From NCBI GenBank assembly GCA_963721365.1, contig CAVRJE010000020.1, positions 6,173 through 70,172 on the forward strand: a stretch of 64,000 nt of DNA, read 5' to 3'. The notes beneath the pieces are model-generated. The model made no database searches. It had not been told where the DNA came from and saw only the letters and a program-made list of their open reading frames with translations. Shown one piece after another: positions 1-64,000 of this stretch; within the stretch, counting starts at the first letter, position 1, and every line of letters starts with the position of its first letter. This DNA comes from an uncultured Actinomycetota bacterium. Its GTDB lineage: Bacteria > Actinomycetota > Thermoleophilia > RBG-16-64-13. The position numbers were made by a program, and so were the translations under genes.

Positions 1-256
1 TCACTCGCCACGACAGGGCGTGGCCCTGCACAGCCTGAGCCACATACCGGCCGAAGAGACGATTGGTGGTCAGCCAGGCATGCCAGCGGGTCGAACTACG
101 GGCAAAGCAGTAGGCGGCAAGGAGGATGAAGGGGGTCGTCGGCATCACCGGCAGGACCGCGCCGACCGCCCCCAGGCCAAGCGCCAGGAAACCGGCCCCC
201 AGAAGGGCGATCCGCTTCGCTCCGGCGGCTGCTGGCATGCGGGGGTCCAGGGTCAT
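1..256 (-). CDS. YbaN/DUF454 family membrane protein (3' end runs off the window)
   Basis: Manual translation, not in the ORF track: MTLDPRMPAAAGAKRIALLGAGFLALGLGAVGAVLPVMPTTPFILLAAYCFARSSTRWHAWL. It contains the family-typical LPxxPTTPFxLLAAxCFARSS motif. Confidence 0.85.
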   Translation of the reverse strand, partial: MTLDPRMPAAAGAKRIALLGAGFLALGLGAVGAVLPVMPTTPFILLAAYCFARSSTRWHAWLTTNRLFGRYVAQAVQGHALSWRV

Positions 257-412
257 CCTCGTCGTCCTTGCTCACATCCGCTGTTCATAATCTATTCTCA
301 ACCGACGCCCCCCGGCCCCCGGACGGTTCCTGCGCACCCTGCTGAGAACCAAGAGGTCCGCCGTCCCGCGAGGGGCCGGCGGACCATCACTTGCACAGAA
401 TGAAAGAGGCCT

Positions 413-967
413 CTACGCCTCCGGGGGGGCGACCGTTGGTTCCGCCGCGGACACGATCGGCGCCTCCACCGCGGGCGCCACGGGGGGCTCCGGTGCGGCG
501 ACGAACGGGTTCTCCTCGGCGACGACGACCGGCTCCGCGCTCGCCGGCCCGACCGGTGGCCCTTCCGCAACGACGACCGGGTCGACGTACTCGGGCTCCA
601 GAGGACCGTCCATGGCGACGAACCCGATCAAGGCAAGCACGTAGAGCGCGAGAAGGACAATGGACCAGATAGGATGGACGGGGAGCATGAAGAGTTGCGA
701 GATGATTGCCAAGGACGCCGCTACCACGCCCACGACGCGCGCCCAAGTCGCTCCTCGCACAACGTACAGGCCACCGAAAAGCAGGACCGCCCCGATGACG
801 ATATACCACACTGCAAGACCGGTTACATCGACCAGGAAGTAGCCCGAATAGCCCTGGACTATCCACTGGTCGTTGAAGAGGCCGAAAATCCCTGAGAGTA
901 TCTGGAATACTCCGACGACCATCATCAAGATGGCCCCGATCGCGGCCCAACCCCTCCAATTCTTCAT
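413..967 (-). CDS. DUF7144-like 4-TM membrane protein with acidic Pro/Ala-rich tail
   Basis: Four hydrophobic helices including 'GATWARVVGVVAASL' and 'LPVHPIWSIV'; AGGAG RBS upstream. Confidence 0.7.
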   Translation of the reverse strand: MKNWRGWAAIGAILMMVVGVFQILSGIFGLFNDQWIVQGYSGYFLVDVTGLAVWYIVIGAVLLFGGLYVVRGATWARVVGVVAASLAIISQLFMLPVHPIWSIVLLALYVLALIGFVAMDGPLEPEYVDPVVVAEGPPVGPASAEPVVVAEENPFVAAPEPPVAPAVEAPIVSAAEPTVAPPEA

Positions 968-1069
968 GGGCGGCGTCTCCTTTCACGGTGAGCGGTTATT
1001 CTCGTCGGCTCCAGTATGAAAGAGCGGGTGCCCACTTGCAAGCCGCCGCGGAAGAAGGTCCGAGCAGTT

Positions 1070-1105
1070 GCGGCTTGTGTGAGACTAGCGGCTTGTGTGA
1101 GACTA
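1070..1105. repeat. 18-bp perfect tandem duplication spanning the stop codon of the YihY gene
   Basis: gcggcttgtgtgagacta x2. Confidence 0.9.
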
Positions 1106-2182
1106 GCCGCTTCCTGAGGGCGTCGCCGGCTGATCCGGCCCCGGCGCCCCAACATCCACGTCGGGCAACTCCGTGACCGGCGCGGCATAGTCGTGGAGCA
1201 CCATAGTCTTGCCCCTCCACAGGTACATCGCCCGGTTGAACCGGACTCCGACCAGGGTGATGATGGCCATGACGTCGACCCAGAAGATGACGCCGACCAA
1301 GGCACCGATCGCACCCGCGTATTTCGCGGATCCCGTCCAGGATAGGTACATGCCGAAGAACCGGGTCGCGACGGTCCAGGCCATGGCGACGAGCAGAGTG
1401 GGGAACCAACAGTCCAGCACGCGCAGGTGGACGTCCGGCAGGACGACGAAGATCGTGACCAGCGCAAGCCAACTCACGAGGAAGGGGATCACGGCCTGTG
1501 CGACGTTTATGACGATGCCCGAGCGGCCTGTAAGGTCCTCGAGCCAGGCGATAGCCGTCCCCAGAACCAGGGAGACCACAAGTAGAACAGTGGGAATGAG
1601 AATGAGGCCGAATACAAGGAGTCGAGACATCACCCTGCGAAACGAGAACGCTCTCGAAACGACCCTGACGTCCCACATGATGTTGAACGAGACCTGCAGA
1701 CGGACGAACAGCCGGGTGGCCCCATAGAGCAGAATCCCCAGGCTGACGATGGCGAAAGTCCTCGAGCCGGTGCTGCTTCGTATCAAGGACGTCGCGACAG
1801 TGCTGAGCATGGCGGCCATATCTTCGCCCATGTACCTGCCCAATTCATGGGTCAACCTGGCGTCCGCAGGAGGCAGTCCGCTGCCGAGCAGACGCCCCGT
1901 GATCTGGAGCGTGAGCAAGAGGAGGGGCCCCATGGAGAACAGCGCGTAGTAGGCGATGCCGGCGCTCAGAAGGGGACCGTTACGCCGGCTGTAACCCCGA
2001 TACAGGTTCCAGACAAAACCGACGACAGGCATCTTGTCGATGCGACCCTTGGGATTGGGCACAGAAAGCAGGGAGCCTACCCCGTTCGACCCCTCGGGCG
2101 AGGCCTGACCGCCGACTTCGGCCGGGTGTTCGACTGGTTCGCCCTGCTGTGGGCTCTCTTCGTGGGTGCCGCCGATCGCCAA
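1103..2182 (-). CDS. YihY/virulence factor BrkB family membrane protein
   Basis: 'SAGIAYYALFS.GPLL' motif, about 6 TM helices, and 'YAGAIGALVGVIFW'. Confidence 0.85.
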   Translation of the reverse strand: MAIGGTHEESPQQGEPVEHPAEVGGQASPEGSNGVGSLLSVPNPKGRIDKMPVVGFVWNLYRGYSRRNGPLLSAGIAYYALFSMGPLLLLTLQITGRLLGSGLPPADARLTHELGRYMGEDMAAMLSTVATSLIRSSTGSRTFAIVSLGILLYGATRLFVRLQVSFNIMWDVRVVSRAFSFRRVMSRLLVFGLILIPTVLLVVSLVLGTAIAWLEDLTGRSGIVINVAQAVIPFLVSWLALVTIFVVLPDVHLRVLDCWFPTLLVAMAWTVATRFFGMYLSWTGSAKYAGAIGALVGVIFWVDVMAIITLVGVRFNRAMYLWRGKTMVLHDYAAPVTELPDVDVGAPGPDQPATPSGSG

Positions 2183-2185
2183 GCC

Positions 2186-2980
2186 CTATTCCCCCGTTTG
2201 TCCCTGGGAAGCCGCCGACTCCAGCAGTCCGTCAAGTGTAATAAATTCTCCGGGGGGAAGCACGACTGTGCGAACGTCGGGGGCGTACTCCGCGGCGTAC
2301 CGCAGGAAGTCGCGGGGCGGGTCCACCAGATACCGCCCATAGCACCTTCCGATCCCGAGGGGCAGGAACGTGCCCCAGTGGATAGGAATGGCCAGCCGGG
2401 GCCGGAGGATCCTCAAGGCTTGAGCGGCCGTCTGCGGCGACATGTGGTCTTCGGGCAACCGGAGACCCCACCCCCAGATGGGGAGCAGAGCCACGTCCAG
2501 CCCCTCGCTGAGATCGGCCAGGCCGTCGAAAAGCCCGGTATCGCCGGCAAAATAGATGGTGAGCGAACCGCGGATCATGTAGCCGACGGCTCCCGCCATA
2601 TGGCCCCAGGGGTAGCGCTTGCCGGTGTGGTTAGCGGGCGTGGCGGTGACCGTGACGCCGCCTATCTGGAGCGCCTCCCCGGGAGCGAGTTCACGAACGT
2701 CCCGAAAGCGATATGGACGGAGGATGGCCCGAGCCCCTGGAGGCACAACCAGCGGCACGTCGCGAGGGAGCAGACGCAGGGACCGAGGATTCACGTGATC
2801 CAGATGCAGATGGGAGATGAGCACCGCGCCAAGGTCTTGAGTGACGCGCAGGTCGGGCAGGGGGCCGTGACGGGTGAGCACCGGGAATCGCCAACGGAGA
2901 ACGGGATCGGTCAGGAGGCGCACACCATCGAGTTCGATGAGAAGCGTCTCGTGTCCCAGGTATGTGATGGTCGGTTCCAC
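2186..2980 (-). CDS. MBL-fold metallo-hydrolase (UlaG/NAPE-PLD-like)
   Basis: 'LGHETLLIE', 'TDP', SHLHLDH, 'FAGDT', 'PIHWGT' motifs. Confidence 0.9.
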   Translation of the reverse strand: MEPTITYLGHETLLIELDGVRLLTDPVLRWRFPVLTRHGPLPDLRVTQDLGAVLISHLHLDHVNPRSLRLLPRDVPLVVPPGARAILRPYRFRDVRELAPGEALQIGGVTVTATPANHTGKRYPWGHMAGAVGYMIRGSLTIYFAGDTGLFDGLADLSEGLDVALLPIWGWGLRLPEDHMSPQTAAQALRILRPRLAIPIHWGTFLPLGIGRCYGRYLVDPPRDFLRYAAEYAPDVRTVVLPPGEFITLDGLLESAASQGQTGE

Positions 2981-3063
2981 AGCGGCAAGGTCAAGAACGG
3001 CGCGGAGGCCGGCGTTGCCGCCGGCCTCCGCGCGCTCGTCCTATCGTAAGAGCCTCGATGGTG

Positions 3064-3366
3064 TCAGGCCGCGTACCCCGGCACCTTCTTGCGGCTGCGC
3101 CACGCGCCGCCACCGTGGGAGGCGATGTCGAACAGTATGCCTATGACGACCAGGATGTATCCCCAGAAGTAGAGGCTTCCGTCCGCCGTGCCGCCCCACC
3201 AGGCTATGGTGTAGAACAGCGTGGTCCACGGAGCAAAGACCACCCCGATTATCGGCCAGAAGGCCGTGTCAAACACCCGGTGGAAGAATGCCGTATCGGC
3301 GATCCACCAGATGATGAAGGCCACGCGTGGGCCCAGGGTGCCCATCACAGCGAGCAAACAGCACAT
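3064..3366 (-). CDS. Small uncharacterised membrane protein (MCC start, 'APWTTL' motif)
   Basis: 100 aa with 3 TM helices; a paralog lies at 23805-24108. Confidence 0.75.
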   Translation of the reverse strand: MCCLLAVMGTLGPRVAFIIWWIADTAFFHRVFDTAFWPIIGVVFAPWTTLFYTIAWWGGTADGSLYFWGYILVVIGILFDIASHGGGAWRSRKKVPGYAA

Positions 3367-3398
3367 ATCAGCGCCCCCCTCGGATGAGCTCTCGTCGA

Positions 3399-3842
3399 CT
3401 AGGCCATAGCTTTCCGCTTGAGTTCCTGGAACTCGGCGTCGGTGATGGCGCCGCTATCCTTCAAGGCCTGGGCCTTGGCGATCTCCTCAGCCGCCGAGTA
3501 GCCGGCCGCCCGCTGTTGACGTGCCTGCGCCTCTTCCATGAGCTGCTTGTCCTGTTCGGTCATCTTCGGCCGGGCGATCATGTAGATCAAGATTCCGAGC
3601 AGCGGGAGGAAGATGATGAAGAAGATCCACATGGCCTTCTTGCCGCCGCCGATATCGTTGCGCCGGAAGATGTCGCTGAAGATGGCGATGAACATCCAGA
3701 TGTAGATCATCCAGAAGAAGAAGATGCACATCGTCCAGATGACGCTGCCCTGGCCCCAGGTGTTACTGCACCCGGTAAGGGTGAGCAACAGGATGCCCAT
3801 CAGCATGAGCAGGACCAACCACCGTTTTGAGAATTGCTTCAT
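3399..3842 (-). CDS. PLDc_N-like + SHOCT membrane protein with lipobox-like N-terminus
   Basis: 'LTLTGC' signal, 'DIFRRNDIGGGKKAMW...PLLGILIYMIARP', C-terminal SHOCT 'LKDSGAITDAEFQELKRK'. Confidence 0.85.
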   Translation of the reverse strand: MKQFSKRWLVLLMLMGILLLTLTGCSNTWGQGSVIWTMCIFFFWMIYIWMFIAIFSDIFRRNDIGGGKKAMWIFFIIFLPLLGILIYMIARPKMTEQDKQLMEEAQARQQRAAGYSAAEEIAKAQALKDSGAITDAEFQELKRKAMA

Positions 3843-3885
3843 AGACCCCTCCGTTTCGTTCCGGGTTACGACCGACTACAACCGA

Positions 3886-4245
3886 CTACAATCCCAGCAA
3901 TTTCGCCTTCGCCGCGGCGAACTCTTCATCAGTGAGGATGCCCTGCGCCTTCAGCTCCGCCAGCTTCTGGAGCTGAGCGGTGGTGTCGGGCGCAGCCGGG
4001 GCGGCTGCGGGCGCGGCTGCCTGCTGGGCGGCGACCGCCTGAGCCGCGGCTGTAGCGGCCGCCGCTTCCATGGCGGCCTGCTGGTCGGCCGCTTGGTACG
4101 CAGCGAGCTCTTGCTGGTCGGCCGCAGCCTGTTGCTGGCCGGCCGCCTTGTTCGCTTGATGGCCTCTCACCGCGCCGGCCGTGCCGGCGACGACGGCGGT
4201 GGTAGCAGCCACGCCTATCAAGCTGGGGCCTCGGCGTCTTCTCAT
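3886..4245 (-). CDS. SHOCT domain protein (Ala/Gln-rich)
   Basis: Start MRRRRGPSLIGVAATTAVVAGTA after a GGAGG RBS; C-terminus 'LQKLAELKAQGILTDEEFAAAKAKLLGL'. A 10-bp tandem accgactaca x2 (3871-3890) covers its stop. Confidence 0.85.
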   Translation of the reverse strand: MRRRRGPSLIGVAATTAVVAGTAGAVRGHQANKAAGQQQAAADQQELAAYQAADQQAAMEAAAATAAAQAVAAQQAAAPAAAPAAPDTTAQLQKLAELKAQGILTDEEFAAAKAKLLGL

Positions 4246-4277
4246 CTTATGTGCCTCCCTGTCTTGTTCCCTTTGTC

Positions 4278-4721
4278 TTACTCGGCCGAATTCTTGGCGG
4301 CCGCCATGACGGCCTGGACTGCTTCGTACGGGATATAGTCCCAAGCCATGAGCATTCCGTCCGCGCCCCGAATCGCTTCGGCGAACTTGCGGGCCCACAG
4401 GTTTTCCCACACAAGGACGGCGGCCGAGGAGTTGGGTTCGAGGGCCTGGGCGGCGGCCAGCAGGTCGTCCTCGTTGAGTAGATCGCCTATCTGCTTCTCG
4501 AAGGCGCCAAAGGGGGCGGCTTCGTCGTCGGCCAGATCCTCGAGTTCCACGATAAGGATGGAGCCGTCGGCATCCTTCTTGACGAAGGCCAGGTCCATCA
4601 CCCGGATGGTGCCGGCCTTGACGAGGTCCCCCAGCGCGGGAATGATCTCGCCCTTGAACTTGTTGCCCGGGAAGCCCAGAACGATGTACTGGATCGGGCC
4701 CAATGATGCCTCCACTGCCAT
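4278..4721 (-). CDS. DUF6325 family protein
   Basis: 'LGPIQYIVLGFPGNKFKGEIIPAL.DLV..GTIRV.DL.FV.KD.DG' and 'LVWENLWA'; GGGAGG RBS before the ATG at 4721. Confidence 0.8.
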   Translation of the reverse strand: MAVEASLGPIQYIVLGFPGNKFKGEIIPALGDLVKAGTIRVMDLAFVKKDADGSILIVELEDLADDEAAPFGAFEKQIGDLLNEDDLLAAAQALEPNSSAAVLVWENLWARKFAEAIRGADGMLMAWDYIPYEAVQAVMAAAKNSAE

Positions 4722-4906
4722 ATCCTCCCTTGCTTTCATCTGACGGTGACGCCCCGAGCAACCTCCGGGATCGGACAAACGTGTCGTCTGCCCGAGGGAG
4801 CACCCAGCGTACCGATTACAGCGCTATCTCACATTAGGCGACGCGACCGACGAACGCAAGCATACCCAAAAGACTCGATCGTCATGCACGGGCCCCTCTA
4901 ACCAGC

Positions 4907-4931
4907 GTTTTGATTCGGTCCGCCGGGGTAG
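4907..4931 (+). promoter_or_regulatory. Putative SigB/SigF-type promoter (GTTT-N15-GGGTAG)
   Basis: Motif ends 40 bp upstream of the GH13 gene; similar motifs at 10231 and 21068. Confidence 0.45.
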
Positions 4932-4971
4932 TAGGCTAAGGACACCGGACGGCACTGGAGGCACGGCAAGG

Positions 4972-6435
4972 GTGGACATGAGCAAGAATCCCTCTCTCTA
5001 CCAGATCAACGCCCGAGCTTGGCTTACCGAACTCTCCCGGCGCTTGGGTTACGCTGCCGGCCTGGACAACGTCCCCGACGCCGATCTGGACCGCATGGCC
5101 GCGAACGGGTTCGAGCTCGTCTATTTGCTGGGCGTTTGGCGGACCGGCGAGGCCGGACGCTCTGTATCGCGGAGCAACGCTCGGTGGCGGGAAGAGTTCC
5201 TCCAGGCGGTCCCCGACCTGCGCGAGGACGATATCTGCGGCTCGTGTTTCGCGGTCATCGGGTACGACATGTCGCCGAGGTTCGGCGATGACGAAGCCCT
5301 CGCCCGCTTCCGGGCCCGCCTGAATCAACGAGGGCTCAAGCTCATCCTGGACTTCGTGCCCAACCACACGGCTCCCGATCACCCCTGGGTGACCGAGCAT
5401 CCCGACTACTACATGCACGGGACGGACTCCGACCTGGCCCGCCAGCCCCAGAACTTCTTACGCACGAAGGAGGGGTCGATCCTGGCCTACGGGCGGGACC
5501 CGTATTTTGACGGCTGGCCAGACACGCTGCAGCTCGACTACGCCAATCCGGCTCTGCAGCAGGCCATGCTGGGCGAGTTGGCACGGGTGGCGGACCGCTG
5601 CGACGGGGTGCGCTGCGACATGGCCATGCTTGTTCTGCCCGACGTGTTCGAGTGGACCTGGGGCAAGACGCCTCAGCCTTTCTGGCCGGGGGCCGTGGCT
5701 CGGATCAAGGCTGAGCATCCTGGTTTTCTATTCATGGCCGAGGTCTATTGGGGACGCGAGTGGGAGCTGCAACAGCAGGGCTTCGACTACACCTACGACA
5801 AGCGGCTGTATGACCGGCTGATCGAAGGCGATGCCAACAAGGTCCGCGATCATCTGCGCGCCGATACCGATTTTCAACGTCGTTCGGCGCGATTCCTCGA
5901 GAACCACGACGAGCCCAGGGCGGCGGCGACCTTCCGGCCGGACAAGCACCGGGCGGCGGCAGTCGTCACGTTTCTCTGCCCCGGCCTGCGGTTCTTCCAG
6001 GAGGGCCAAGCGGAAGGGGCGAAGGTCCACCTGCCCATGCACCTCTGCCGCCGGCCGGAGGAGCCGGTCGACGAGGAAATCGGTGCGTTCTACCGATCGC
6101 TGGTCGCCTGCCTTCGCACCCCGGCGGTACGGGAAGGCGACTGGCAACTCCTCGAGGCGGGGCCTGCCTGGAACGGCAACTGGACGCACGACTGCTTCGT
6201 GGTGCAGGCGTGGCAGGGCGCGAACGGTGACCGGCTGATCGCAGCGGTGAACTTCGCCGACCATCAGAGCCAGTGTTACACGCCCTTGCCCTTCGCCGAT
6301 CTGGCCGGAAGGCGCTGGATGCTCCGCGACCTGCTGAGCGACACCAGCTATGCGCGCGAGGGAGACATGCTCAACTCCCCGGGCCTCTACCTTGACATGC
6401 CGGCGTGGGGTCATCACGTGTTCCGGCTGACGTAG
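4972..6435 (+). CDS. GH13 alpha-amylase family glycoside hydrolase
   Basis: 'LDFVPNH', catalytic 'RCDMA', 'MAEVY' and 'ENHD' motifs. Confidence 0.9.
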   Translation: MDMSKNPSLYQINARAWLTELSRRLGYAAGLDNVPDADLDRMAANGFELVYLLGVWRTGEAGRSVSRSNARWREEFLQAVPDLREDDICGSCFAVIGYDMSPRFGDDEALARFRARLNQRGLKLILDFVPNHTAPDHPWVTEHPDYYMHGTDSDLARQPQNFLRTKEGSILAYGRDPYFDGWPDTLQLDYANPALQQAMLGELARVADRCDGVRCDMAMLVLPDVFEWTWGKTPQPFWPGAVARIKAEHPGFLFMAEVYWGREWELQQQGFDYTYDKRLYDRLIEGDANKVRDHLRADTDFQRRSARFLENHDEPRAAATFRPDKHRAAAVVTFLCPGLRFFQEGQAEGAKVHLPMHLCRRPEEPVDEEIGAFYRSLVACLRTPAVREGDWQLLEAGPAWNGNWTHDCFVVQAWQGANGDRLIAAVNFADHQSQCYTPLPFADLAGRRWMLRDLLSDTSYAREGDMLNSPGLYLDMPAWGHHVFRLT

Positions 6436-6522
6436 CGCCCCCCATGAGGCCGATGCCTCGGCTCGACGCGAGCGCCGGCGAGGCTTTTCTACCCCTGCCG
6501 CGCCCCTGCTATGCTCTGTACC

Positions 6523-7485
6523 ATGAGGCGCCTGCTCCGTAGAGTGTTTCGCCCACTCGCTCCCGTCGGCGGTCTGCTCAAGGACGCGTTCGATGGCGCG
6601 TGGGCGCACAACATCAGCCGTATGGCGGGATCGATCGCCTATTTCGGCGCCTTCAGCCTCGCGCCGATGATCGTGATCATGACGGCGCTCGCGTCGCTTG
6701 TGTTCGGCAAGAGCGCCACTGAGGGCCTGATAGCCGAGCGACTTACCAGTACGTTCGGCGAGGAGACCGCCCACTTTATCCAGTCGATGCTCGCTGCCAT
6801 CTACAGCAGCAGCGGGCTCACGGTGGCCACCGTGCTCGCCGTCCTCGCCCTGATTTGGGCCGCGACCCGCATCATAGGCTCGGTCCGCGGGGCTCTCAAC
6901 GACATCTGGGGAGTGAAGGGGCATGGCGGAGGAGGCATCCTGGGCTTTGTCTTCGGCAAGTTGATCGACGTAGGGATGGTGATCGTCATCGGCTTCATGT
7001 TCCTCGCTTCGATGTTCGCCAACACCGCGGTTACAACTCTCACCACCTATTTCTCGAACATCCTTCCTCTGCCCGGCTGGCTACTGCAGGTCTTCGGCAT
7101 CTTACTGTCGCTCCTGGTGTCGACGGTCTTCTTGACGGTCATCTTCCGGGTGCTCCCGAACATCAAGGTGCGCTGGCTCTACATAGTGGTGGGCGCTTCT
7201 ATCACCGCGGTGCTTTTCAGCATCGGCAACTACTTCATCGGACGGTATCTGGGGCGCACCAGCCCCGGTTCGGCGTTCGGAGCGGCCGGTTCGCTCGCGG
7301 TGATAATGATCTGGATCTACTACGTTGCCTACATCATCATCTTCGGAGCGGAGGTAACGAAGGCGTACGCCCACCGGGCGAGCGTGCGGCAGATGCAGGC
7401 CGCGGCCACGGAGGCGGCGGGGTCATCTGATTCAACCGTGGCCGCCGAGCAGCGGGCGACCTTTGACGAGACGGTCCCTTCTTGA
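6523..7485 (+). CDS. YihY/BrkB family membrane protein (second copy)
   Basis: 'AGSIAYFGAFSLAP' and 'AFGAAGSLAVIMIWIYY'. Start placed at ATG 6523, 7 nt after TATGCT (leaderless-type). Confidence 0.9.
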   Translation: MRRLLRRVFRPLAPVGGLLKDAFDGAWAHNISRMAGSIAYFGAFSLAPMIVIMTALASLVFGKSATEGLIAERLTSTFGEETAHFIQSMLAAIYSSSGLTVATVLAVLALIWAATRIIGSVRGALNDIWGVKGHGGGGILGFVFGKLIDVGMVIVIGFMFLASMFANTAVTTLTTYFSNILPLPGWLLQVFGILLSLLVSTVFLTVIFRVLPNIKVRWLYIVVGASITAVLFSIGNYFIGRYLGRTSPGSAFGAAGSLAVIMIWIYYVAYIIIFGAEVTKAYAHRASVRQMQAAATEAAGSSDSTVAAEQRATFDETVPS

Positions 7486-7566
7486 TTTCCGGTCGAAACA
7501 GCCTAAGCTGGGACGAACGAGCGGCCCTCCTACGCGCACCGCGCACTCGATCTGAAGGAGCACGAG

Positions 7567-8070
7567 ATGGCCCGTATCAAGGAAAGTATCCTGATCGACT
7601 CCACCCCGGAGAAGGTCTACGCCTACGTGTCGCATGTTGACAAGTGGGCCAACTGGTTCTCCGGCCTGGGAGACATCAAGAGCGTCGAGGGCAACGGGGC
7701 CCCAGGGACCGTCATACATCAGAGCTATTCATTGATAGGCAAAGATGTGGACGTTATCACCACCGTCAAGGAGAACGGGCCCAAGCCGGGCGGCGGCTAT
7801 CTGTGGAGAAACGAGCGCGGAGGCGGCCTGCCGGGATGGCAGACGCTGAACTTCGATCCGCAGGACGGCAAGACCTTGGTCACCAGCGAGGTCGAATACG
7901 AGATGCCGGGGGGCATCTTCGGCAAGGCCGCCAACCACCTGGGCGTCAAGACCTCCCTCGAGCATTCCTTGCGCCACTCCCTGGAGAACCTCAAGAACCT
8001 CGCCGAGGAGGACTGGTTCATCGGCCGCACAGAGAAGGAAGAGGAGTGGCCGCGGCCCTGCGATAGCTGA
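7567..8070 (+). CDS. SRPBCC (START/polyketide cyclase-like) family protein
   Basis: 'ESILIDSTPEKVYAYVS...W..W' and 'YEMPGG.FG...SLENLK'; AAGGAG RBS. Confidence 0.8.
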   Translation: MARIKESILIDSTPEKVYAYVSHVDKWANWFSGLGDIKSVEGNGAPGTVIHQSYSLIGKDVDVITTVKENGPKPGGGYLWRNERGGGLPGWQTLNFDPQDGKTLVTSEVEYEMPGGIFGKAANHLGVKTSLEHSLRHSLENLKNLAEEDWFIGRTEKEEEWPRPCDS

Positions 8071-8082
8071 TCGGAGGCGAGC

Positions 8083-8472
8083 ATGGAACTGGACTACACG
8101 GTAAGCACCGGCAAGGGATTCGACCAGGCCGTCGATGCGGTGACGCAGGCGACCGCCGACGCGGGATTCCGCGTGCTCTTCGTCCACGACGTCGCCGCCA
8201 CCCTGGCCGAGAAGGGCTTCGAGCGCGAGCGGGTGAGCATAGTGGAGGTGTGCAACGCCAAGTACGCGAGCCAGGTGCTGGCGGCCGACGCCAAGATCGG
8301 GCTGATGCTGCCCTGCCCCATCATGGTGTACGCAGAGAAGAGTGAGGTGTTCATCACCACCATGCGGCCTAGCCTGATCGCCGACTTCTTCCCCAGCGCC
8401 GGCATCGCCGACGTGGCGCTCAAGGTGGAAGAGGCGCTCCTGGGGATCATCGACAAGGCCGCCGCCGGCTGA
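8083..8472 (+). CDS. DUF302 domain protein
   Basis: 'GFRVLFVHDV..TL..KG', 'EVCN..YA' and 'IGLMLPC.I.VY'. Confidence 0.9.
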   Translation: MELDYTVSTGKGFDQAVDAVTQATADAGFRVLFVHDVAATLAEKGFERERVSIVEVCNAKYASQVLAADAKIGLMLPCPIMVYAEKSEVFITTMRPSLIADFFPSAGIADVALKVEEALLGIIDKAAAG

Positions 8473-8484
8473 CGGCCGGCGGCG

Positions 8485-10119
8485 TCAGGCCGGCGCCGCT
8501 GAGCCCGGCTGGTGCTTTGGGATCGGCCCCGTGAAGAACAGGGCGATGACTCCCATGATGGCTAGGATGGCTAGGGCCGCGCGAAGACCCTCGATCTGCG
8601 AGGCCTCGTTCTGAGCCACGACCTCGGCAGTGAGTTCGGGTGAGGCGCCGGCCGCGGCCATCTGCGACTCGAGGTCGGCCTGCGAGATGAACGGTACGCC
8701 CGCGGCCAGGTTCACGTTGGCTTGCGCCTTCACCTCCGGCGGCACGTTGGGGTTCTGTTGGATCCCGGCTAGGAACGACACGGTGAGGGCCGCGATCAGC
8801 ACCGAGCCGGCAAGCGCGGTCCCGATGGAAGCGCCGAGCTGGCAGCCGGTGTTCTGCAGTCCCCCGACTTCGGGGCTCTTGTCGGCAGGGGCTGCCGAGA
8901 CGGTCACGGCACCGAGTTGCGACGCGAGCGCCCCCATGCCAAGACCGACGATGAGCAGCGGGACGGTCACGATCGAGGAATCGGCCCCCACGGCGAGGCT
9001 CCCGATCAGCGCCAGGATACCGACGATGATCGCCAGCAGACCAGAACGAACCGCCCGCCGAGGCGAGACCCGGGGAAGCAACTTAGGTATGCCAACGGCG
9101 GCGAGAAGCATCGTGACCGAGAGAGGCACCAGACGCAGACCGGTGTCGATAGGGGATAGCCCGAGCACGACTGAGAGAAACAGCGGCATGATGAAGAGAA
9201 TGCCGGATATGATCAGGAATTGAAAAAGGAAGGATGCGAGCCCCGCCGTTAGTTGCGGGATGCGCATCAGCGAAGGCGGGATAAGGGGCTCCTTGCCTGC
9301 GCGCTCCAGACGGCGTTGCCAGCGCATGAACACCCAGATCAAGAAGAGCCCGGCGATAATGAACCAGAAGGTGAGCGAAAGCCCGAGCAAGGACGTGGCG
9401 CCCGGCTTAGGCCGGATCCAGCCCCACACGGAGGACTTGAGCACGCCCATGACAAAGAGGGCCAGGCCGGCGGTCCAGACCCCTGCGCCAATGAGGTCGA
9501 GGTGAGGACGCTTCTCTATAGGCGGGTCGGCGGCGCGCCGGGCCAGCAGCAGTATGATGAGAACGAGGACCACTTCGCCGGCGAACACATAGCGCCACGA
9601 GAAGTACGTGGTCATGAATCCCCCGATCACAGGGCCGACGGCGATCGCGATCGCACCGGCGGCAGCCACCAGACCGTAGGCCCGCGGCCGCCCCTCAGGA
9701 GGGAAGTTGCCGGCGACCAGCGCGACGATGGCCGGCATGATCAACACGGCCCCGAAGCCTTCCAGGAACGACCAGCCGATGATGAGCACTGTGAGGTTTG
9801 GCGCCAAGGCCGTCGTCAACGAGCCGCAGCCGTAGATGATGCAGCCCAGCGAGAAGGCCCGTTTGCGGCCGATGATGCTGCCGAACTTGCCGCCTAGGAC
9901 CATGAGGCTGGCCATGACCAGCGTGTAGAGCGTGATCGCCGTCTGCACGCCGGTGACCGTCGTGCCTATGTCTGCAGCCACGGTGGCGATCGACACGTTC
10001 ATCACCGACAAGTCGAGGGCCATGAGGAACTGACCGGCGGCCAAGGTGAAGAGGATGAGACCGGCGCCGGAAGCGGCAGCACCCGCACCTGTCTTGCCGG
10101 CGCCCTTCTTCTTGGCCAT
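8485..10119 (-). CDS. MFS transporter, DHA2-like (14 TM)
   Basis: 'QFLMALDLSVMNVSI', motif-A-like 'GGKFGSIIGRKR' and 'GPVIGG'. Start MAKKKG at 10119. Confidence 0.9.
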   Translation of the reverse strand: MAKKKGAGKTGAGAAASGAGLILFTLAAGQFLMALDLSVMNVSIATVAADIGTTVTGVQTAITLYTLVMASLMVLGGKFGSIIGRKRAFSLGCIIYGCGSLTTALAPNLTVLIIGWSFLEGFGAVLIMPAIVALVAGNFPPEGRPRAYGLVAAAGAIAIAVGPVIGGFMTTYFSWRYVFAGEVVLVLIILLLARRAADPPIEKRPHLDLIGAGVWTAGLALFVMGVLKSSVWGWIRPKPGATSLLGLSLTFWFIIAGLFLIWVFMRWQRRLERAGKEPLIPPSLMRIPQLTAGLASFLFQFLIISGILFIMPLFLSVVLGLSPIDTGLRLVPLSVTMLLAAVGIPKLLPRVSPRRAVRSGLLAIIVGILALIGSLAVGADSSIVTVPLLIVGLGMGALASQLGAVTVSAAPADKSPEVGGLQNTGCQLGASIGTALAGSVLIAALTVSFLAGIQQNPNVPPEVKAQANVNLAAGVPFISQADLESQMAAAGASPELTAEVVAQNEASQIEGLRAALAILAIMGVIALFFTGPIPKHQPGSAAPA

Positions 10120-10230
10120 CAGAATCCCCCTCCTATCGCGCGGTCGCGCCTGTACCGCATCAAACCAGGCCAGATTGTATCCTGGCGCGGCCCTCGGGCG
10201 CATCGTGCGGCGCGAGCGATGCATGTCCGT

Positions 10231-10256
10231 GTTTCGCTCACACCCGTCGTGGGCAC
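10231..10256 (+). promoter_or_regulatory. Putative SigB/SigF-type promoter (GTTT-N16-GGGCAC)
   Basis: gttt-cgctcacacccgtcgt-gggcac, upstream of the Mo-oxidoreductase operon. Confidence 0.55.
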
Positions 10257-10310
10257 ATCGGTCTGAACCAGTAGGATCCCCGACCGCCACACCACCCCCG
10301 GGAGACTGCA

Positions 10311-12464
10311 ATGAGTCCAACCATGGCACCGAACCCGCTCGATGTCGGCACCGCAGGCCGGCGTACGATCTACAGCATGTGCGGTATGTGTGCGGTCCGC
10401 TGCCCGATCGAGGTCACGGTCGAGGACGGGCAGGTAGTCTGGCTGCAGGGCAACCCTCACGACAAGGCCATCGGCGCCAGCCTCTGTGCGAAAGGCGCAG
10501 CCGGTCTGGCTTTCGAGCAGGACGACGAACGCCCACAAACGCCTTTGATCCGCTCCGGCCCCCGCGGTGGCGGCCAATGGCGGCGGGCGTCCTGGGACGA
10601 AGCCCTCGATTACATCGCCGACAAGCTGCACGAGACGATCGAGCTCTACGATGCGCGCGGCATCGCGCTTTCCGATCGCGGTGGCTTCTTCACCGACCTG
10701 ACCCGGACCTTCGTGCAGGCGCTCGGCTCGCCGAACTACTTCAACCACGACGCCGGCTGCGGCGGCAACGTCCACAACGCCTCGCGCTCGCTCTACGGCT
10801 TTGGCCACGAGGGGCTCATCCCTGATCTCGGGCGCGTGAAGCACATGGTGCTCTACGGCCGCAACGTGGTCCAATCGCTCATGGTCAAAGAGGCCAAGGC
10901 CTTCATGGCCGCGGTGGCGAACGGGATGCGGGTCACCTACATCGATCCGCGCGCCACCGTCACCGCCTGCAAGGCCACCCGCTACTGGCAGGTACGCCCT
11001 AACAGCGACTACGCGCTGAACCTGGCTATCATCCACGAGGTCCTGAAGCAGGAGGCCTACGACAAAGACTTCGTCGGTAGCTTCGTCTCCGGCATGGACT
11101 ACCTGCGCGAGGCGGTCAAGGACACGACGCCGGAATGGCAGGAGCCCCACACCGGCCTTCCCGCCGCGCAGATCCGCGCCTTGGTGGACGAGATTTCTGC
11201 GGACCGGCCGCAGGTGATCTTCCACCCGGGCTGGATGTCGGCGCGTCACAAGCAGTCGTTCTATGTCAGCCGTTCGGCGTTGATCCTGAACGCCCTGATG
11301 GGCAACCTCGAGATCCCCGGCGGCTACATACTGGGCAAGTCGCCCGAGTTCTACGGCCGCAAGGGCCTGAACCATCTGACGGACCGCGCACCCAAGGTCG
11401 AGGAGCCACGGGTCGACGGCGCCGGCACCGAGAGGCCGCAGTGGGATCCGGCCATCGGCATGCTGCACCAGGCTTTCGCCGCCATCGAGACGGGGCAGCC
11501 TTACGGCATCGGCGCCTACTTCGCCTACCGCCACGATCCTTTCACCGGATTGCCCGATCCGGAAGCGACCCGACGAGCCCTGGACAAGCTGAAGCTGCTC
11601 GTCTCCATAGACGTGCGCTACTCGGAGACGGGCTGGTTCGCCGACGTCATCCTGCCCGAATCGACCTATCTCGAGCGGGCCAACATCCTCTGCCAGATGA
11701 ACGGCCCGGTGCCGGTCTTCGCGATGCGCGACCAGGCGATCGCCCCACGCTTCGACAGCCGCCCGGCCTGGTGGATCTTCCGTGAGATCCTGCATCGCGT
11801 GGGCATCAAGGAGGTGCTCGACTTCGAGACCATCGAGGAACTCTGGAACTATCAGCTCGATGGCACCGGCGTGACCATCGCCGAGATCCGCGAGGCGGGG
11901 TTCGTCGCCCTGGCCGATGCTCCGAAACTCATGCCACGCGAGGCTCTCAAGTTCCCGACCCCGTCGGGCAAGATCGAGATCGACAGCGAGATCCTGAAGA
12001 AGGCAGGGCTGCCCAGCTTGCCGGCCTACACGGCCAAAGAGGCGCCGGCGGATGACCGCTTCGTCCTTCTCTTCGGAAAGACGGCGACGCTGGCGCACGG
12101 CCAGTCTCTCAACAACCCGCTACTCAACGAGATCGCGCCCGAACAGGTCCTCTGGATCCACCCCGACCGCGCCAGGCCTCTTGGTATCGCCGATGGCGAC
12201 ACCGTCGAGGTCGACGGGGGCGGGCGCTATGTCGGAAGGCTCAAGGCCATGGTCACGCCCTGGATCCATCCCGAGGCGGTATTCATGCTGCACGGCTACG
12301 GCGCCACGGTGCCGCTCGCGACCCGCGCCTTGGGCGTAGGTGTGGCCGATCAGCGCCTCCAGACCGGCAAGCTCTACGAATTCGACCCGGCCGGCGGTGG
12401 CTGCGCGCTGACCGAGACCATCGTCCGGGTCAAGCCCGCGGTGAAAAAGGGAGGCGACAGGTGA
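10311..12464 (+). CDS. Mo/W-bisPGD oxidoreductase catalytic subunit, PsrA/PhsA-like, without Tat signal
   Basis: N-terminal CGMCAVRC...LCAKG [4Fe-4S] motif, 'ADVILPESTYLER', and a C-terminal binding domain 'WIHPDRARPLGIADGD.V'. Candidate Cys ligand in 'NHDAGC'. Confidence 0.9.
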   Translation: MSPTMAPNPLDVGTAGRRTIYSMCGMCAVRCPIEVTVEDGQVVWLQGNPHDKAIGASLCAKGAAGLAFEQDDERPQTPLIRSGPRGGGQWRRASWDEALDYIADKLHETIELYDARGIALSDRGGFFTDLTRTFVQALGSPNYFNHDAGCGGNVHNASRSLYGFGHEGLIPDLGRVKHMVLYGRNVVQSLMVKEAKAFMAAVANGMRVTYIDPRATVTACKATRYWQVRPNSDYALNLAIIHEVLKQEAYDKDFVGSFVSGMDYLREAVKDTTPEWQEPHTGLPAAQIRALVDEISADRPQVIFHPGWMSARHKQSFYVSRSALILNALMGNLEIPGGYILGKSPEFYGRKGLNHLTDRAPKVEEPRVDGAGTERPQWDPAIGMLHQAFAAIETGQPYGIGAYFAYRHDPFTGLPDPEATRRALDKLKLLVSIDVRYSETGWFADVILPESTYLERANILCQMNGPVPVFAMRDQAIAPRFDSRPAWWIFREILHRVGIKEVLDFETIEELWNYQLDGTGVTIAEIREAGFVALADAPKLMPREALKFPTPSGKIEIDSEILKKAGLPSLPAYTAKEAPADDRFVLLFGKTATLAHGQSLNNPLLNEIAPEQVLWIHPDRARPLGIADGDTVEVDGGGRYVGRLKAMVTPWIHPEAVFMLHGYGATVPLATRALGVGVADQRLQTGKLYEFDPAGGGCALTETIVRVKPAVKKGGDR

Positions 12465-12973
12465 GCACCTACACCCTCCGCCACGACGAAGCGAACTGCA
12501 TCGGCTGCCAGGCCTGCGAAGTGCACTGCAAGACCAACAAGGGCCTCGGCCCCGGACCGGCTCCGTGCAAGATCGTCTTTGTCGGCCCGGTGGACGTCGC
12601 CGGACAGCCGCGCCTTCGCCTCGTCTTCATGCCCTGCTTCCACTGTGAGGAGCCCTGGTGCGTCAAGGCCTGCCCCACAGGCGCGATGCAACGTCGCGAG
12701 AAGGACGGCATCGTGTTTGTGGACTCCAGCATCTGCATCGGATGCAAGAGCTGCATGGCCGCCTGCCCCTGGGGTACCCCCCAGTGGGATCCGGCCACGC
12801 GCAAGGTGGTCAAGTGTGACTACTGCAAGGATCGCCTCGAGGCCGGGGGCGAGCCGGCCTGCGTAACGAAGTGCGTAACCGGGTGCCTGTCCTTCGGCGC
12901 CAACGAAGAGCCCGATCCGCGCCGCGAGCGTTACGCTCACTACATCGTGGCCGAGCCGCTGGGTAGCGGTTAG
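12461..12973 (+). CDS. 4x[4Fe-4S] electron-transfer subunit (PsrB/DmsB-like)
   Basis: CIGCQACEVHC, CFHCEEPWCVKACP, CIGCKSCMAACP, KCDYC...ACVTKC. Confidence 0.92.
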   Translation: MSTYTLRHDEANCIGCQACEVHCKTNKGLGPGPAPCKIVFVGPVDVAGQPRLRLVFMPCFHCEEPWCVKACPTGAMQRREKDGIVFVDSSICIGCKSCMAACPWGTPQWDPATRKVVKCDYCKDRLEAGGEPACVTKCVTGCLSFGANEEPDPRRERYAHYIVAEPLGSG

Positions 12974-12982
12974 GGAGGAGCC

Positions 12983-15973
12983 ATGAGCGACCTCCAGATG
13001 CTGCCGGCGTGGCTCGACATCGGCGCCGCTGCCCTGGCCGGCTCCGTGCCGCCGGCGAAGACCATCACCGACGCGCTGCCGGGTTTTGCCCAAGCCCAGT
13101 CTCTGACGCCTCTGCAGCGGCTGCAGCGCGTGCAAGAGTCGGGCCTTTCGGAGTGCAGCGGTGCGGGCGAACCGATCTATGTGGCATGGCGCCAATTCCT
13201 CCGCAGCCGTGGCTCTTCGGCTCTGGTGATCGACGCGACCGGCCTTGACCCACGGGCGCGGGGAACGGCCGCCGTGCTCGACGGCGCTCCCTGGCTGCTG
13301 GCGGAGGGCATTCTGCTCGCGGTCGGCCTGCGCGACAGCCGAACGATCGAGCTGCGGCTTCCGGTCGAACTGAACGGCCACGAGGCAGCCCTTCTGAACG
13401 TGGTCGATGCCATTCGTTCGCTCGCGCAGGTCGCAGGCCCAGGCCGGCGGATCGAGGTGCTGCGTAACAGCCGGCCGAGTTGCTGGGGGGAAAGACCTAC
13501 CGGCGATGGGTCGCGGCTGATACACACGCCGGAGACCTGGTGCCGGATCGCCCTGCTCTTCGCGGGCGCCACGGACCTCGATAGGTCGTTGCTCACGCTT
13601 CGGCGGGGCATGAAGCAGCGCGGCCTGGTCGAGCTCGAGCGTCCCGGGAACCTGCGGCACCAGGTCGACGACTGGGGCGGCGGCGTCGAGGTGGAAAGCC
13701 AGGACCCGGTGCTCGTCTTCGACGACGGCTTGGGTGGCTTCCTTCCTCTGTCCAAAGCCGACCTCTCATGCGAGCCGCTCTCGTTCGCATTCGCAGGCAT
13801 CATCCCGGCACCGTCCAGCCTGATGGTGATGGCCGAAGGCGCATGCATGCTCCGGCAGGCCAAGCGTGCTCTCTACCGCCATTGGCTGCTCGCCGACGCC
13901 GAAGTGCCGGCGGTCCGCGGTCTGCTGGCGCGCGCCGCGCGCTTGGCGGGCGAGATCACTCTCGGCCGAGGTGAGCCGGCGCATCTCGCCGCGCTCGACG
14001 AGATCGCGCTCGATCTCCTCACTCAGGGGCTGGGGGCCGCCTGGCCGCTGGGCAGTTCTCTGCGCTATTACCGCGAGCAGTGGGAGAGTCACGTGCGGCG
14101 TGAATCCTGCCCGGAAGGCCTCTGCTTGGTTCGCAATCCCGCGCCTTGCCACTACACGTGTCCGGCCAACATCGACATCCCGAGCTTCATGGCTCACATC
14201 GGTCACGGCGACTACGGGTCGGCCATCGAAGTCATCAGGCGCGACAATCCCCTCCCGCTCACCTGCGGCCTGGTCTGTCCGGCGACCTGCGAATCCGCCT
14301 GCGTTCGAGGGGGAAGCAACGGTGCGGTGTTCATCCGGCCGATGAAGACTAAAGCGGCCGAACACTGCCTCGCCGACGGCGGATACCCAAAGCCCGAACT
14401 GGCGCCCGACACGGGCAAGCGGGTCGGCATCGTCGGATCCGGTCCCGCCGGTCTCACTGCTGCCTACTACCTGCGCCGTCTCGGTCATGAAGTCGAGGTC
14501 GTCGAGGCTCAGGAAAAGGCCGGCGGAATGCTGCGCTACGGCATCCCGGCCTACCGTCTGCCGCCGGATCTCCTCGAACAGGAGCTCGACCAGATCCGGG
14601 CGCTGGGTGTTACGATCCGCACCGGCTTCAAGGTCGACAGCCTCGATGCCTTCCGCAAAGACTACGACGCCGTGTTTCTCGGCCTAGGCACGCAGCGGTC
14701 GCGCCATATCTCGATCGAGGGTGTTGAGCAGTCCTTCGTCCTCGGCGGCATCGACTTCCTCCGGGCCGTTCGTAGCGGCGACCCGGTCCGGGTCGGGCCG
14801 CGGGTGGTGGTCGTCGGCGGCGGCAACGTCGCCATCGACGTCGCCCTGACCGCCCTTCGACAGGGCGCGAAGCACGTCGACATGGTCTCCCTCGAGAATC
14901 GCCGTGAAATGCCGGCCAGCCCGCACGAGATCGAGACGGCGGTCGCCGAAGGAGTGCAACTGCACCCCGGCTGGGGCCCGGTGAGCGTCGATGAGGACGG
15001 CGAGGTCACCTTCCAGTTCTGCGAGCAGACCCGCGACGAGGACGGCCGCTTCGATCCCAAGTTCGACACCTCCCGCCTGCTCAAGCTGGACGCCGATCAC
15101 GTGATCCTGGCCGTCGGCCAGGGGACGGACTTGAGCATGCTCGAGGGCACCGGGATCGAGAACACGCGGGGCTTCATCGTCACCGACCCGGGAACCCTGA
15201 TGACCGCGGTACCCGGCGTCTTCGCGGGCGGCGACGTGGAGCACGGCCCCCGAACGGCCGTGGAGGCGATCCGCTCCGGAAAGATCGCCGCGGCCTCCAT
15301 CGATGCCTGGCTGCGCGGGGTGGAAATGGACGCAGCCATCGGGAAGCCGGAACGCCGCGCTGAGGTAGTGCCCCTTGCCGTCGACGCAGTTGATCGCACT
15401 GGTCTCCGCCGCGCTGCGATGCGGGAAAGGAGCGTCGAAGAGACTCTCGGCGAGGGCAGGTACGTTCAGATCGAGGAGGGTCTTTCCGACGAGATGGCGC
15501 ACGACGAGGCCCGCCGCTGCCTCCGCTGCGACCTTTGCATCGGCTGTGGGCTCTGTATGGCCGCCTGCAGCGAGATGGGTGTCGACGCTCTGCGTATGGC
15601 CGACACGCCCGCGGGCCGACTCGCCTACTTCGATTTCACCCGGCCGGCCGAATTGTGCATCGGGTGTGGCGCCTGCACGCAGGTCTGCCCGACAGGCGCG
15701 ATCTCGCTCGAGGATACGGATGGGATGCGGCGCACGCTCATCACGGGGACCGTCGTGCGCGAACAGCCGCTCTTGGCCTGCAGCGAGTGCGGCGCGCCGA
15801 CGCGGACGGCGGCTCACCGGGAATTCATCCGCCACCGCCTACCGGACCACATGGCAGCCCCCCTGGATCGCGAGCTCTGCCCATCGTGCGCGCGCCGGCG
15901 GGCCGATCGTCCCTCCGTGAACGACTCGCGAAACGTCTCCGCTTCGGAGGGTGAAGATGGCAGAGAAGACTGA
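12983..15973 (+). CDS. Multidomain flavoprotein: degenerate NuoF-like + GltD-like FAD/NAD(P)H + 2x[4Fe-4S] + CxxC tail
   Basis: 'PCHYTCPANIDIP', 'CGLVCPATCESAC', GSGPAG, 'GGMLRYGIPAYRLP', GGGNVA, 'EARRCLRC', and ferredoxin motifs. Confidence 0.85.
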   Translation: MSDLQMLPAWLDIGAAALAGSVPPAKTITDALPGFAQAQSLTPLQRLQRVQESGLSECSGAGEPIYVAWRQFLRSRGSSALVIDATGLDPRARGTAAVLDGAPWLLAEGILLAVGLRDSRTIELRLPVELNGHEAALLNVVDAIRSLAQVAGPGRRIEVLRNSRPSCWGERPTGDGSRLIHTPETWCRIALLFAGATDLDRSLLTLRRGMKQRGLVELERPGNLRHQVDDWGGGVEVESQDPVLVFDDGLGGFLPLSKADLSCEPLSFAFAGIIPAPSSLMVMAEGACMLRQAKRALYRHWLLADAEVPAVRGLLARAARLAGEITLGRGEPAHLAALDEIALDLLTQGLGAAWPLGSSLRYYREQWESHVRRESCPEGLCLVRNPAPCHYTCPANIDIPSFMAHIGHGDYGSAIEVIRRDNPLPLTCGLVCPATCESACVRGGSNGAVFIRPMKTKAAEHCLADGGYPKPELAPDTGKRVGIVGSGPAGLTAAYYLRRLGHEVEVVEAQEKAGGMLRYGIPAYRLPPDLLEQELDQIRALGVTIRTGFKVDSLDAFRKDYDAVFLGLGTQRSRHISIEGVEQSFVLGGIDFLRAVRSGDPVRVGPRVVVVGGGNVAIDVALTALRQGAKHVDMVSLENRREMPASPHEIETAVAEGVQLHPGWGPVSVDEDGEVTFQFCEQTRDEDGRFDPKFDTSRLLKLDADHVILAVGQGTDLSMLEGTGIENTRGFIVTDPGTLMTAVPGVFAGGDVEHGPRTAVEAIRSGKIAAASIDAWLRGVEMDAAIGKPERRAEVVPLAVDAVDRTGLRRAAMRERSVEETLGEGRYVQIEEGLSDEMAHDEARRCLRCDLCIGCGLCMAACSEMGVDALRMADTPAGRLAYFDFTRPAELCIGCGACTQVCPTGAISLEDTDGMRRTLITGTVVREQPLLACSECGAPTRTAAHREFIRHRLPDHMAAPLDRELCPSCARRRADRPSVNDSRNVSASEGEDGRED

Positions 15974-16898
15974 GCGAGGCAGCGCGGCGGTCGCCTGCAC
16001 GACCGAACAGACCCACCTCGGTGAGGGAGTGCGTTGGGATGACCGGCGCTCTGAGCTGTTGCGAGTGGACATCCTCGCCGGGCGGGTCTACCGCGACCAG
16101 GTCCAGGACGACGGTGCCCTGGTCGCCGTACGCACGTACGAACTGCCCTGGACTGTCGGGATGATCGCCCCCATCGAGGGGGACGGCGGGTGGCTGCTCG
16201 GCGCCGGCCGCGGCTTCGTCTACCTGGCGCCCGACGGCACTCATCGGACCATCGCCGAGGTCTCCCCGGTCGCGACCCGGATGAACGACGGCGCCTGCGA
16301 TCCGCAGGGCCGGTTCTGGGCCGGGACCCTGGCTGACGATCACCACGCAGGAGGTGGCGCGCTCTACCGGCTGGACCAGGCTGGCCGGACCGAGCAGGTG
16401 CTCGACGGCATGACGATTCCCAACGGGGTGGGCTGGAGCCCAGATGGGCAGACCATGTACCTGGTGGACAGTGGTCCGCGAGTCGTCCACGCTTTCACGT
16501 TCGACCCCGAACGCGGCACCATCTCCGCTGGACGGATCCTCATCACCGTGGCCGAGGACGTCGGCTCGCCGGATGGCATGACGGTGGACGCCGCCGGTGA
16601 CCTCTGGGTGGCGATCTATGGCGGAGGGCAGGTGCGGCGCTTCTCCCCCGATGGTGTGCTGATCGAGGTGCTCACCGTCCCGGCCCGGCAAAGCACGTGC
16701 TGTGCGTTCGCCGGCTTGGGCCTCCGCCGGCTGTACGTCACCACGGCCACCGAGAACTGGACCGATGAGCAACGCAGGGCCGAACCGGCTGCCGGGCTGG
16801 TCTACCGCCTGGACACCGATGCCACCGGCCGCCCGGCCGCTCCCTTCCGCCCCGACCCCACGTGGTGGGAGGAGTTCACGTTGCGAGGAGCTGAGTGA
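15957..16898 (+). CDS. SMP-30/gluconolactonase/LRE family protein
   Basis: 'LGEGVRWD', 'RMNDGACDPQGRFWAGT', 'IPNGVGWSPD', 'PDGMTVD'. Confidence 0.92.
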   Translation: MAEKTERGSAAVACTTEQTHLGEGVRWDDRRSELLRVDILAGRVYRDQVQDDGALVAVRTYELPWTVGMIAPIEGDGGWLLGAGRGFVYLAPDGTHRTIAEVSPVATRMNDGACDPQGRFWAGTLADDHHAGGGALYRLDQAGRTEQVLDGMTIPNGVGWSPDGQTMYLVDSGPRVVHAFTFDPERGTISAGRILITVAEDVGSPDGMTVDAAGDLWVAIYGGGQVRRFSPDGVLIEVLTVPARQSTCCAFAGLGLRRLYVTTATENWTDEQRRAEPAAGLVYRLDTDATGRPAAPFRPDPTWWEEFTLRGAE

Positions 16899-17249
16899 AT
16901 GCCCCGAGCTGACAAAGAACTCAGTGCCGGCGTCGGCTACGAGCGGGCGCCGGTCCCGCTGCAGATCACGACAGCCCCTGCGGCGCTTTCGACGGACGAG
17001 GAGTTGGTGCTGCATGCGCTCCTCGCCTGTGAAACAGGGAGAACCGCTGGGCAACTGGCGGCGGGATCCGGCCTGACCAGAGAACAGGTGGCGAACGCGC
17101 TGCAGGACCTGCGCGCCAAAGGTCTGGTCACCTGCCTGAACACCGTGGTGGCGAGCTACGCCGCACGCTTCCCCGGCATCAGAGTTTCGGAGGGTCCGCC
17201 TCGAACGGTGCTTACGGATTTCGGAGAGGATCAAGATGGCAACGTCTGA
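16899..17249 (+). CDS. Small winged-HTH (MarR/TrmB-like) protein
   Basis: 'TAGQLAAGSGLTREQVANALQDLRAKGLV'; fills the operon gap. Confidence 0.55.
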   Translation: MPRADKELSAGVGYERAPVPLQITTAPAALSTDEELVLHALLACETGRTAGQLAAGSGLTREQVANALQDLRAKGLVTCLNTVVASYAARFPGIRVSEGPPRTVLTDFGEDQDGNV

Positions 17250-19945
17250 CATGAACGCCGAGCAGAAACGACTCGCTGAAGCCCGGACCGGGACACTGTG
17301 GAAGAAGTGGGGACCCTATCTCAGCGAGCGCCAGTGGGGCACGGTACGCGAGGACTATAGCGCCGACGGGGATGCGTGGAACTACTTCACGCACGATCAG
17401 GCCCGCTCCCGCGCCTACCGTTCCGGCGAGGATGGGCTGGCCGGCTTCTCCGACGAGAACCAGCTGCTTTGTTTTGCCCTAGCGCTGTGGAACGGCCAGG
17501 ACCCGATCATCAAGGAGAGGCTTTTCGGCCTGACCGGCGCCGAGGGCAACCACGGCGAAGACGTCAAGGAGTACTACTACTACCTGGACTCGACGCCCAC
17601 CCACTCCTACATGAAGTGGCTCTACAAGTACCCGCAGCTGGCCTACCCCTATGACGATCTGATCCAGACCAACGGCACCCGCTCGAAGCTGGAGCCGGAG
17701 TACGAACTGCTCGATACCGGCGTCTTCGCGGAAGACCGCTACTTCGACGTCTTCATGGAGTACGCCAAGGCCGCTCCCGAAGACATACTCATTCGCATCA
17801 CGGTCGAGAACCGCGGTCCGGAGGCGGCCACCCTGCACGTCCTGCCCACGCTCTGGTTCCGCAACACCTGGAGTTGGTCACCTGACGTGACGAAGCCCGA
17901 GCTGCATACAGTCCGCGCCAGGAAGGGCGCGAAGACGGTCGCGGCTTCTCACCCCGTTCTCGGCGCGCGTTGGCTATGCGTTGAAGGAGATGTGCCCCTG
18001 CTCTTCACCGAGAACGAGACCAACAACGAGCGGCTCTTCGGCGCCGCGAACTCTGGGGACTTCGTCAAGGACGGCATCAACGACCATGTCGTCCATGGGC
18101 GGCAGGAGACGGTCAACCCGGCCGGCACCGGCACCAAGGTGGCCGCTCATCACGCCCTGCAAATTGCGTCCGGAGGGAAAACGGTCCTGCGTCTTCGACT
18201 GACCGACTCTGCCCCCGGAGCCTCCAAGGATGTCTTCGCCGGGTTCGAGGAGACGTTCGAATCACGCCGGAGCGAGGCCGACGAGTTCTATCGCGCGCTC
18301 ACCCCCTCTTCGGTCAGCGAAGACGAAGCCCTGGTCATGCGACAGGCCCTCGCCGGGATGCTGTGGTCCAAGCAGTACTTCCTGTTCGAGGCCGACACGT
18401 GGATCAAGGACCACGGCGGTGACCCGTTCTCTCCGGCGAGCGGTCCCACTCGAAACCGCGAATGGGGTCACATGGTCAACAACAACGTCATGTCGATGCC
18501 CGACAAGTGGGAGTACCCCTGGTACGCGGCTTGGGACCTGGCCTTCCACGCGGTCGCACTCGCTTCGGTCGACATCGACTTCGCCAAGCAGCAACTCGAC
18601 CTGATGCTTTCGCAGTGGTACCTGCACCCCAACGGCCAGATCCCCGCCTACGAGTGGAACTTCAGCGACGTGAACCCGCCGGTGCACGCCTGGGCCACAC
18701 TCTGGGTGTACCGCATGGAGCAGGCAGCGCGGGGCGAGGGGGACCTGGACTTTCTCAAGCGCTCCTTCGGTAGGCTCCTGGCAAACTTCACCTGGTGGGT
18801 GAACCGCAAGGACCGGTTCGGGAACAACGTGTTTCAGGGCGGCTTTCTCGGTCTCGACAACATCGGGGTGTTCGATCGATCCGCCCCGCTACCGACCGGG
18901 GGATACCTCGACCAGGCCGACGGTACGGCCTGGATGGCGCTCTTTAGCCAAAACATGCTTGAGTTGGCCATCGAGATCGCGGCGTACGACCCGAGCTACG
19001 AGACCTTCGCCGAGAAGTTCCTCGACCACTTTCTCTGGATCGGCCACGCCGTGGGTCACGTCGGCTCTGACGGCCTGTGGGACGAGGAGGACGGCTTCTT
19101 CTACGATCTATTGATGCTCCCGGATGGCAGTGCGACCCGTCTCAAGGTACGCTCCATGGTCGGCCTCTTGCCGCTCTGCGCCACCACTATGATCGAGCCC
19201 TGGCAGCGCGAGCGGGTGCCGAAAGTCATGGAACTATTCGCCGAGCGGATCCGCCGGATGCCGGAGCTCGAAGCCAATGTCTTCAGTGGGCGCGGGCTAC
19301 GCCGATCGCAGCTTGATGGCCCTGGTGGACCCTGTCCGCCTGCGGCGCATCCTCACGATCATGCTCGATGAGAACGAGTTCCTGAGTCCCCACGGGATCC
19401 GGGCGCTTTCGCGCTACCACCTTGATCATCCGTACGTATTTGAGGCCGGTGGCAGGGACTACTCGGTGAACTACGTGCCGGCGGATTCCGACTCGGGGAT
19501 GTTCGGCGGCAACTCCAATTGGCGCGGTCCAGTGTGGATGCCGGTCAACATGCTTATCGTCCGCGCGCTTGTCAGTCTCTACGGCTTCCATGGAGACGAT
19601 TTCAAGGTCGAATGCCCCACCGGCTCCGGTCGGCAGATGAACCTCTTCGACGTGGCCAAGGAGATCGCAAGGCGGCTCACGAGCATCTTCTTGCTTGACG
19701 AGAACGGGCGAAGGCCTGTGTTCGGCGGCGCAGAGAAGTTCGAGGGCCCGCACTGGCGCGACCACATTCTCTTCTACGAGTACTTCCACGGGGACAACGG
19801 GGCCGGCATCGGAGCAAGCCACCAGACCGGCTGGACCGGCTTGGCAGCCACGCTCATCGATCTCTTCGCGACTGTCGACGAATCGAAGTTCCTAGATGTG
19901 GGCAAGAAGGCGGCGTTCGACCCGAATGTGGCCTCGCCGCGATAA
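17236..19945 (+). CDS. GH63-like glucosidase (MGH1/trehalase-like), with one frameshift near 19290
   Basis: 'WGPYLSERQWGTVREDYS', 'MPDKWEYPWYAAWDLAFH', 'FGGNSNWRGPVW', 'GIGASHQTGWT', across ORFs 17236-19371 and 19277-19945. Confidence 0.88.
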
Positions 19946-19976
19946 CGCTGAACGAATCAAACAAAGGAGGCATCCG

Positions 19977-21029
19977 ATGAAGGCCATTACCTTGGAACCG
20001 ATGAAGCTCGAAACCGCGCAACTGGAGGACGTTCCGGAGCCAGACCCTGGCGACGGCTCGGTGCTCGTGGAAGCCATCGCCGTCGGGGTCTGTGGCACTG
20101 ATGCCGAGATGGTGGAGGGCAAGTATGGCTGGGCGCCTCCTGGGAAGACACGGCTGGTGCTTGGGCATGAGTCTCTCGGGCGCGTGATCGACCCGGGTCC
20201 GGCCAAGGGGCTGAAGAAAGGCGATCTCGTGGTGGGCATCGTGCGCCGGCCCGACCCGGTTCCGTGCCCGAATTGCGCCGTAGGCGAGTGGGACATGTGT
20301 CAGAACGGTCAGTACACCGAGCGGGGCATCAAACAGATCGACGGCTTCATGTCCGAACGCTGGAGGATCGAGCCCGAGTATGCGATCAAACTAGACCCCT
20401 CCCTTGGCATCCTCGGCGTGCTACTCGAACCCACAACCGTGATCACGAAGGCGTGGGAAAGCGCTGCCACCCTCGGGTTGGGCCGGCATTCCTTCTGGGA
20501 GCCGCGCAACGTCTTGGTGACGGGCGCCGGGCCGATCGGGCTGCTCGCTGCTCTCAAGGGAGTCCAGCGCGGTTTCAACGTGCATGTGCTTGACCGGGTC
20601 GAGTCGGGACCGAAACCGGATCTCGTGCGCGCCCTCGGCGCCACCTACCACGCGGGCAGTGTTGCCGATGTTCATCCGGCGCCCGATGTCATCATCGAAT
20701 GCACCGGCGTCGGCAAGGTCATTTACGATTCCGTGCTCGGCATTGCGGCCGGTGGCATCGTCTGCCTCACCGGCATCGGAAGCGGCGGGGGCTCACAAGG
20801 AACCACTGCCGACGTCGCGGCTGAGATCGTGCTGAAGAACGCCGTGATAGTCGGCAGCGTCAACGCCAACCGGCGGCATTGGTACAAGGCCGGCGAATGC
20901 TTGGCCGCCGCAGACCCCAAGTGGCTTGCCCGCCTCATCACCCGTCGGGAGAGGCCGGAGGACTTCAAGCGGGCGCTCGAGCGACAACCCGAAGACATCA
21001 AGGTCATCGTCCAGTTCTCTGAAGTCTAG
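19977..21029 (+). CDS. Zn-dependent glucose 1-dehydrogenase (MDR family)
   Basis: CGTD, 'LGHE', 'VRRPDPVPCPNC...DMC', 'ERGI', GAGPIG, 'GSVNANRRHW'; AAGGAGG RBS. Confidence 0.85.
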   Translation: MKAITLEPMKLETAQLEDVPEPDPGDGSVLVEAIAVGVCGTDAEMVEGKYGWAPPGKTRLVLGHESLGRVIDPGPAKGLKKGDLVVGIVRRPDPVPCPNCAVGEWDMCQNGQYTERGIKQIDGFMSERWRIEPEYAIKLDPSLGILGVLLEPTTVITKAWESAATLGLGRHSFWEPRNVLVTGAGPIGLLAALKGVQRGFNVHVLDRVESGPKPDLVRALGATYHAGSVADVHPAPDVIIECTGVGKVIYDSVLGIAAGGIVCLTGIGSGGGSQGTTADVAAEIVLKNAVIVGSVNANRRHWYKAGECLAAADPKWLARLITRRERPEDFKRALERQPEDIKVIVQFSEV

Positions 21030-21067
21030 TGAGTGAGGGGAACATGATGGCTTCGCCCCGGATCGGC

Positions 21068-21093
21068 GTTTCGGCAGCACCCGACATGGGCAC
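21068..21093 (+). promoter_or_regulatory. Putative SigB/SigF-type promoter (GTTT-N16-GGGCAC)
   Basis: gttt-cggcagcacccgacat-gggcac, intergenic, upstream of the DUF1269-like genes. Confidence 0.5.
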
Positions 21094-21223
21094 TCGTCAG
21101 AGACGCGGACAGCTACCCAAAGGGAGGCAAGACAGGCTAATCCAATCGCGCGCTCCGGACATTCTGGTTTCACTGCGCTGATCGAGCCCCCGACAGCGCC
21201 CCGCAATAACCGAAGGAGGAACT

Positions 21224-21776
21224 ATGGCTATCGGACCGGTTCAACTGCTGGTGTTCGGATTCAGAGTCCCCGGAATTCAGAGGCGAGGCTCTCGACGAAC
21301 TCGCGCGGCTCCGGGAGAGCAACGCGGTTAGGGTCATCGACGCGCTTGCGCTTTACAAGGACCCCGAGGGCGTGATGAACGTGATTCGGCTGAGCAACCT
21401 GACCGAAGATGAGTCCGTGGAGTTCGGCGCCAAGGTGGGCGCACTCATCGGCCTCGGCGCGGCCGGTGAGGAAGGCTTCGTCGCCGGGGCCGAGTTGGGC
21501 GCTCAGGCCGGCGAAGAGGGCATCGAGATCTTCTCCGACCAAACAGCCGCCGATATCCTCGAGGATATCCCCAACGACTCGGCGGTGGCCCTGATGCTTA
21601 TCGAGCACCACTGGGCGATACCTCTCCGGAACGCGATATGGCGTGCCGGTGGCTTCAACATCGCGAGCGACTTCATCAGGCCGCGGGACCTCATAGCGAT
21701 CGGTCTTGTCACCCGTGAAGAGGCAGACGAGTTGGCCGCGCTCGAGATGGCTGCTGAGGAAGGCGACGAGGACTAG
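21224..21776 (+). CDS. DUF1269/DUF6325-like protein (frameshift near 21263)
   Basis: AAGGAGG + MAIGPVQLLVFGF, continuing in the shifted frame as ESPEFRGEALDELARLRE...IEHHWAIPLR. Confidence 0.75.
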
Positions 21777-21840
21777 GCAGAGGCTTGACAAATAGAAAGT
21801 GAGGCTCCCGGCCGGGGCGTGCGGGAGGAAAGGATCCACA

Positions 21841-22354
21841 ATGGCAGACAACAAAGACAATGAAGTGACCTTCGTGTACGCGGGCGCCTATGACTCTCTC
21901 GACGACGCCGAGCTTGACTTCACCACGCATAAAGGACCTGCACAAGGAGAAATGGGTGGGCAAATACGAAGCCTCCCTGTTTACCAAGCAGGACGACGGA
22001 TCGGTGAAGATCATCGACACCGACGCCACCTCGCGCAGCAAAGGCCTGAAGATAGGGGCCGCTGCGGGAGCCGTGGTAGGCATCCTCTTCCCGCCCTCTC
22101 TTATCGTGGGTGCGATCGCCGGCGGGGGCATCGGGCTTGCGGCGGGGCACTTCTCCCGGGGCCTCAAGCGGAGTGACATCAAAGATCTGGGCGAGTTGCT
22201 CGACGAGGGCCAGGCGGGGATCGTCTTCGTAGGGGTGGCCACCCCCGATCAGGGCATCGACCGCTACATGCAGCACGCCGCGAAGACCATGAAGAAGCAG
22301 GTGGACGCCGACGCCGAAGAGATGAAGAAGGCCATCGACCAGGCTGTCAAGTAG
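21841..22354 (+). CDS. DUF1269 family glycine-zipper membrane protein (frameshift near 21925)
   Basis: MADNKDNEVTFVYAGAYDSLDDAELDF joins 'GAAAGAVVGILFPPSLIVGAIAGGGIG...HFSRGL.RSDIKDLGELLDEGQA'. Confidence 0.75.
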
Positions 22355-22501
22355 CCTGTCAAGGTCGTCACCGTTGACCTCGAGGGCGAGGCAGCGGTCG
22401 CGGGAATGCGGAGTAGTTGCTCCAGCCGTTCTCCGGAAAAGGCCGGCTGGGGCGCTACCCCGTCCGTGGAACTGCAAACAGACTGTCATGCGTAGGTACA
22501 T

Positions 22502-23182
22502 ATGGCCCGTAACTACAAGCTTCTGCCCAAGCAGCGCCTCGAGGCGTTCTCCGATGGCGTCCTTGCCATCGTCATCACGCTCTTAGTGCTCGAGCTCAAG
22601 GTCCCGGCCGACTCGACGAATCTGGGCGCCGCCTTGCTCGCTGAGTGGCGCATGTATCTCTCCTATCTGGTCAGCTTCGCCTTCGTCGGGGGGTGGTGGA
22701 TTGCGCACAGCAATCTCACCAGGTTCATGAGGTCGGGTAACGGGGCGTTCTTTCGACTGAATCTGGTCGGCCTTCTCTTCGTCTCGGTCATGCCTTTCAC
22801 GGCCGCCTTGGCAGGAGAGCACAGTGGCGACGCGGGCGCGCGAGTCGCGACCATCGTCTTCGGCGTCGACCTCCTGCTGGCCTCTGTCGCGCTCAGCGGG
22901 CTTGGGTTGTATCTCTCGGGCCACAAAGAAATGACAGAGGACGAGGTCGCCGAAGCTGACCTTCGCGCCTTCGTGCGGGGGCGGTGGTGGTCGGTGGGCC
23001 TGCTCGCCTTCGCCATCGCCATCGCCGTAGTCTCGCCGAGGGCCGCTGTCATGCTCTATCTTGCCTGCACGGTCCTCTTGATCGTTGAGCCGCTCGTGCC
23101 TCGGCGGTCACGGGGCCCGGCTGCCTCCGGAGAACACGGTGGGGACAAAGAGGAGCCTTCGCACGATGACCAGCCCGAGTAG
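22502..23182 (+). CDS. TMEM175 family potassium channel
   Basis: Signature 'RLEAFSDGVLAIVITLLVLEL'; 6 TM helices. Confidence 0.92.
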   Translation: MARNYKLLPKQRLEAFSDGVLAIVITLLVLELKVPADSTNLGAALLAEWRMYLSYLVSFAFVGGWWIAHSNLTRFMRSGNGAFFRLNLVGLLFVSVMPFTAALAGEHSGDAGARVATIVFGVDLLLASVALSGLGLYLSGHKEMTEDEVAEADLRAFVRGRWWSVGLLAFAIAIAVVSPRAAVMLYLACTVLLIVEPLVPRRSRGPAASGEHGGDKEEPSHDDQPE

Positions 23183-23330
23183 TGGACTGCGGGGCGGCCT
23201 GCTCCGTCCCGAGAGTTCGTTCAATAGGAGGTTCATCATGTGAGTGCGAAAAGCACCGGGCGCGGCAGCCCGCGAAGGCGAAATTGCTGTGATTCTCGTC
23301 GGTCGTAACATGAATGAAACGGAGGGATCT

Positions 23331-23774
23331 ATGAAGCAATTCTCGAAACGGTGGTTGGTCCTGCTTATGCTGATGGGCATCCTGCTGCTCAGCCTCACCG
23401 GATGCAGCCAAACCTGGGGTACCGGCAGCGTTATCTGGACCATGTGTATATTCTTCTTTTGGATGATCTACTTCTGGATCTTCATCACGGTCTTCGCCGA
23501 TATCTTTCGCCGGAATGACATCGGCGGTGGTGCCAAGGCCGGCTGGATCATCTTCCTGATCTTCATCCCGCTTATCGGACTTCTGGTCTACATGATCGCC
23601 CGGCCGAAGATGACCGAGCAGGACAGGCAACTGATGGAAGAGGCCGACGCAAAGCAGAAGCGTGCGGCCGGTTATTCGGCGGCCGACGAGATCGCCAAGG
23701 CTCAGGCGCTCCTTGATAGCGGCGCTGTTACCCAGGCGGAATTCGACGAAATGAAGCGGAAGGCCATGATCTAG
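23331..23774 (+). CDS. PLDc_N-like + SHOCT membrane protein (paralog of 3399-3842)
   Basis: Identical N-terminus MKQFSKRWLVLLMLMGILLL and highly similar throughout. Confidence 0.88.
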   Translation: MKQFSKRWLVLLMLMGILLLSLTGCSQTWGTGSVIWTMCIFFFWMIYFWIFITVFADIFRRNDIGGGAKAGWIIFLIFIPLIGLLVYMIARPKMTEQDRQLMEEADAKQKRAAGYSAADEIAKAQALLDSGAVTQAEFDEMKRKAMI

Positions 23775-23804
23775 CCTTGACTGACGAGACTTGAAGGGTC
23801 AGGC

Positions 23805-24108
23805 ATGTGCTGTCTTTACTCACGGTCATGGCCTTTGTTGGGCCGCGGGCCGCTCAAATCATTTGGTGGCTGACGAGCACGACGTTGTTCCATCGGATGT
23901 TCGCAGCCGCCTTCTGGCCGGTCTTCGGCGTAATCTTCGCGCCATGGACAACCTTGATGTACGCTCGCCTGGTGGGGTAGCACCCCCCGAGGGCCATTTC
24001 AGCGCGTGGGGTTACGTGATAGTCGTGATCGGGATCCTGCTCGACGTCTCGACATACGGTGGCGGTGTTTGGCGCAACCGCCAGCGGGTAGCGGGATACT
24101 CGGTCTAA
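23805..24108 (+). pseudogene. Frameshifted paralog of the small membrane protein at 3064-3366
   Basis: MCCL / TVMAFVGPRAAQIIWW...APWTTLMY / WGYVIVVIGILLD...GGGVWRNR, across shifted frames. It may be intact if the shifts are sequencing errors. Confidence 0.7.
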
Positions 24109-24136
24109 CAAGATCGAAGCATTTCGGATCGAACGA

Positions 24137-24172
24137 GCGCGAGGAGGCTGGCACGGGGCGGCCTCCTCGCGC
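24137..24172. terminator. GC-rich hairpin, probable terminator
   Basis: gcgcgaggaggc-N12-gcctcctcgcgc. Confidence 0.5.
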
Positions 24173-24379
24173 GAGAGAATAGGCGAGAGGCCCCCAGCCG
24201 TTCTAGGTACAAGCCCCTTGGTGAAATCGGACAGTGGCCAGGCGGCCGAGAGATGGACTAGGGCTAGAGTGGAAAGAAGATCCTCCGATTAGAGGAGCCA
24301 AACAATGAGGCCGATCAACCTGCCATCAAGAACTGGATGAGATAGTCCAAGAGCTCAAAGCGACGGAAAGGCGGGACCA

Positions 24380-25582
24380 GTGAGAGGCTCGGTTCGTCGC
24401 TGGCGCAACGGCTGGCAGTGGCGTGTTCGGACGCCAGAAGGCCGGTGGATCTCCAAGTCCGGTTACCGGCTGCAGGGCGAGGCCCAGGACGCCCTCACCA
24501 AGGAACTCGCCCGGATGGGCGAGGGCCGCTTCGTGGAGCCCGACAAGATAACGGTGGAGCAGTACATCGAGGGCGTCTGGCTGCCAGCCGTCAAGAACTC
24601 TGTGGGTCCCGCCCAGTACACGACCTACAAGACAATCCTCGAGCGGCACATCAAGAAGCACATCGGCGAGATCCGGCTGCAGAAGCTCAACGAGCCCCAG
24701 GTGATCCGGATGTACCGCGAACTCGAGAAGACCGGCCACCGCGCCAGCACCGACGAGGCGCCTCGAGGTCTAGCTGCCAAGTCGGTGATCCACGTCCATG
24801 CCATGCTGCACCGGGCACTGGACGATGCCGTGGAGTGGCGCTACGTGGTCCGCAACGTGGCCGAGAGCAAGAAGACCAAGCCGCCCAAGCCCAAGCGCAC
24901 GGCTGATCTCAAGGTTTGGACCTCGAACGAGCTGCAGACCTTCCTCGCGGCCGTCCACGGCGACCGGCTCTATCCGTTCTGGCGCTTTCTCGCCCTCACC
25001 GGGACGCGCCGCGGCGAAGCGATCGCGGTGGAGTGGTCCGACCTGGACCTCAAGGAAGGCGTCGTCTCGATCGCCAGGGCCCGCACCATCCACGGGACCT
25101 CGGCGCCGAAGACCGAGCGTAGCCGGCGCTCGATCGACCTGGACCCGCAGACGGTCTCCGTGCTGAAGGCCTGGCGCAAAGCGCAGCTCGAGGAGCGGGT
25201 CAAGTGGGGCGAGCACTGGACCGACACGGGGCTGGTGTTCACCCGCGAAGACGGCAAGGGCTATCACCCGGACGGCGTCACCGGGATCTTCGAACGGCTG
25301 CAGCGTCAGTACAACGACGCCAAGACCAAGGAGGCCGAGGAGAAGAAGAAGGCCGGCGACCTGAACGCCCGGCCGGAGCTCCTCCCCCGGCTCAGGCTGC
25401 ATGACCTTCGCCATACCCACGCCACCCTGCTGCTCGCCAGCGGCGTCAACGCCAAGATCGTCTCAGAGCGCCTCGGGCATGCCTCGGTGGCCTTCACCCT
25501 GACCGTCTACGCCCACGTTCTGCCCGGCCAGCAGAAGGAAGCGATCGGGCGCCTAGCGGCCCTGGTCGACAGCTCGGACTGA
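24380..25582 (+). CDS. int: Tyrosine recombinase/integrase (phage/ICE type)
   Basis: Catalytic set 'TGTRRGE', 'PKT', 'HDLRHTHA', 'RLGH', 'VYAH'; adjacent to a tRNA 3' end. Confidence 0.95.
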   Translation: MRGSVRRWRNGWQWRVRTPEGRWISKSGYRLQGEAQDALTKELARMGEGRFVEPDKITVEQYIEGVWLPAVKNSVGPAQYTTYKTILERHIKKHIGEIRLQKLNEPQVIRMYRELEKTGHRASTDEAPRGLAAKSVIHVHAMLHRALDDAVEWRYVVRNVAESKKTKPPKPKRTADLKVWTSNELQTFLAAVHGDRLYPFWRFLALTGTRRGEAIAVEWSDLDLKEGVVSIARARTIHGTSAPKTERSRRSIDLDPQTVSVLKAWRKAQLEERVKWGEHWTDTGLVFTREDGKGYHPDGVTGIFERLQRQYNDAKTKEAEEKKKAGDLNARPELLPRLRLHDLRHTHATLLLASGVNAKIVSERLGHASVAFTLTVYAHVLPGQQKEAIGRLAALVDSSD

Positions 25583-25588
25583 GTTTTG

Positions 25589-25608
25589 GTGGAACATTTG
25601 TGGAACAT
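25589..25608. repeat. 9-bp direct repeats, probable integrase arm-type sites
   Basis: gtggaacat-tt-gtggaacat (11-bp period) between int and the tRNA. Confidence 0.6.
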
Positions 25609-25638
25609 CACCCCAACGCGGCCTCTCCCTGGCAAAGA

Positions 25639-25664
25639 AAAAGGCCCGGAAATCCGGGCCTTTT
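25639..25664. terminator. Bidirectional intrinsic terminator between int and the tRNA
   Basis: aaaaggcccgga-aa-tccgggcctttt. Confidence 0.85.
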
Positions 25665-25667
25665 CTA

Positions 25668-25744
<77 letters not shown>

Positions 25745-25955
25745 CCGCTTGGAGACGGGAGTATAGCACAACTGCAGTTTGGGAAACTGTTGAGGCGGAG
25801 GCGGCCCTGCCTTCCTGATGGCTGCAGAACGGCTGCAGCGGCAGACCGTCGCGGGGGCGCCCGCACCACTCTGCGGGCCGCCTCCAACCACGCCGCGCAC
25901 CGGCTCGCACCACACGGCGCAAGGCGGGCTTCGCGGGTTGTTATACTGCTCTCTG

Positions 25956-28853
25956 ATGGATACTGACACGCCCCGCCGTCCGAGCGGGCAGCGACCACGG
26001 CTGCATACGGATAGCCACGCCTCGCGTCGCCGACTGATCGCCCTCATCGTGGCGATCGTGGTCGTCGTGATCCTCGCTCTTGTCATCTTCCTGCGCTACT
26101 ACGTCGACTGGCTCTGGTTCGGCGAGGTGGCTCTGCGCACGGTCTTCTGGAGGCGGATCACCACCGGCGTCGTCGTCGGGGTGGTCGCTGCCGTCGCCTT
26201 CTTCGCCATTGTGTACGGCAACGTCGAGATCGCCCGCCGGTTGGCCCCCAAGTACCGCCCCGTGGAGGGCGTGGACGTCCTCGAGCCGGTGAACGAGAAG
26301 GCCACGCGGCGGGTCCGGCAGGTGGGGCTCGTGCTCTCGCTCGTCGTCGCCGTCATCGTCGGATTCTCGGCCGCCGGTTCGTGGCTCACGTTCGCCCAAG
26401 CGCTCAACGCCGTCCCGTTCGGGGTCGAGGACCCCATCTTCCATCACGACCTGTCGTTCTACATCCTCGTCATGCCGGCCTGGCAGTCTGTCTACTGGTT
26501 CCTGTTCGCCTCGCTGATCGTCGCCCTGGTCGTGTCGGTGGTCGCGCATCTCCAGCTCGGCGGCGTGCAGGTGCAGCAGGGCCCCGTGAGCGAGGTCAGG
26601 GGACCGGAGCAGCAGCAGGATCCGATCAAGATGGCGCGTAGCGCGCTGCAGTTGGCCGGGGTGCGCATCGATCGCGGTACCGTGGCTCACGTCTCGGCGC
26701 TCCTCGGCGCGCTGTTCATCTTGGCGGGGGCGGGCTACCTGCTCAAGGCCTGGAACCTCCTCTATTCCACCTCCGGCGTGGTCTTCGGCGCCGGTTATAC
26801 CGACGTGCACGTGCGCCTGCCGCTCATCCGCGCGCTCATGGTGCTGGCTTTCCTGCTCGGCGCGGCGCTCATCTATAACGCCGTCCGGGGCCGGCGCAGG
26901 CTGTGGCCACCGCTGGCTATCGGCGTGTGGATCGTCGCCCTTATCGTCCTTCTGGCCGTCGTGCCGGCCATCTGGCAGGCGCTGGCGGTGAACCCGAACC
27001 AGCTTACAAAGGAAACTCCCTACATCGCCAACGACATCGCCGCCACCCGCGCGGCCTATAAGCTGACGGAGATCAGCGAGACCCCATACTCGCTGCAAGG
27101 CGATCTTTCGGCCGCCAAGCTCCAGGCCAACAACGTGACGATAAGCAACATCCGTCTCTGGGATCCGGAGGTGCTGCTCACGAGCTACGGCCAGCTCCAG
27201 GAACTCCGGCCGTACTACTCGTTCGGGAGCGTCAGCGTCGATCGCTACCTTGTCAACGGTGTCTATACCCAGACCATGCTCGCTCCGCGCGAGCTGCGCG
27301 TCTCGGGTCTGCCGGCCCAGGCGCAGACCTGGGTGAACCAGCACATCACGTACACGCACGGCTACGGGGTGACCGTGTCGGCGGTGAACCAGGTCGCCTC
27401 CGGCGGGTCTCCTGACTTTCTCGTCCAGGATGTCCCGCTGGTGTCGTCGACACCTGCTCTTGCCGTCACCGAGCCGCGCATCTACTACGGGCGCACCGGC
27501 ACCGACTACCTCCTGGTCAAGACCAAGGACCAGGAGTTCGACTACCCGGGCGCCGACGGCGACGTCTACACTACCTACACGGGCAGCGGCGGCATCCCCG
27601 TGGGCTCGTTCCTCAACAAGCTCGCTTTCGCGATGCGCTTCGGCAGTATCAAGTTCTTCACCTCGTCGGCTATCACAGATGAGAGCCGCATCATCATCAA
27701 GAACAAGATCACCGAGCGCCTGGCCGCGGCCGCGCCGTTCCTTCGGTTCGATGGCAACCCCTACATGGTGATCGCCGACGGCAAGCTCTACTGGATCGCC
27801 GACGCCTACACAACGACCGACCGCTACCCTTACTCGCAGCCGGACGGTGCTATCAACTACATCCGCAATTCGGTGAAGGTCGTCATCGACGCCTACAACG
27901 GCACGATGACCTTCTATACCTTTGACCCGAGTGACCCACTTATCCGCACCTACGAGAAGATCTTCCCCGACATGTTCAAGGCCCAGGCCGACATGCCGAC
28001 CGGCCTCAGCCAGCACGTGCGCTACCCCGAGGATTACTTCATGTCGCAGGCCCGGATGTTCGCCACCTATCACGTGACCGATCCCGCGGTGCTCTACAGC
28101 AAGGGCGACCAGTGGGAGATCCCCAGCAATGTCGCGATCTCCAGCGGAGCTCCCATGAGCCCCTACTACATGATCATGCGGCTGCCGGGCCAGACTCACG
28201 AGGAGTTCGTCCTCATCCTGCCGTACGTGCCCAACAGCCGCAGCAACATGATCGCCTGGCTCGGAGCCGAGTCCGACGCGCCGAACTACGGCAAGGCGGT
28301 GAGCTTCGAGTTCCCCTCCAGCTTGAGCGTCTACGGCCCGGCGCAGGTGGAGGCCGCCATCAACCAGGACCCGGCGATCTCGGCCCAGCGCACGCTCTGG
28401 GGCCAGGAGGGTTCGACCGTGATCTTCGGCAACCTGCTCACGGTGCCGATCGGCGACTCGCTCTTGTATGTGCAGCCGCTCTACCTGCAATCCAACCAGA
28501 CGGAGCTGCCGCAGATCCAGCGCATCATCGTCTTCTATCGGTCGCCGTCGGCGACCCCCAACCTGCCGTCGGGCCAGCAGCAGAACGTGGTGATGGCGCC
28601 CACTCTGGGTGAGGCGCTAGCGCAGATCTTCGGCGGTGCAGGGGCTCAGCCCGGGACGGGAACCACTCCGCCGCCCAGCACGGGGCCCACCAACCCCGCC
28701 GTGGCGCAATTGATCGCGCAGGCCACTGCGAAATACGCCGACGCGCAGGCGGCACTGCGTGCGGGCGACCTTGCCACTTTCGCTCAGGACATCGAGGCGC
28801 TCGGGAAGATACTCGATCAGCTCCGAGCGGCGACCGGGACAAGCGGGTCGTAA
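25956..28853 (+). CDS. UPF0182 family membrane protein
   Basis: 'YVDWLWF', 'DPIFHHDLSFY', 'GAGYTDVH', 'NIRLWDP', 'YTHGYG', 'NYIRNSVK', 'RYPED', 'GNLLTVP...LYVQPLYL'. Confidence 0.95.
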   Translation: MDTDTPRRPSGQRPRLHTDSHASRRRLIALIVAIVVVVILALVIFLRYYVDWLWFGEVALRTVFWRRITTGVVVGVVAAVAFFAIVYGNVEIARRLAPKYRPVEGVDVLEPVNEKATRRVRQVGLVLSLVVAVIVGFSAAGSWLTFAQALNAVPFGVEDPIFHHDLSFYILVMPAWQSVYWFLFASLIVALVVSVVAHLQLGGVQVQQGPVSEVRGPEQQQDPIKMARSALQLAGVRIDRGTVAHVSALLGALFILAGAGYLLKAWNLLYSTSGVVFGAGYTDVHVRLPLIRALMVLAFLLGAALIYNAVRGRRRLWPPLAIGVWIVALIVLLAVVPAIWQALAVNPNQLTKETPYIANDIAATRAAYKLTEISETPYSLQGDLSAAKLQANNVTISNIRLWDPEVLLTSYGQLQELRPYYSFGSVSVDRYLVNGVYTQTMLAPRELRVSGLPAQAQTWVNQHITYTHGYGVTVSAVNQVASGGSPDFLVQDVPLVSSTPALAVTEPRIYYGRTGTDYLLVKTKDQEFDYPGADGDVYTTYTGSGGIPVGSFLNKLAFAMRFGSIKFFTSSAITDESRIIIKNKITERLAAAAPFLRFDGNPYMVIADGKLYWIADAYTTTDRYPYSQPDGAINYIRNSVKVVIDAYNGTMTFYTFDPSDPLIRTYEKIFPDMFKAQADMPTGLSQHVRYPEDYFMSQARMFATYHVTDPAVLYSKGDQWEIPSNVAISSGAPMSPYYMIMRLPGQTHEEFVLILPYVPNSRSNMIAWLGAESDAPNYGKAVSFEFPSSLSVYGPAQVEAAINQDPAISAQRTLWGQEGSTVIFGNLLTVPIGDSLLYVQPLYLQSNQTELPQIQRIIVFYRSPSATPNLPSGQQQNVVMAPTLGEALAQIFGGAGAQPGTGTTPPPSTGPTNPAVAQLIAQATAKYADAQAALRAGDLATFAQDIEALGKILDQLRAATGTSGS

Positions 28854-29013
28854 GGACTCCTTTCGCTGCTCACCATCTGCGGTGACGGGCCCCTCTCTCG
28901 CTCACGTTCTTCACCCCGCGGCGGCAAGCTGCTCCGGCCCGCGGACCAACCCAAGCCAAAAGATTGACAGCTAGGCACGGCGCTTCTTGCGACGCTGGAC
29001 GGCGAGAATCGCA

Positions 29014-29040
29014 CAAGTCTTCGCCGCTCTCTGCCGATAC
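29014..29040 (+). promoter_or_regulatory. Putative sigma-28 (FliA/SigD/WhiG)-type promoter
   Basis: caag-N15-gccgatac, compared with the consensus TAAA-N15-GCCGATAA. Confidence 0.5.
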
Positions 29041-29076
29041 AAGGAGAGAAACCGGGGAAAGGTCGTGTTCGAGCTG

Positions 29077-30358
29077 ATGGGCCTGTTGCATCGTCTTAGA
29101 CGGCGGTTGATCCGCCCGGGAAGGCCTCTTGTTCCCGCGCCCGCCCGCCGGCGCGTCCCCCTCCCCACCCTGTTCGCGCTGGTGCTCGGCGCCGGCGTCT
29201 TCTGGTGTATAGCCGCGGCCCCCGCACTATGCGGTGCCGGCGACGGCGACCACCGGCTCGACCACCACCACCGTCTTCACCCTCAAGGGAGGAGTCAAGA
29301 TCCAGGTGGACGACCTCACCGCGCGGGCTCAGGCCGTGCAGGCCGAGATCGACGCCCTCGACGAGGAGTTTCTGCAGAAGACCGAGGAATACAACAGGTG
29401 CCTGGAGGACCTCGACAGCGCGAACGCCCGTATGTCGGAACTGCGGCGCATGGTCGCCGACGCCCAGGCCGACAAGGCCCGCCGGCAGGCAATGCTGGAC
29501 GAGCGGATCAGGTCCGTCTACAAATCCGGAGGGCGCGACCAGCTGCTGCAGCTCTTGCTGCTCGCCGACGGCATGGAGGACCTCTACAACCGGGTGCGCC
29601 TGGTTGCCACGCTCGCCGACCAGGACCAACGTCTGGTCTCCGACCTCAAAGACAGCACCACCCGGCTGGATCTGCTCCTGACCGCGGTCGACGATCAGAA
29701 GCGCCAGCAACTGGCCCTGCGTGAGGAAACGACCAATCGGGCCTTCGAGATCCAAGCGACGCTGGCCCAGCGCGGAAAGACGCTGGCCGGCCTCGACGCG
29801 AAGGTGAAGGCGGTCATCGAGCAGGAGCGCCAGCGCCAGAAGGAGGAGCAGGAGCGGCTCCAGCGGGAGCTCGAGGCAAGGCTTCAGGCAGCTCTGCTGG
29901 CCGCCCAGATCGCCGCCCAGAATCATGTCCTGAACGGCGGCCAGGTCTACCACGGCACTCTCCCTCAGACCGAGAACGAGATCCTCAACCAAGTCATCGA
30001 GACGGCCGCTTCTTACATGGGCATCCCCTACGTCTGGGGCGGCACCCGGCCGTCGGGCGGCATGGACTGCTCGGGCTTCGTGCGCTACGTATTCAAGCAG
30101 CACGGCGTCAACTTGCCGCACTACTCCGGCTATCAGGCTCAGCTGGGCATTCCCGTGGAGCTCGCGGACATACAGCCGGGTGACCTGGTGGCCTTCGGTT
30201 ACCCGGTGCACCACGTGGGCATCTACATCGGGGACGGTCTGTTCATCCACACGCCCGGCGACTACGTGAAGATCCAGAAGCTGAGCAGCCGCCACAATCT
30301 CTCCGCTATCCGGCGCTTTCCTCTGGAGTTGAGGACGGGGCCACCGCTGTTTGGGTAG
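29077..30358 (+). CDS. Secreted coiled-coil NlpC/P60 peptidoglycan endopeptidase (frameshift near 29230)
   Basis: Signal-peptide-like N-terminus in an upstream frame, a long coiled coil, 'GIPYVWGG...DCSGF' and 'HHVGIYIG'. Confidence 0.88.
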
Positions 30359-30435
30359 CGCCCCCATCGCTCGCCTGCGGCGGCATGAAGTTGAAGGCCG
30401 GCACTGTTCGCCCATTTTTCCGCTAGAATCGAGCC

Positions 30436-30744
30436 ATGCCACTACCAGCGATCATCCTGATCTGTGTGGGATGTGCCCTCATCCTCGGCGGGCTGGTGTA
30501 TGTCGCCATCAAGGCGGCCGCGCTCATCAAGGCCGCCCGAAAGGCAGGCATCAATAACATGGCCGACGTGCAGGAAGTGATCGGCCGGGTGCAGCGATTG
30601 GAGCCGCGCTTCCGCGAGCTGGAGAAGAACCAAGCGGCCCTGGCCGAGAGCCTGCAGAGACTCGCTGCCGAGGCCGAAGTGTTGAATTACCTGAGAGAAG
30701 AGTTGGACCGGTCTTCCGGCGGGCTCTGGAGCCTCAAGTCGTAG
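30436..30744 (+). CDS. Small membrane-anchored coiled-coil protein
   Basis: N-terminal TM helix; TAGAAT 6 nt before the ATG (leaderless-type). Confidence 0.6.
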   Translation: MPLPAIILICVGCALILGGLVYVAIKAAALIKAARKAGINNMADVQEVIGRVQRLEPRFRELEKNQAALAESLQRLAAEAEVLNYLREELDRSSGGLWSLKS

Positions 30745-30759
30745 GGGCCAATACGTGAA

Positions 30760-30789
30760 GGCGCCGGCCTCCGGGAGGAGGCCGGCGCC
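30760..30789. terminator. Hairpin between convergent genes
   Basis: ggcgccggcctcc-ggga-ggaggccggcgcc. Confidence 0.7.
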
Positions 30790-30800
30790 ACTTCTCGCCG

Positions 30801-30853
30801 CTAGACCGGCGCTACTGCTACACCGGCAGCACCTGTTAGACCGGCACTACCTC
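30801..30853. repeat. Three degenerate 17-18 bp tandem copies of the NifU gene's last codons and stop
   Basis: Minus strand: gaggtagtgccggtcTAA caggtgctgccggtgTAG cagtagcgccggtcTAG. Confidence 0.75.
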
Positions 30854-31060
30854 TTTGACCGCGGGGACCTGCTCCTTGAGCACCCGCTCGACGCCCATGC
30901 GCAGGGTCATCTGCGACATGGGGCAGCTACCGCATGCGCCCACGAGCCTGACCTTCACGGTGCCGGTATCTTCGTCCACGTCAACCAGTTCGACGTCGCC
31001 GCCGTCGTTCTGGAGGGCCGGACGGATGAGATCCAGTGCCTTTTCGACTTCTTCTTTCAC
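30836..31060 (-). CDS. NifU C-terminal (Nfu) Fe-S carrier protein
   Basis: '[15 protein letters not shown]' and '[13 protein letters not shown]'. Confidence 0.92.
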
Positions 31061-31076
31061 CTGTTACTCCTTGCTT

Positions 31077-32258
<1,182 letters not shown>

Positions 32259-32276
32259 CGGGACTCCTTTCTTTTT

Positions 32277-32328
32277 AGGCTGCTGAAGAACGACGCCTCT
32301 GCGGCGAAGCGTCGTTCTTCAGCAGCCT
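32277..32328. repeat. Perfect 20-bp inverted repeat (REP/MITE-like) in the thiolase 5' region
   Basis: aggctgctgaagaacgacgc-N12-gcgtcgttcttcagcagcct. Confidence 0.8.
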
Positions 32329-32465
32329 CCTATGGGAGCGCCCTGCGTCGCGATGGTCCCCACGACACCGCTACAGCCGGCACGACCCCGGTACTGACAT
32401 GCGCTAGAGAAGATACCATTCCAGGGCCCTGTTGACCGCCGCGGGCCCTGGAATGGGCGGTGGCT

Positions 32466-32963
32466 CTAACCGTTTGCGAGAGCCGCCACACCCTCCGTCT
32501 CGTGCGGGCGCCAGCCGGCGCTGAAGAGGAAGAACAGCGCGGAGGTCCTCCCCAGGTGGGTGAACACCTGAGCAAGGCCGTCGGCGGCGACGTCCAGGTC
32601 GGTCCCCGCGCCGAGATCTAGGAGGTAGGCGTGGAACGGCGCGTGCCCGTCGTGCGCGCGCCCGTTGAGCCCGGCGATCTGCTCCAGGAACGTGCCGGCA
32701 TTCTTGATCACCGCCTCGATCTTCCGCCGGTTCCGGATGACCCCGGGGTCGGAGAGCAGCCGGGCCACGTCCTGCTCGTCCATCTGCGTGACCTGCGCCG
32801 GGTCGAAGCCGTGGAAGGCCAGGCCCATCTCCTTCCACCGCGACTCCACCACCTTGGGGCCCAGCCCGGCGGAGAAGACCGCCCGCGCCAGCAGGGCGAA
32901 GTATTCCTGATCGTTCTGCGGGTACTCACCGGCCCGCTGCATCCAGGGTTGCTTTTCGAACAT
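32466..32963 (-). CDS. DNA-3-methyladenine glycosylase I (Tag)-like protein
   Basis: 'VFSAGL', 'AFHGFDP..V', 'LL.DPGVIRNRRKIEAVIKNA'; AAGGAGG RBS. Confidence 0.8.
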   Translation of the reverse strand: MFEKQPWMQRAGEYPQNDQEYFALLARAVFSAGLGPKVVESRWKEMGLAFHGFDPAQVTQMDEQDVARLLSDPGVIRNRRKIEAVIKNAGTFLEQIAGLNGRAHDGHAPFHAYLLDLGAGTDLDVAADGLAQVFTHLGRTSALFFLFSAGWRPHETEGVAALANG

Positions 32964-33028
32964 CGCTCCTCCTTGCCTTCGCACCCGTGTACTGGAGCCG
33001 ATGCTAGGAGAAAGGAGCGGCTGGGTGA

Positions 33029-33703
33029 CTACACCAGAGGCTGGAACTTGGCGAGCCACTCCCGCGCCACGGCGGCGCGGTCGCTCAGGTCGAGCTCGCG
33101 CAGGCTCTTGTCGGGCATCAGCTCGACGATGCGGTCGGCCAACTGCAGCGCTTCGGTCAGATCGTGGGTGACGTAGACCACTGTGGTCGTCCGCTCTTTG
33201 AGGATCTGCTGCAGCGTGACCATCAAGGACGACTTGAGGGTGGCGTCCATGTTGCTGAAGGGCTCGTCCATGAGCAGGATGGCCGGCTCCACCGACAGGG
33301 CGCGCGCTACCGAGACGCGCTGGGCCATCCCGCCGCTCAGCTCGGCCGGATGGTAGTGCTCGAACCCGGCCAAGTCGACCCTGGCGAGCCAGCGCGCGGC
33401 CTTCTCCCGCGCCTCGGCCTTGGCGAGCCCCTGGGCGCGGAGCGGAGCGGCCACGTTATCGAGGGCGGTGCGCCAGGGCAGCAGCCTCGGCTCCTGGAAC
33501 ACGTACCCCATCACGCCGTCGGCGACCTGCACCACTCCCGCGTCCGGGCTCAGGATGCCGGTGATGAGCTTGAGGATGGTGGTCTTCCCCACTCCCGACG
33601 GTCCCACTACTCCCAGGATCTGTCCCGACGAGACATGGAACGAGAGATCGTTCAAGACTTCGAGCGAATCGAACGACTTGCTCACGTGCTCGAAGGCGAT
33701 CAT
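33029..33703 (-). CDS. NitT/TauT-family ABC transporter ATP-binding protein
   Basis: GPSGVGKT, 'FQEPRLLPW', LSGGM, 'LLMDEPF', 'VTHD'. Confidence 0.93.
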   Translation of the reverse strand: MIAFEHVSKSFDSLEVLNDLSFHVSSGQILGVVGPSGVGKTTILKLITGILSPDAGVVQVADGVMGYVFQEPRLLPWRTALDNVAAPLRAQGLAKAEAREKAARWLARVDLAGFEHYHPAELSGGMAQRVSVARALSVEPAILLMDEPFSNMDATLKSSLMVTLQQILKERTTTVVYVTHDLTEALQLADRIVELMPDKSLRELDLSDRAAVAREWLAKFQPLV

Positions 33704-33746
33704 CGCGCGGGCCTCCGCGCGCCGGCGCCGCTCATCGTGCCGCGGC

Positions 33747-34527
33747 TCACTGCGGGGCCTTCCGCCAGCGCATGGCCCGCCTCTTGACCGGCCGCAGCAC
33801 GCCGAACTCGATCACCGCCATGAGCACGAGCAGCACCAGGACCCAGGCGAAGAGCTGCGGGGTCTCGAGAAAGCTCATGGCCCGGGAGAAAGCATGTCCG
33901 ATCCCGTTCGTGGCTGCGAGGACCTCGGCCAGGACCACGGCCCGGACGGCGATGCCGGTGGCCAGGGTGAGCCCCGCGATCGCCGGAGAGGCGACGCCCG
34001 GCAGGTAGATCTCCCTGAGCAGGAGGCCGCGCGAGAAGCGGTAGACCCGGCCCATCTCCACCAGCCGCCGGTCGATGGCGAGGACTCCCTCGACCGTGTT
34101 CACGTACATGGTCGGGATCACGATGAGCGCGACCACGAACATCACCGTGAAGTCGCCCAGGCCGAACCAGAGCATGGCCAGCACGGCGATGATGACGACG
34201 GGGATGGTCATCCCCACCCAACGGAGCGGCTCGAAGAACGCCCGCAACCGCGGCTCCAGGCCGGCCGCCACACCAAGCACCCAGCCGACCGCGGCGCCCA
34301 CCGCCAGGCCGATGACCAGGCGCTTGAGCGTGATGAGGAGCTGCACCCAGAGGGTGCTGCCCCAGGCCAGATCGGCCAAGGCCCGGATGGTCGCGGCGGG
34401 CGAGGCCATGATGACCGGGTTGACGAACAGCGAGAGCAGCTGCCATCCGATGAGGATGGCAGCTGCTCCCGCGAGCGTGTAGAGCAGACGGGTGCGCTCT
34501 AGGGGGTGTGGTTGAAGTAGAAGCCAT
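33747..34527 (-). CDS. NitT/TauT-family ABC transporter permease (frameshift near the start)
   Basis: EAA-like 'IDRRLVEMGRVY' and 'VVLAEV.A...GIG'; the ATG at 34527 shifts frame at the C5 run near 34503. Confidence 0.88.
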
Positions 34528-35637
34528 CGTCGGGCACCTTGCCGCCGATCACCTCGGGCGAGAGCTCCGACAGGTCCTGATAGAACGCTTCCAGGCTCGC
34601 CCGGGCGTCCACGGCAGTCGTGTACTTCCAGGCGATGCTCTTGAGCGAAGCGGTCATGACGGCGGCTTTCAGACCGAGCTGCGGCAATTGCGTCTCCACC
34701 AGCTTGCCGGCTTCTTCGGGATTGTCCAGCATCCACTGCACCGCTGCCTTGTACTCGCGCTCGAAGGCCGCGATGACCTCGGGCTTGTCGAGCACGGACG
34801 CAGTGGCGACCGTGCCTGCAATGGGGCTGTCGGTGCCTCCTGACGCCTCGGCCCAGGCCTGGTCGAAGGCGAGAGCCCGGTGCAGCGGCTTGGCGGCCGT
34901 CGCGGTCTGCAGGATGACGGCGGTGGCGAGCGCCTCGCTGAGCACCGCGTTCGACCTGGCCCGACAGCAGCAGCTGCGCGGCCTGCGTGGGGTCGGCGGC
35001 GTAGCGAAGCTTGAAGTCCTTCTGCGGATCGAGCCCTTCGCGACTTGGCGATGTACTGGAACATCAGGTCGGGCACGCTGCCCTCGAACGGCACCACCAG
35101 CGACTGCCCCTTGATGTCGGCGAAGCTCCTGGCTGTGGCGTCGCCAGTGATGAGGTAGGTGATGTTCCACACGGAGATGTCGAGCAGTTGGAGCTTGAGG
35201 CCCTTGTTGTAGAAGATGGCCGAGCTGTTGGACGGCATGGTGACGAAGTCGCCCTGTTTGCCGGCCACGTAGGCCTTGAGCTGGTCGGCGTTCTCCCAGA
35301 TGACCACTTCGGTCTTGTCGGCCACATCGGCGAGCTTGTTGTTGACCGCCATGTACGCCAGCGGGATGGCCATGGGGCCGGGCGGCGCCACCAGGGTGAG
35401 CTTGTCCAGCTTGGCGGCCGGGGCCGATGTGGTCGTGGCGGCCTTCGGAGGCGCTGGTGAGGCGCGGTCGTGCGTGGTCGGGGCCGGTCGTGGGCACCTC
35501 GGTAGCTGCCGGCGACGACGTGTGGTGTCGGAGCCCGACGAGCCGCAGCCGGCCAGACCGACGGCAAGCGCCAGCACTGCGACCAGTGCAAGCGCCAGGA
35601 TAAGGCCGGCGACGAGATTCTTCCTGGAGAGCATCAT
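34499..35637 (-). CDS. ABC transporter substrate-binding lipoprotein (several frameshifts)
   Basis: Lipobox 'LAGC', 'APPGP', 'PSN..AIFYNKG', C-terminal 'IGGKVPDDGFYF'. Confidence 0.8.
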
Positions 35638-35884
35638 TCGTCGAAGTCCATCCTCTGCAGCTCCGACGCCTTTCAGTTCTCCAAGATCCTTGTAGAACGT
35701 CTCTGCCTCGGCACCGAACACGTCGACCAGCACCAGACCGCTCGGGGAGCAGCTGGTCATGTCGGCGTCGTGGATGCCCAAGCCGCGTGCGGATGCTGCA
35801 CCCGTACTTGGTCAGGACCGCCTGGACCGCCGGCACGTTCTCGGTGCGGTGCGAGATGTGGATGCCGAAGATCGTGTGCTTCAT
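35634..35884 (-). CDS. TM1266-like 'iron-only hydrogenase system regulator' (ACT-like), frameshifted
   Basis: Reconstructed MKHTIFGIHISHRTENVPAVQAVLTKYGCSIRTRLGIHDADMTSCSPSGLVLVDV...QRMDFDE; 'VQxxLTxYGCxIxTRLG' signature. Confidence 0.75.
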
Positions 35885-35984
35885 GAGGAATCCCCTTTCT
35901 CGTTGGGGCTGCGCTGCGACCCTCTTGCTGTAGTGCGACAGCGAGTCTCCGGTCGAAGCCGATCTGTGAACCCGCCTCCGACTG

Positions 35985-36029
35985 TTGACTTGCATGGCCT
36001 ATGGTAGTAGATTGTGAAACGTATAACAA
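35985..36029 (+). promoter_or_regulatory. Sigma70-type promoter overlapped by a Rex operator
   Basis: TTGACT(35985)-N17-TAGATT(36008). TTGTGAA-acgt-ATAACAA (36012-36029) matches the Rex consensus TTGTGAA-N4-TTCACAA and lies directly upstream of rex. Confidence 0.8.
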
Positions 36030-36059
36030 CGTTGTTACTGACGTAACGTTGGGGAAAAC

Positions 36060-37172
36060 GTGGCAACGTCCGGAAAACCCGTGGTCTCGCGAAAGACGGT
36101 GCAGCGGCTCAGCCGGTATCGCCGTTTGCTCACCGATCTCCAAGAGACCGGCACCACCAGCATCTACTCTCACCAACTCGCCCACCTCGCCGGCGTCAGC
36201 GCCGCGCAGGTGCGCAGAGACTTCATGGTGATCGGCTACTCGGGAAGCCCCAACCGCGGCTATCAGCTCGACACTTGCCTGGCCAGCATCGAGAACCTGC
36301 TCGACGGCACCACCCGCCAGGACGTAGCTCTGGTCGGACTCGGCCGGCTGGGGCATTCGGTGTTGGCGCACTTCGCCGGCCGGCGCCCGCTGCTGCGCAT
36401 CGCCGCCGGCTTCGACACCGATCCCGACGCTCATCGGCACCTCGGTGGAGGGTTGCCCGGTGCACGCCATGGCCGACCTCGAGCAGGTGGTCAAGCAGAA
36501 GGGCATCCGGGTGGCCATCCTCGCGGTGCCGCCGGAGACCGCCCAAGCGGTCGCCGAGTCGCTGGTGCGGGCCGGCGTGCGGAGCATCGTCGACTTCACC
36601 GCCGTGCCCTCTGCGCCTGCCCGAGAACGTCTTCGTGCGGCACATGGACATCACCTCGGCTCTGGAGACCGCGGCCTTCTTCGCCCGCCAGGACGGAGAT
36701 CCCGAGCCGGATGGCGACGCAGACATCTCCGGAGGCCGAGAACGGCGGCGAGAACGGCGCCGAGGCCGAGATGCGAGCCGATCATCCACACCATCGATTC
36801 GCTCTTGGCGGGGGCCGACATGAAGCTGGACGAACTCGCCCGCCGGATCGGCGCGAAGGTGCTGACGCCGGGTCCCGCGGACGCCAAGATAACCAGGATC
36901 TACGCCGGCGACCGGGTCAGCGACCTGCTGAACGAGGCCTCGAGCAAGACCCTGCTCGTGACCAACCTGGCCAACCTGCAGATGCTCCGGGTAGCCGAAC
37001 TCATGGAAGTGCCGGGCGTCTGCTTCGTCGACGGAGTGGAACCCGACCAGGAGGTGGTCGAGCTCGCCTCCCGAACCACACCATGCTGATGGTCTCCCCC
37101 GTCGGGGTGTTCGAGACCTGCGGCCTCATCTACCAACTGCTGGCCGGCATGCAGAACGGGACCGGCACGTGA
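36060..37172 (+). CDS. rex: Redox-sensing repressor Rex, probably fused via an acidic linker to a DRTGG domain (multiple frameshifts)
   Basis: 'RLSRYRRLL', 'AAQVRRDF', 'RGY', 'VGLGRLG', 'AILAVP', then 'YAGDRVSDLL...LLVTNLAN.Q..RVAEL'. Alternative reading: two genes joined by ATGA at 36820-36823. Confidence 0.85.
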   Translation: MATSGKPVVSRKTVQRLSRYRRLLTDLQETGTTSIYSHQLAHLAGVSAAQVRRDFMVIGYSGSPNRGYQLDTCLASIENLLDGTTRQDVALVGLGRLGHSVLAHFAGRRPLLRIAAGFDTDPDAHRHLGGGLPGARHGRPRAGGQAEGHPGGHPRGAAGDRPSGRRVAGAGRRAEHRRLHRRALCACPRTSSCGTWTSPRLWRPRPSSPARTEIPSRMATQTSPEAENGGENGAEAEMRADHPHHRFALGGGRHEAGRTRPPDRREGADAGSRGRQDNQDLRRRPGQRPAERGLEQDPARDQPGQPADAPGSRTHGSAGRLLRRRSGTRPGGGRARLPNHTMLMVSPVGVFETCGLIYQLLAGMQNGTGT

Positions 37173-37188
37173 GCACGCGAGGCCGCTG

Positions 37189-38860
37189 ATGGAGTTCGTC
37201 TCCTTCGACATCGAGAGCAACGACTTCCGCCGGGCGGGGGCCGCTTCGCGCGCCATCAAGGAGCACCTCAAGCGCATCGGAGCCGATGCGGAGGCCATCC
37301 GGCGCACCATGATCGCCGCGTATGAGGCGGAGATGAACGTGGTGATCCACTCGGTCGGAGGGCAGGCTGGAGGCCTCGCTCTCCGATTCGCGCATCGACG
37401 TCAACGTCGTCGACGAGGGCCCGGGCATACCGGATATCGACCTCGCCATGAACGAGGGCTACTCCACTGCCAGCGCCGCGGCCCGGGCGCTGGGCTTCGG
37501 GGCCGGGATGGGCCTGCCGAACATCAAGCGCAGCAGCGACCGCCTGCGGGTCACCTCGCGGGTCGGCGAAGGCACCCGGGTGAGCTTCACCGTCTACCTC
37601 AGCCCGGAGGTCACGGGTGCGGCCCCGAGCATCTCCCTCTACGCTTCCGCGGACCGCTGCCGCGATTGCCGGGCCTGCCTCACGGCTTGTCCGACTCAGG
37701 CGCTCCGGGTACGGGATGGCAGACCGAGCGTGCTCGAGCATCTCTGCATCGACTGCAACCAGTGCATCGCGGCCTGCAGCACGGGCGCGTTGACCGTACG
37801 GGACGTCCTTCCGTCGGTCGACGACGTGGTCGTCCGGGAGGATGCGGCGTTGGTGGTGCCGCCGGCGCTGCTGGCCGGATGTGGAGCGGACTACCCGCCC
37901 GACCGCGTGCTCGCCGCTCTTGGCCGGCTGGGCTTCGCCGAAGTGAACACGGCGACCCCGTTCGAGGAAGCCCTGCGGGAGGCCGCGCTCGAGACCGCCG
38001 AGGGCGAGGGGCCCCGGACCGGTGATCGTGCCGGCGTGCCCGGCAGTCGTGAACCTCATCGAGCTCCGGTTCCCGTCGCTCGTGGGCCTGCTCGCGCCTT
38101 TCGATTCTCCCTGGGAGGCGGTCGTGGCATCGGGCGGCGGGCGGCCTCTCGCCTGCGTGGTCTCCTGCCCCAGCCAGCGCTCGGTCCTCGCCCAGGAGCA
38201 GACGCCGGCAGCGGGAGGCGACGCGGCACCGTCGTCGAATGCCTTTTGCCCGACGCCGTCCGTCAGCCGCTCATGCGGGAGCTGACCGGGCACGCGCCCC
38301 TCGACGCGGCTGTGGCCGCAGAGGACGGCCGGCAGACAGCCGGCGGAACGCGGGAGGCCGGCGGACCGAGCACACGGACCCGAATGACGACGGGCTGCTG
38401 GTGGTCAGCGGCATCCGCCACGTCATGGCGGTGCTGGAGGAGATCGAGAACGGCCTGCTCGAAGACGTGACGGCGCTGGAGGCCTACGCGTGCGAGGGCG
38501 GCTGCTTCGGCTCTCCGCTGCTCTTCGAGGACCATCACGTCGCCCGCCGCCGGTGGAGCCGCGGGAGAGCCGCCGTCGAGGGCGTGGAAGCCGCGGGACC
38601 CGCGGCGAAGGCACGTCACGGCGGTGCCCCGGCGCCGGCCCTACGCGGCCCGTCCGGGGATCCGCCTCGACTCCGACATGGGGCGCGCCATCCAGAAGCT
38701 CGGCCGCCTCCAGGCCATCACCCATTCGCTGCCGGGACGCGACTGCGGCGCCTGTGGCGCCCCCACCTGTGCCGCTTTGGCGGAAGACGTCGTCATGGAG
38801 CGGGCCGGCGTCGAGCTGTGCCCGTATATCGCCGGCGAAAAGGAGGATACGGACTCATGA
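37189..38860 (+). CDS. RsbT/RsbW-like Ser/Thr kinase fused to 2x[4Fe-4S] + degenerate [FeFe] H-domain + FeS domain (frameshifts)
   Basis: 'IAAYEAEMNVVIH', 'DEGPGI', 'GFGAGMGLPNIKR' run in frame into CRDCRACLTACP and CIDCNQCIAACS. Later segments: 'PACPAVV', 'SCPSQ', 'ACEGGCFG', 'LPGRDCGACGAPTC...C'. Confidence 0.8.
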
Positions 38861-39306
38861 GACTGCACGAACTGGCCCAGGCTCTGGATCTCCGCGAGTT
38901 CACTCCTTCTGTGGACGACGACGCGGAGATCACGCACGGCTACGTGTCGGATCTGCTGAGCGACGTCCTGGCGCATGCTCCTGCCGGCGGCGTCCTGGTG
39001 ACCCTCCAGGTGAACCCGGCCGTCCTCGCGGTCGCGGGCCTTGCGGGCCTGCGTGCGGTCATCTTCTCGTCCGGCCGAAAGCCCCACGATGACATCGTCG
39101 AAAGGTTCACGGCGGATGGGATATCCCTGTTCGGATCGCAGGCGGACAGCTTCGAGGTAGTAGGGCGGCTGTACGATTTGGGACTCCAGGGCAGGCAAGG
39201 ACCGCAGAGCGGGCGTGCCCCCTCCCTGCGCGGTCGTGGGCGAAGACATCCTGCCGAAGCAGACTGGCCCGGCGCTCTGCCTCTGACCCTTCAGACTGGA
39301 GGATAG
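38857..39306 (+). CDS. DRTGG domain protein (copy 1)
   Basis: 'GYVSDLLSDVLAHA...VLVTLQ'. Confidence 0.8.
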   Translation: MRLHELAQALDLREFTPSVDDDAEITHGYVSDLLSDVLAHAPAGGVLVTLQVNPAVLAVAGLAGLRAVIFSSGRKPHDDIVERFTADGISLFGSQADSFEVVGRLYDLGLQGRQGPQSGRAPSLRGRGRRHPAEADWPGALPLTLQTGG

Positions 39307-39309
39307 AAA

Positions 39310-39660
39310 GTGATGACTCTCAAGGATCTTGCCGAAGTCCTGGATCTCCGTCCCCTTACGGCCCAGGTCGAAGACGATGCCGAGATCACGCACGGCTATG
39401 CCTCTGATCTGTTGAGCGACGTCCTGGCGCACGCGCCGGCGGGCGGGGTGCTGATAACCCTCCAGGTGCACTTGAATGTCATCGCGGTGGCGAGCCACGC
39501 CGGCTTGCGCGCGGTCATCTTCTCCTGCGGCCGCGTTCCCGATGACGAGATCCTCGAGAGAGCGGCCGGCGAGGGGCTGTCCCTGTTCGGGAGCAAGGCC
39601 GACACGTTCGAGATCGTCGGGCGCCTCTACGAGTTGGGACTCCGCGGGAGCCCGGCGTGA
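39310..39660 (+). CDS. DRTGG domain protein (copy 2)
   Basis: 'GYASDLLSDVLAHA...ITLQVHLNVIAVA'. Confidence 0.85.
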   Translation: MMTLKDLAEVLDLRPLTAQVEDDAEITHGYASDLLSDVLAHAPAGGVLITLQVHLNVIAVASHAGLRAVIFSCGRVPDDEILERAAGEGLSLFGSKADTFEIVGRLYELGLRGSPA

Positions 39661-39680
39661 AGGCCTGACGGAAGGAAACC

Positions 39681-40542
39681 ATGCTTGAACGACGAGAGCA
39701 CATCGATGTCCGGCGGCCACCCAGCGAGCGACCCCCCCGCGGGCGGCGCCCCCACGGGGCGCCTCACTCCGGGGCTCAAACGGTTCCGTGCGGATCTGCA
39801 TATCCACACGGCGCTGTCGCCCTGCGGCTCGGACGAGATGACTCCCGCCGCCATCGTCGCGGCCGCCTCGGCGAGGGGGCTTGACATGATCGCCGTCTGC
39901 GACCACAACACCGCGGGCAACGTGTTGGCCGTGCAGCAGGCGGGCGAGGCAGCCGGAGGCGGCCTCGCCGTCATCGCCGGCATGGAGTTGACGAGCGCCG
40001 AGGAGGTGCACGTGGTGGGTCTCTTCCCCGACGCCGCCGCGGCCGAGCGCGCGGCCGCTCGGGTGCGCTCCCTCCTCCCCCAGGCCGATCCCGACTACTA
40101 CTCGTTCTTCGGCGAGCAGCCGCTGCTTGGCGGCGGACGGGCGCGAGGTGGGGTCGGAGACCGCCGCCCTGGCGCTGGCCACTCCTCTGGATCTGACGGA
40201 GGCGGTAGCGCTCATCCACAGCGAAGGCGGGCTGGCCGTGGCGGCGCACGTGGACCGGAAATCGTTCGGCGTCTTCTCGCAGCTGGGTTTCTTCCCCGAC
40301 GACGCCGGCTTCGACGGGCTCGAGGTGTCCAGGTGGCTGCCCGCGGATTCGCCGCGGCTCGCCGAGCTTCGCGGCTCCCGGCCTTCCCCTTGTGAGCTCC
40401 TCCGACAGCCATTACCTGGAGGAGATCGGGACGGGCTGCACCGTGCTGTATCTCGCGGAGCCGACTTTCGCCGAACTGGCTCTCGCCCTGGCGAGGGACC
40501 GGAGGCCGGAGTGTGGCCCGGGAGGGCGTGGGCCATGCATGA
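39681..40542 (+). CDS. PHP-family phosphoesterase (frameshifts; end approximate)
   Basis: 'DLHIHT.LSPC', 'CDHN', 'GMEL..AEEVH', 'AHVDR', 'SSDSH'. Confidence 0.85.
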
Positions 40543-41032
40543 CCTCTCCCTGTATCTGCTCGAAGTGCTCGAGAACTCGACGCGCGCCGGAGCGACCCGG
40601 GTGGACGTAGAACTGTACGTCGACCATGCGGCCGACGAGTTGCGCCTGGCCGTCGACGACGACGGCCACGGCCTGACGGCCACGCCCGAGCAGACGCTCG
40701 ACCCCTTCTACACGACTAAGCCAGGCAAAAAGACCGGCCTGGGTCTGAGCCTGCTCAGGGCCGACGCGCAGGCAGCCGGTGGCGACCTGCGGATCGGGCC
40801 CTCGCCCAGCCTGGGTGGGGTCAGAGTGGAGGCGTTCATGCAGCTCGGCCACGTGGACCGGCCTCCGCTCGGGGATGTGGCCACCAGCATCATCGTGACG
40901 GCGGCCACCAACCCGGCGGTCACCTTTACCGTCAGTCTCGCGGGCGACGAGTTCGATCCTCCTCTCGTCCACGCTCCTCCCCTGGAGGCCGCGACGCGGC
41001 TCCAACGACTCACGGAGGAGCTCGTGACTTGA
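40535..41032 (+). CDS. Stand-alone HATPase_c (kinase-like ATPase) typical of hnd clusters
   Basis: 'DLSLYLLEVLENS.RAGA', 'DDDGHG', 'DPFYTTK', 'GLGL', 'HVDRPPLGD'. Confidence 0.88.
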   Translation: MHDLSLYLLEVLENSTRAGATRVDVELYVDHAADELRLAVDDDGHGLTATPEQTLDPFYTTKPGKKTGLGLSLLRADAQAAGGDLRIGPSPSLGGVRVEAFMQLGHVDRPPLGDVATSIIVTAATNPAVTFTVSLAGDEFDPPLVHAPPLEAATRLQRLTEELVT

Positions 41033-41120
41033 CTGGAGAAACAGCCCGGGTGCAGCCCAAAGCGCCCGGCAAGGCGAACAGAGACGGCGATCAGCGACTG
41101 GAAGAAAGGAAGTTGTGGGC

Positions 41121-41669
41121 ATGACCGATGACGTGGGGAAAGCGGGCTGCGCGGGCTGTGAGGAAGCCTCCGAAGAGGAGCTTCTCGCCCGCCTGGACGA
41201 AGTGATCGAGATGTACAAGGACAAGCCGGGGGCCCTCATCCCGGTGTTGCAGTTGGCCCAGGGCATCTTCGGCTATCTGCCCGAGGTGGCGCTCAAACGT
41301 ATCGCCAGAGGCATGCACAAGCCCTACAGCGAGGTAGCCGGCGTGGTGGGCTTCTACTCGTTCTTCTCGACGGTCCCGCGGGGGCGCAATCTCGTCCGCG
41401 TGTGCCTGGGGACAGCCTGCTACGTGCGCGGCGGGATGGCGGTACTCGAGTCCCTCAAGAAGGAGCTGGGCATCGACGTCGGCGAGACGACCGAGGACCG
41501 CGAGTTCTCCCTCGAAGTGGCGCGGTGCTTCGGGGCCTGCGGCCTGGCCCCGGTGATAACCATCAACGACGTGGTGCATCACCGGGTGAAGCCTGCCCGG
41601 ATTCGCGAGGTGCTGGCTCAATACGCGCCGGAGGCGGTAGCCGCCGGGGCTGGGGAAAGGAACGCCTGA
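41121..41669 (+). CDS. hydC: [FeFe] hydrogenase subunit HydC/HndA (NuoE-like [2Fe-2S])
   Basis: 'LIPVLQ..Q..FGYLP', 'CLGTAC', 'CFGACGLAP'. Confidence 0.92.
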   Translation: MTDDVGKAGCAGCEEASEEELLARLDEVIEMYKDKPGALIPVLQLAQGIFGYLPEVALKRIARGMHKPYSEVAGVVGFYSFFSTVPRGRNLVRVCLGTACYVRGGMAVLESLKKELGIDVGETTEDREFSLEVARCFGACGLAPVITINDVVHHRVKPARIREVLAQYAPEAVAAGAGERNA

Positions 41670-42046
41670 TGGCTGACAAGATCAACAGCCCGGCCGACCT
41701 GCTGGCGATGGCCGGCAAGGCCAAGGAGGACATCGACCTTCGCTCGGGCGCCAAAGAGATCAAGGTCACTGTCCACATGGGCACCTGCGGCATCGCCGCC
41801 GGGGCCCGGGACGTGGTGGTCTCCTTCCTCACCGAGATCGGCGACGCGAAGCTCGACAACGTGACCATCCACCAGTCCGGCTGCGCCGGCCTCTGCGAGA
41901 TGGAGCCCATGGCGACCGTGCAGTTCGCGGACGGGTCCGTGTACCACTACGGGCATCTGGAGAGCCGCGAGAAGGTGCACCAGATCGTCCAGTCCCACCT
42001 GGTCGAGGGCAAACCGGTCACCGAGTACCTTGTCAAGTCGGCGTAG
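41669..42046 (+). CDS. Thioredoxin-like [2Fe-2S] subunit HndB/HydD
   Basis: 'VHMGTCGIAAGAR' and 'GCAGLCEMEP'. Confidence 0.9.
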   Translation: MADKINSPADLLAMAGKAKEDIDLRSGAKEIKVTVHMGTCGIAAGARDVVVSFLTEIGDAKLDNVTIHQSGCAGLCEMEPMATVQFADGSVYHYGHLESREKVHQIVQSHLVEGKPVTEYLVKSA

Positions 42047-42062
42047 GAGAGTGACTGAGGAT

Positions 42063-45000
42063 ATGGATCAGATAAGCAATCACGTGCTCGTGTGCACCGG
42101 GGGCGGCTGCATCGCCTCGGGAGCGCTCGAGGTAAGCGCCGCATTCACCAAGGAACTGGAGGACATGGGCATCGCCCCGCAGACGCGGGTCATCGAGACC
42201 GGCTGCCTGGGGCCCTGCGCGGTCGGCCCGGTCGTCCTGGTCTACCCCGACGGCGTCTTCTACCAGAACGTCCAGATCGACGACGTCCACGAGATCGTGG
42301 AGGAACACCTGCTCAAGGGCCGGATAGTCGACACGGCTGGTGAGCCACGCCCCCGGCACCGACCGCTCCGTCGCCGAGATGGAGGACGTCGAGTTCTTCA
42401 ACCGGCAGGTCAAGATAGTCCTCCGCAACTCGGGGATCATCGACCCGCTGAAGATCGAGGAGTACATCGCCCGCGAGGGCTATCAGGCCCTGGCCAAGGT
42501 CCTGACCGAGATGACGCCCGACCAGGTGGTGAGCGAAGTGCTGCGCAGCGGTCTCCGCGGCCGCGGCGGCGCCGGCTTCCCCACCGGGCTCAAGTGGAAG
42601 TTCGCCCGGCAGACCGAGTCGGACGTCAAGTACATCCTCTGCAACGCCGACGAGGGCGACCCCGGAGCCTTCATGGACCGGTCGGTGCTGGAAGGCGACC
42701 CGCACAGCCTCATCGAAGGCATGGCCGTCGGCGCCTACGCCATCGGCGCCAAGGAAGGCTTCGTCTACCTGCGGGCCGAATACCCGCTGGCGGTCGAGCG
42801 ACTCCAGTACGCCATCGACCAGGCCAGGGAGATGGGCCTGCTGGGCAAGGACATCATGGGCACCGGGTTCGAGTTCGACCTCGAGATCCGGATGGGCTCC
42901 GGCGCCTTCGTCTGCGGCGAGGAGACCGCCCTCATGCGCTCCATCGAGGGCGGCCGCGGCGAGCCTCGGCCCCGTCCTCCGTTCCCGGCCGTCAAGGGCC
43001 TGTGGGACAAGCCGAGCGTGCTCAACAACGTGGAGACGTTCGCCAACATCGCCCCCATCATCCTCAAGGGCGCCGAGTGGTACGCGAGCACCGGCACCGA
43101 GAAGAGCAAGGGCACCAAGGTCTTCGCTCTCGGCGGGGCCATCCAGCACGCCGGCCTGGTGGAAGTGCCCATCGGCGTCCAGCTGGGTGAGATCGTCTAC
43201 GAGATCGGCGGGGGCATCCCCGGGGGCAAGGAACTCAAGGCCGTGCAGCTCGGCGGACCGTCCGGCGGCTGTATCCCCAAAGGCAACCTGAACGTCCCGG
43301 TGGACTACGAGACCCTGCAGGAACTGGGCGCCATCATGGGCTCCGGGGGCTGCATCGTCATGGACGACGACAGCTGCATGGTCGACGTGGCCCGCTTCTT
43401 CCTCGACTTCATCCAGGACGAGAGCTGCGGCAAGTGCCCGCCCTGCCGGGTAGGCACCAAGCGCATGCTCGAGATGGTCACCCGCATCTGCAACGGTGAG
43501 GGCAAGGAAGGCGATATCGAAGCCCTCGAGGATCTGGGCAACATCATCAAGGACACGGCGCTGTGCGGCCTCGGCCAGACGGCCGCCAACCCGGTGCTCT
43601 CCACCATCCGCCACTTCCGCCACGAGTACGAGGCCCACATCAAGGATCACTACTGCGAAGCCGGCGTCTGCTCGACGATGTTCACCGCCCGTTGCACCAA
43701 CGCCTGCCCGGCCAGCGTCAACGTGCCCGGGTTCGTCAGCCTCATCGGCGAGAAGCGCTTCGACGAGGCCCTCGTACTCCACCGGGAACGCAACCCGCTC
43801 GCCAGCATCTGCGGCCGGGTCTGCTTCCATCCCTGCGAGAGCAAGTGCCAGCGCGGCTGCCTGGACGAGGCGGTGGCCATCCGCAGCCTCAAGCGGTTCA
43901 TGACCGAGCAGGAGACCGAGGCGCAGCTGCCCGAGGTCCACGAGAACGCCGAGAACGCGGCGCGCAAGATCGCGGTAGTCGGCAGCGGTCCGGCCGGCCT
44001 TTCCTGCGCGTACTTCCTCGCCCGTCTGGGCTACAAGCCCACCGTCTTCGAGAAGGAACCGAGCCCCGGCGGCATGCTGGTACAGGCCATCCCGGCCTAC
44101 CGGCTGCCACGCGAGGAGCTGGGCCGCGAGATCAGCATGATCGAGGCCATGGGCGTCACCATCAAGACGGACGTGGCTCTGGGCAAGGACTTCACCCTGG
44201 CCGGGCTCAAGGACGAGGGCTACGACGCCGTCTTCCTCGGCGTGGGCGCACCTGCCGGCGTCGGCCTTGGGGATCCCCGGCGAACGCGGGACGGGCGTGA
44301 CCGAGGGCTTGACCTTCCTGCGCGAGTACAACGTGCACGGGACGGCCGAGGTCGGCAAGGAGGTGGCGATCATCGGCGGCGGCAACTCGGCCATCGATGC
44401 TGCACGCACCGCTCTCCGCCTCGGCGCCGAGCACGTGAACATCCTCTATCGCCGCCAGCGCGAACAGATGCCGGCGTGGGCGGAAGAGATCCTTGCCGCC
44501 GACGAGGAGGGCATCACGGTGCTGCCTCTGACCGCGCCCAAGCAGATCCTCCGCAACGCTGCCGGACAGGTGGTCGGCGTGCTGTGCCAGAAGATGGCCC
44601 TCGGTGACTACGACAAGAGCGGCCGGCGCAGCCCGGTGGCCGGACGCAACCCCGACTTCACGGTGGAGTGCGACCAGGTGATCGCGGCCGTCGGGCAGTC
44701 GCTCGACGCGAAAGCACTCGTCGGCGACCTGCCGGTGGAACTGAACCGGGGCTGGCTCAAGACCGACCGCAACACCGGCGCGACCAGCGTCGACTGGCTC
44801 TTTGCGGGCGGCGACGCCGTCACCGGCCCCGCATCGGTGGTCGAAGCGGTGGGCGCGGGCGAGCGGGCAGCGGTGGCGATCGACCAGCACTTGACCGGCG
44901 CCAACCACGCCTTCTGGCGCAGGGACATCGCCGTCGACGTGTTCTTCGATCCCGATGCCGATCCCGTCACGACCCCGCGGGCCGCCGTGGTCTGCCTGGA

Positions 45001-45146
45001 TCCGGAGGCGCGCTCCTGCACCTTCGACGAGGTCGAGCTGTCCTGGAACCTCGACACGGCCTGCGCCGAAGCCAGAGCGCTGCCTGCGCTGCGACTACGG
45101 CAAGATCCCGGTGGCGGCCGCTGCTATCCAAGAAGAGGTGAAGTAA
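42063..45146 (+). CDS. hydB: HydB/HndC (NuoF-like, bifurcating-type motifs) fused to a GltD-like FAD/NAD(P)H domain (frameshifts near 42335, 44270 and 45072)
   Basis: N-terminal [2Fe-2S] domain, GRGGAGFP, ADEGDPGAFMD, GAFVCGEE, GGPSGG and CGKCPPC, then in frame CTNACP, CGRVC, GSGPAG, and later GGGNSA and 'RCLRC'. Confidence 0.88.
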
Positions 45147-46918
45147 TGCCAGTCCTGACCGTTGACGACATCAAGGTCGAGGTACCCGAAGGCACCTCCC
45201 TGCTTGACGCCTGCCGGCAGGCCGGCGCCAACATCCCCACCCTCTGCTACCTGGAGGGCGTCCAGGCCATCGGCGCCTGCCGGCTCTGCCTGGTAGAAGT
45301 CGAGGGCGCGAAGACCCTCATCGCTTCCTGCGTGCAGCCCGCCACCGACGGCATGGTCGTCATGACGGGCTCCCACCGCGCCCGGCGCGGGCGCCGGGCC
45401 GTCCTCGAGTTGCTCCTCTCCGAGCACGCGGGCGACTGCCAGACCTGCCTGCGGAGCGCCGACTGCGAGCTCCAGGCCCTGGCCGAGCAGCTCAACGTAG
45501 ACAAGATCACGTACGAGGGCGAGAAGACGCGCAGGATCATCGACGACTCCACCTTCGCGCTGGTGAGAGACACCGGCAAGTGCGTGTCGTGCCGGCGTTG
45601 CGTGACCGTGTGCAACCAGACCCAGGGAGTGGGCGCTCTGTTCCCGCAAGGCCGCGGTTTCGAGACCGTGATCGGGCCGGCCTTCGCCATGAACCTCGCC
45701 GACGTGGTCTGCGTGCAGTGCGGCCAGTGCGCCGCCGTCTGTCCGGTGGGCGCCATCACCGAGAACACCGTGGTCGAGCAGGTCTGGGCCGCGCTCGACG
45801 ATCCCAAGAAGCACGTGATCGTCGAGACCGCGCCCGCCATCCGCGCCGCCTTGGGAGAGGAGTTCGGCTACGAGCCGGGGACGCTGGTCACCGGCAAGAT
45901 GGTCGCAGCCCTTCGCCGCCTCGGCTTCAACGCGGTGTTCGACACCAACTTCACCGCCGACCTGACCATCATCGAAGAGGGCACCGAGCTGCTCACCCGG
46001 CTCAAGAAGGCCCTGGTGGAAGGCGAGGACGTGGCGCTACCCATGTTCACCAGTTGCTCGCCGGGCTGGATCAACTACATGGAGCACTACAACCCCGATA
46101 TGCTCGCCAACCTGTCCACCTGCAAGTCGCCGCAGCAGATGTTCGGCGCTCTGGCCAAGACCTACTATCCGAAGAAGCTGGGGATCGATCCCAAGAACGT
46201 CGTGGTGGTCTCGGTCATGCCCTGCACCGCGAAGAAGTTCGAATGCGCCCGTCCGGAGATGGGACGCGATGGCCTGCAGGACGTGGACATGGTGCTGACC
46301 ACCCGCGAGCTGGCCAGGATGATCAAGCAGGCCGGCATAGACTTCCGCAGCCTCCCCGAGCAGAAGATGGACAGGCCCCTGGGCATCTCCACCGGTGCGG
46401 CCGACATCTTCGCCGCCACCGGCGGCGTGATGGAGGCGGCTCTCCGGACGGCCTACGAGATCGTGACCGGCACGTCCTTCCCCTTCGCCAACCTGCACGT
46501 CACGCCCATCGCGGGCCTGGAAGGCATCAAGGAAGCAGCGGTGACCATCGAGGAGACCGTGCCCGAGTGGTCCTTCCTCAAGGGGGCGACGCTCAAGGTC
46601 GCGGTCGCTCACGGTCTGGCCAACGCTCAGAAGGTGGTCGACCGCATCCGCAGCGGCGAGGCTTCCTACCACTTCGTGGAAGTGATGACCTGCCCGGGAG
46701 GCTGCATCGGTGGCGGCGGGCAGCCCCGGCTGACCTCCGACGCCGTGCGGCAGGCCCGCATCCGCGCCATCTACGCCGAGGACGAAGGCCGCGAATTGCG
46801 CAAATCGCACGAGAATCCCGAGATCCTGGCCCTCTACGACGAGTACCTGGGCGAGCCGCTGGGACATCTGTCCCACGAGTTGCTGCACACCAGGTACACC
46901 GAGAAGGACAGGGTATAG
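45146..46918 (+). CDS. hydA: Group A [FeFe] hydrogenase catalytic subunit 1
   Basis: [2Fe-2S], HxxxCxxC and 2x[4Fe-4S] motifs; H-cluster motifs FTSCSPGW, MPCTAKKFE, EVMTCPGGCIGGGGQP. Confidence 0.95.
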   Translation: MPVLTVDDIKVEVPEGTSLLDACRQAGANIPTLCYLEGVQAIGACRLCLVEVEGAKTLIASCVQPATDGMVVMTGSHRARRGRRAVLELLLSEHAGDCQTCLRSADCELQALAEQLNVDKITYEGEKTRRIIDDSTFALVRDTGKCVSCRRCVTVCNQTQGVGALFPQGRGFETVIGPAFAMNLADVVCVQCGQCAAVCPVGAITENTVVEQVWAALDDPKKHVIVETAPAIRAALGEEFGYEPGTLVTGKMVAALRRLGFNAVFDTNFTADLTIIEEGTELLTRLKKALVEGEDVALPMFTSCSPGWINYMEHYNPDMLANLSTCKSPQQMFGALAKTYYPKKLGIDPKNVVVVSVMPCTAKKFECARPEMGRDGLQDVDMVLTTRELARMIKQAGIDFRSLPEQKMDRPLGISTGAADIFAATGGVMEAALRTAYEIVTGTSFPFANLHVTPIAGLEGIKEAAVTIEETVPEWSFLKGATLKVAVAHGLANAQKVVDRIRSGEASYHFVEVMTCPGGCIGGGGQPRLTSDAVRQARIRAIYAEDEGRELRKSHENPEILALYDEYLGEPLGHLSHELLHTRYTEKDRV

Positions 46919-46960
46919 TTGAGAAACTGTAGTCAGGGACTGTGACTTGGTGAAGGAGCC

Positions 46961-47440
46961 GTGACCACGGGCGAACAGCCACTCATACTGATCGTCGACG
47001 ACGATTACGACTTCCTCGAGATCAATCGCATGATCCTCGAGCGGGCGGGCTACCGCGTGGTCACTGCTGCCGAGCCGCAGCAGGCCCTGACCAAGATGGC
47101 GAAGGAGAAGCCGGACCTGGTCATCAGCGACCTGATGATGACGTCCCTGGACTCCGGCTTCTCCTTCGCACGCGCCATCAAAGAAGATCCGCGGTACGCG
47201 GACGTCCCCGTGATCCTCTCCACCTCGGTCTCGAGCGCCATGGGCCTCGACTTCCGCCCGCGATCGGCCGAGGAGACCGCACAGATGAACGTGGACGCGT
47301 ATTTCGACAAGCCGCTCGTGCCGGCCAAGCTGCTCGCCAAGATCGAGGAGCTGCTGGCGGCCCGGGGCGGCCGGGCGCCGGCGGGCGGCGCGCAGACCGA
47401 TACGGGCGCCGCCCCTGCGGGCGGCGCGGAGACCGGCTGA
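46961..47440 (+). CDS. Single-domain response regulator (receiver)
   Basis: 'ILIVDDD', 'VISDLMM', 'KP'. Confidence 0.9.
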   Translation: MTTGEQPLILIVDDDYDFLEINRMILERAGYRVVTAAEPQQALTKMAKEKPDLVISDLMMTSLDSGFSFARAIKEDPRYADVPVILSTSVSSAMGLDFRPRSAEETAQMNVDAYFDKPLVPAKLLAKIEELLAARGGRAPAGGAQTDTGAAPAGGAETG

Positions 47441-49497
47441 TGCCTACCTGGGACAACCCCCTCATCACCATCATCGGCGAGAAGTGCCGCATGTGCTACG
47501 CCTGCGTGCGGGAGTGCCCGGCCAAGGCCATCCAGGTGGTCGATGGGCAGGCGAGAGTCATCCAGCCGCGCTGCATCGGCTGCGGCAACTGCCTGCGGGT
47601 CTGCAGCCAGAACGCAAAACAGGTCCGGGACGATACGGCGCGTGCCTTTGGTCTGCTGGAGTCGGGGGAAAGGGTGGTCGCGACGGTCGCGCCGAGCTTC
47701 CCCGCCGAATTCACCGACATCCCCACCGGGACCCTCGTGGCGATGATCAGAGCGCTCGGCTTCGACTCGGTCCACGAGATCTCGGTCGGCGCCGATCTGG
47801 TCGCCCACGCGTATCGCAGACTCCTGGAGGACAACCCGGAGGCGCGGTATATCACCACTCCGTGCCCGGCGTCCGTTTCGTATGTGCGCAAGTACCACCC
47901 ACGACTCATGCCCTATCTCGCCCCCATCGTGTCGCCCATGGTGGCCATGGCTCGGGTGCTCCGCCGTGATCTGGGCCCCAACATCAAAGTGGTCTTCATG
48001 GGCCCCTGCATCGCCAAGAAGCGGGCGTCGATCGATACCACCCATGGCGAGGTGGACGCCGTCCTCACCTTCGCCGAACTGAGGGACATGTTCAGCAGGC
48101 GGGGCGTCAGACCCCAAGACTTCGACGGAAACGACCGCTTCGATCCCCCGTATGGCGGACTCGGAGCAGTGTTCCCCATCTCGGGCGGCCTCTTGCAGAC
48201 GGCAGGGCTCACCGAAGACCTGCTGACCGGAGAACTGGTCGTCGCCGAGGGGCGGGGCGAGTTCACCGATGCTATCAACGAGTTCGACCTCGCCCGTGCC
48301 GACACCCGGCTTCTCGACGTCCTCTCGTGCGTGGGGTGCTTCGCCGGCCCGGGAATGACCAGCGACGAGACGATGCTCCAGCGGCGCAGCCGCGTCAGCA
48401 CCTACGCCCGCAACCGGCTGGCCGGCCTCACCGCCGAGGAGGAGGCCGACGTGGCGAGCGCGGCCGAACGGTATGCCGACCTCGATCTCACGCGCGAATA
48501 CCTGGCCGACGCTCAGACGCTGGGCGACAACGCCACGCCGGAAGAGCTGGACGAGATCCTGCACCGGATGGGCAAGTTCCGGGCCGAGGACCTGCTCAAC
48601 TGCGGCGCCTGCGGCTACGACACCTGCATCGACCACGCCCACGCCGTGTACGCCGGGCTGGCCGACTCCGACATGTGCCTCCCCCACACCATCGAACAAT
48701 TGCAGTCTGCCTACCAGGAGCTGGAGGTATCCCACAAGTCGCTCGAGGAGACGAAAGAGGCCCTGGAGCGCTCGGGCAAGCTCGCGAGCATGGGCCAGCT
48801 GGCCGCCGGCATCGCCCACGAGGTGAATAACCCCCTGGGCACGCTGCTCCTGCACGCCAATCTGCTGCTCGAGGAGTGCGAGGGCGATTCCGAGATCAAG
48901 ACCGACCTGGAGACCATCGTCGACCAAGCCAACCGCTGCAAGCGCATCATCTCGGGGTTGCTCAACTTCGCTCGGCAGAGCCGGGTGGTGCGGCAACCCA
49001 CCAACGTCTCGGAGGTCGTCGACAAGGTCATCCGCACGGCCCCTACCGCCGACAACGTCACGGTGACCGTGCAGGACCGTCTCTCCGACCCGGTCGCGGA
49101 GATCGACGGCGATCAGATCGTACAGGTGCTCACTAATCTGTTCACCAACGCGCAGCAGGCCATGCCCAACGGAGGCACTATGACGATCGGGCTCAGCGAC
49201 GATCCCGACACGGTGACCATCCGCGTTTCGGACACGGGCACGGGGATCCCCAAGGAACACATGACCCGCCTGTTCGACCCCTTTTTCACCACGAAGCAGG
49301 TGGGCATGGGCACCGGCCTCGGGCTGGCCGTCACCCACGGCATCGTCAAGATGCACCGGGGCCAGATCAACGTGGAGTCCAACATCGACCCGGCAGCCGG
49401 CCCGACCGGGACGACCTTCACCATCGAACTGCCCCGGCGCGAAATGGGCACGCCGATCATGCCGGCGGTCGCCGGCATGATCGGCGCTTCCGCGTGA
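47440..49497 (+). CDS. Group C (HydS-like) sensory [FeFe] domain fused to a histidine kinase
   Basis: 2x[4Fe-4S], 'TTPCPA', 'GPCIAKK', 'LSCVGCFAGP', 'NCGACGYDTC', then H-box 'AHEVNNPL', N-box, 'DTGTG', 'FFTTK', 'GTGLGL'. Confidence 0.92.
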   Translation: MPTWDNPLITIIGEKCRMCYACVRECPAKAIQVVDGQARVIQPRCIGCGNCLRVCSQNAKQVRDDTARAFGLLESGERVVATVAPSFPAEFTDIPTGTLVAMIRALGFDSVHEISVGADLVAHAYRRLLEDNPEARYITTPCPASVSYVRKYHPRLMPYLAPIVSPMVAMARVLRRDLGPNIKVVFMGPCIAKKRASIDTTHGEVDAVLTFAELRDMFSRRGVRPQDFDGNDRFDPPYGGLGAVFPISGGLLQTAGLTEDLLTGELVVAEGRGEFTDAINEFDLARADTRLLDVLSCVGCFAGPGMTSDETMLQRRSRVSTYARNRLAGLTAEEEADVASAAERYADLDLTREYLADAQTLGDNATPEELDEILHRMGKFRAEDLLNCGACGYDTCIDHAHAVYAGLADSDMCLPHTIEQLQSAYQELEVSHKSLEETKEALERSGKLASMGQLAAGIAHEVNNPLGTLLLHANLLLEECEGDSEIKTDLETIVDQANRCKRIISGLLNFARQSRVVRQPTNVSEVVDKVIRTAPTADNVTVTVQDRLSDPVAEIDGDQIVQVLTNLFTNAQQAMPNGGTMTIGLSDDPDTVTIRVSDTGTGIPKEHMTRLFDPFFTTKQVGMGTGLGLAVTHGIVKMHRGQINVESNIDPAAGPTGTTFTIELPRREMGTPIMPAVAGMIGASA

Positions 49498-49528
49498 CCG
49501 GTGGCGGCCGCATGACTGGAGCATCGGC

Positions 49529-50698
49529 GTGAGCAACGACCAGCTGCTCAAGGTCGCCATGGTCGACGACGAGGAGCCGCTCTGCCTCGCCGTGGCGCGC
49601 ATCCTCAACAAGTACAAGGTACGCGTGGACGATGTAGGCGTCGATGTCGCCTACACCTGCACCCACTTCGGCAGCGGCGAGCAGTTCTTCGAAGAGATCG
49701 GCAAGGGAACGGAGTTCGACCTGCTGCTCGTGGACCTGAAGCTGCCGGGCATGAGCGGTCTGGACATCCTCGAGCTCCTGCGAGAGCAGGGACGCGGCAT
49801 CCTGGCCATCATGATCACCGCCTATGCCACCTTCGAGACCGCCGTGCAGGCGACCAAGCTGGGCGCCTACGACTTCCTTCCCAAGCCGTTCTCGCCCGAG
49901 GAGCTCAGGTACGCCGTCCGCAAAGCCACCGACCAGCTGATCATCAGCCGGGAGGCGCGCAGGCTGGCCGAGGAGAAGCGGCAGGTGCGGTTCAACTTCA
50001 TCTCCGTGCTCTCCCACGAGTTGAAGGCCCCCATCAATGCCATCGAGGGCTATCTCAAGATCCTTCAGACCGACGAGCCGGCGGAGCGGTTGCCCATGAT
50101 CGAGCGGAGTCTGGTGCGGCTTGACGGCATGAGAAAGCTGATCTTCGACCTCCTGGATCTGACCCGCATCGAATCGGGGCAGAAGCAGCGGCAGTTGGCC
50201 CAGGTGGACGTGCGCGCAGCCGCGAAGACGGCCATCGAGACGTTCACGCCGGAAGCGGCCGCGCGCGACATCGGCATCACGCTGCGGGCGCCGGAGCCTG
50301 TCGAAATGGTCGCCGATCTGGGCGAGCTGGAGATCATCCTCAACAACCTGGTGTCGAACGCCGTCAAGTACAACAAGGACGGCGGCAGCGTCACGGTCGC
50401 GCTGGAGCGAAAGGGCGGCGGCGTCAAGATCCAGGTGGCCGATACCGGCATCGGCATGACCCCGGAAGAGAGCGCCAAGTTGTTTACCGAGTTCATGCGC
50501 ATCAAGAACGAGGAGACGTACAGGATCCTCGGCAGTGGCCTGGGATTGTCGACGGTGCGCAAGCTCGCCCAGCTCTACGGCGGCGATGCCGTGGTCAAGA
50601 GCGAGAAGGGCACGGGCAGCCTCTTCACCGTCACCCTCCAGGACGCCGGTCCGGCGGCGCCTGCCGGGCCCGCGGCCGCTGGGGGCGCTGCCGACTGA
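49529..50698 (+). CDS. Hybrid receiver-histidine kinase
   Basis: 'VDDE', 'VDLKLP', H-box 'SHELKAP', 'NAVKY', 'DTGIG', 'GSGLGL'. Confidence 0.92.
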   Translation: MSNDQLLKVAMVDDEEPLCLAVARILNKYKVRVDDVGVDVAYTCTHFGSGEQFFEEIGKGTEFDLLLVDLKLPGMSGLDILELLREQGRGILAIMITAYATFETAVQATKLGAYDFLPKPFSPEELRYAVRKATDQLIISREARRLAEEKRQVRFNFISVLSHELKAPINAIEGYLKILQTDEPAERLPMIERSLVRLDGMRKLIFDLLDLTRIESGQKQRQLAQVDVRAAAKTAIETFTPEAAARDIGITLRAPEPVEMVADLGELEIILNNLVSNAVKYNKDGGSVTVALERKGGGVKIQVADTGIGMTPEESAKLFTEFMRIKNEETYRILGSGLGLSTVRKLAQLYGGDAVVKSEKGTGSLFTVTLQDAGPAAPAGPAAAGGAAD

Positions 50699-50776
50699 AC
50701 GCGCGGCGCGGCGGGGTGGCGGAACTGCCAAAGCGGGGCTCCAAGGCCGGCTGCGTCCCGCCCAAGACCTTGCGCG

Positions 50777-50794
50777 CTGAGATATAATTCACAG
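50777..50794 (+). promoter_or_regulatory. TATAAT -10 box inside a Rex-like palindrome, upstream of the second hydrogenase unit
   Basis: CTGAGAT-ataa-TTCACAG, with TATAAT at 50783-50788. Confidence 0.5.
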
Positions 50795-50868
50795 CACTCG
50801 GCGGACGCCCGCCGAGGGTCCGGGGGGGCCGGATCTTCCACCAGTAGTCTATCTAGCGAGGGAGAGCC

Positions 50869-51252
50869 GTGGCCAAGATACTGATAGTGGACGACGATCC
50901 GGACATGGTAGAAGCCGGTCGTTACGTGCTGGAACGGGAGGGGCACGCCGTCACCAGCGCCTCCAACGTCGAGACCGGACTGAAGGCCCTTGACGAGGGG
51001 ACTCCCGATCTCCTCATCCTAGATGTGATGATGGAGGAGGCGGACGACGGTCTCGTCTTTGCCCGCACGGTGCGCCGTAGGGGCCTCACCATCCCCATCC
51101 TCATGCTCACCAGCGTCAACCGGGCGATGGGCCTCAACATCGGAAAAGACGCGGAGATGGTCCCGGTCGACGAGTTCGTGGAGAAGCCGGTGGACCCGGG
51201 CGTGCTCCTGGCGAAGGTCAAGAACCTGCTAGCGACCGCGAAAGGGGCGTGA
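50869..51252 (+). CDS. Single-domain response regulator (receiver)
   Basis: 'ILIVDDD', 'LILDVMM', 'EKP'. Confidence 0.9.
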   Translation: MAKILIVDDDPDMVEAGRYVLEREGHAVTSASNVETGLKALDEGTPDLLILDVMMEEADDGLVFARTVRRRGLTIPILMLTSVNRAMGLNIGKDAEMVPVDEFVEKPVDPGVLLAKVKNLLATAKGA

Positions 51253-51802
51253 TGCGGGTGATCGACTACGAACAGCTCCGCGAGGAAGTCATGGAGGTCG
51301 CGGCGCTGACCAACTACAACCGCGCGTCCCTGATCCCCGTGCTCCGCACAGTCAAGGACAAATACCGGGGCGTCGACAGCGAGGCCATGCAGATCATCGC
51401 CGATGTGCTCGGGTGCCATCCGGTGGAGGTCAATGCGGTCGCCACCTTCTACACCTACCTGAACCCAGAGACCGAGGGGCGCTTCATATTCCGGTTGTGC
51501 CGCACCTACTCGTGCGAGCTGGCCGGCAAGGAAGAGATCGCCCGGCAGCTCGCCCGCGACCTGGGTGTCGACTTCGGCGAGACCTCGGCCGATGGCGCCT
51601 TCAGCCTGGAGTGGGCCAACTGCATGGGCATGTGCGATCAGGGCCCGGCCATGCTGGTGAACGAGGACGTCTACACGAAACTCACTCCCAACAGGGTCCA
51701 CACGATCGTCCAGGACTACAAGAACCGGCCCGAGGCAAGCGCACCGGAGTCGGCCGCGCTGCGCCGATACTCGGCGAGGCGGCAGTGGAGTGTGGGGCAT
51801 GA
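51252..51802 (+). CDS. hydC: NuoE-like HydC subunit 2 (probable frameshift near 51760)
   Basis: 'CRTYSC' and 'CMGMCDQGPA'; probable end at the ATGA overlap 51799-51802. Confidence 0.85.
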
Positions 51803-52989
51803 CCATCGATACCACCATCAAGACCCAGGGCAACCAGCTCACGTTCTCCACGATCGCGGTGGGCGACGGCCTGAGCAAAGCGCTCGCGATGTCCCGCGTC
51901 GACGTCATCGACATGATCCGGGACTCCAAGCTGAAGGGCCGGGGCGGGGCAGGCTTCCCCACCGGCATCAAATGGAACTTCGCCGCGGCCGAAAAGCGGA
52001 TGCCCAAGTACATCATGTGCAACGCCGACGAGGGCGAGCCGGGCACCTTCAAGGACCGGCTCATCCTGAGCGAGCACGCGGACCTCGTCATGGAGGGCAT
52101 GACTATCGCGGGTCGCGCCATCGGCGCCTCTCTGGCGCTCATCTACCTTCGCGCCGAGTACGGGTATCTGCGCTCCCACCTCGAATCCGTCATCAAAGAG
52201 CGCAGGGAAGCAGGTCTTCTCGGCCGGGACATCGGGGGTGTTGAAGGCTTCAACTTCAACATCATGGTCGCCATGGGCGCCGGCGCGTATGTCTGCGGCG
52301 AAGAGACAGCTCTCATCGAGTCGCTCGAGGGGTTCCGGGGAGAACCTCGTAACCGTCCCCCGTTCCCCGTGGTGTCGGGCTTTCTGAACCGGCCGTCGGT
52401 GATCAACAACGTCGAGACCCTCGCCTGGGTGCCCTGCATCCTTGCCAAAGGGGTCGACTGGTTCAAGAGCATAGGCACCGACGTCTCCACCGGCCACAAG
52501 CTGTTCAGCGTGTCCGGCGACTGCGAGAAGCCCGGCGTGTACGAGTTCCCCTTTGGGATCACGGTGGCCGAGTTGCTCAAGGAAGTGGGCGGCAGCGAAG
52601 CGAAGGCCGTCCAGATCGGCGGGGCCTCGGGCCGCTGCGTCCCGAAGAAGGACTTCGAGCGCCGGCTGGCCTTCGAAGACATCCCCACCGGCGGATCGAT
52701 CATCGTGATCGGTCCCGGGCGCGACATGCTCAGCCTCGCCCACAATCTGATGGACTTCTTCGTGGACGAATCATGCGGGCAGTGCACGCCATGCCGCGTG
52801 GGCAACGCCAAGTTGCTCGAAGGCGTGGAGATGCTCCAAGAGGGAAGCTGCTCGGACGAGTATTTGGACGAGCTCAAGGGGCTCGCCAACACCATGCAGG
52901 TAGCCTCCAAGTGCGGCCTGGGTCAATCCAGTCCGGTGGCGTTGCTTTCCATCCTCGAGCATTTTGGAGACGAGATCCATGGCCGATAA
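51799..52989 (+). CDS. hydB: Short NuoF-like HydB subunit 2 (non-bifurcating-type motifs)
   Basis: GRGGAGFP, ADEGEPGTFKD, GAYVCGEE, GGASG, CGQCTPC...CGLG. It lacks the N-terminal [2Fe-2S] and C-terminal ferredoxin domains. Confidence 0.9.
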   Translation: MTIDTTIKTQGNQLTFSTIAVGDGLSKALAMSRVDVIDMIRDSKLKGRGGAGFPTGIKWNFAAAEKRMPKYIMCNADEGEPGTFKDRLILSEHADLVMEGMTIAGRAIGASLALIYLRAEYGYLRSHLESVIKERREAGLLGRDIGGVEGFNFNIMVAMGAGAYVCGEETALIESLEGFRGEPRNRPPFPVVSGFLNRPSVINNVETLAWVPCILAKGVDWFKSIGTDVSTGHKLFSVSGDCEKPGVYEFPFGITVAELLKEVGGSEAKAVQIGGASGRCVPKKDFERRLAFEDIPTGGSIIVIGPGRDMLSLAHNLMDFFVDESCGQCTPCRVGNAKLLEGVEMLQEGSCSDEYLDELKGLANTMQVASKCGLGQSSPVALLSILEHFGDEIHGR

Positions 52990-54904
52990 CACCTGTCTAC
53001 CAAGGCGGCGTGCCCCGCTCAGCCAGCTCTTCCAGCCCGATCTCTCGCCCGAAGGGTCGGCTTCGTCCCTCGGCGCAACCGTCCCGGTGACCATCGACGG
53101 CATCGAGACCAAAGTGCCGCTTGGCAGCACCATCCTGCAAGCCGCCAAGAGCATCGGGGTCCGCATCCCGACTCTCTGCTATCACCCCGACCTCGAAGTG
53201 GCAGGGATCTGCCGCATCTGCGTGGTCGAAGTGGAAGGACAGAGGACCCTGCAGGCGGCCTGCGCGTACCCCATCACCGAGCCCATCAGGATCAAGACCT
53301 ACTCGAAAGCGGTGCGCATCGCCCGCAGGCACGTCCTCGACCTGCTACTCAGCGAGCATTGCGGCGACTGCTACTCCTGCATCAGGAACGGCATCTGCGA
53401 GCTCCAGCAGCTTGCGGAGGAGTACGGGGTCGACAGCTTCCGCTTCGGCCACGTCGAGATCCCGGTGGCCGTTGACGACTCGAGCTACTCGATCGTGCGC
53501 GACATGAACAAGTGCATCCGCTGCCGCCGTTGCGTCCGCACCTGCATCGACATGCAGGAAGTGGGTGTGCTCGAGGCGGTGAACCGCTCGAACAAGGTGG
53601 AGATCTCCACCTTCTTGCACAAGCCCCTGGCCGATGTGATCTGCATCAACTGCGGGCAGTGCATCAACCGGTGTCCCACCGCCGCGCTCTACGCCAATCC
53701 GGCACTCGATCAGGTATGGAAAGCGCTGGACGACCCAACCAAGCACGTAGTCATTCAGACCGCTCCATCGCCAAGGGCCGCCATCGGCGAGGCGTTCGGC
53801 CTCGAGCCCGGGACTTCGGTCACCTACGAGATGAACACGGCGCTCCGGCGGATGGGCTTCGACCACGTGTTCGACACCAACTTCACCGCCGACCTCACGA
53901 TCATCGAGGAAGGCACCGAGCTCATCATCCGGCTCTATAAAGCTCTGGTCGAGGGTGATAAGAGCGTCGCGTTGCCTCAGCTCACCAGTTGCTCGCCGGG
54001 ATGGGTCAAGTACTGCGAGCACTTCTACCCGGAGTTCATCCCCAACCTCTCCAGCGCCAAGAGCCCGCAACAGATGTTCGGCGCTCTTATCAAGACCTTC
54101 TACGCCGACAAGCTGGGCCTCGACCCGGCCAACGTCGTCAGCGTGGCCCTCATGCCGTGCTCGGCCAAGAAGTTCGAGTGCAACCGCCCGGAGATGAACG
54201 CGAGCGGCTACCAGGACGTCGACTTCGGACTCACGACTCGTGAGCTCGGCAAGATGTTCCACCAGGCGGGGCTCGACGTGCCCAGCATGCCCAAGTCCGA
54301 CTTCGACGATCCCTTCGGCGGGGCTACCGGCTCGGGACTGATTTTTGGCGCCACCGGCGGTGTGATGGAATCTGCCCTGCGGACGGTTCTCGAACTGGTG
54401 ACCGGGCGCAAACTGGAGACCATCTACGAGCACGGCGACATCTTGCCGGTCCGCGGCTTCGAAGGCGTCCGCTACGCCGAGCTGACCATCGACCAGGTCG
54501 GTCCCGTACCGGACATCTTGAAGCATCTCGTCCCCAGTTGGGACTGGCTCAGGGGAGCGACGCTCAAGGTGGCGATCGCCCACGGCACGACCAATGCCAA
54601 GAAGGTCATGGAGGACATCAAGCACGGCGGCAAGTTCAGCGAGTGCCACTTCATCGAGTTCATGGCCTGCCCAGGCGGTTGCCTCGGCGGCGGCGGCCAG
54701 CCCATCCCGACGAACAAGGACATCCGGGCGGCTCGGGCCAAGGCCATCTACACCGAGGACCACGAGTTGGACGTGCGGAAGTCGTACGAGAACCCGGCGG
54801 TCCTCCGGGTCTACGGGGAATTCCTCACAGACGGACCGTGCGGCCATAAGAGCCATGAACTGCTGCACACGCACTACGTGGACCGTGGCAAGCACATCGA
54901 GTAG
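52979..54904 (+). CDS. hydA: Group A [FeFe] hydrogenase catalytic subunit 2
   Basis: LTSCSPGW, MPCSAKKFE, EFMACPGGCLGGGGQP; same accessory clusters as HydA1. Confidence 0.95.
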   Translation: MADNTCLPRRRAPLSQLFQPDLSPEGSASSLGATVPVTIDGIETKVPLGSTILQAAKSIGVRIPTLCYHPDLEVAGICRICVVEVEGQRTLQAACAYPITEPIRIKTYSKAVRIARRHVLDLLLSEHCGDCYSCIRNGICELQQLAEEYGVDSFRFGHVEIPVAVDDSSYSIVRDMNKCIRCRRCVRTCIDMQEVGVLEAVNRSNKVEISTFLHKPLADVICINCGQCINRCPTAALYANPALDQVWKALDDPTKHVVIQTAPSPRAAIGEAFGLEPGTSVTYEMNTALRRMGFDHVFDTNFTADLTIIEEGTELIIRLYKALVEGDKSVALPQLTSCSPGWVKYCEHFYPEFIPNLSSAKSPQQMFGALIKTFYADKLGLDPANVVSVALMPCSAKKFECNRPEMNASGYQDVDFGLTTRELGKMFHQAGLDVPSMPKSDFDDPFGGATGSGLIFGATGGVMESALRTVLELVTGRKLETIYEHGDILPVRGFEGVRYAELTIDQVGPVPDILKHLVPSWDWLRGATLKVAIAHGTTNAKKVMEDIKHGGKFSECHFIEFMACPGGCLGGGGQPIPTNKDIRAARAKAIYTEDHELDVRKSYENPAVLRVYGEFLTDGPCGHKSHELLHTHYVDRGKHIE

Positions 54905-54927
54905 GAAGAGCTGACACCACCTGCAGA

Positions 54928-54957
54928 CAAGAAGCCCCGCGAAAGCGGGGCTTCTTG
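54928..54957. terminator. Bidirectional terminator between the convergent [FeFe] and hyp operons
   Basis: caagaagccccgc-gaaa-gcggggcttcttg. Confidence 0.88.
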
Positions 54958-54962
54958 CGGTA

Positions 54963-55988
54963 TCAGCAGATGCGCGGCAGCGTTTCCCCCGGAGGCACGT
55001 CGATGATCCTCTCGCCGCCTATCCTGGTAGCGAGCAGTGCCTTGCCCGCCGCCTCCGCCGTCACTTCCCCGATGACGGCGGCCGCACGCCCAAGGGGATG
55101 CGCCCTCAGTGTCGCCAGCACACCCGGGGCATCGCCGGCAGGGCAGAAGAGGACCAACTTGCCTTCGTTGGCCACGGCCATGGCTTCGAACCCGAGCAGT
55201 TCACAGGCTCCCCGCACCGAGGCGCGGATCGGCAACCGGGTCTCCCTGATCAGCATCCCCAGACCGCTCGCTTCGGCGAGCTCGCACAAGGCACCGGCCA
55301 GCCCCCCTCGGGTGAGATCGCGCATCGCGTGTATCTCCGCTCCCGCCGAGAGAACAGTGCTCACCAGGTCCCAGAGAGGGGCACAGTCGCTCGCCAGTTC
55401 CGGCGAAAAAGAGATCCCCGAACGCCGGGCCATGATCGCCATCCCGTGGTCGCCGAGGAATCCGTTGACTAGGATGGCGTCGCCCGGCCGGATCATATGG
55501 GGGCCAAGAGACGTTTGCACCACGACGCGTCCAATGCCGGCGGTGTTGATATAGAGACCGTCGCAGCGCCCCTTTTCCACCACTTTGGTGTCGCCGGTCA
55601 CCACCTGGATGCCCGCCTGCGCCGCAGCCGATCCGATCGATCGGATCACTGTCTCGAGATCCGCGATCGGCAACCCTTCCTCCAGCACCAGCCCGAGACT
55701 CATCCACAACGGTTCGGCGCCTTTGACCGCCAGGTCGTTGACCGTCCCGCAGACACAGAGCTTTCCGATGTCCCCACCCGGGAAGAACAGCGGCGAGACC
55801 ACGTAGCTGTCGGTGGTGAAGGCCAGATCTCCGCCGTCGGTCTTGAGGACGGCGGCGTCGTCCAGGGGGTGAAGAAGCGGATTGTCGAGTACCGGCAGGA
55901 TCACCGACTCGATGAGCTCCCTGGTGAGGAGGCCGCCCCCGCCGTGCGCGAGGAGAATCCTGTCGGACCGGATGCGACCCGAGGTCAC
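54963..55988 (-). CDS. hypE: Hydrogenase maturation carbamoyl dehydratase HypE
   Basis: 'LAHGGGG', '[19 protein letters not shown]', 'RDLTRGG', C-terminal 'LPRIC'. Confidence 0.95.
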
Positions 55989-57080
55989 GACGCCCGCCTT
56001 GTGCCATATCGCCAGAAGGCCGCACACGCCCCCTCACTGGAGACCATGCACGGGCCCTCGGGAGTCAACGGCGTGCATTGTGCGATCGAACAGCGGGCAC
56101 TCCGGTGGAGTCAGCACGCCCCGAAGCACGTCGCCGCAGCGACACCCGTGCATCGGCTGCCCGGAAGTCACTTCGACGCCGTATCGTCGTGCCGCGTCGT
56201 GTTCGCAATAGCGATCGCGAAGGTCGAGACCACTTCCTGCTATGACTCCCAGCCCTCGCCATTCGCTGTCGCAAGCCTCGAAGACCTCGGTCATGATGCG
56301 TTGGGCTATCTGGTTGCCCTCCATCCCCACTGCGCGCCCGTATTCGATCTCCACCTCGCTCCGGCCGCCGGCGACTTGGGCCAGGAGCATCGAAACGCCC
56401 TCCAGCAGGTCGAGGTCCTCGAAACCGGTGATCACGCAGGGAATGCGGTATTCCTCGCACAAGAAGGAAAAGGCCGAGGCCCCGGTGATCACACTTACGT
56501 GACCCGGACAGATGAACCCGTCGATGCCCACCTCTCCGCCACTCGCCAGCGCTCTCATCGGTCCCGGCATGGTCTTGAGAGCACTCAGGATCATGAAGTT
56601 GCCGAGCCCCTGCTCTTGGGCGGTGCGGACTGCGACGGCGATGCCCGGGATAGTCGTCTCAAACCCGACGGCCAGGAACACCACCGACCGCGCCGGGTCC
56701 TGACGGGCCAACTCCACCGCGTCGATGGGCGAATAGACCACCTCGACTGCCGCTCCGTTGGCCCGCTCCCTTTCCAGAGAAGAAGCGCTTCCCGGTACTC
56801 GGACCAGGTCACCGAAGGTGGCGATCGTCACTCCCGCCCGCCGGCTCAACTCGACCGCCGCGTCGACGTAGCCGTTGGGAGTGACGCAGACCGGACAGCC
56901 GGGGCCGGAGATCAGAGCGACCGACGGGGGCAGAAGCGAACGAAGGCCGCTTCTGAAGGCGACCATGGTATGCGTTCCGCACACCTCCATGAGCCGCACG
57001 TCACGGCCGATACTCCTCGCGGACTCCTCGATCCGCGACACCGAGGACGAGCCGGGAAGGTGTCCGACCCCCGGTTTCAC
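55985..57080 (-). CDS. hypD: Hydrogenase maturation protein HypD (frameshift near the 3' end)
   Basis: 'MEVCGTHT', 'GPGCPVC', 'GFETT', 'PGHVS', 'CRCGDVLRG', then 'MVSSEGAC' in a shifted frame. Confidence 0.92.
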
Positions 57081-57331
57081 GAAGCGTCGCTCGACCAGGC
57101 GTCGCTCGACTGGGCGTCGCTCGACCAGGTCCCGTCGAGCATGGCCTTCCATTCGAGCACGTCCTGCTCGCTCCAGCGCTCGATGGCGAACCCAGCGTGC
57201 ACCAGAACGTAGGAGCCCACGCTGACGCCGTCTACCAGGGACAGGTCGACCTCGCGCAACGCACCATCCACGGAGACCAGTGCGGTCCTCCCGGCCACTT
57301 CGACGACTTCACATGGCACCGCTAGGCACAT
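57077..57331 (-). CDS. hypC: Hydrogenase chaperone HypC
   Basis: MCLAVP and 'YVLVHAGFAI'. The 3' end carries a 15-bp x3 repeat (57084-57128). Confidence 0.92.
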   Translation of the reverse strand: MCLAVPCEVVEVAGRTALVSVDGALREVDLSLVDGVSVGSYVLVHAGFAIERWSEQDVLEWKAMLDGTWSSDAQSSDAWSSDAS

Positions 57332-59684
57332 GGAGCGCCCCTCTGCCGCGGGCCGCCCGGCCCGCTCCCGGCCTGGATGCGCGCAAGCGCCACCGCGGCC
57401 TGCCCCAGGGACAGGCCTCCGTCGTTGCAGGGGGTCAGGGTGTTCGAGTGCACCACCAGTCCCTCCCTGCCAAGCGCCGCTGTGAGCCCGCTCAGTACCA
57501 GTCTGTTCTGAAAGACGCCGCCGGAGAGCACCACGTCCGAAACTGCCCGCTCTGCGCATAGCCGCACGGCCGTCGCGGCCGTCCCCGCCACCACCGCGTT
57601 GTGAAACTTCGCAGACATCACGCCGTCGTCGCATCCACTCCGGATGTCGCCGACAAGCGCTCGAAACGCCGGCCCCAGGTCGAGCACCCAGGGACGCTCG
57701 CCGGCACGTAACTCGAAGGGGTAGCTTTCCCGGCACGCCGGCAGCCGCTGCCGCTTCCAGCCTTATGGCCCCCTGAGCTTCGTACCCCGCGGTGTCGCAC
57801 AAACCCAAGAGCGCGGCCGCTGCGTCGAACAACCGCCCCGCGCTCGAGGCGAGAGGACAGTTGAGACCGGACTCGATGAGCCGCGAGACACTCTCCGCTC
57901 GCCCATCCCCCACCCACGCCGGGGCAGACCGGGCGCCGCCGTGAAACGCCCGGGGCAGGTCGATGTCATCGGCGACGCAGACGCTCACACCCATTCGCCA
58001 CGGCTGGTCGATGGCCCGCTCGCCGCCCGGAAGCGGGTATTGCCTGAAATGTGCCAAGCGCTCGAAATCACTCCGGTCGGCCAAGAGGAATTCTCCCCCC
58101 CACACCGTCCCGTCCGTGCCATAGCCGGTGCCATCGAGGGCGATGCCCAACACCGGCCCTTCCAGCCCGCACTCCGCCATGACACCGGCGATATGCGCGT
58201 GATGATGCTGTACCCCGATCAAAGCGACGCCGTCCAACCGCGACGCGTAACGTGTCGACAGGTAGCCCGGATGCAGGTCGTGGGCGACGATCTGGGGAGT
58301 CACACGCAGAAGCTCGAGCCACCGTCGGATCTCTTCCTCGAAGAAGGTGTGAGTGGCGTGCTCCGCCAGGTCGCCGATATGCTGAGAGACATGGGCGTTC
58401 CCCCGTACAACCAGGCAGAAGGTGCTCTTGAGGTCGCCGCCGGTGGCCAGCACCACCGGGGAATCGGCACCTATCCGCAAGGGCGTAGGCACGAAACCCC
58501 TGGCCCGCCGCAAGAACCGGCGGCGGCCACCGACGAACCTGACCACCGAGTCGTCACAGCGGTGCTGGATCGGCCTGTCGTGGGTGAGGGCCGCATCGGC
58601 GATCCCCTCTCTTGAGGAGAGAGGCCACTTGCTCCTCGTCCTGGGCTATCGGCTCCTCGAGACGATTGCCGCTGGTGAGCACCAGCGCTTCGAACTCCTC
58701 GAGGAGCAGCTGGTGGACAGGGGTGTAGGGAAGGAACACGCCGGTGTCGGCGGTATCCGGCGATATGGAAGGGTCGAGCCGGCCGTCGAGCACGACGATG
58801 GGGCGCGCCGCAGAGAGGAGCTCCGCAGCCTCTTCGGGACTGACCGGGAAGTGCTTCTGCACCGAGGCGATATCGCGGAACATGACGGCCAGAGTCTTGT
58901 GAGGTCGTTGCTTTCGGGCCCGCAGGCGGGCGATCGCCTGCTTGTCGAAAGCGTCACACGCCAGGTGATATCCGCCCAGGCCCTTCACTGCTACGATCCC
59001 GCCGCTTGCGCAGTAAAGCCTGCGCTTCTCGCAGCGCCGGCTCGGCCTCGGCCAGTGCGGCGCCCCTTGAGGCCCGATCAGGGTCAGACGGGGCCCGCAC
59101 ACGGGGCAGGCGTTGGGCTCGGCGTGAAACCGCCGGTCGCCAGGGTCGGCGTACTCGCGGCCGCAAGCGGGGCAGAGCGGAAAACGCGCCATCGAGGTGG
59201 TGGCCCTGTCATAGGGGAGGTCGCCGACTATGGTGAACCTCGGACCACAATCGACGCAGTTGATGAACGGGTAGCGGTAGCGTCTGTCTTTGGGATCGCC
59301 CAGCTCGCTCAGACATGTGTCGCATGTGGCAAGGTCGGGAGGCAGTTGGACCCCCACCGCCCCTTCTGTCTCGGATGCGACGACCTCGAAGCTCTTGTAG
59401 CCCTCGATGGGCAGCGTCTTCGCGTCGACCTTCGCGATCAGCGCCCGCTCGGGCACGTTTTGCTCCAGCAGCTTGAAGAAAGTGGAGATGTCTTCTTCAC
59501 GTCCTTCGACCTCGAGCGTCACCCCACCCGGGTCGTTGCGCACGAACCCGGCCAACCGGCAGGCGACAGCGTGCCGGTAGATAGCGGGCCGAAAGCCCAC
59601 CCCCTGCACCCTTCCCTCGATCGTGGCCCGGACACGGGTGGTGCCTCCCTTGCTTGGCCGACTTGTTGCGAGGCACCGGCTCAT
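57322..59684 (-). CDS. hypF: Carbamoyltransferase HypF (several frameshifts)
   Basis: 'GRVQGVGFRP', zinc fingers CDTC/CVDCGPRF/CPAC/CPVCGP, 'KGLGGYHL', 'QHHHAH', 'LSGGVFQN', 'NDGGLSLGQ'. Confidence 0.92.
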
Positions 59685-60362
59685 GGCGCGGCGCCGGCTC
59701 CTTGGCGATGACTCTCCATCGAGCCGGCCACCCACTCCGCGAAGTCCTCGATCCCCTCACCCGTGCGGCACGACACCTCGATCACCGGCGCGTGCGAATT
59801 GAGACCTCGGAAGTCCCTCATGAAGACCTCCATGTCGAAGTCGGTGTGCTCGAGGAGGTCCACCTTGTTCAGCACGAGCGCGGAGATCTCGTGAAAGAGC
59901 AGCGGGTATTTGGCCGGCTTGTCGTGCCCCTCGGCGACGCTCAGGATACCCACTTTCGCGGCTTCCCCCAGGTCGAACTCGGCAGGGCAGGCTATGTTGC
60001 CGACGTTCTCGATGAACACTAGATCGAGACCTTCCAGAGGAAGCTCCGCGAGACCTTTGGCCACCAGCGCGGCTTCCAGATGGCAACCGCCGTTCGTCAG
60101 CAGTTGGATCACCGGCACGTTCAGCACGTCGATGCGCTCGGCGTCCCGAGTAGTCGCGATGTCACCTTCCAGCACCGCCACTGCTGAACCGCTCGCGAAG
60201 CAGCGGGATCACCTTCTCGAGGAGCGAAGTCTTCCCGGCCCCCGGGGCGCTGATGAGATTCAGAGCGGTGATCCCCGCCGAAGCGAGCCGCCCGCGGGTC
60301 TCGGCGGCCGCTTCGTCGTTCGCCTCGAGGATGTTCTGCAGAACCCTGATCTCCACCGTCAC
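59681..60362 (-). CDS. hypB: Nickel insertion GTPase HypB (frameshift near 60181)
   Basis: 'PGAGKT', 'EGD', 'GGCHL', 'ENVGNIACPAEFDLGE', 'NKVDL'. Confidence 0.92.
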
Positions 60363-60374
60363 ATTTCCCTTTCG

Positions 60375-60719
60375 TCAGTCCGTCAACTCGACACTCACCA
60401 GATCCAATTCCTGTCCGGCGACGAGGTCGCCGCCGAGGCTGCCACAAACCGGACAGATGATCAGTGGCGCTTCCACGGGAAAGATCTCCCCGCAATTCGG
60501 GCACAGCCCCCGCGCTTCCACAGTCTCCATCTCCAACCGGGAGCCGTCGAGAGGTGTGTCCCGGGTGAGCAAGGTGTAGTAGAAGTCCAGGCTCTCCGGC
60601 ACCACCAGACGCCAACTCCCGATCCGCAGCCCAACCGATACCACGCCCCGCCCCTGATGAGAGCACCGAACCGCCTCCACCTGCTCGACCAGTGCCTGGG
60701 CGATGCTCAGTTCGTGCAT
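60375..60719 (-). CDS. hypA: Nickel metallochaperone HypA
   Basis: MHELSIA, CPNC...CPVC. Confidence 0.93.
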   Translation of the reverse strand: MHELSIAQALVEQVEAVRCSHQGRGVVSVGLRIGSWRLVVPESLDFYYTLLTRDTPLDGSRLEMETVEARGLCPNCGEIFPVEAPLIICPVCGSLGGDLVAGQELDLVSVELTD

Positions 60720-60763
60720 GCCTCGGTGTCTCCGCAGCGCGCACACAAGGTACGATAGGGCCG

Positions 60764-61272
60764 ATGAGAACGATGAGGACCATCGTGCTGGGCATGGGCA
60801 ACCCAATACTGTGCGACGACGCGGTCGGGATCAGGCTGGCCCGCGATCTTCAGCTGCGGGCAGGGCAGCAGCCGGACGTCGACTATATCGTCGACTGCTC
60901 GGTGGGAGGCCTGAACCTTCTCGACCTGGTCACGGGCTACGACCGCCTCATCGTGTTCGACTCGATTCGAGGCGGGGGGGACCTCCAGGCACCTGGTATT
61001 CCATGACCGGCGAGTCCTTCAAGGAGACCATGAACCTTGCGAACGTGCACGACGCCAACTTCACCACGGCTCTGGAACTTGGCCGGCAGTTGAACGCCCG
61101 GGTTCCCCACCCCGCGGACGTCCACATATTCGCGGTGGAGATCGTCAACAACACCACGTTCTCGGAAAGCATGACTCCTGAGCTCGAGACGTCGTACAGC
61201 ACGTTCTGCCCGGAGATCATGCGCGAAGCGCTTGCTCTGCTGCATCCCCCTGCTAGTCAACGCCGGGTGTAG
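60764..61272 (+). CDS. Hydrogenase maturation endopeptidase (frameshift near 60980)
   Basis: 'LGMGNPILCDDAVG', 'D.LIVFDS', 'NVHD'. Confidence 0.85.
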
Positions 61273-61976
61273 ACGCCGACCAGTTGTCCGTCGAGCCGCG
61301 AACCGGCCTCCGATTCCCTGTCGGCACTCGGCGTGATCGGCCCGGTCTCGCACCCGAGCGGCGAGTAGTACACCATCCCGCACTGCCGGCATCGGTACTG
61401 TACGGTCTCGTTGACCACTGTGATAGCTTCGTTTTCCTTCGAGCATTCGGGACAGGGCATGCTGCGCATCTCGCTCTTCGCGCCTGTCACTACGACCGTC
61501 GCAGCCCGGGTAGGGGTCAGATACTGCTTGGAGAACGGCTGGTCCACCAGACGGGCGCGCAACTTCTCGAGCCGGTCCGCCGTGATGCCGGCGATCATCC
61601 TGACCACCCGATAGCCGATGTGGTTGTTCGCGTCGAACAGCCGCCTGAGCCTGTCGCCGTCCATGACGATGACCGTACAGTCGTCGAGGGCCCATATCGC
61701 TGCCTTGAACCTCTGATCGTCCAACACGGCCGACCAGCCGAACACATTGCCCGGTCCCAGTTCGTCGATAAGTACCTCATGACCGTCGCGGCTGCTCATC
61801 CTCACCGCGACCCGGCCTTCCTTCAGCAGGTACAGAGCGGCGGCGTTCGTACCCTCCGCGATGATCCGCGAACCTGCGCCTCGCTTCTCGATGGTGCCCA
61901 GCTTGGCCACCTCTTCGAGCTCTCTGTCGTTCAGGTCATCGAATATGTTGCAGCACTTCAGTTCATCGATGTCCAC
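61257..61976 (-). CDS. cNMP-binding (Crp-like sensor) domain protein with a C-terminal CxxC...CxxC zinc ribbon
   Basis: 'IFDDL...L', 'IIAEG....LYLLKEGRV', 'GPGNVFGWSA', then CPEC...CRQC. No HTH is evident. Confidence 0.8.
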   Translation of the reverse strand: MDIDELKCCNIFDDLNDRELEEVAKLGTIEKRGAGSRIIAEGTNAAALYLLKEGRVAVRMSSRDGHEVLIDELGPGNVFGWSAVLDDQRFKAAIWALDDCTVIVMDGDRLRRLFDANNHIGYRVVRMIAGITADRLEKLRARLVDQPFSKQYLTPTRAATVVVTGAKSEMRSMPCPECSKENEAITVVNETVQYRCRQCGMVYYSPLGCETGPITPSADRESEAGSRLDGQLVGVYTRR

Positions 61977-61990
61977 CGTCTGTGCACCTC

Positions 61991-63454
61991 TCAGCAATTG
62001 CGTTTGACGGTCTTGACGAGCTCGCCCTTCTGGTAGAAGGCGGCCTCGAGCGGCATCTTGCCCAGGCTGTGCGTGGCGCAGCTGTAACACGGATCGAACG
62101 CCCGGAAGGCCATCTCGACCATGTTGAGGATGCCTTGGTCCGGCTCGACCCCCGGCTTGATGAGCGCTTGGGCCACCTTCTTGGTCACCATCTGGATCGG
62201 CGCGTTGTTGTTGGTCGTTCCCACGATAAGGTTGGCGCTCGTGCAGATACCCCGCTCGTCACAGGTGTAGTGGTGGGTGAGGGTCCCCCGCATGGCCTCC
62301 ACGACCCCGAACCCTTCTCCCGTGATCCGCTGAGGGATGACCCGCACCTCCTCGCCGGTGATCTCCGGGTCGTCACAGTAGCGCTGCAGGGTCTCGGCAT
62401 TCTGGACCATCTCCACCAACCGCGCCCAGTGCTGGGCCAGCAGAGCCTTGCACGGGTGGCCGCCGAGGGTCGCGTACATCTCGTCGAAGCCCTCCTGGGC
62501 CTTGGGGGTGGCCATCCTGTCGGCGACGTTGAGGCGGGCTAGGGGAGTGGCGCAGTATATGCTCGAGTCGATCCCCTCTGCGAACCCTTTCCAGCCCCGC
62601 TTCTTCAGATATGGGAACTTCAGGTACGTCCACGGCTCCACGTGCTCGGCTACGTGATCGGCATACTCCCGGGCCTCGTACTTGTGTATCTCCTTGCCCT
62701 CGAAATCCACCACACGGATCTTGCCGTCGTAGAAGTTGGGGGCGTTGTTCTCGTCCACCAGCCCCATGTTGTGGACATCGAGCGTGTAGGGACCGTTGAC
62801 TATCAGGTCGACGTATTGGGGGTTGGCGAGAACCACATCGCGGAAGAGTTGCAGGCTGAATTGGGCGAAGTCGTAGAACTCCTGCACCCATGGCCTGATC
62901 TGCTCGAGCTCCTCGGGCTTGAGGCTCTTGGCCACGCCGCCGGGGAGGCACCAGATGTCCTGCGTGTTCCGGCCCCCGATGATGCGTTGCGTCTCCTGAG
63001 CCAACCCCCGGATCCGGATGACCCTGCCGCCGATCTCGAGGCCGACCTTGGCAACCACGCCCAGGATGTTGCGCACCGCCGGGTCGGCATCGGGCCCAAG
63101 AACGAAGTCCGGCGCGGCGAGCGCGTAGAAGTGGGCGGTATGGCTGTGGATGTAGTGGGCGTTGTAGTACATGTCGCGGAGCTTGTGGGCAAGTGGTGCG
63201 ACCGCGTCGCCGAAACAACCGTCGACCGCCTTGGCGCTCGCCATGTGGTGGCTGGCCGGGCAGACACCGCAGATCCGGGTGACGATCCGGGGCAGCTCCT
63301 CAATGGGCCGGCCGACAACAAACTGTTCGAAACCACGTAGTTCCGGGATCTGGAAATAGCAGTCTTCGACCGCTCCCGCGTCGTCCAGGAAGATCGAGAT
63401 CTTCCCATGACCTTCCAGCCGGGTGATGGGATCGATGGTGATGTTTCTTGTCAT
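61991..63454 (-). CDS. mvhA: [NiFe] hydrogenase large subunit, group 3c (MvhA-like)
   Basis: 'IDPITRLEGH', 'RGFE', L1 'RICGVC', L2 'RAFDPCYSCATH', plus a cleavable C-terminal extension. Confidence 0.9.
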   Translation of the reverse strand: MTRNITIDPITRLEGHGKISIFLDDAGAVEDCYFQIPELRGFEQFVVGRPIEELPRIVTRICGVCPASHHMASAKAVDGCFGDAVAPLAHKLRDMYYNAHYIHSHTAHFYALAAPDFVLGPDADPAVRNILGVVAKVGLEIGGRVIRIRGLAQETQRIIGGRNTQDIWCLPGGVAKSLKPEELEQIRPWVQEFYDFAQFSLQLFRDVVLANPQYVDLIVNGPYTLDVHNMGLVDENNAPNFYDGKIRVVDFEGKEIHKYEAREYADHVAEHVEPWTYLKFPYLKKRGWKGFAEGIDSSIYCATPLARLNVADRMATPKAQEGFDEMYATLGGHPCKALLAQHWARLVEMVQNAETLQRYCDDPEITGEEVRVIPQRITGEGFGVVEAMRGTLTHHYTCDERGICTSANLIVGTTNNNAPIQMVTKKVAQALIKPGVEPDQGILNMVEMAFRAFDPCYSCATHSLGKMPLEAAFYQKGELVKTVKRNC

Positions 63455-64000
63455 TGGCGGTAGCTCCTTTGCAGAAGCGATGCAGCGACACCGTACCGGT
63501 AGGCGAAACTCGTGAAATCGGGCAGTCCCGCTAGGATCTGCTCGATCTCTTCAGGGTCTTTGCTGTCGACGATCGAGGCGATGGAGCTGGCCAGCTTGGC
63601 ACCCTGGTCCACGACGCCGGGGACCGGTCCGTAGCAGCCGCGACACGGTATGCCGCTTTTCGGGCAGCGGACTCCACATCCCGAGCGAGTCGCCACCCCG
63701 CAGCAGAGGATCCCCTGCTCCAGCAGGCAGGTATCCGGGTCGGCCATGATCTCCCAGGGACGGTAGAACCGTTTGATCTTCTTTTCGTTCTTGGTCCGCG
63801 GGCAGTCCTCGCAGAGACGCGTGGTCGAAAGCCCCGACCACCGAACCCTTCTCGGGAAGTTCCCCCTTGACCACGGCGAGGAGGGCCGCCTTCACCTGGT
63901 CGGGCTGAGGCGGACATCCCGGGAGGTAGTAGTCGACATCCACCACGGCGTCCAACTTGTAGACCCGCCGGTAGAAACGGGGAGTATCGAGCATCTTGCC
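63451..64000 (-). CDS. mvhG: [NiFe] hydrogenase small subunit (MvhG-like), partial, frameshift near 63820
   Basis: 'VDYYLPGCPP' and 'CLLEQGILCCGVATRSGCGVRCP....CRGCYGP'. Confidence 0.85.

Follow-up and report, generated by a model that had tools for sequence, protein, structure and literature searches.

A putative sensory hydrogenase cassette joined to a Rex paralogue in front of an Hnd-type hydrogenase operon of Thermoleophilia

Introduction

Rex is a repressor that senses NADH/NAD+. In the accessible parts of the descriptions of HydS/Hfs clusters (R. albus HydS; T. saccharolyticum hfsABCD), Rex, a hydrogenase-like sensor and kinase/phosphatase-type genes are put forward as controllers of fermentative hydrogenases. 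HfsA is said there to be a partial match to [FeFe] large subunits, and in T. saccharolyticum the deletion of hfsA gives a regulatory phenotype, the same as the deletion of hfsB (PMC5707799, PMC11837493); these deletions alter adhE transcript levels (PMC5707799). The HydS of such clusters belongs to group C and bears a PAS domain, and their phosphatase is of PP2C type; DRTGG domains, PHP proteins and a Rex fusion are not among the features named for them in those parts of the descriptions.

Another system close to the locus studied here is that of TamHydS of Thermoanaerobacter mathranii, a putative sensory hydrogenase of group D (M2e). According to the available sections of its description, it has two [4Fe-4S] motifs at the N-terminus, four cluster cysteines in the H-domain, a hydrophobic residue at the C299 position and a Cx2Cx4Cx16C motif at the C-terminus; it lacks a PAS domain, and its gene is found upstream of a multimeric bifurcating-type hydrogenase, adjoining a histidine kinase-like ATPase (PMC8163306). 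It was also shown that the C-terminal cluster of TamHydS does not respond to H2, and in the same partial source the partners of group D HydS are said to be still to be identified (PMC13104023), in line with the view of our first-pass annotation that the wiring of such modules is unresolved.

We looked at a cassette of this kind in a window of 64,000 nucleotides, the whole stretch of DNA analysed, from an uncultured Actinomycetota bacterium of the class Thermoleophilia.

Results

The features discussed below are:

35985..36013, plus strand: promoter-like site, -35 TTGACT, 17 nt spacer, -10 TAGATT
36012..36029, no strand: Rex-box-like operator TTGTGAAACGTATAACAA, abutting the -10 hexamer, 2 mismatches to the consensus
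36060..37172, plus strand: Rex paralogue with a C-terminal U-type DRTGG domain from about 36775, motif YAGDRVSDLL at 36901-36930; indels at about 36426, 36606, 36714, 36774 and 37071
37189..38860, plus strand: SpoIIAB-like GHKL kinase (about the first 145 codons) joined to a HydS-like part; indels at about 37360, 38001-38012, 38222, 38377 and 38606
38857..39306, plus strand: D-type DRTGG protein A, motif GYVSDLLSDVL at 38938
39310..39660, plus strand: D-type DRTGG protein B, 116 aa, GTG start, motif GYASDLLSDVL at 39394
39685..40540 (end approximate), plus strand: PHP + PHP_C phosphoesterase; indels at about 40129, 40366 and 40494
40535..41032, plus strand: small HATPase_c protein
41115-41669, plus strand: hndA, structural gene downstream of the cassette
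41669-42046, plus strand: hndB, structural gene downstream of the cassette
from 42063, plus strand: hndC, long form, frameshifted
45146-46918, plus strand: hndD, last gene of the hnd block (41115..46918)

Reading of the open reading frames and Pfam searches on their pieces gave matches to the Rex N-terminus, CoA_binding, HATPase_c_2, Fer4, Fe_hyd_lg_C, DRTGG, PHP and HATPase_c, and all the parts that had been claimed upstream of the hydrogenase genes are present on the plus strand at 36060-41032. Their order, 5' to 3', is Rex+DRTGG, kinase+HydS-like, two small DRTGG proteins, PHP, second HATPase and hndABCD. The same parts are found as clean reading frames in G001, a genome of the same genus with 82% nucleotide identity to the window over the aligned region: Rex+DRTGG (364 aa), kinase+Fer4+Fe_hyd_lg_C+FeS (563 aa), DRTGG (148 aa), DRTGG (115 aa), PHP (295 aa) and HATPase_c (178 aa), followed by HndA. 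The operon product is a Hnd-type multimeric [FeFe] hydrogenase. The genes would form one operon from the promoter at 35985 to the end of hndD at 46918, with 36060-41032 as its regulatory head.

In the window the genes are spread over three frames, and comparison with G001 shows the breaks to be indels of 1-2 nt. In contigs from four further public runs the extra bases at 36427, 36606, 37363, 38222 (2 nt) and 40125-40129 are missing and one base is added at 37072. Since these independent contigs and the relatives are free of the indels at the same places, the frame breaks are assembly errors. Two more frame changes fall in the Rex-DRTGG linker (about 36714-36774), where the independent contigs hardly cover bins 36684-36854; that Rex and DRTGG are continuous in this strain is therefore judged from the relatives and from a conserved segment ahead of the domain, EPIIHTIDSLLAG, which is in frame with the DRTGG part of the window.

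The kinase-HydS protein was modelled as a single chain with AF2 (pLDDT 89, pTM 0.78). Foldseek aligns its kinase domain to SpoIIAB (1til_E) with a TM score of 0.85 and an rmsd of 2.0 Å, and the remainder matches [FeFe] hydrogenases (8zqd_A, E 1.6e-11). E46, E48, N50, the D75-x-G-x-G motif and the GFGAG box do not vary in 68 sequences, and the kinase thus keeps its catalytic Glu and Mg-binding Asn. The RsbT-like kinase and the [FeFe]-like Fe-S domain proposed earlier are both borne out. In the HydS-like part there are two Fer4 clusters and an H-domain-like part, with a further cluster, Cx2Cx4Cx16C, at the C-terminus (C526x2C529x4C534x16C551), and all 16 cluster cysteines, including C292, C335, C442 and C446, are invariant or almost so. 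The H-pocket departs from that of catalytic enzymes, having Val where they have C299, Tyr where they have M497 and Gln at what we take to be the position of Lys358; these deviations make H2 binding by the HydS-like part uncertain.

The sequence features and the gene position given for TamHydS in the Introduction all recur here. The differences are that the GHKL ATPase is covalently joined to the N-terminus, that the Gln and Tyr at the presumed Lys358 and M497 positions are invariant, that the position of TamHydS E252 is not conserved, and that the neighbouring regulator is Rex-DRTGG instead of an AraC-type protein. By motifs and gene neighbourhood, and not by a tree, the protein is putatively of group D (M2e) type with a putative H-cluster; the first-pass annotation had recognised its sensor-like nature and missed this type. 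The regulatory head would then be the partner-gene cassette of such a putative sensory hydrogenase, conserved as DRTGG, GHKL ATPase, HydS-like, DRTGG, PHP and HATPase. Here two neighbour pairs are fused, the SpoIIAB-like GHKL domain at the N-terminus of the HydS-like protein and the first DRTGG at the C-terminus of a Rex paralogue.

With SpoIIAB, RsbW and RsbT the kinase shares the GHKL fold, the equal spacing of the catalytic Glu and Asn, the translational coupling of small partner genes to the kinase gene (the ATG of DRTGG protein A overlaps the kinase TGA as ATGA) and a conserved Ser at a helix N-terminus of the candidate partner. It differs in that the candidate partner has a DRTGG fold instead of being a STAS antagonist, the candidate target is a repressor, and kinase and Fe-S sensor form one protein. 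Neither the clean ORFs of relatives nor the synteny of 80 loci showed STAS, PP2C or sigma factor genes at the cassette, so the classical partner-switch parts are absent.

The Rex part matches the NCBIfam Rex subfamily above cut-off, and in AF2 models it matches Rex structures (Foldseek E ~1e-16) while the tail matches the DRTGG domain of 3l2b (E 7.7e-6); the databases name the matches simply Rex. In common with Rex of T. aquaticus, B. subtilis and T. maritima it has a winged-helix N-terminus, an invariant Rossmann GxGxxG, a C-terminal swap helix and a Rex-type operator at its own promoter. To these the fusion adds a disordered linker of ~20 aa and a DRTGG domain of ~125 aa, and it is a second, cluster-dedicated paralogue alongside a plain Rex (36-39% identity; G000:C14, G001:C15).

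The promoter-like site at 35985 is the sole plus-strand match in 35700-47600 (shuffle mean 0.5). The box next to it was scored against what we take to be the Rex consensus, and because 9 of 100 shuffles gave 2 matches at ≤3 mismatches, this single site is weak by itself; conservation in relatives lifts it above chance. Of 51 actinobacterial loci, 38 have a box with ≤3 mismatches ahead of their Rex-DRTGG ORF, compared with 19 of 1340 random stretches of 380 nt drawn from the same loci, and the operator predicted earlier is thus retained.

DRTGG protein B is a tandem duplicate found, among the relatives compared, only in G000 and G001. The Ser of the motif Y-A-x-D-x-x-S-D-x-L is present in 73/74 upstream-type and 77/79 downstream-type domains, the remainder being gaps, and also in a divergent split-gene paralogue set; in a weak alignment, the E. 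coli Pta DRTGG domain has no Ser at this position. The model of Rex-DRTGG places the Ser at the N-terminus of helix 280-286, after strand 273-276. Two 98%-complete genomes have no kinase-HydS. G020 (2 contigs), which also has no D-type DRTGG and no PHP, keeps Rex-DRTGG with YAGDRVSDLL, HATPase_c and Hnd; G030 (1 contig) keeps a plain Rex, a D-type DRTGG with the Ser motif and PHP. In both, the kinase domain finds nothing better than generic GHKL proteins (29-33% identity), and thus the motif is retained without the proposed kinase. The earlier claim of a conserved Ser motif therefore holds for its invariance in both paralogues, while this retention speaks against its role as the kinase's partner or substrate.

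The nearest characterised relatives of the PHP protein are RNase AM and pAp (3',5'-nucleoside bisphosphate) phosphatase, which act on nucleotides or RNA. All matches are far below the family cut-offs; by sequence the protein belongs to a nucleotide-type clade, and its proposed role as eraser of a phosphorylation is unsupported. The second HATPase resembles the catalytic ATP-binding domain of histidine kinases, has no HisKA domain and always stands directly before hndA, with which it forms one ORF in 9/80 loci (L012, L013, L014, L016, L017, L032, L059, L063, L086).

Of the 80 loci, 63 are actinobacterial and 17 come from Planctomycetota, Omnitrophota and Hydrogenedentota; 76 contain PHP, 74 HATPase_c and 71 HndA. 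Rex and DRTGG form a single ORF in 59 of the 63 (three others are cut by contig ends and one has two adjacent ORFs), and a stand-alone DRTGG occupies this slot in 17/17 of the others. Within 201 genomes of the class, both fusions occur in 44, cluster-type Rex only in 4, kinase-HydS only in 4 and neither in 149, and 43 of these 44 have the two matches side by side on the same strand, less than 130 nt apart. The two fusions of the first-pass annotation are therefore intact in relatives, lineage-wide, and they co-occur. A split form (DRTGG, kinase of ~140 aa, HydS-like of ~437 aa) lies beside another NuoE/F cluster, which makes DRTGG, kinase and HydS-like the constant core. The 17 non-actinobacterial cassettes have no Rex within 10 kb and a varying upstream neighbour, and outside Actinomycetota Rex adjoins, on the upstream side, a different hydrogenase cluster; transcriptional output via Rex is therefore not the ancestral job of the cassette, and Rex was added late to an older module. 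Two families of a single class carry the Rex fusion, which may have arisen only once.

Discussion

The explanation that we favour, with a probability of about 0.42, is that a sensory cassette adds a second input to the Rex control of the hnd operon. Given the intact Rex fold and NAD-binding motifs and the conserved operator, Rex-DRTGG would repress the operon at the box abutting the -10 hexamer and would be released by NADH, as with other Rex proteins. The fusion of kinase and HydS-like part suggests that the latter reports H2 or cluster redox state to the kinase domain, and neighbourhood, fusion and conservation suggest that the kinase domain binds, and possibly phosphorylates, the invariant DRTGG Ser, the free D-type DRTGG being a competing partner and the Rex-borne U-type DRTGG the target. 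Such a module would join an H2/ferredoxin-type input to the NADH input of Rex. That HydS-like/GHKL and DRTGG are direct partners is probable; the wiring from sensor to Rex, acting on transcription in this lineage, is plausible at somewhat less than even odds, and phosphorylation of the Ser is doubtful, being weakened by the motif kept in G020 and G030, so that a phospho-switch is hypothetical. Other points that speak against this explanation are the deviating H-pocket, the C-terminal cluster of TamHydS that H2 leaves unaffected (PMC13104023), the absence of the classical partner-switch parts, the nucleotide- or RNA-directed relatives of PHP and the restriction of the Rex link to one class. From the earlier reading the fusions, kinase fold, sensor-like Fe-S part, invariant Ser and operator stand, and the PHP eraser is unsupported.

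A quite different function, which we consider unlikely, is that the cassette works chiefly on the hydrogenase enzyme and not on transcription, controlling or servicing the NuoE/F-type bifurcating core in its activity, assembly or protection. The GHKL and HATPase proteins would act on Hnd subunits with the DRTGG proteins as adaptors, and the Thermoleophilia Rex fusion would be a secondary tie coupling repressor level or activity to that machinery. This fits a cassette without any nearby regulator in 17/17 non-actinobacterial loci, the split set adjoining another NuoE/NuoF pair, the little that G020 keeps (only Rex-DRTGG, HATPase_c and Hnd) and the position of the second HATPase, although some of its nine single ORFs with HndA may stem from read-through or from frameshifts in long-read MAGs. 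Signalling is nevertheless indicated by the SpoIIAB-type fold with a sensor-type hydrogenase and by a fusion to a DNA-binding repressor kept across two families, and in the available text on T. saccharolyticum the hfsA/hfsB deletions change adhE transcripts (PMC5707799).

Another option, which seems improbable, is that the DRTGG domains bind a nucleotide-type small molecule, with the invariant D-x-x-S-D at the helix N-terminus as ligand site; PHP would make or remove the ligand, the GHKL domains would respond to ATP, no protein would be phosphorylated and Rex-DRTGG would integrate NADH with a second metabolite. The relatives of PHP, the persistence of motif-bearing DRTGG without the kinase and the modelled place of the Ser agree with this, a helix N-terminus being a typical anion-binding position, as does the presence of DRTGG in regions of Pta and CBS-pyrophosphatase that are allosteric or regulatory. 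However, the PHP matches are far below family cut-offs, we know of no ligand for any DRTGG domain, and the tight, translationally coupled DRTGG-kinase linkage is better explained by a protein partnership. That both fusions were created by the many frameshifts of a long-read assembly, and that the genes are in truth separate, is very improbable. The heavy frameshifting of the window copy, the linker left uncovered by independent contigs and some database proteins joining DRTGG to kinase that look like read-through (P0367, P0368) would fit this, yet uninterrupted single ORFs in G001 and the 59 actinobacterial loci, from many assemblies including short-read ones, refute it for the lineage; the best 120 database matches per fusion are nearly all full-length, and the single-chain kinase-HydS model is confident.

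In the favoured explanation, a second input to Rex control, the fusions in front of the hydrogenase operon point to the proteins that may carry the signal of a hydrogen sensor.

Gene Set and State of the Window Copy

The genome that holds the window is 2.86 Mb in size (29 contigs, 86.5% complete, ~66% G+C). Between 36060 and 41032 every ORF of interest lies on the forward strand, scattered over three frames, and the ORF pieces give Pfam matches to the Rex N-terminus, CoA_binding, HATPase_c_2, Fer4, Fe_hyd_lg_C, DRTGG, PHP and HATPase_c. In a nucleotide alignment with the window, the same-genus genome G001 covers the whole 5.1 kb, with 82% identity over the aligned region, and its genes are whole.

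Cassette genes of the same-genus relative G001
Gene 1, 364 aa, intact ORF: Rex + DRTGG
Gene 2, 563 aa, intact ORF: HATPase_c_2 + two Fer4 + Fe_hyd_lg_C + FeS (PF04060)
Gene 3, 148 aa, intact ORF: DRTGG
Gene 4, 115 aa, intact ORF: DRTGG
Gene 5, 295 aa, intact ORF: PHP + PHP_C
Gene 6, 178 aa, intact ORF: HATPase_c, then HndA, HndB and HndC

Indels of 1-2 nt separate the window from G001 at ~36426, 36606, 36774, 37071, 37360, 38225, 38606, 40129, 40366 and 40494, together with a few longer ones. The first-pass annotation had suspected assembly errors, and contigs from four other public runs bear this out: in all covering contigs the window's extra base is absent at 36427, 36606, 37363, 38222 (2 nt) and 40125-40129, and at 37072 they carry an extra base relative to the window. 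Some of these independent contigs are just 1-4 letters off the window per 150-380. Since they lack the frame breaks that they cover, those breaks are errors of this assembly. Reading the frameshifts as marks of a pseudogene is ruled out by the same contigs and by the similar splitting of other window genes. The Rex-DRTGG linker (36684-36854), in which two frame changes are seen in this strain, is barely spanned by independent contigs. The ABC transporter at 33000-35800, hndC and hndD are likewise frame-split; with so many genes affected, gene calls on this assembly are unreliable until it is polished. The D-type DRTGG gene (38857-39660) is tandemly doubled in the genomes G000 and G001, and the other same-genus genomes compared lack query positions 3192-3383.

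The Kinase-HydS Protein

Gene 2 encodes a SpoIIAB-like GHKL domain fused to a HydS-like Fe-S protein. In G001 the kinase domain scores 39 bits with PF13581 (cut-off 27.4) and only 48.5 bits with TIGR01925 (cut-off 135), which speaks against orthology with anti-sigma F. The N-box Asn, a catalytic Glu four residues before it and the G1 and G2 boxes are all present, and E46, E48, N50, D75, G77, G79 and G102-G106 are invariant or nearly so among 68 aligned kinase-HydS proteins. In the confident AF2 model (pLDDT 89.1, pTM 0.78), residues 1 to ~140 match SpoIIAB in Foldseek (1til_E, TM 0.85, rmsd 2.0 Å, 20% identity), whereas the matches of the remainder are [FeFe] hydrogenases (8zqd_A, E 1.6e-11, followed by 9gnk, 1hfe_L, CpI and HydABC).

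The HydS-like part contains two Fer4 domains, Fe_hyd_lg_C and FeS (PF04060) and no PAS domain in G001, which is the group D architecture. Eight ferredoxin cysteines, the four H-cluster ligand positions (C292, C335, C442 and C446) and C526, C529, C534 and C551 are invariant or nearly so in the 68 proteins. A hydrophobic residue in place of the proton-relay Cys299 is characteristic of group D; hhalign against the HndD of the window (probability 97.5%) places C292 at the second L1 Cys and Val at the first. Ser334 adjoins C335; at the M353 position group D is expected to have Ser or Thr. Gln338 stands at what we take to be the Lys358 position of catalytic enzymes, Tyr440 is invariant, and the alignment of the 68 kinase-HydS proteins has no conserved Glu at an E252-like place. 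These three features make H2 binding by the HydS-like part uncertain.

Based on its architecture and cysteine motifs, the HydS-like part is provisionally assigned to the group D (M2e) type. The M2e class (Land et al., 2020; PMC8163306) combines two N-terminal [4Fe-4S] motifs with an H-domain and, at the C-terminus, Cx2Cx4Cx16C; PAS is absent, C299 is not conserved, and the gene often shares an operon with a group A hydrogenase. The spacing C526x2C529x4C534x16C551 fits this C-terminal motif exactly. In TamHydS, the group D putative sensory hydrogenase of Thermoanaerobacter mathranii, E252 and E289 mark the alternative proton path of group D; E438-x-Y440-x-C442 of our protein parallels E289-G-L291-A-C293, the latter being read from the primers in PMC10407848. 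Table S6 of PMC13104023 lists 70 group D sequences and might bear on membership.

DRTGG Domains and Their Serine

Two kinds of DRTGG domain are distinguished here: the U-type, upstream of the kinase gene and either Rex-borne or free-standing, and the D-type, encoded downstream of it. Their PF07085 scores in G001 (25.8, 20.2 and 17.3 bits) straddle the 25.2-bit cut-off, and in a weak alignment (probability 5%) VH stands opposite the name-giving DR of E. coli Pta. By fold, the Rex-DRTGG tail matches the DRTGG domain in the CBS-pyrophosphatase of C. perfringens (3l2b_A, E 7.7e-6; Foldseek). Judged from sequence, these proteins form a divergent DRTGG subfamily. A search of solved structures with the D-type protein and its profile gave chance-level matches only, and in the ESM Atlas its candidate matches include clusters named "Serine kinase family protein".

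In an alignment of 74 U-type (Rex-borne included) and 79 D-type domains, one motif is conspicuous: Y-A-[G/S]-D-x-x-S-D-x-L. Its Ser is found in 73 of the U-type and 77 of the D-type domains, the remainder being gaps. Two invariant Cys (GICF, ETCG) mark the U-type and invariant His residues (QVHLNV, SHA) the D-type. The Ser is retained in a divergent set of split-gene paralogues (YISDMVSDI, VASDGMSEIL) and Pta reads ARSIPHML at this position, again in the weak alignment with 5% probability; the motif thus looks specific to the subfamily. In the AF2 model of Rex-DRTGG, strand 273-276 is followed by helix 280-286, and S281 is located at the N-terminal end of this helix, a position as suitable for a phospho-acceptor as for an anion-binding site. 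When the U-type and D-type domains, the kinase domain and ATP were predicted as a complex, the score differed by less than 0.20 from that of a control in which chain 1 had been replaced, so the prediction carries no weight for or against binding.

Rex, Promoter and Operator

The Rex part of the G001 protein has both Rex domains, an N-terminal winged helix for DNA binding (Pfam Put_DNA-bind_N) and a Rossmann NAD(H) domain with GxGxxG (CoA_binding), and scores 190.9 bits with NCBIfam NF003995 (cut-off 126). G93 and G98 are invariant and F118/D119 nearly so in 51 sequences, Foldseek matches include 2vt3, 3ikt and 1xcb, and the AF2 model (pLDDT 84.3) shows a disordered linker at 214-229. A plain Rex with 36-39% identity is encoded elsewhere in nearly every genome (e.g. 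G000:C14:56466-57095), which makes Rex-DRTGG a dedicated second paralogue. Two sites precede the gene in the window:

35985-36013, forward strand: promoter-like site TTGACT-17-TAGATT, the only forward-strand match in 35700-47600
36012-36029: Rex-like box, predicted operator, abutting the promoter-like site

Rex repressors bind operators of the type TTGTGAA-N4-TTCACAA, from which NADH releases them. A box of this type with up to three mismatches precedes the Rex-DRTGG ORF by 0-90 nt in 38 of 51 actinobacterial loci, whereas among 1340 random windows of 380 nt only 19 have one; in other phyla, 3/16 loci have such a box ahead of the free DRTGG gene. The cassette genes are tightly packed, with an ATGA overlap joining the kinase gene and the first D-type DRTGG gene, and our window scan gave no convincing forward-strand terminator upstream of hndD.

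PHP, Second HATPase and Hnd Subunits

In G001 the PHP gene scores above cut-off with PF02811 (31 bits) and PF13263 (22.4 bits). Among named proteins it comes nearest to RNase AM (7ug9, E 2.9e-7), a PHP phosphoesterase and a 3',5'-bisphosphate phosphatase (2yb1), and in NCBIfam to the RNase RNM and nucleoside bisphosphate phosphatase models, all far below cut-offs. CpsB-type PHP proteins are protein phosphatases, and none is among the PHP matches listed. From matches that all lie below the named-family cut-offs, the protein probably belongs to a nucleotide/RNA-type clade (TrpH/RNase AM) rather than with CpsB.

The second HATPase_c gene is always adjacent to HndA and shares one ORF with it in 9/80 loci, which are possible artefacts; from its sequence context it seems to be tied to HndA. 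The Hnd genes are of the HndABCD type, with NuoE-like, small ferredoxin-like and NuoF-like subunits (HndA: 2Fe-2S_thioredx, E 2e-47) and an H-cluster subunit with L1-L3 motifs. The motifs MPCTAKKFE and E[IV]MTCPGGCIGGGGQ are present in HndD, whose L1, at ~45900 in the window, reads TSCSPGW, a variant of what we take to be the consensus, TSCCPxW. TSCSPGW also occurs in 41 ORFs of the 80 loci (L009-L088), so it is not a sequencing error, and the three HndD ORFs inspected for L2 and L3 (L009-L011) have both in canonical form. Confurcating hydrogenases of Melainabacteria have been noted to carry this L1 variant too (PMC3787301). HndC (42063-45145) is a long form, ~1020-1090 aa in relatives, whose extra part has a GxGxxG dinucleotide-binding stretch (VVGSGPAGLSCAYFL) and looks GltD/NfnB-like. 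Three genes lie directly 3' of hndD (46961-50698):

46961-47440, directly after hndD: single-domain receiver
47440-49497, 685 aa: Fer4 + [FeFe]-hydrogenase-like domain, then HisKA/HATPase (FeFe_hydrog_B1 180 bits, partial; AtoS-like kinase 198 bits)
49529-50698: receiver + histidine kinase hybrid

By their domains they make up a second, predicted two-component type hydrogenase-like sensor at the same operon. Many of the 80 loci contain such FeS+HATPase ORFs, ~650-690 aa long, which in some Planctomycetota lie upstream of the cassette.

The Two Fusions Across Genomes

The Rex-DRTGG query matched 537 database proteins at E <= 1e-5, among 8000 candidates scored. The best 120 of these are mostly 340-410 aa long with query coverage >93%, apart from a few of 305-331 aa (coverage 83-87%), and those that are named are labelled just "Rex". 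For kinase-HydS there were 724 matches, and nearly all of the best 120 combine PF13581, Fer4, PF02906 and PF04060. A kinase-motif scan of species-representative genomes gave 194 relatives, the best 80 of which were kept as loci (63 Actinomycetota-type, 17 from Planctomycetota, Omnitrophota and Hydrogenedentota), and their layouts were taken from an ORF-and-phmmer survey:

Actinobacterial layout: [Rex+DRTGG][kinase+HydS-like][DRTGG][PHP][HATPase_c][HndA][HndB][HndC ~1020-1090 aa][HndD]
Layout in other phyla, 17/17 loci: [free DRTGG][kinase+HydS-like][DRTGG][PHP][HATPase_c][HndA...]

Rex and DRTGG share a single ORF in 59 of the 63 actinobacterial loci; of the other four, contig ends truncate three, and in L025 the two parts are adjacent ORFs. 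Rex is absent from the 10-kb flanks of all 17 non-actinobacterial loci, where the upstream neighbour is variable (HydF in 3 of 10 loci examined). A U-type DRTGG profile matched 1531 cluster representatives at E <= 0.001, and as the best 150 are mostly free-standing (105-150 aa) with only a handful Rex-fused, the Rex fusion is the exception. Other apparent fusions were set aside: P0385 (DRTGG+EAL) is a single record with a truncated DRTGG, P0367 and P0368 resemble read-through products that run on into the kinase gene, and P0478 looks chimeric.

It had been proposed that the two fusion architectures be checked for co-occurrence, and they do co-occur. In our tally of a 201-genome sample of the class, the cluster-type Rex and the fused kinase-HydS are found together in 44 genomes and neither in 149. 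Each occurs alone in four: the Rex type in G150 and G159 (contig ends), G020 and G030, and kinase-HydS in G098 (a fragment) and G173, G187 and G197 (split paralogue only). Within the sample, both are restricted to families f1 and f3, and in 43 of the 44 genomes holding both, the two matches lie <130 nt apart in the same direction. Because these genomes are kin, the co-occurrence represents at most a few independent events.

DRTGG, GHKL and HydS-like parts form a constant core over three gene arrangements: fused, split and Rex-fused. Some f3 genomes have a second, split and divergent core copy (L091, G164:C6; L092, G197:C11), in which DRTGG, (DRTGG), a ~140-aa kinase and a ~437-aa HydS-like protein are all separate genes. 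This copy has no PHP, Rex or second HATPase and adjoins a divergently oriented NuoE/NuoF-like pair. Candidate matches in the ESM Atlas to kinase-less HydS-like clusters (394-459 aa) come from Bacillota, Bacteroidota, Spirochaetota and Thermodesulfobacteriota.

Proposed Mechanism and Alternatives

In the mechanism that we propose, the HydS-like part would gate the SpoIIAB-like domain fused to it, and this domain would bind, and perhaps phosphorylate, the DRTGG domains at their invariant Ser. In Thermoleophilia the signal may reach transcription through the DRTGG that is fused to a dedicated Rex, a putative repressor of its own hnd operon. The kinase fold is shared with the SpoIIAB/RsbW partner switch, whereas the trio of STAS antagonist, PP2C and sigma factor is not: none was found in the G001 cluster or among the query-matched ORFs of the 80 loci. 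Because these are absent, the free D-type DRTGG can be likened to SpoIIAA/RsbV, as a possible competing partner, by resemblance and not by membership. In its full form, with DRTGG as a new partner-switch or phospho-acceptor module analogous to STAS, a group D sensor that rewrites Rex via its fused kinase, the free DRTGG as a decoy and PHP as a new eraser of phospho-Ser, so that one repressor would compute NADH/NAD+ together with H2 or ferredoxin redox state, we consider this reading unlikely, at roughly one chance in five.

Several results cut against a phospho-switch, as the cassette had been read in the first-pass annotation. The nearest named relatives of the PHP protein act on nucleotides or RNA, with all matches far below family cut-offs, and H2 leaves the C-terminal cluster of TamHydS unreduced (PMC13104023). 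Two genomes, both 98% complete, lack parts of the cassette. G020 (L089, G020:C1) has Rex-DRTGG, HATPase_c and Hnd only, with no kinase-HydS, D-type DRTGG or PHP, and its HATPase_c is degenerate, the N-box being apparently lost; G030 (L090, G030:C1) has a plain Rex, D-type DRTGG, PHP, HATPase_c and Hnd, and no kinase-HydS. The Ser motif is kept in both, and elsewhere in these two genomes no kinase orthologue was found, the best matches being generic GHKL proteins with 29-33% identity. Both belong to a genus in which 13 of 21 sampled genomes have the kinase, so its absence is probably a recent loss. At 1.7-1.8 Mb, these near-complete genomes are natural deletion variants, useful for testing how the parts depend on each other. 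Finally, four of five non-actinobacterial genomes have a plain Rex, which, where examined, lies before a second NuoE/NuoF/HydA cluster without the cassette. The main alternative is that the cassette acts at the enzyme level, on Hnd itself, and the second HATPase_c, seemingly tied to HndA, keeps this option alive.

Significance

The M2e class, the histidine kinase-like ATPase that flanks the TamHydS gene (PMC8163306) and the proposal that fermentative hydrogenases are under the control of HydS-type sensors, kinases/phosphatases and Rex, credited to Zheng et al. (2014) by PMC5707799 and PMC10084766, are already known. The partners of TamHydS remain to be identified according to the 2026 paper (PMC13104023). 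Our literature searches of main texts found no paper that treats the DRTGG, GHKL and PHP genes as one system, nor DRTGG or PHP as system parts, the kinase-HydS fusion or the Rex-DRTGG fusion. What is added here, as far as sequence can tell, are informative fusions on a group D sensor cassette.

In anoxic soils, sediments, guts and fermenters it is the electron-bifurcating hydrogenases that determine the H2 economy, and the question of how cells use [FeFe]-type sensors to sense H2 is still open. Sequence offers few clues to direct partnership, and natural fusions are one of them. The kinase-HydS fusion nominates the SpoIIAB-like GHKL domain as the immediate partner of the sensor, and the Rex-DRTGG fusion suggests that DRTGG is the link to a transcription factor that, like its operator, is already known. 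With both fusions, the vague term "sensory" gives way to a system of four proteins and one operator that can be tested in vitro. If the module acts on Rex, this would be, to our knowledge, the first case of a Rex with a second, protein-borne input.
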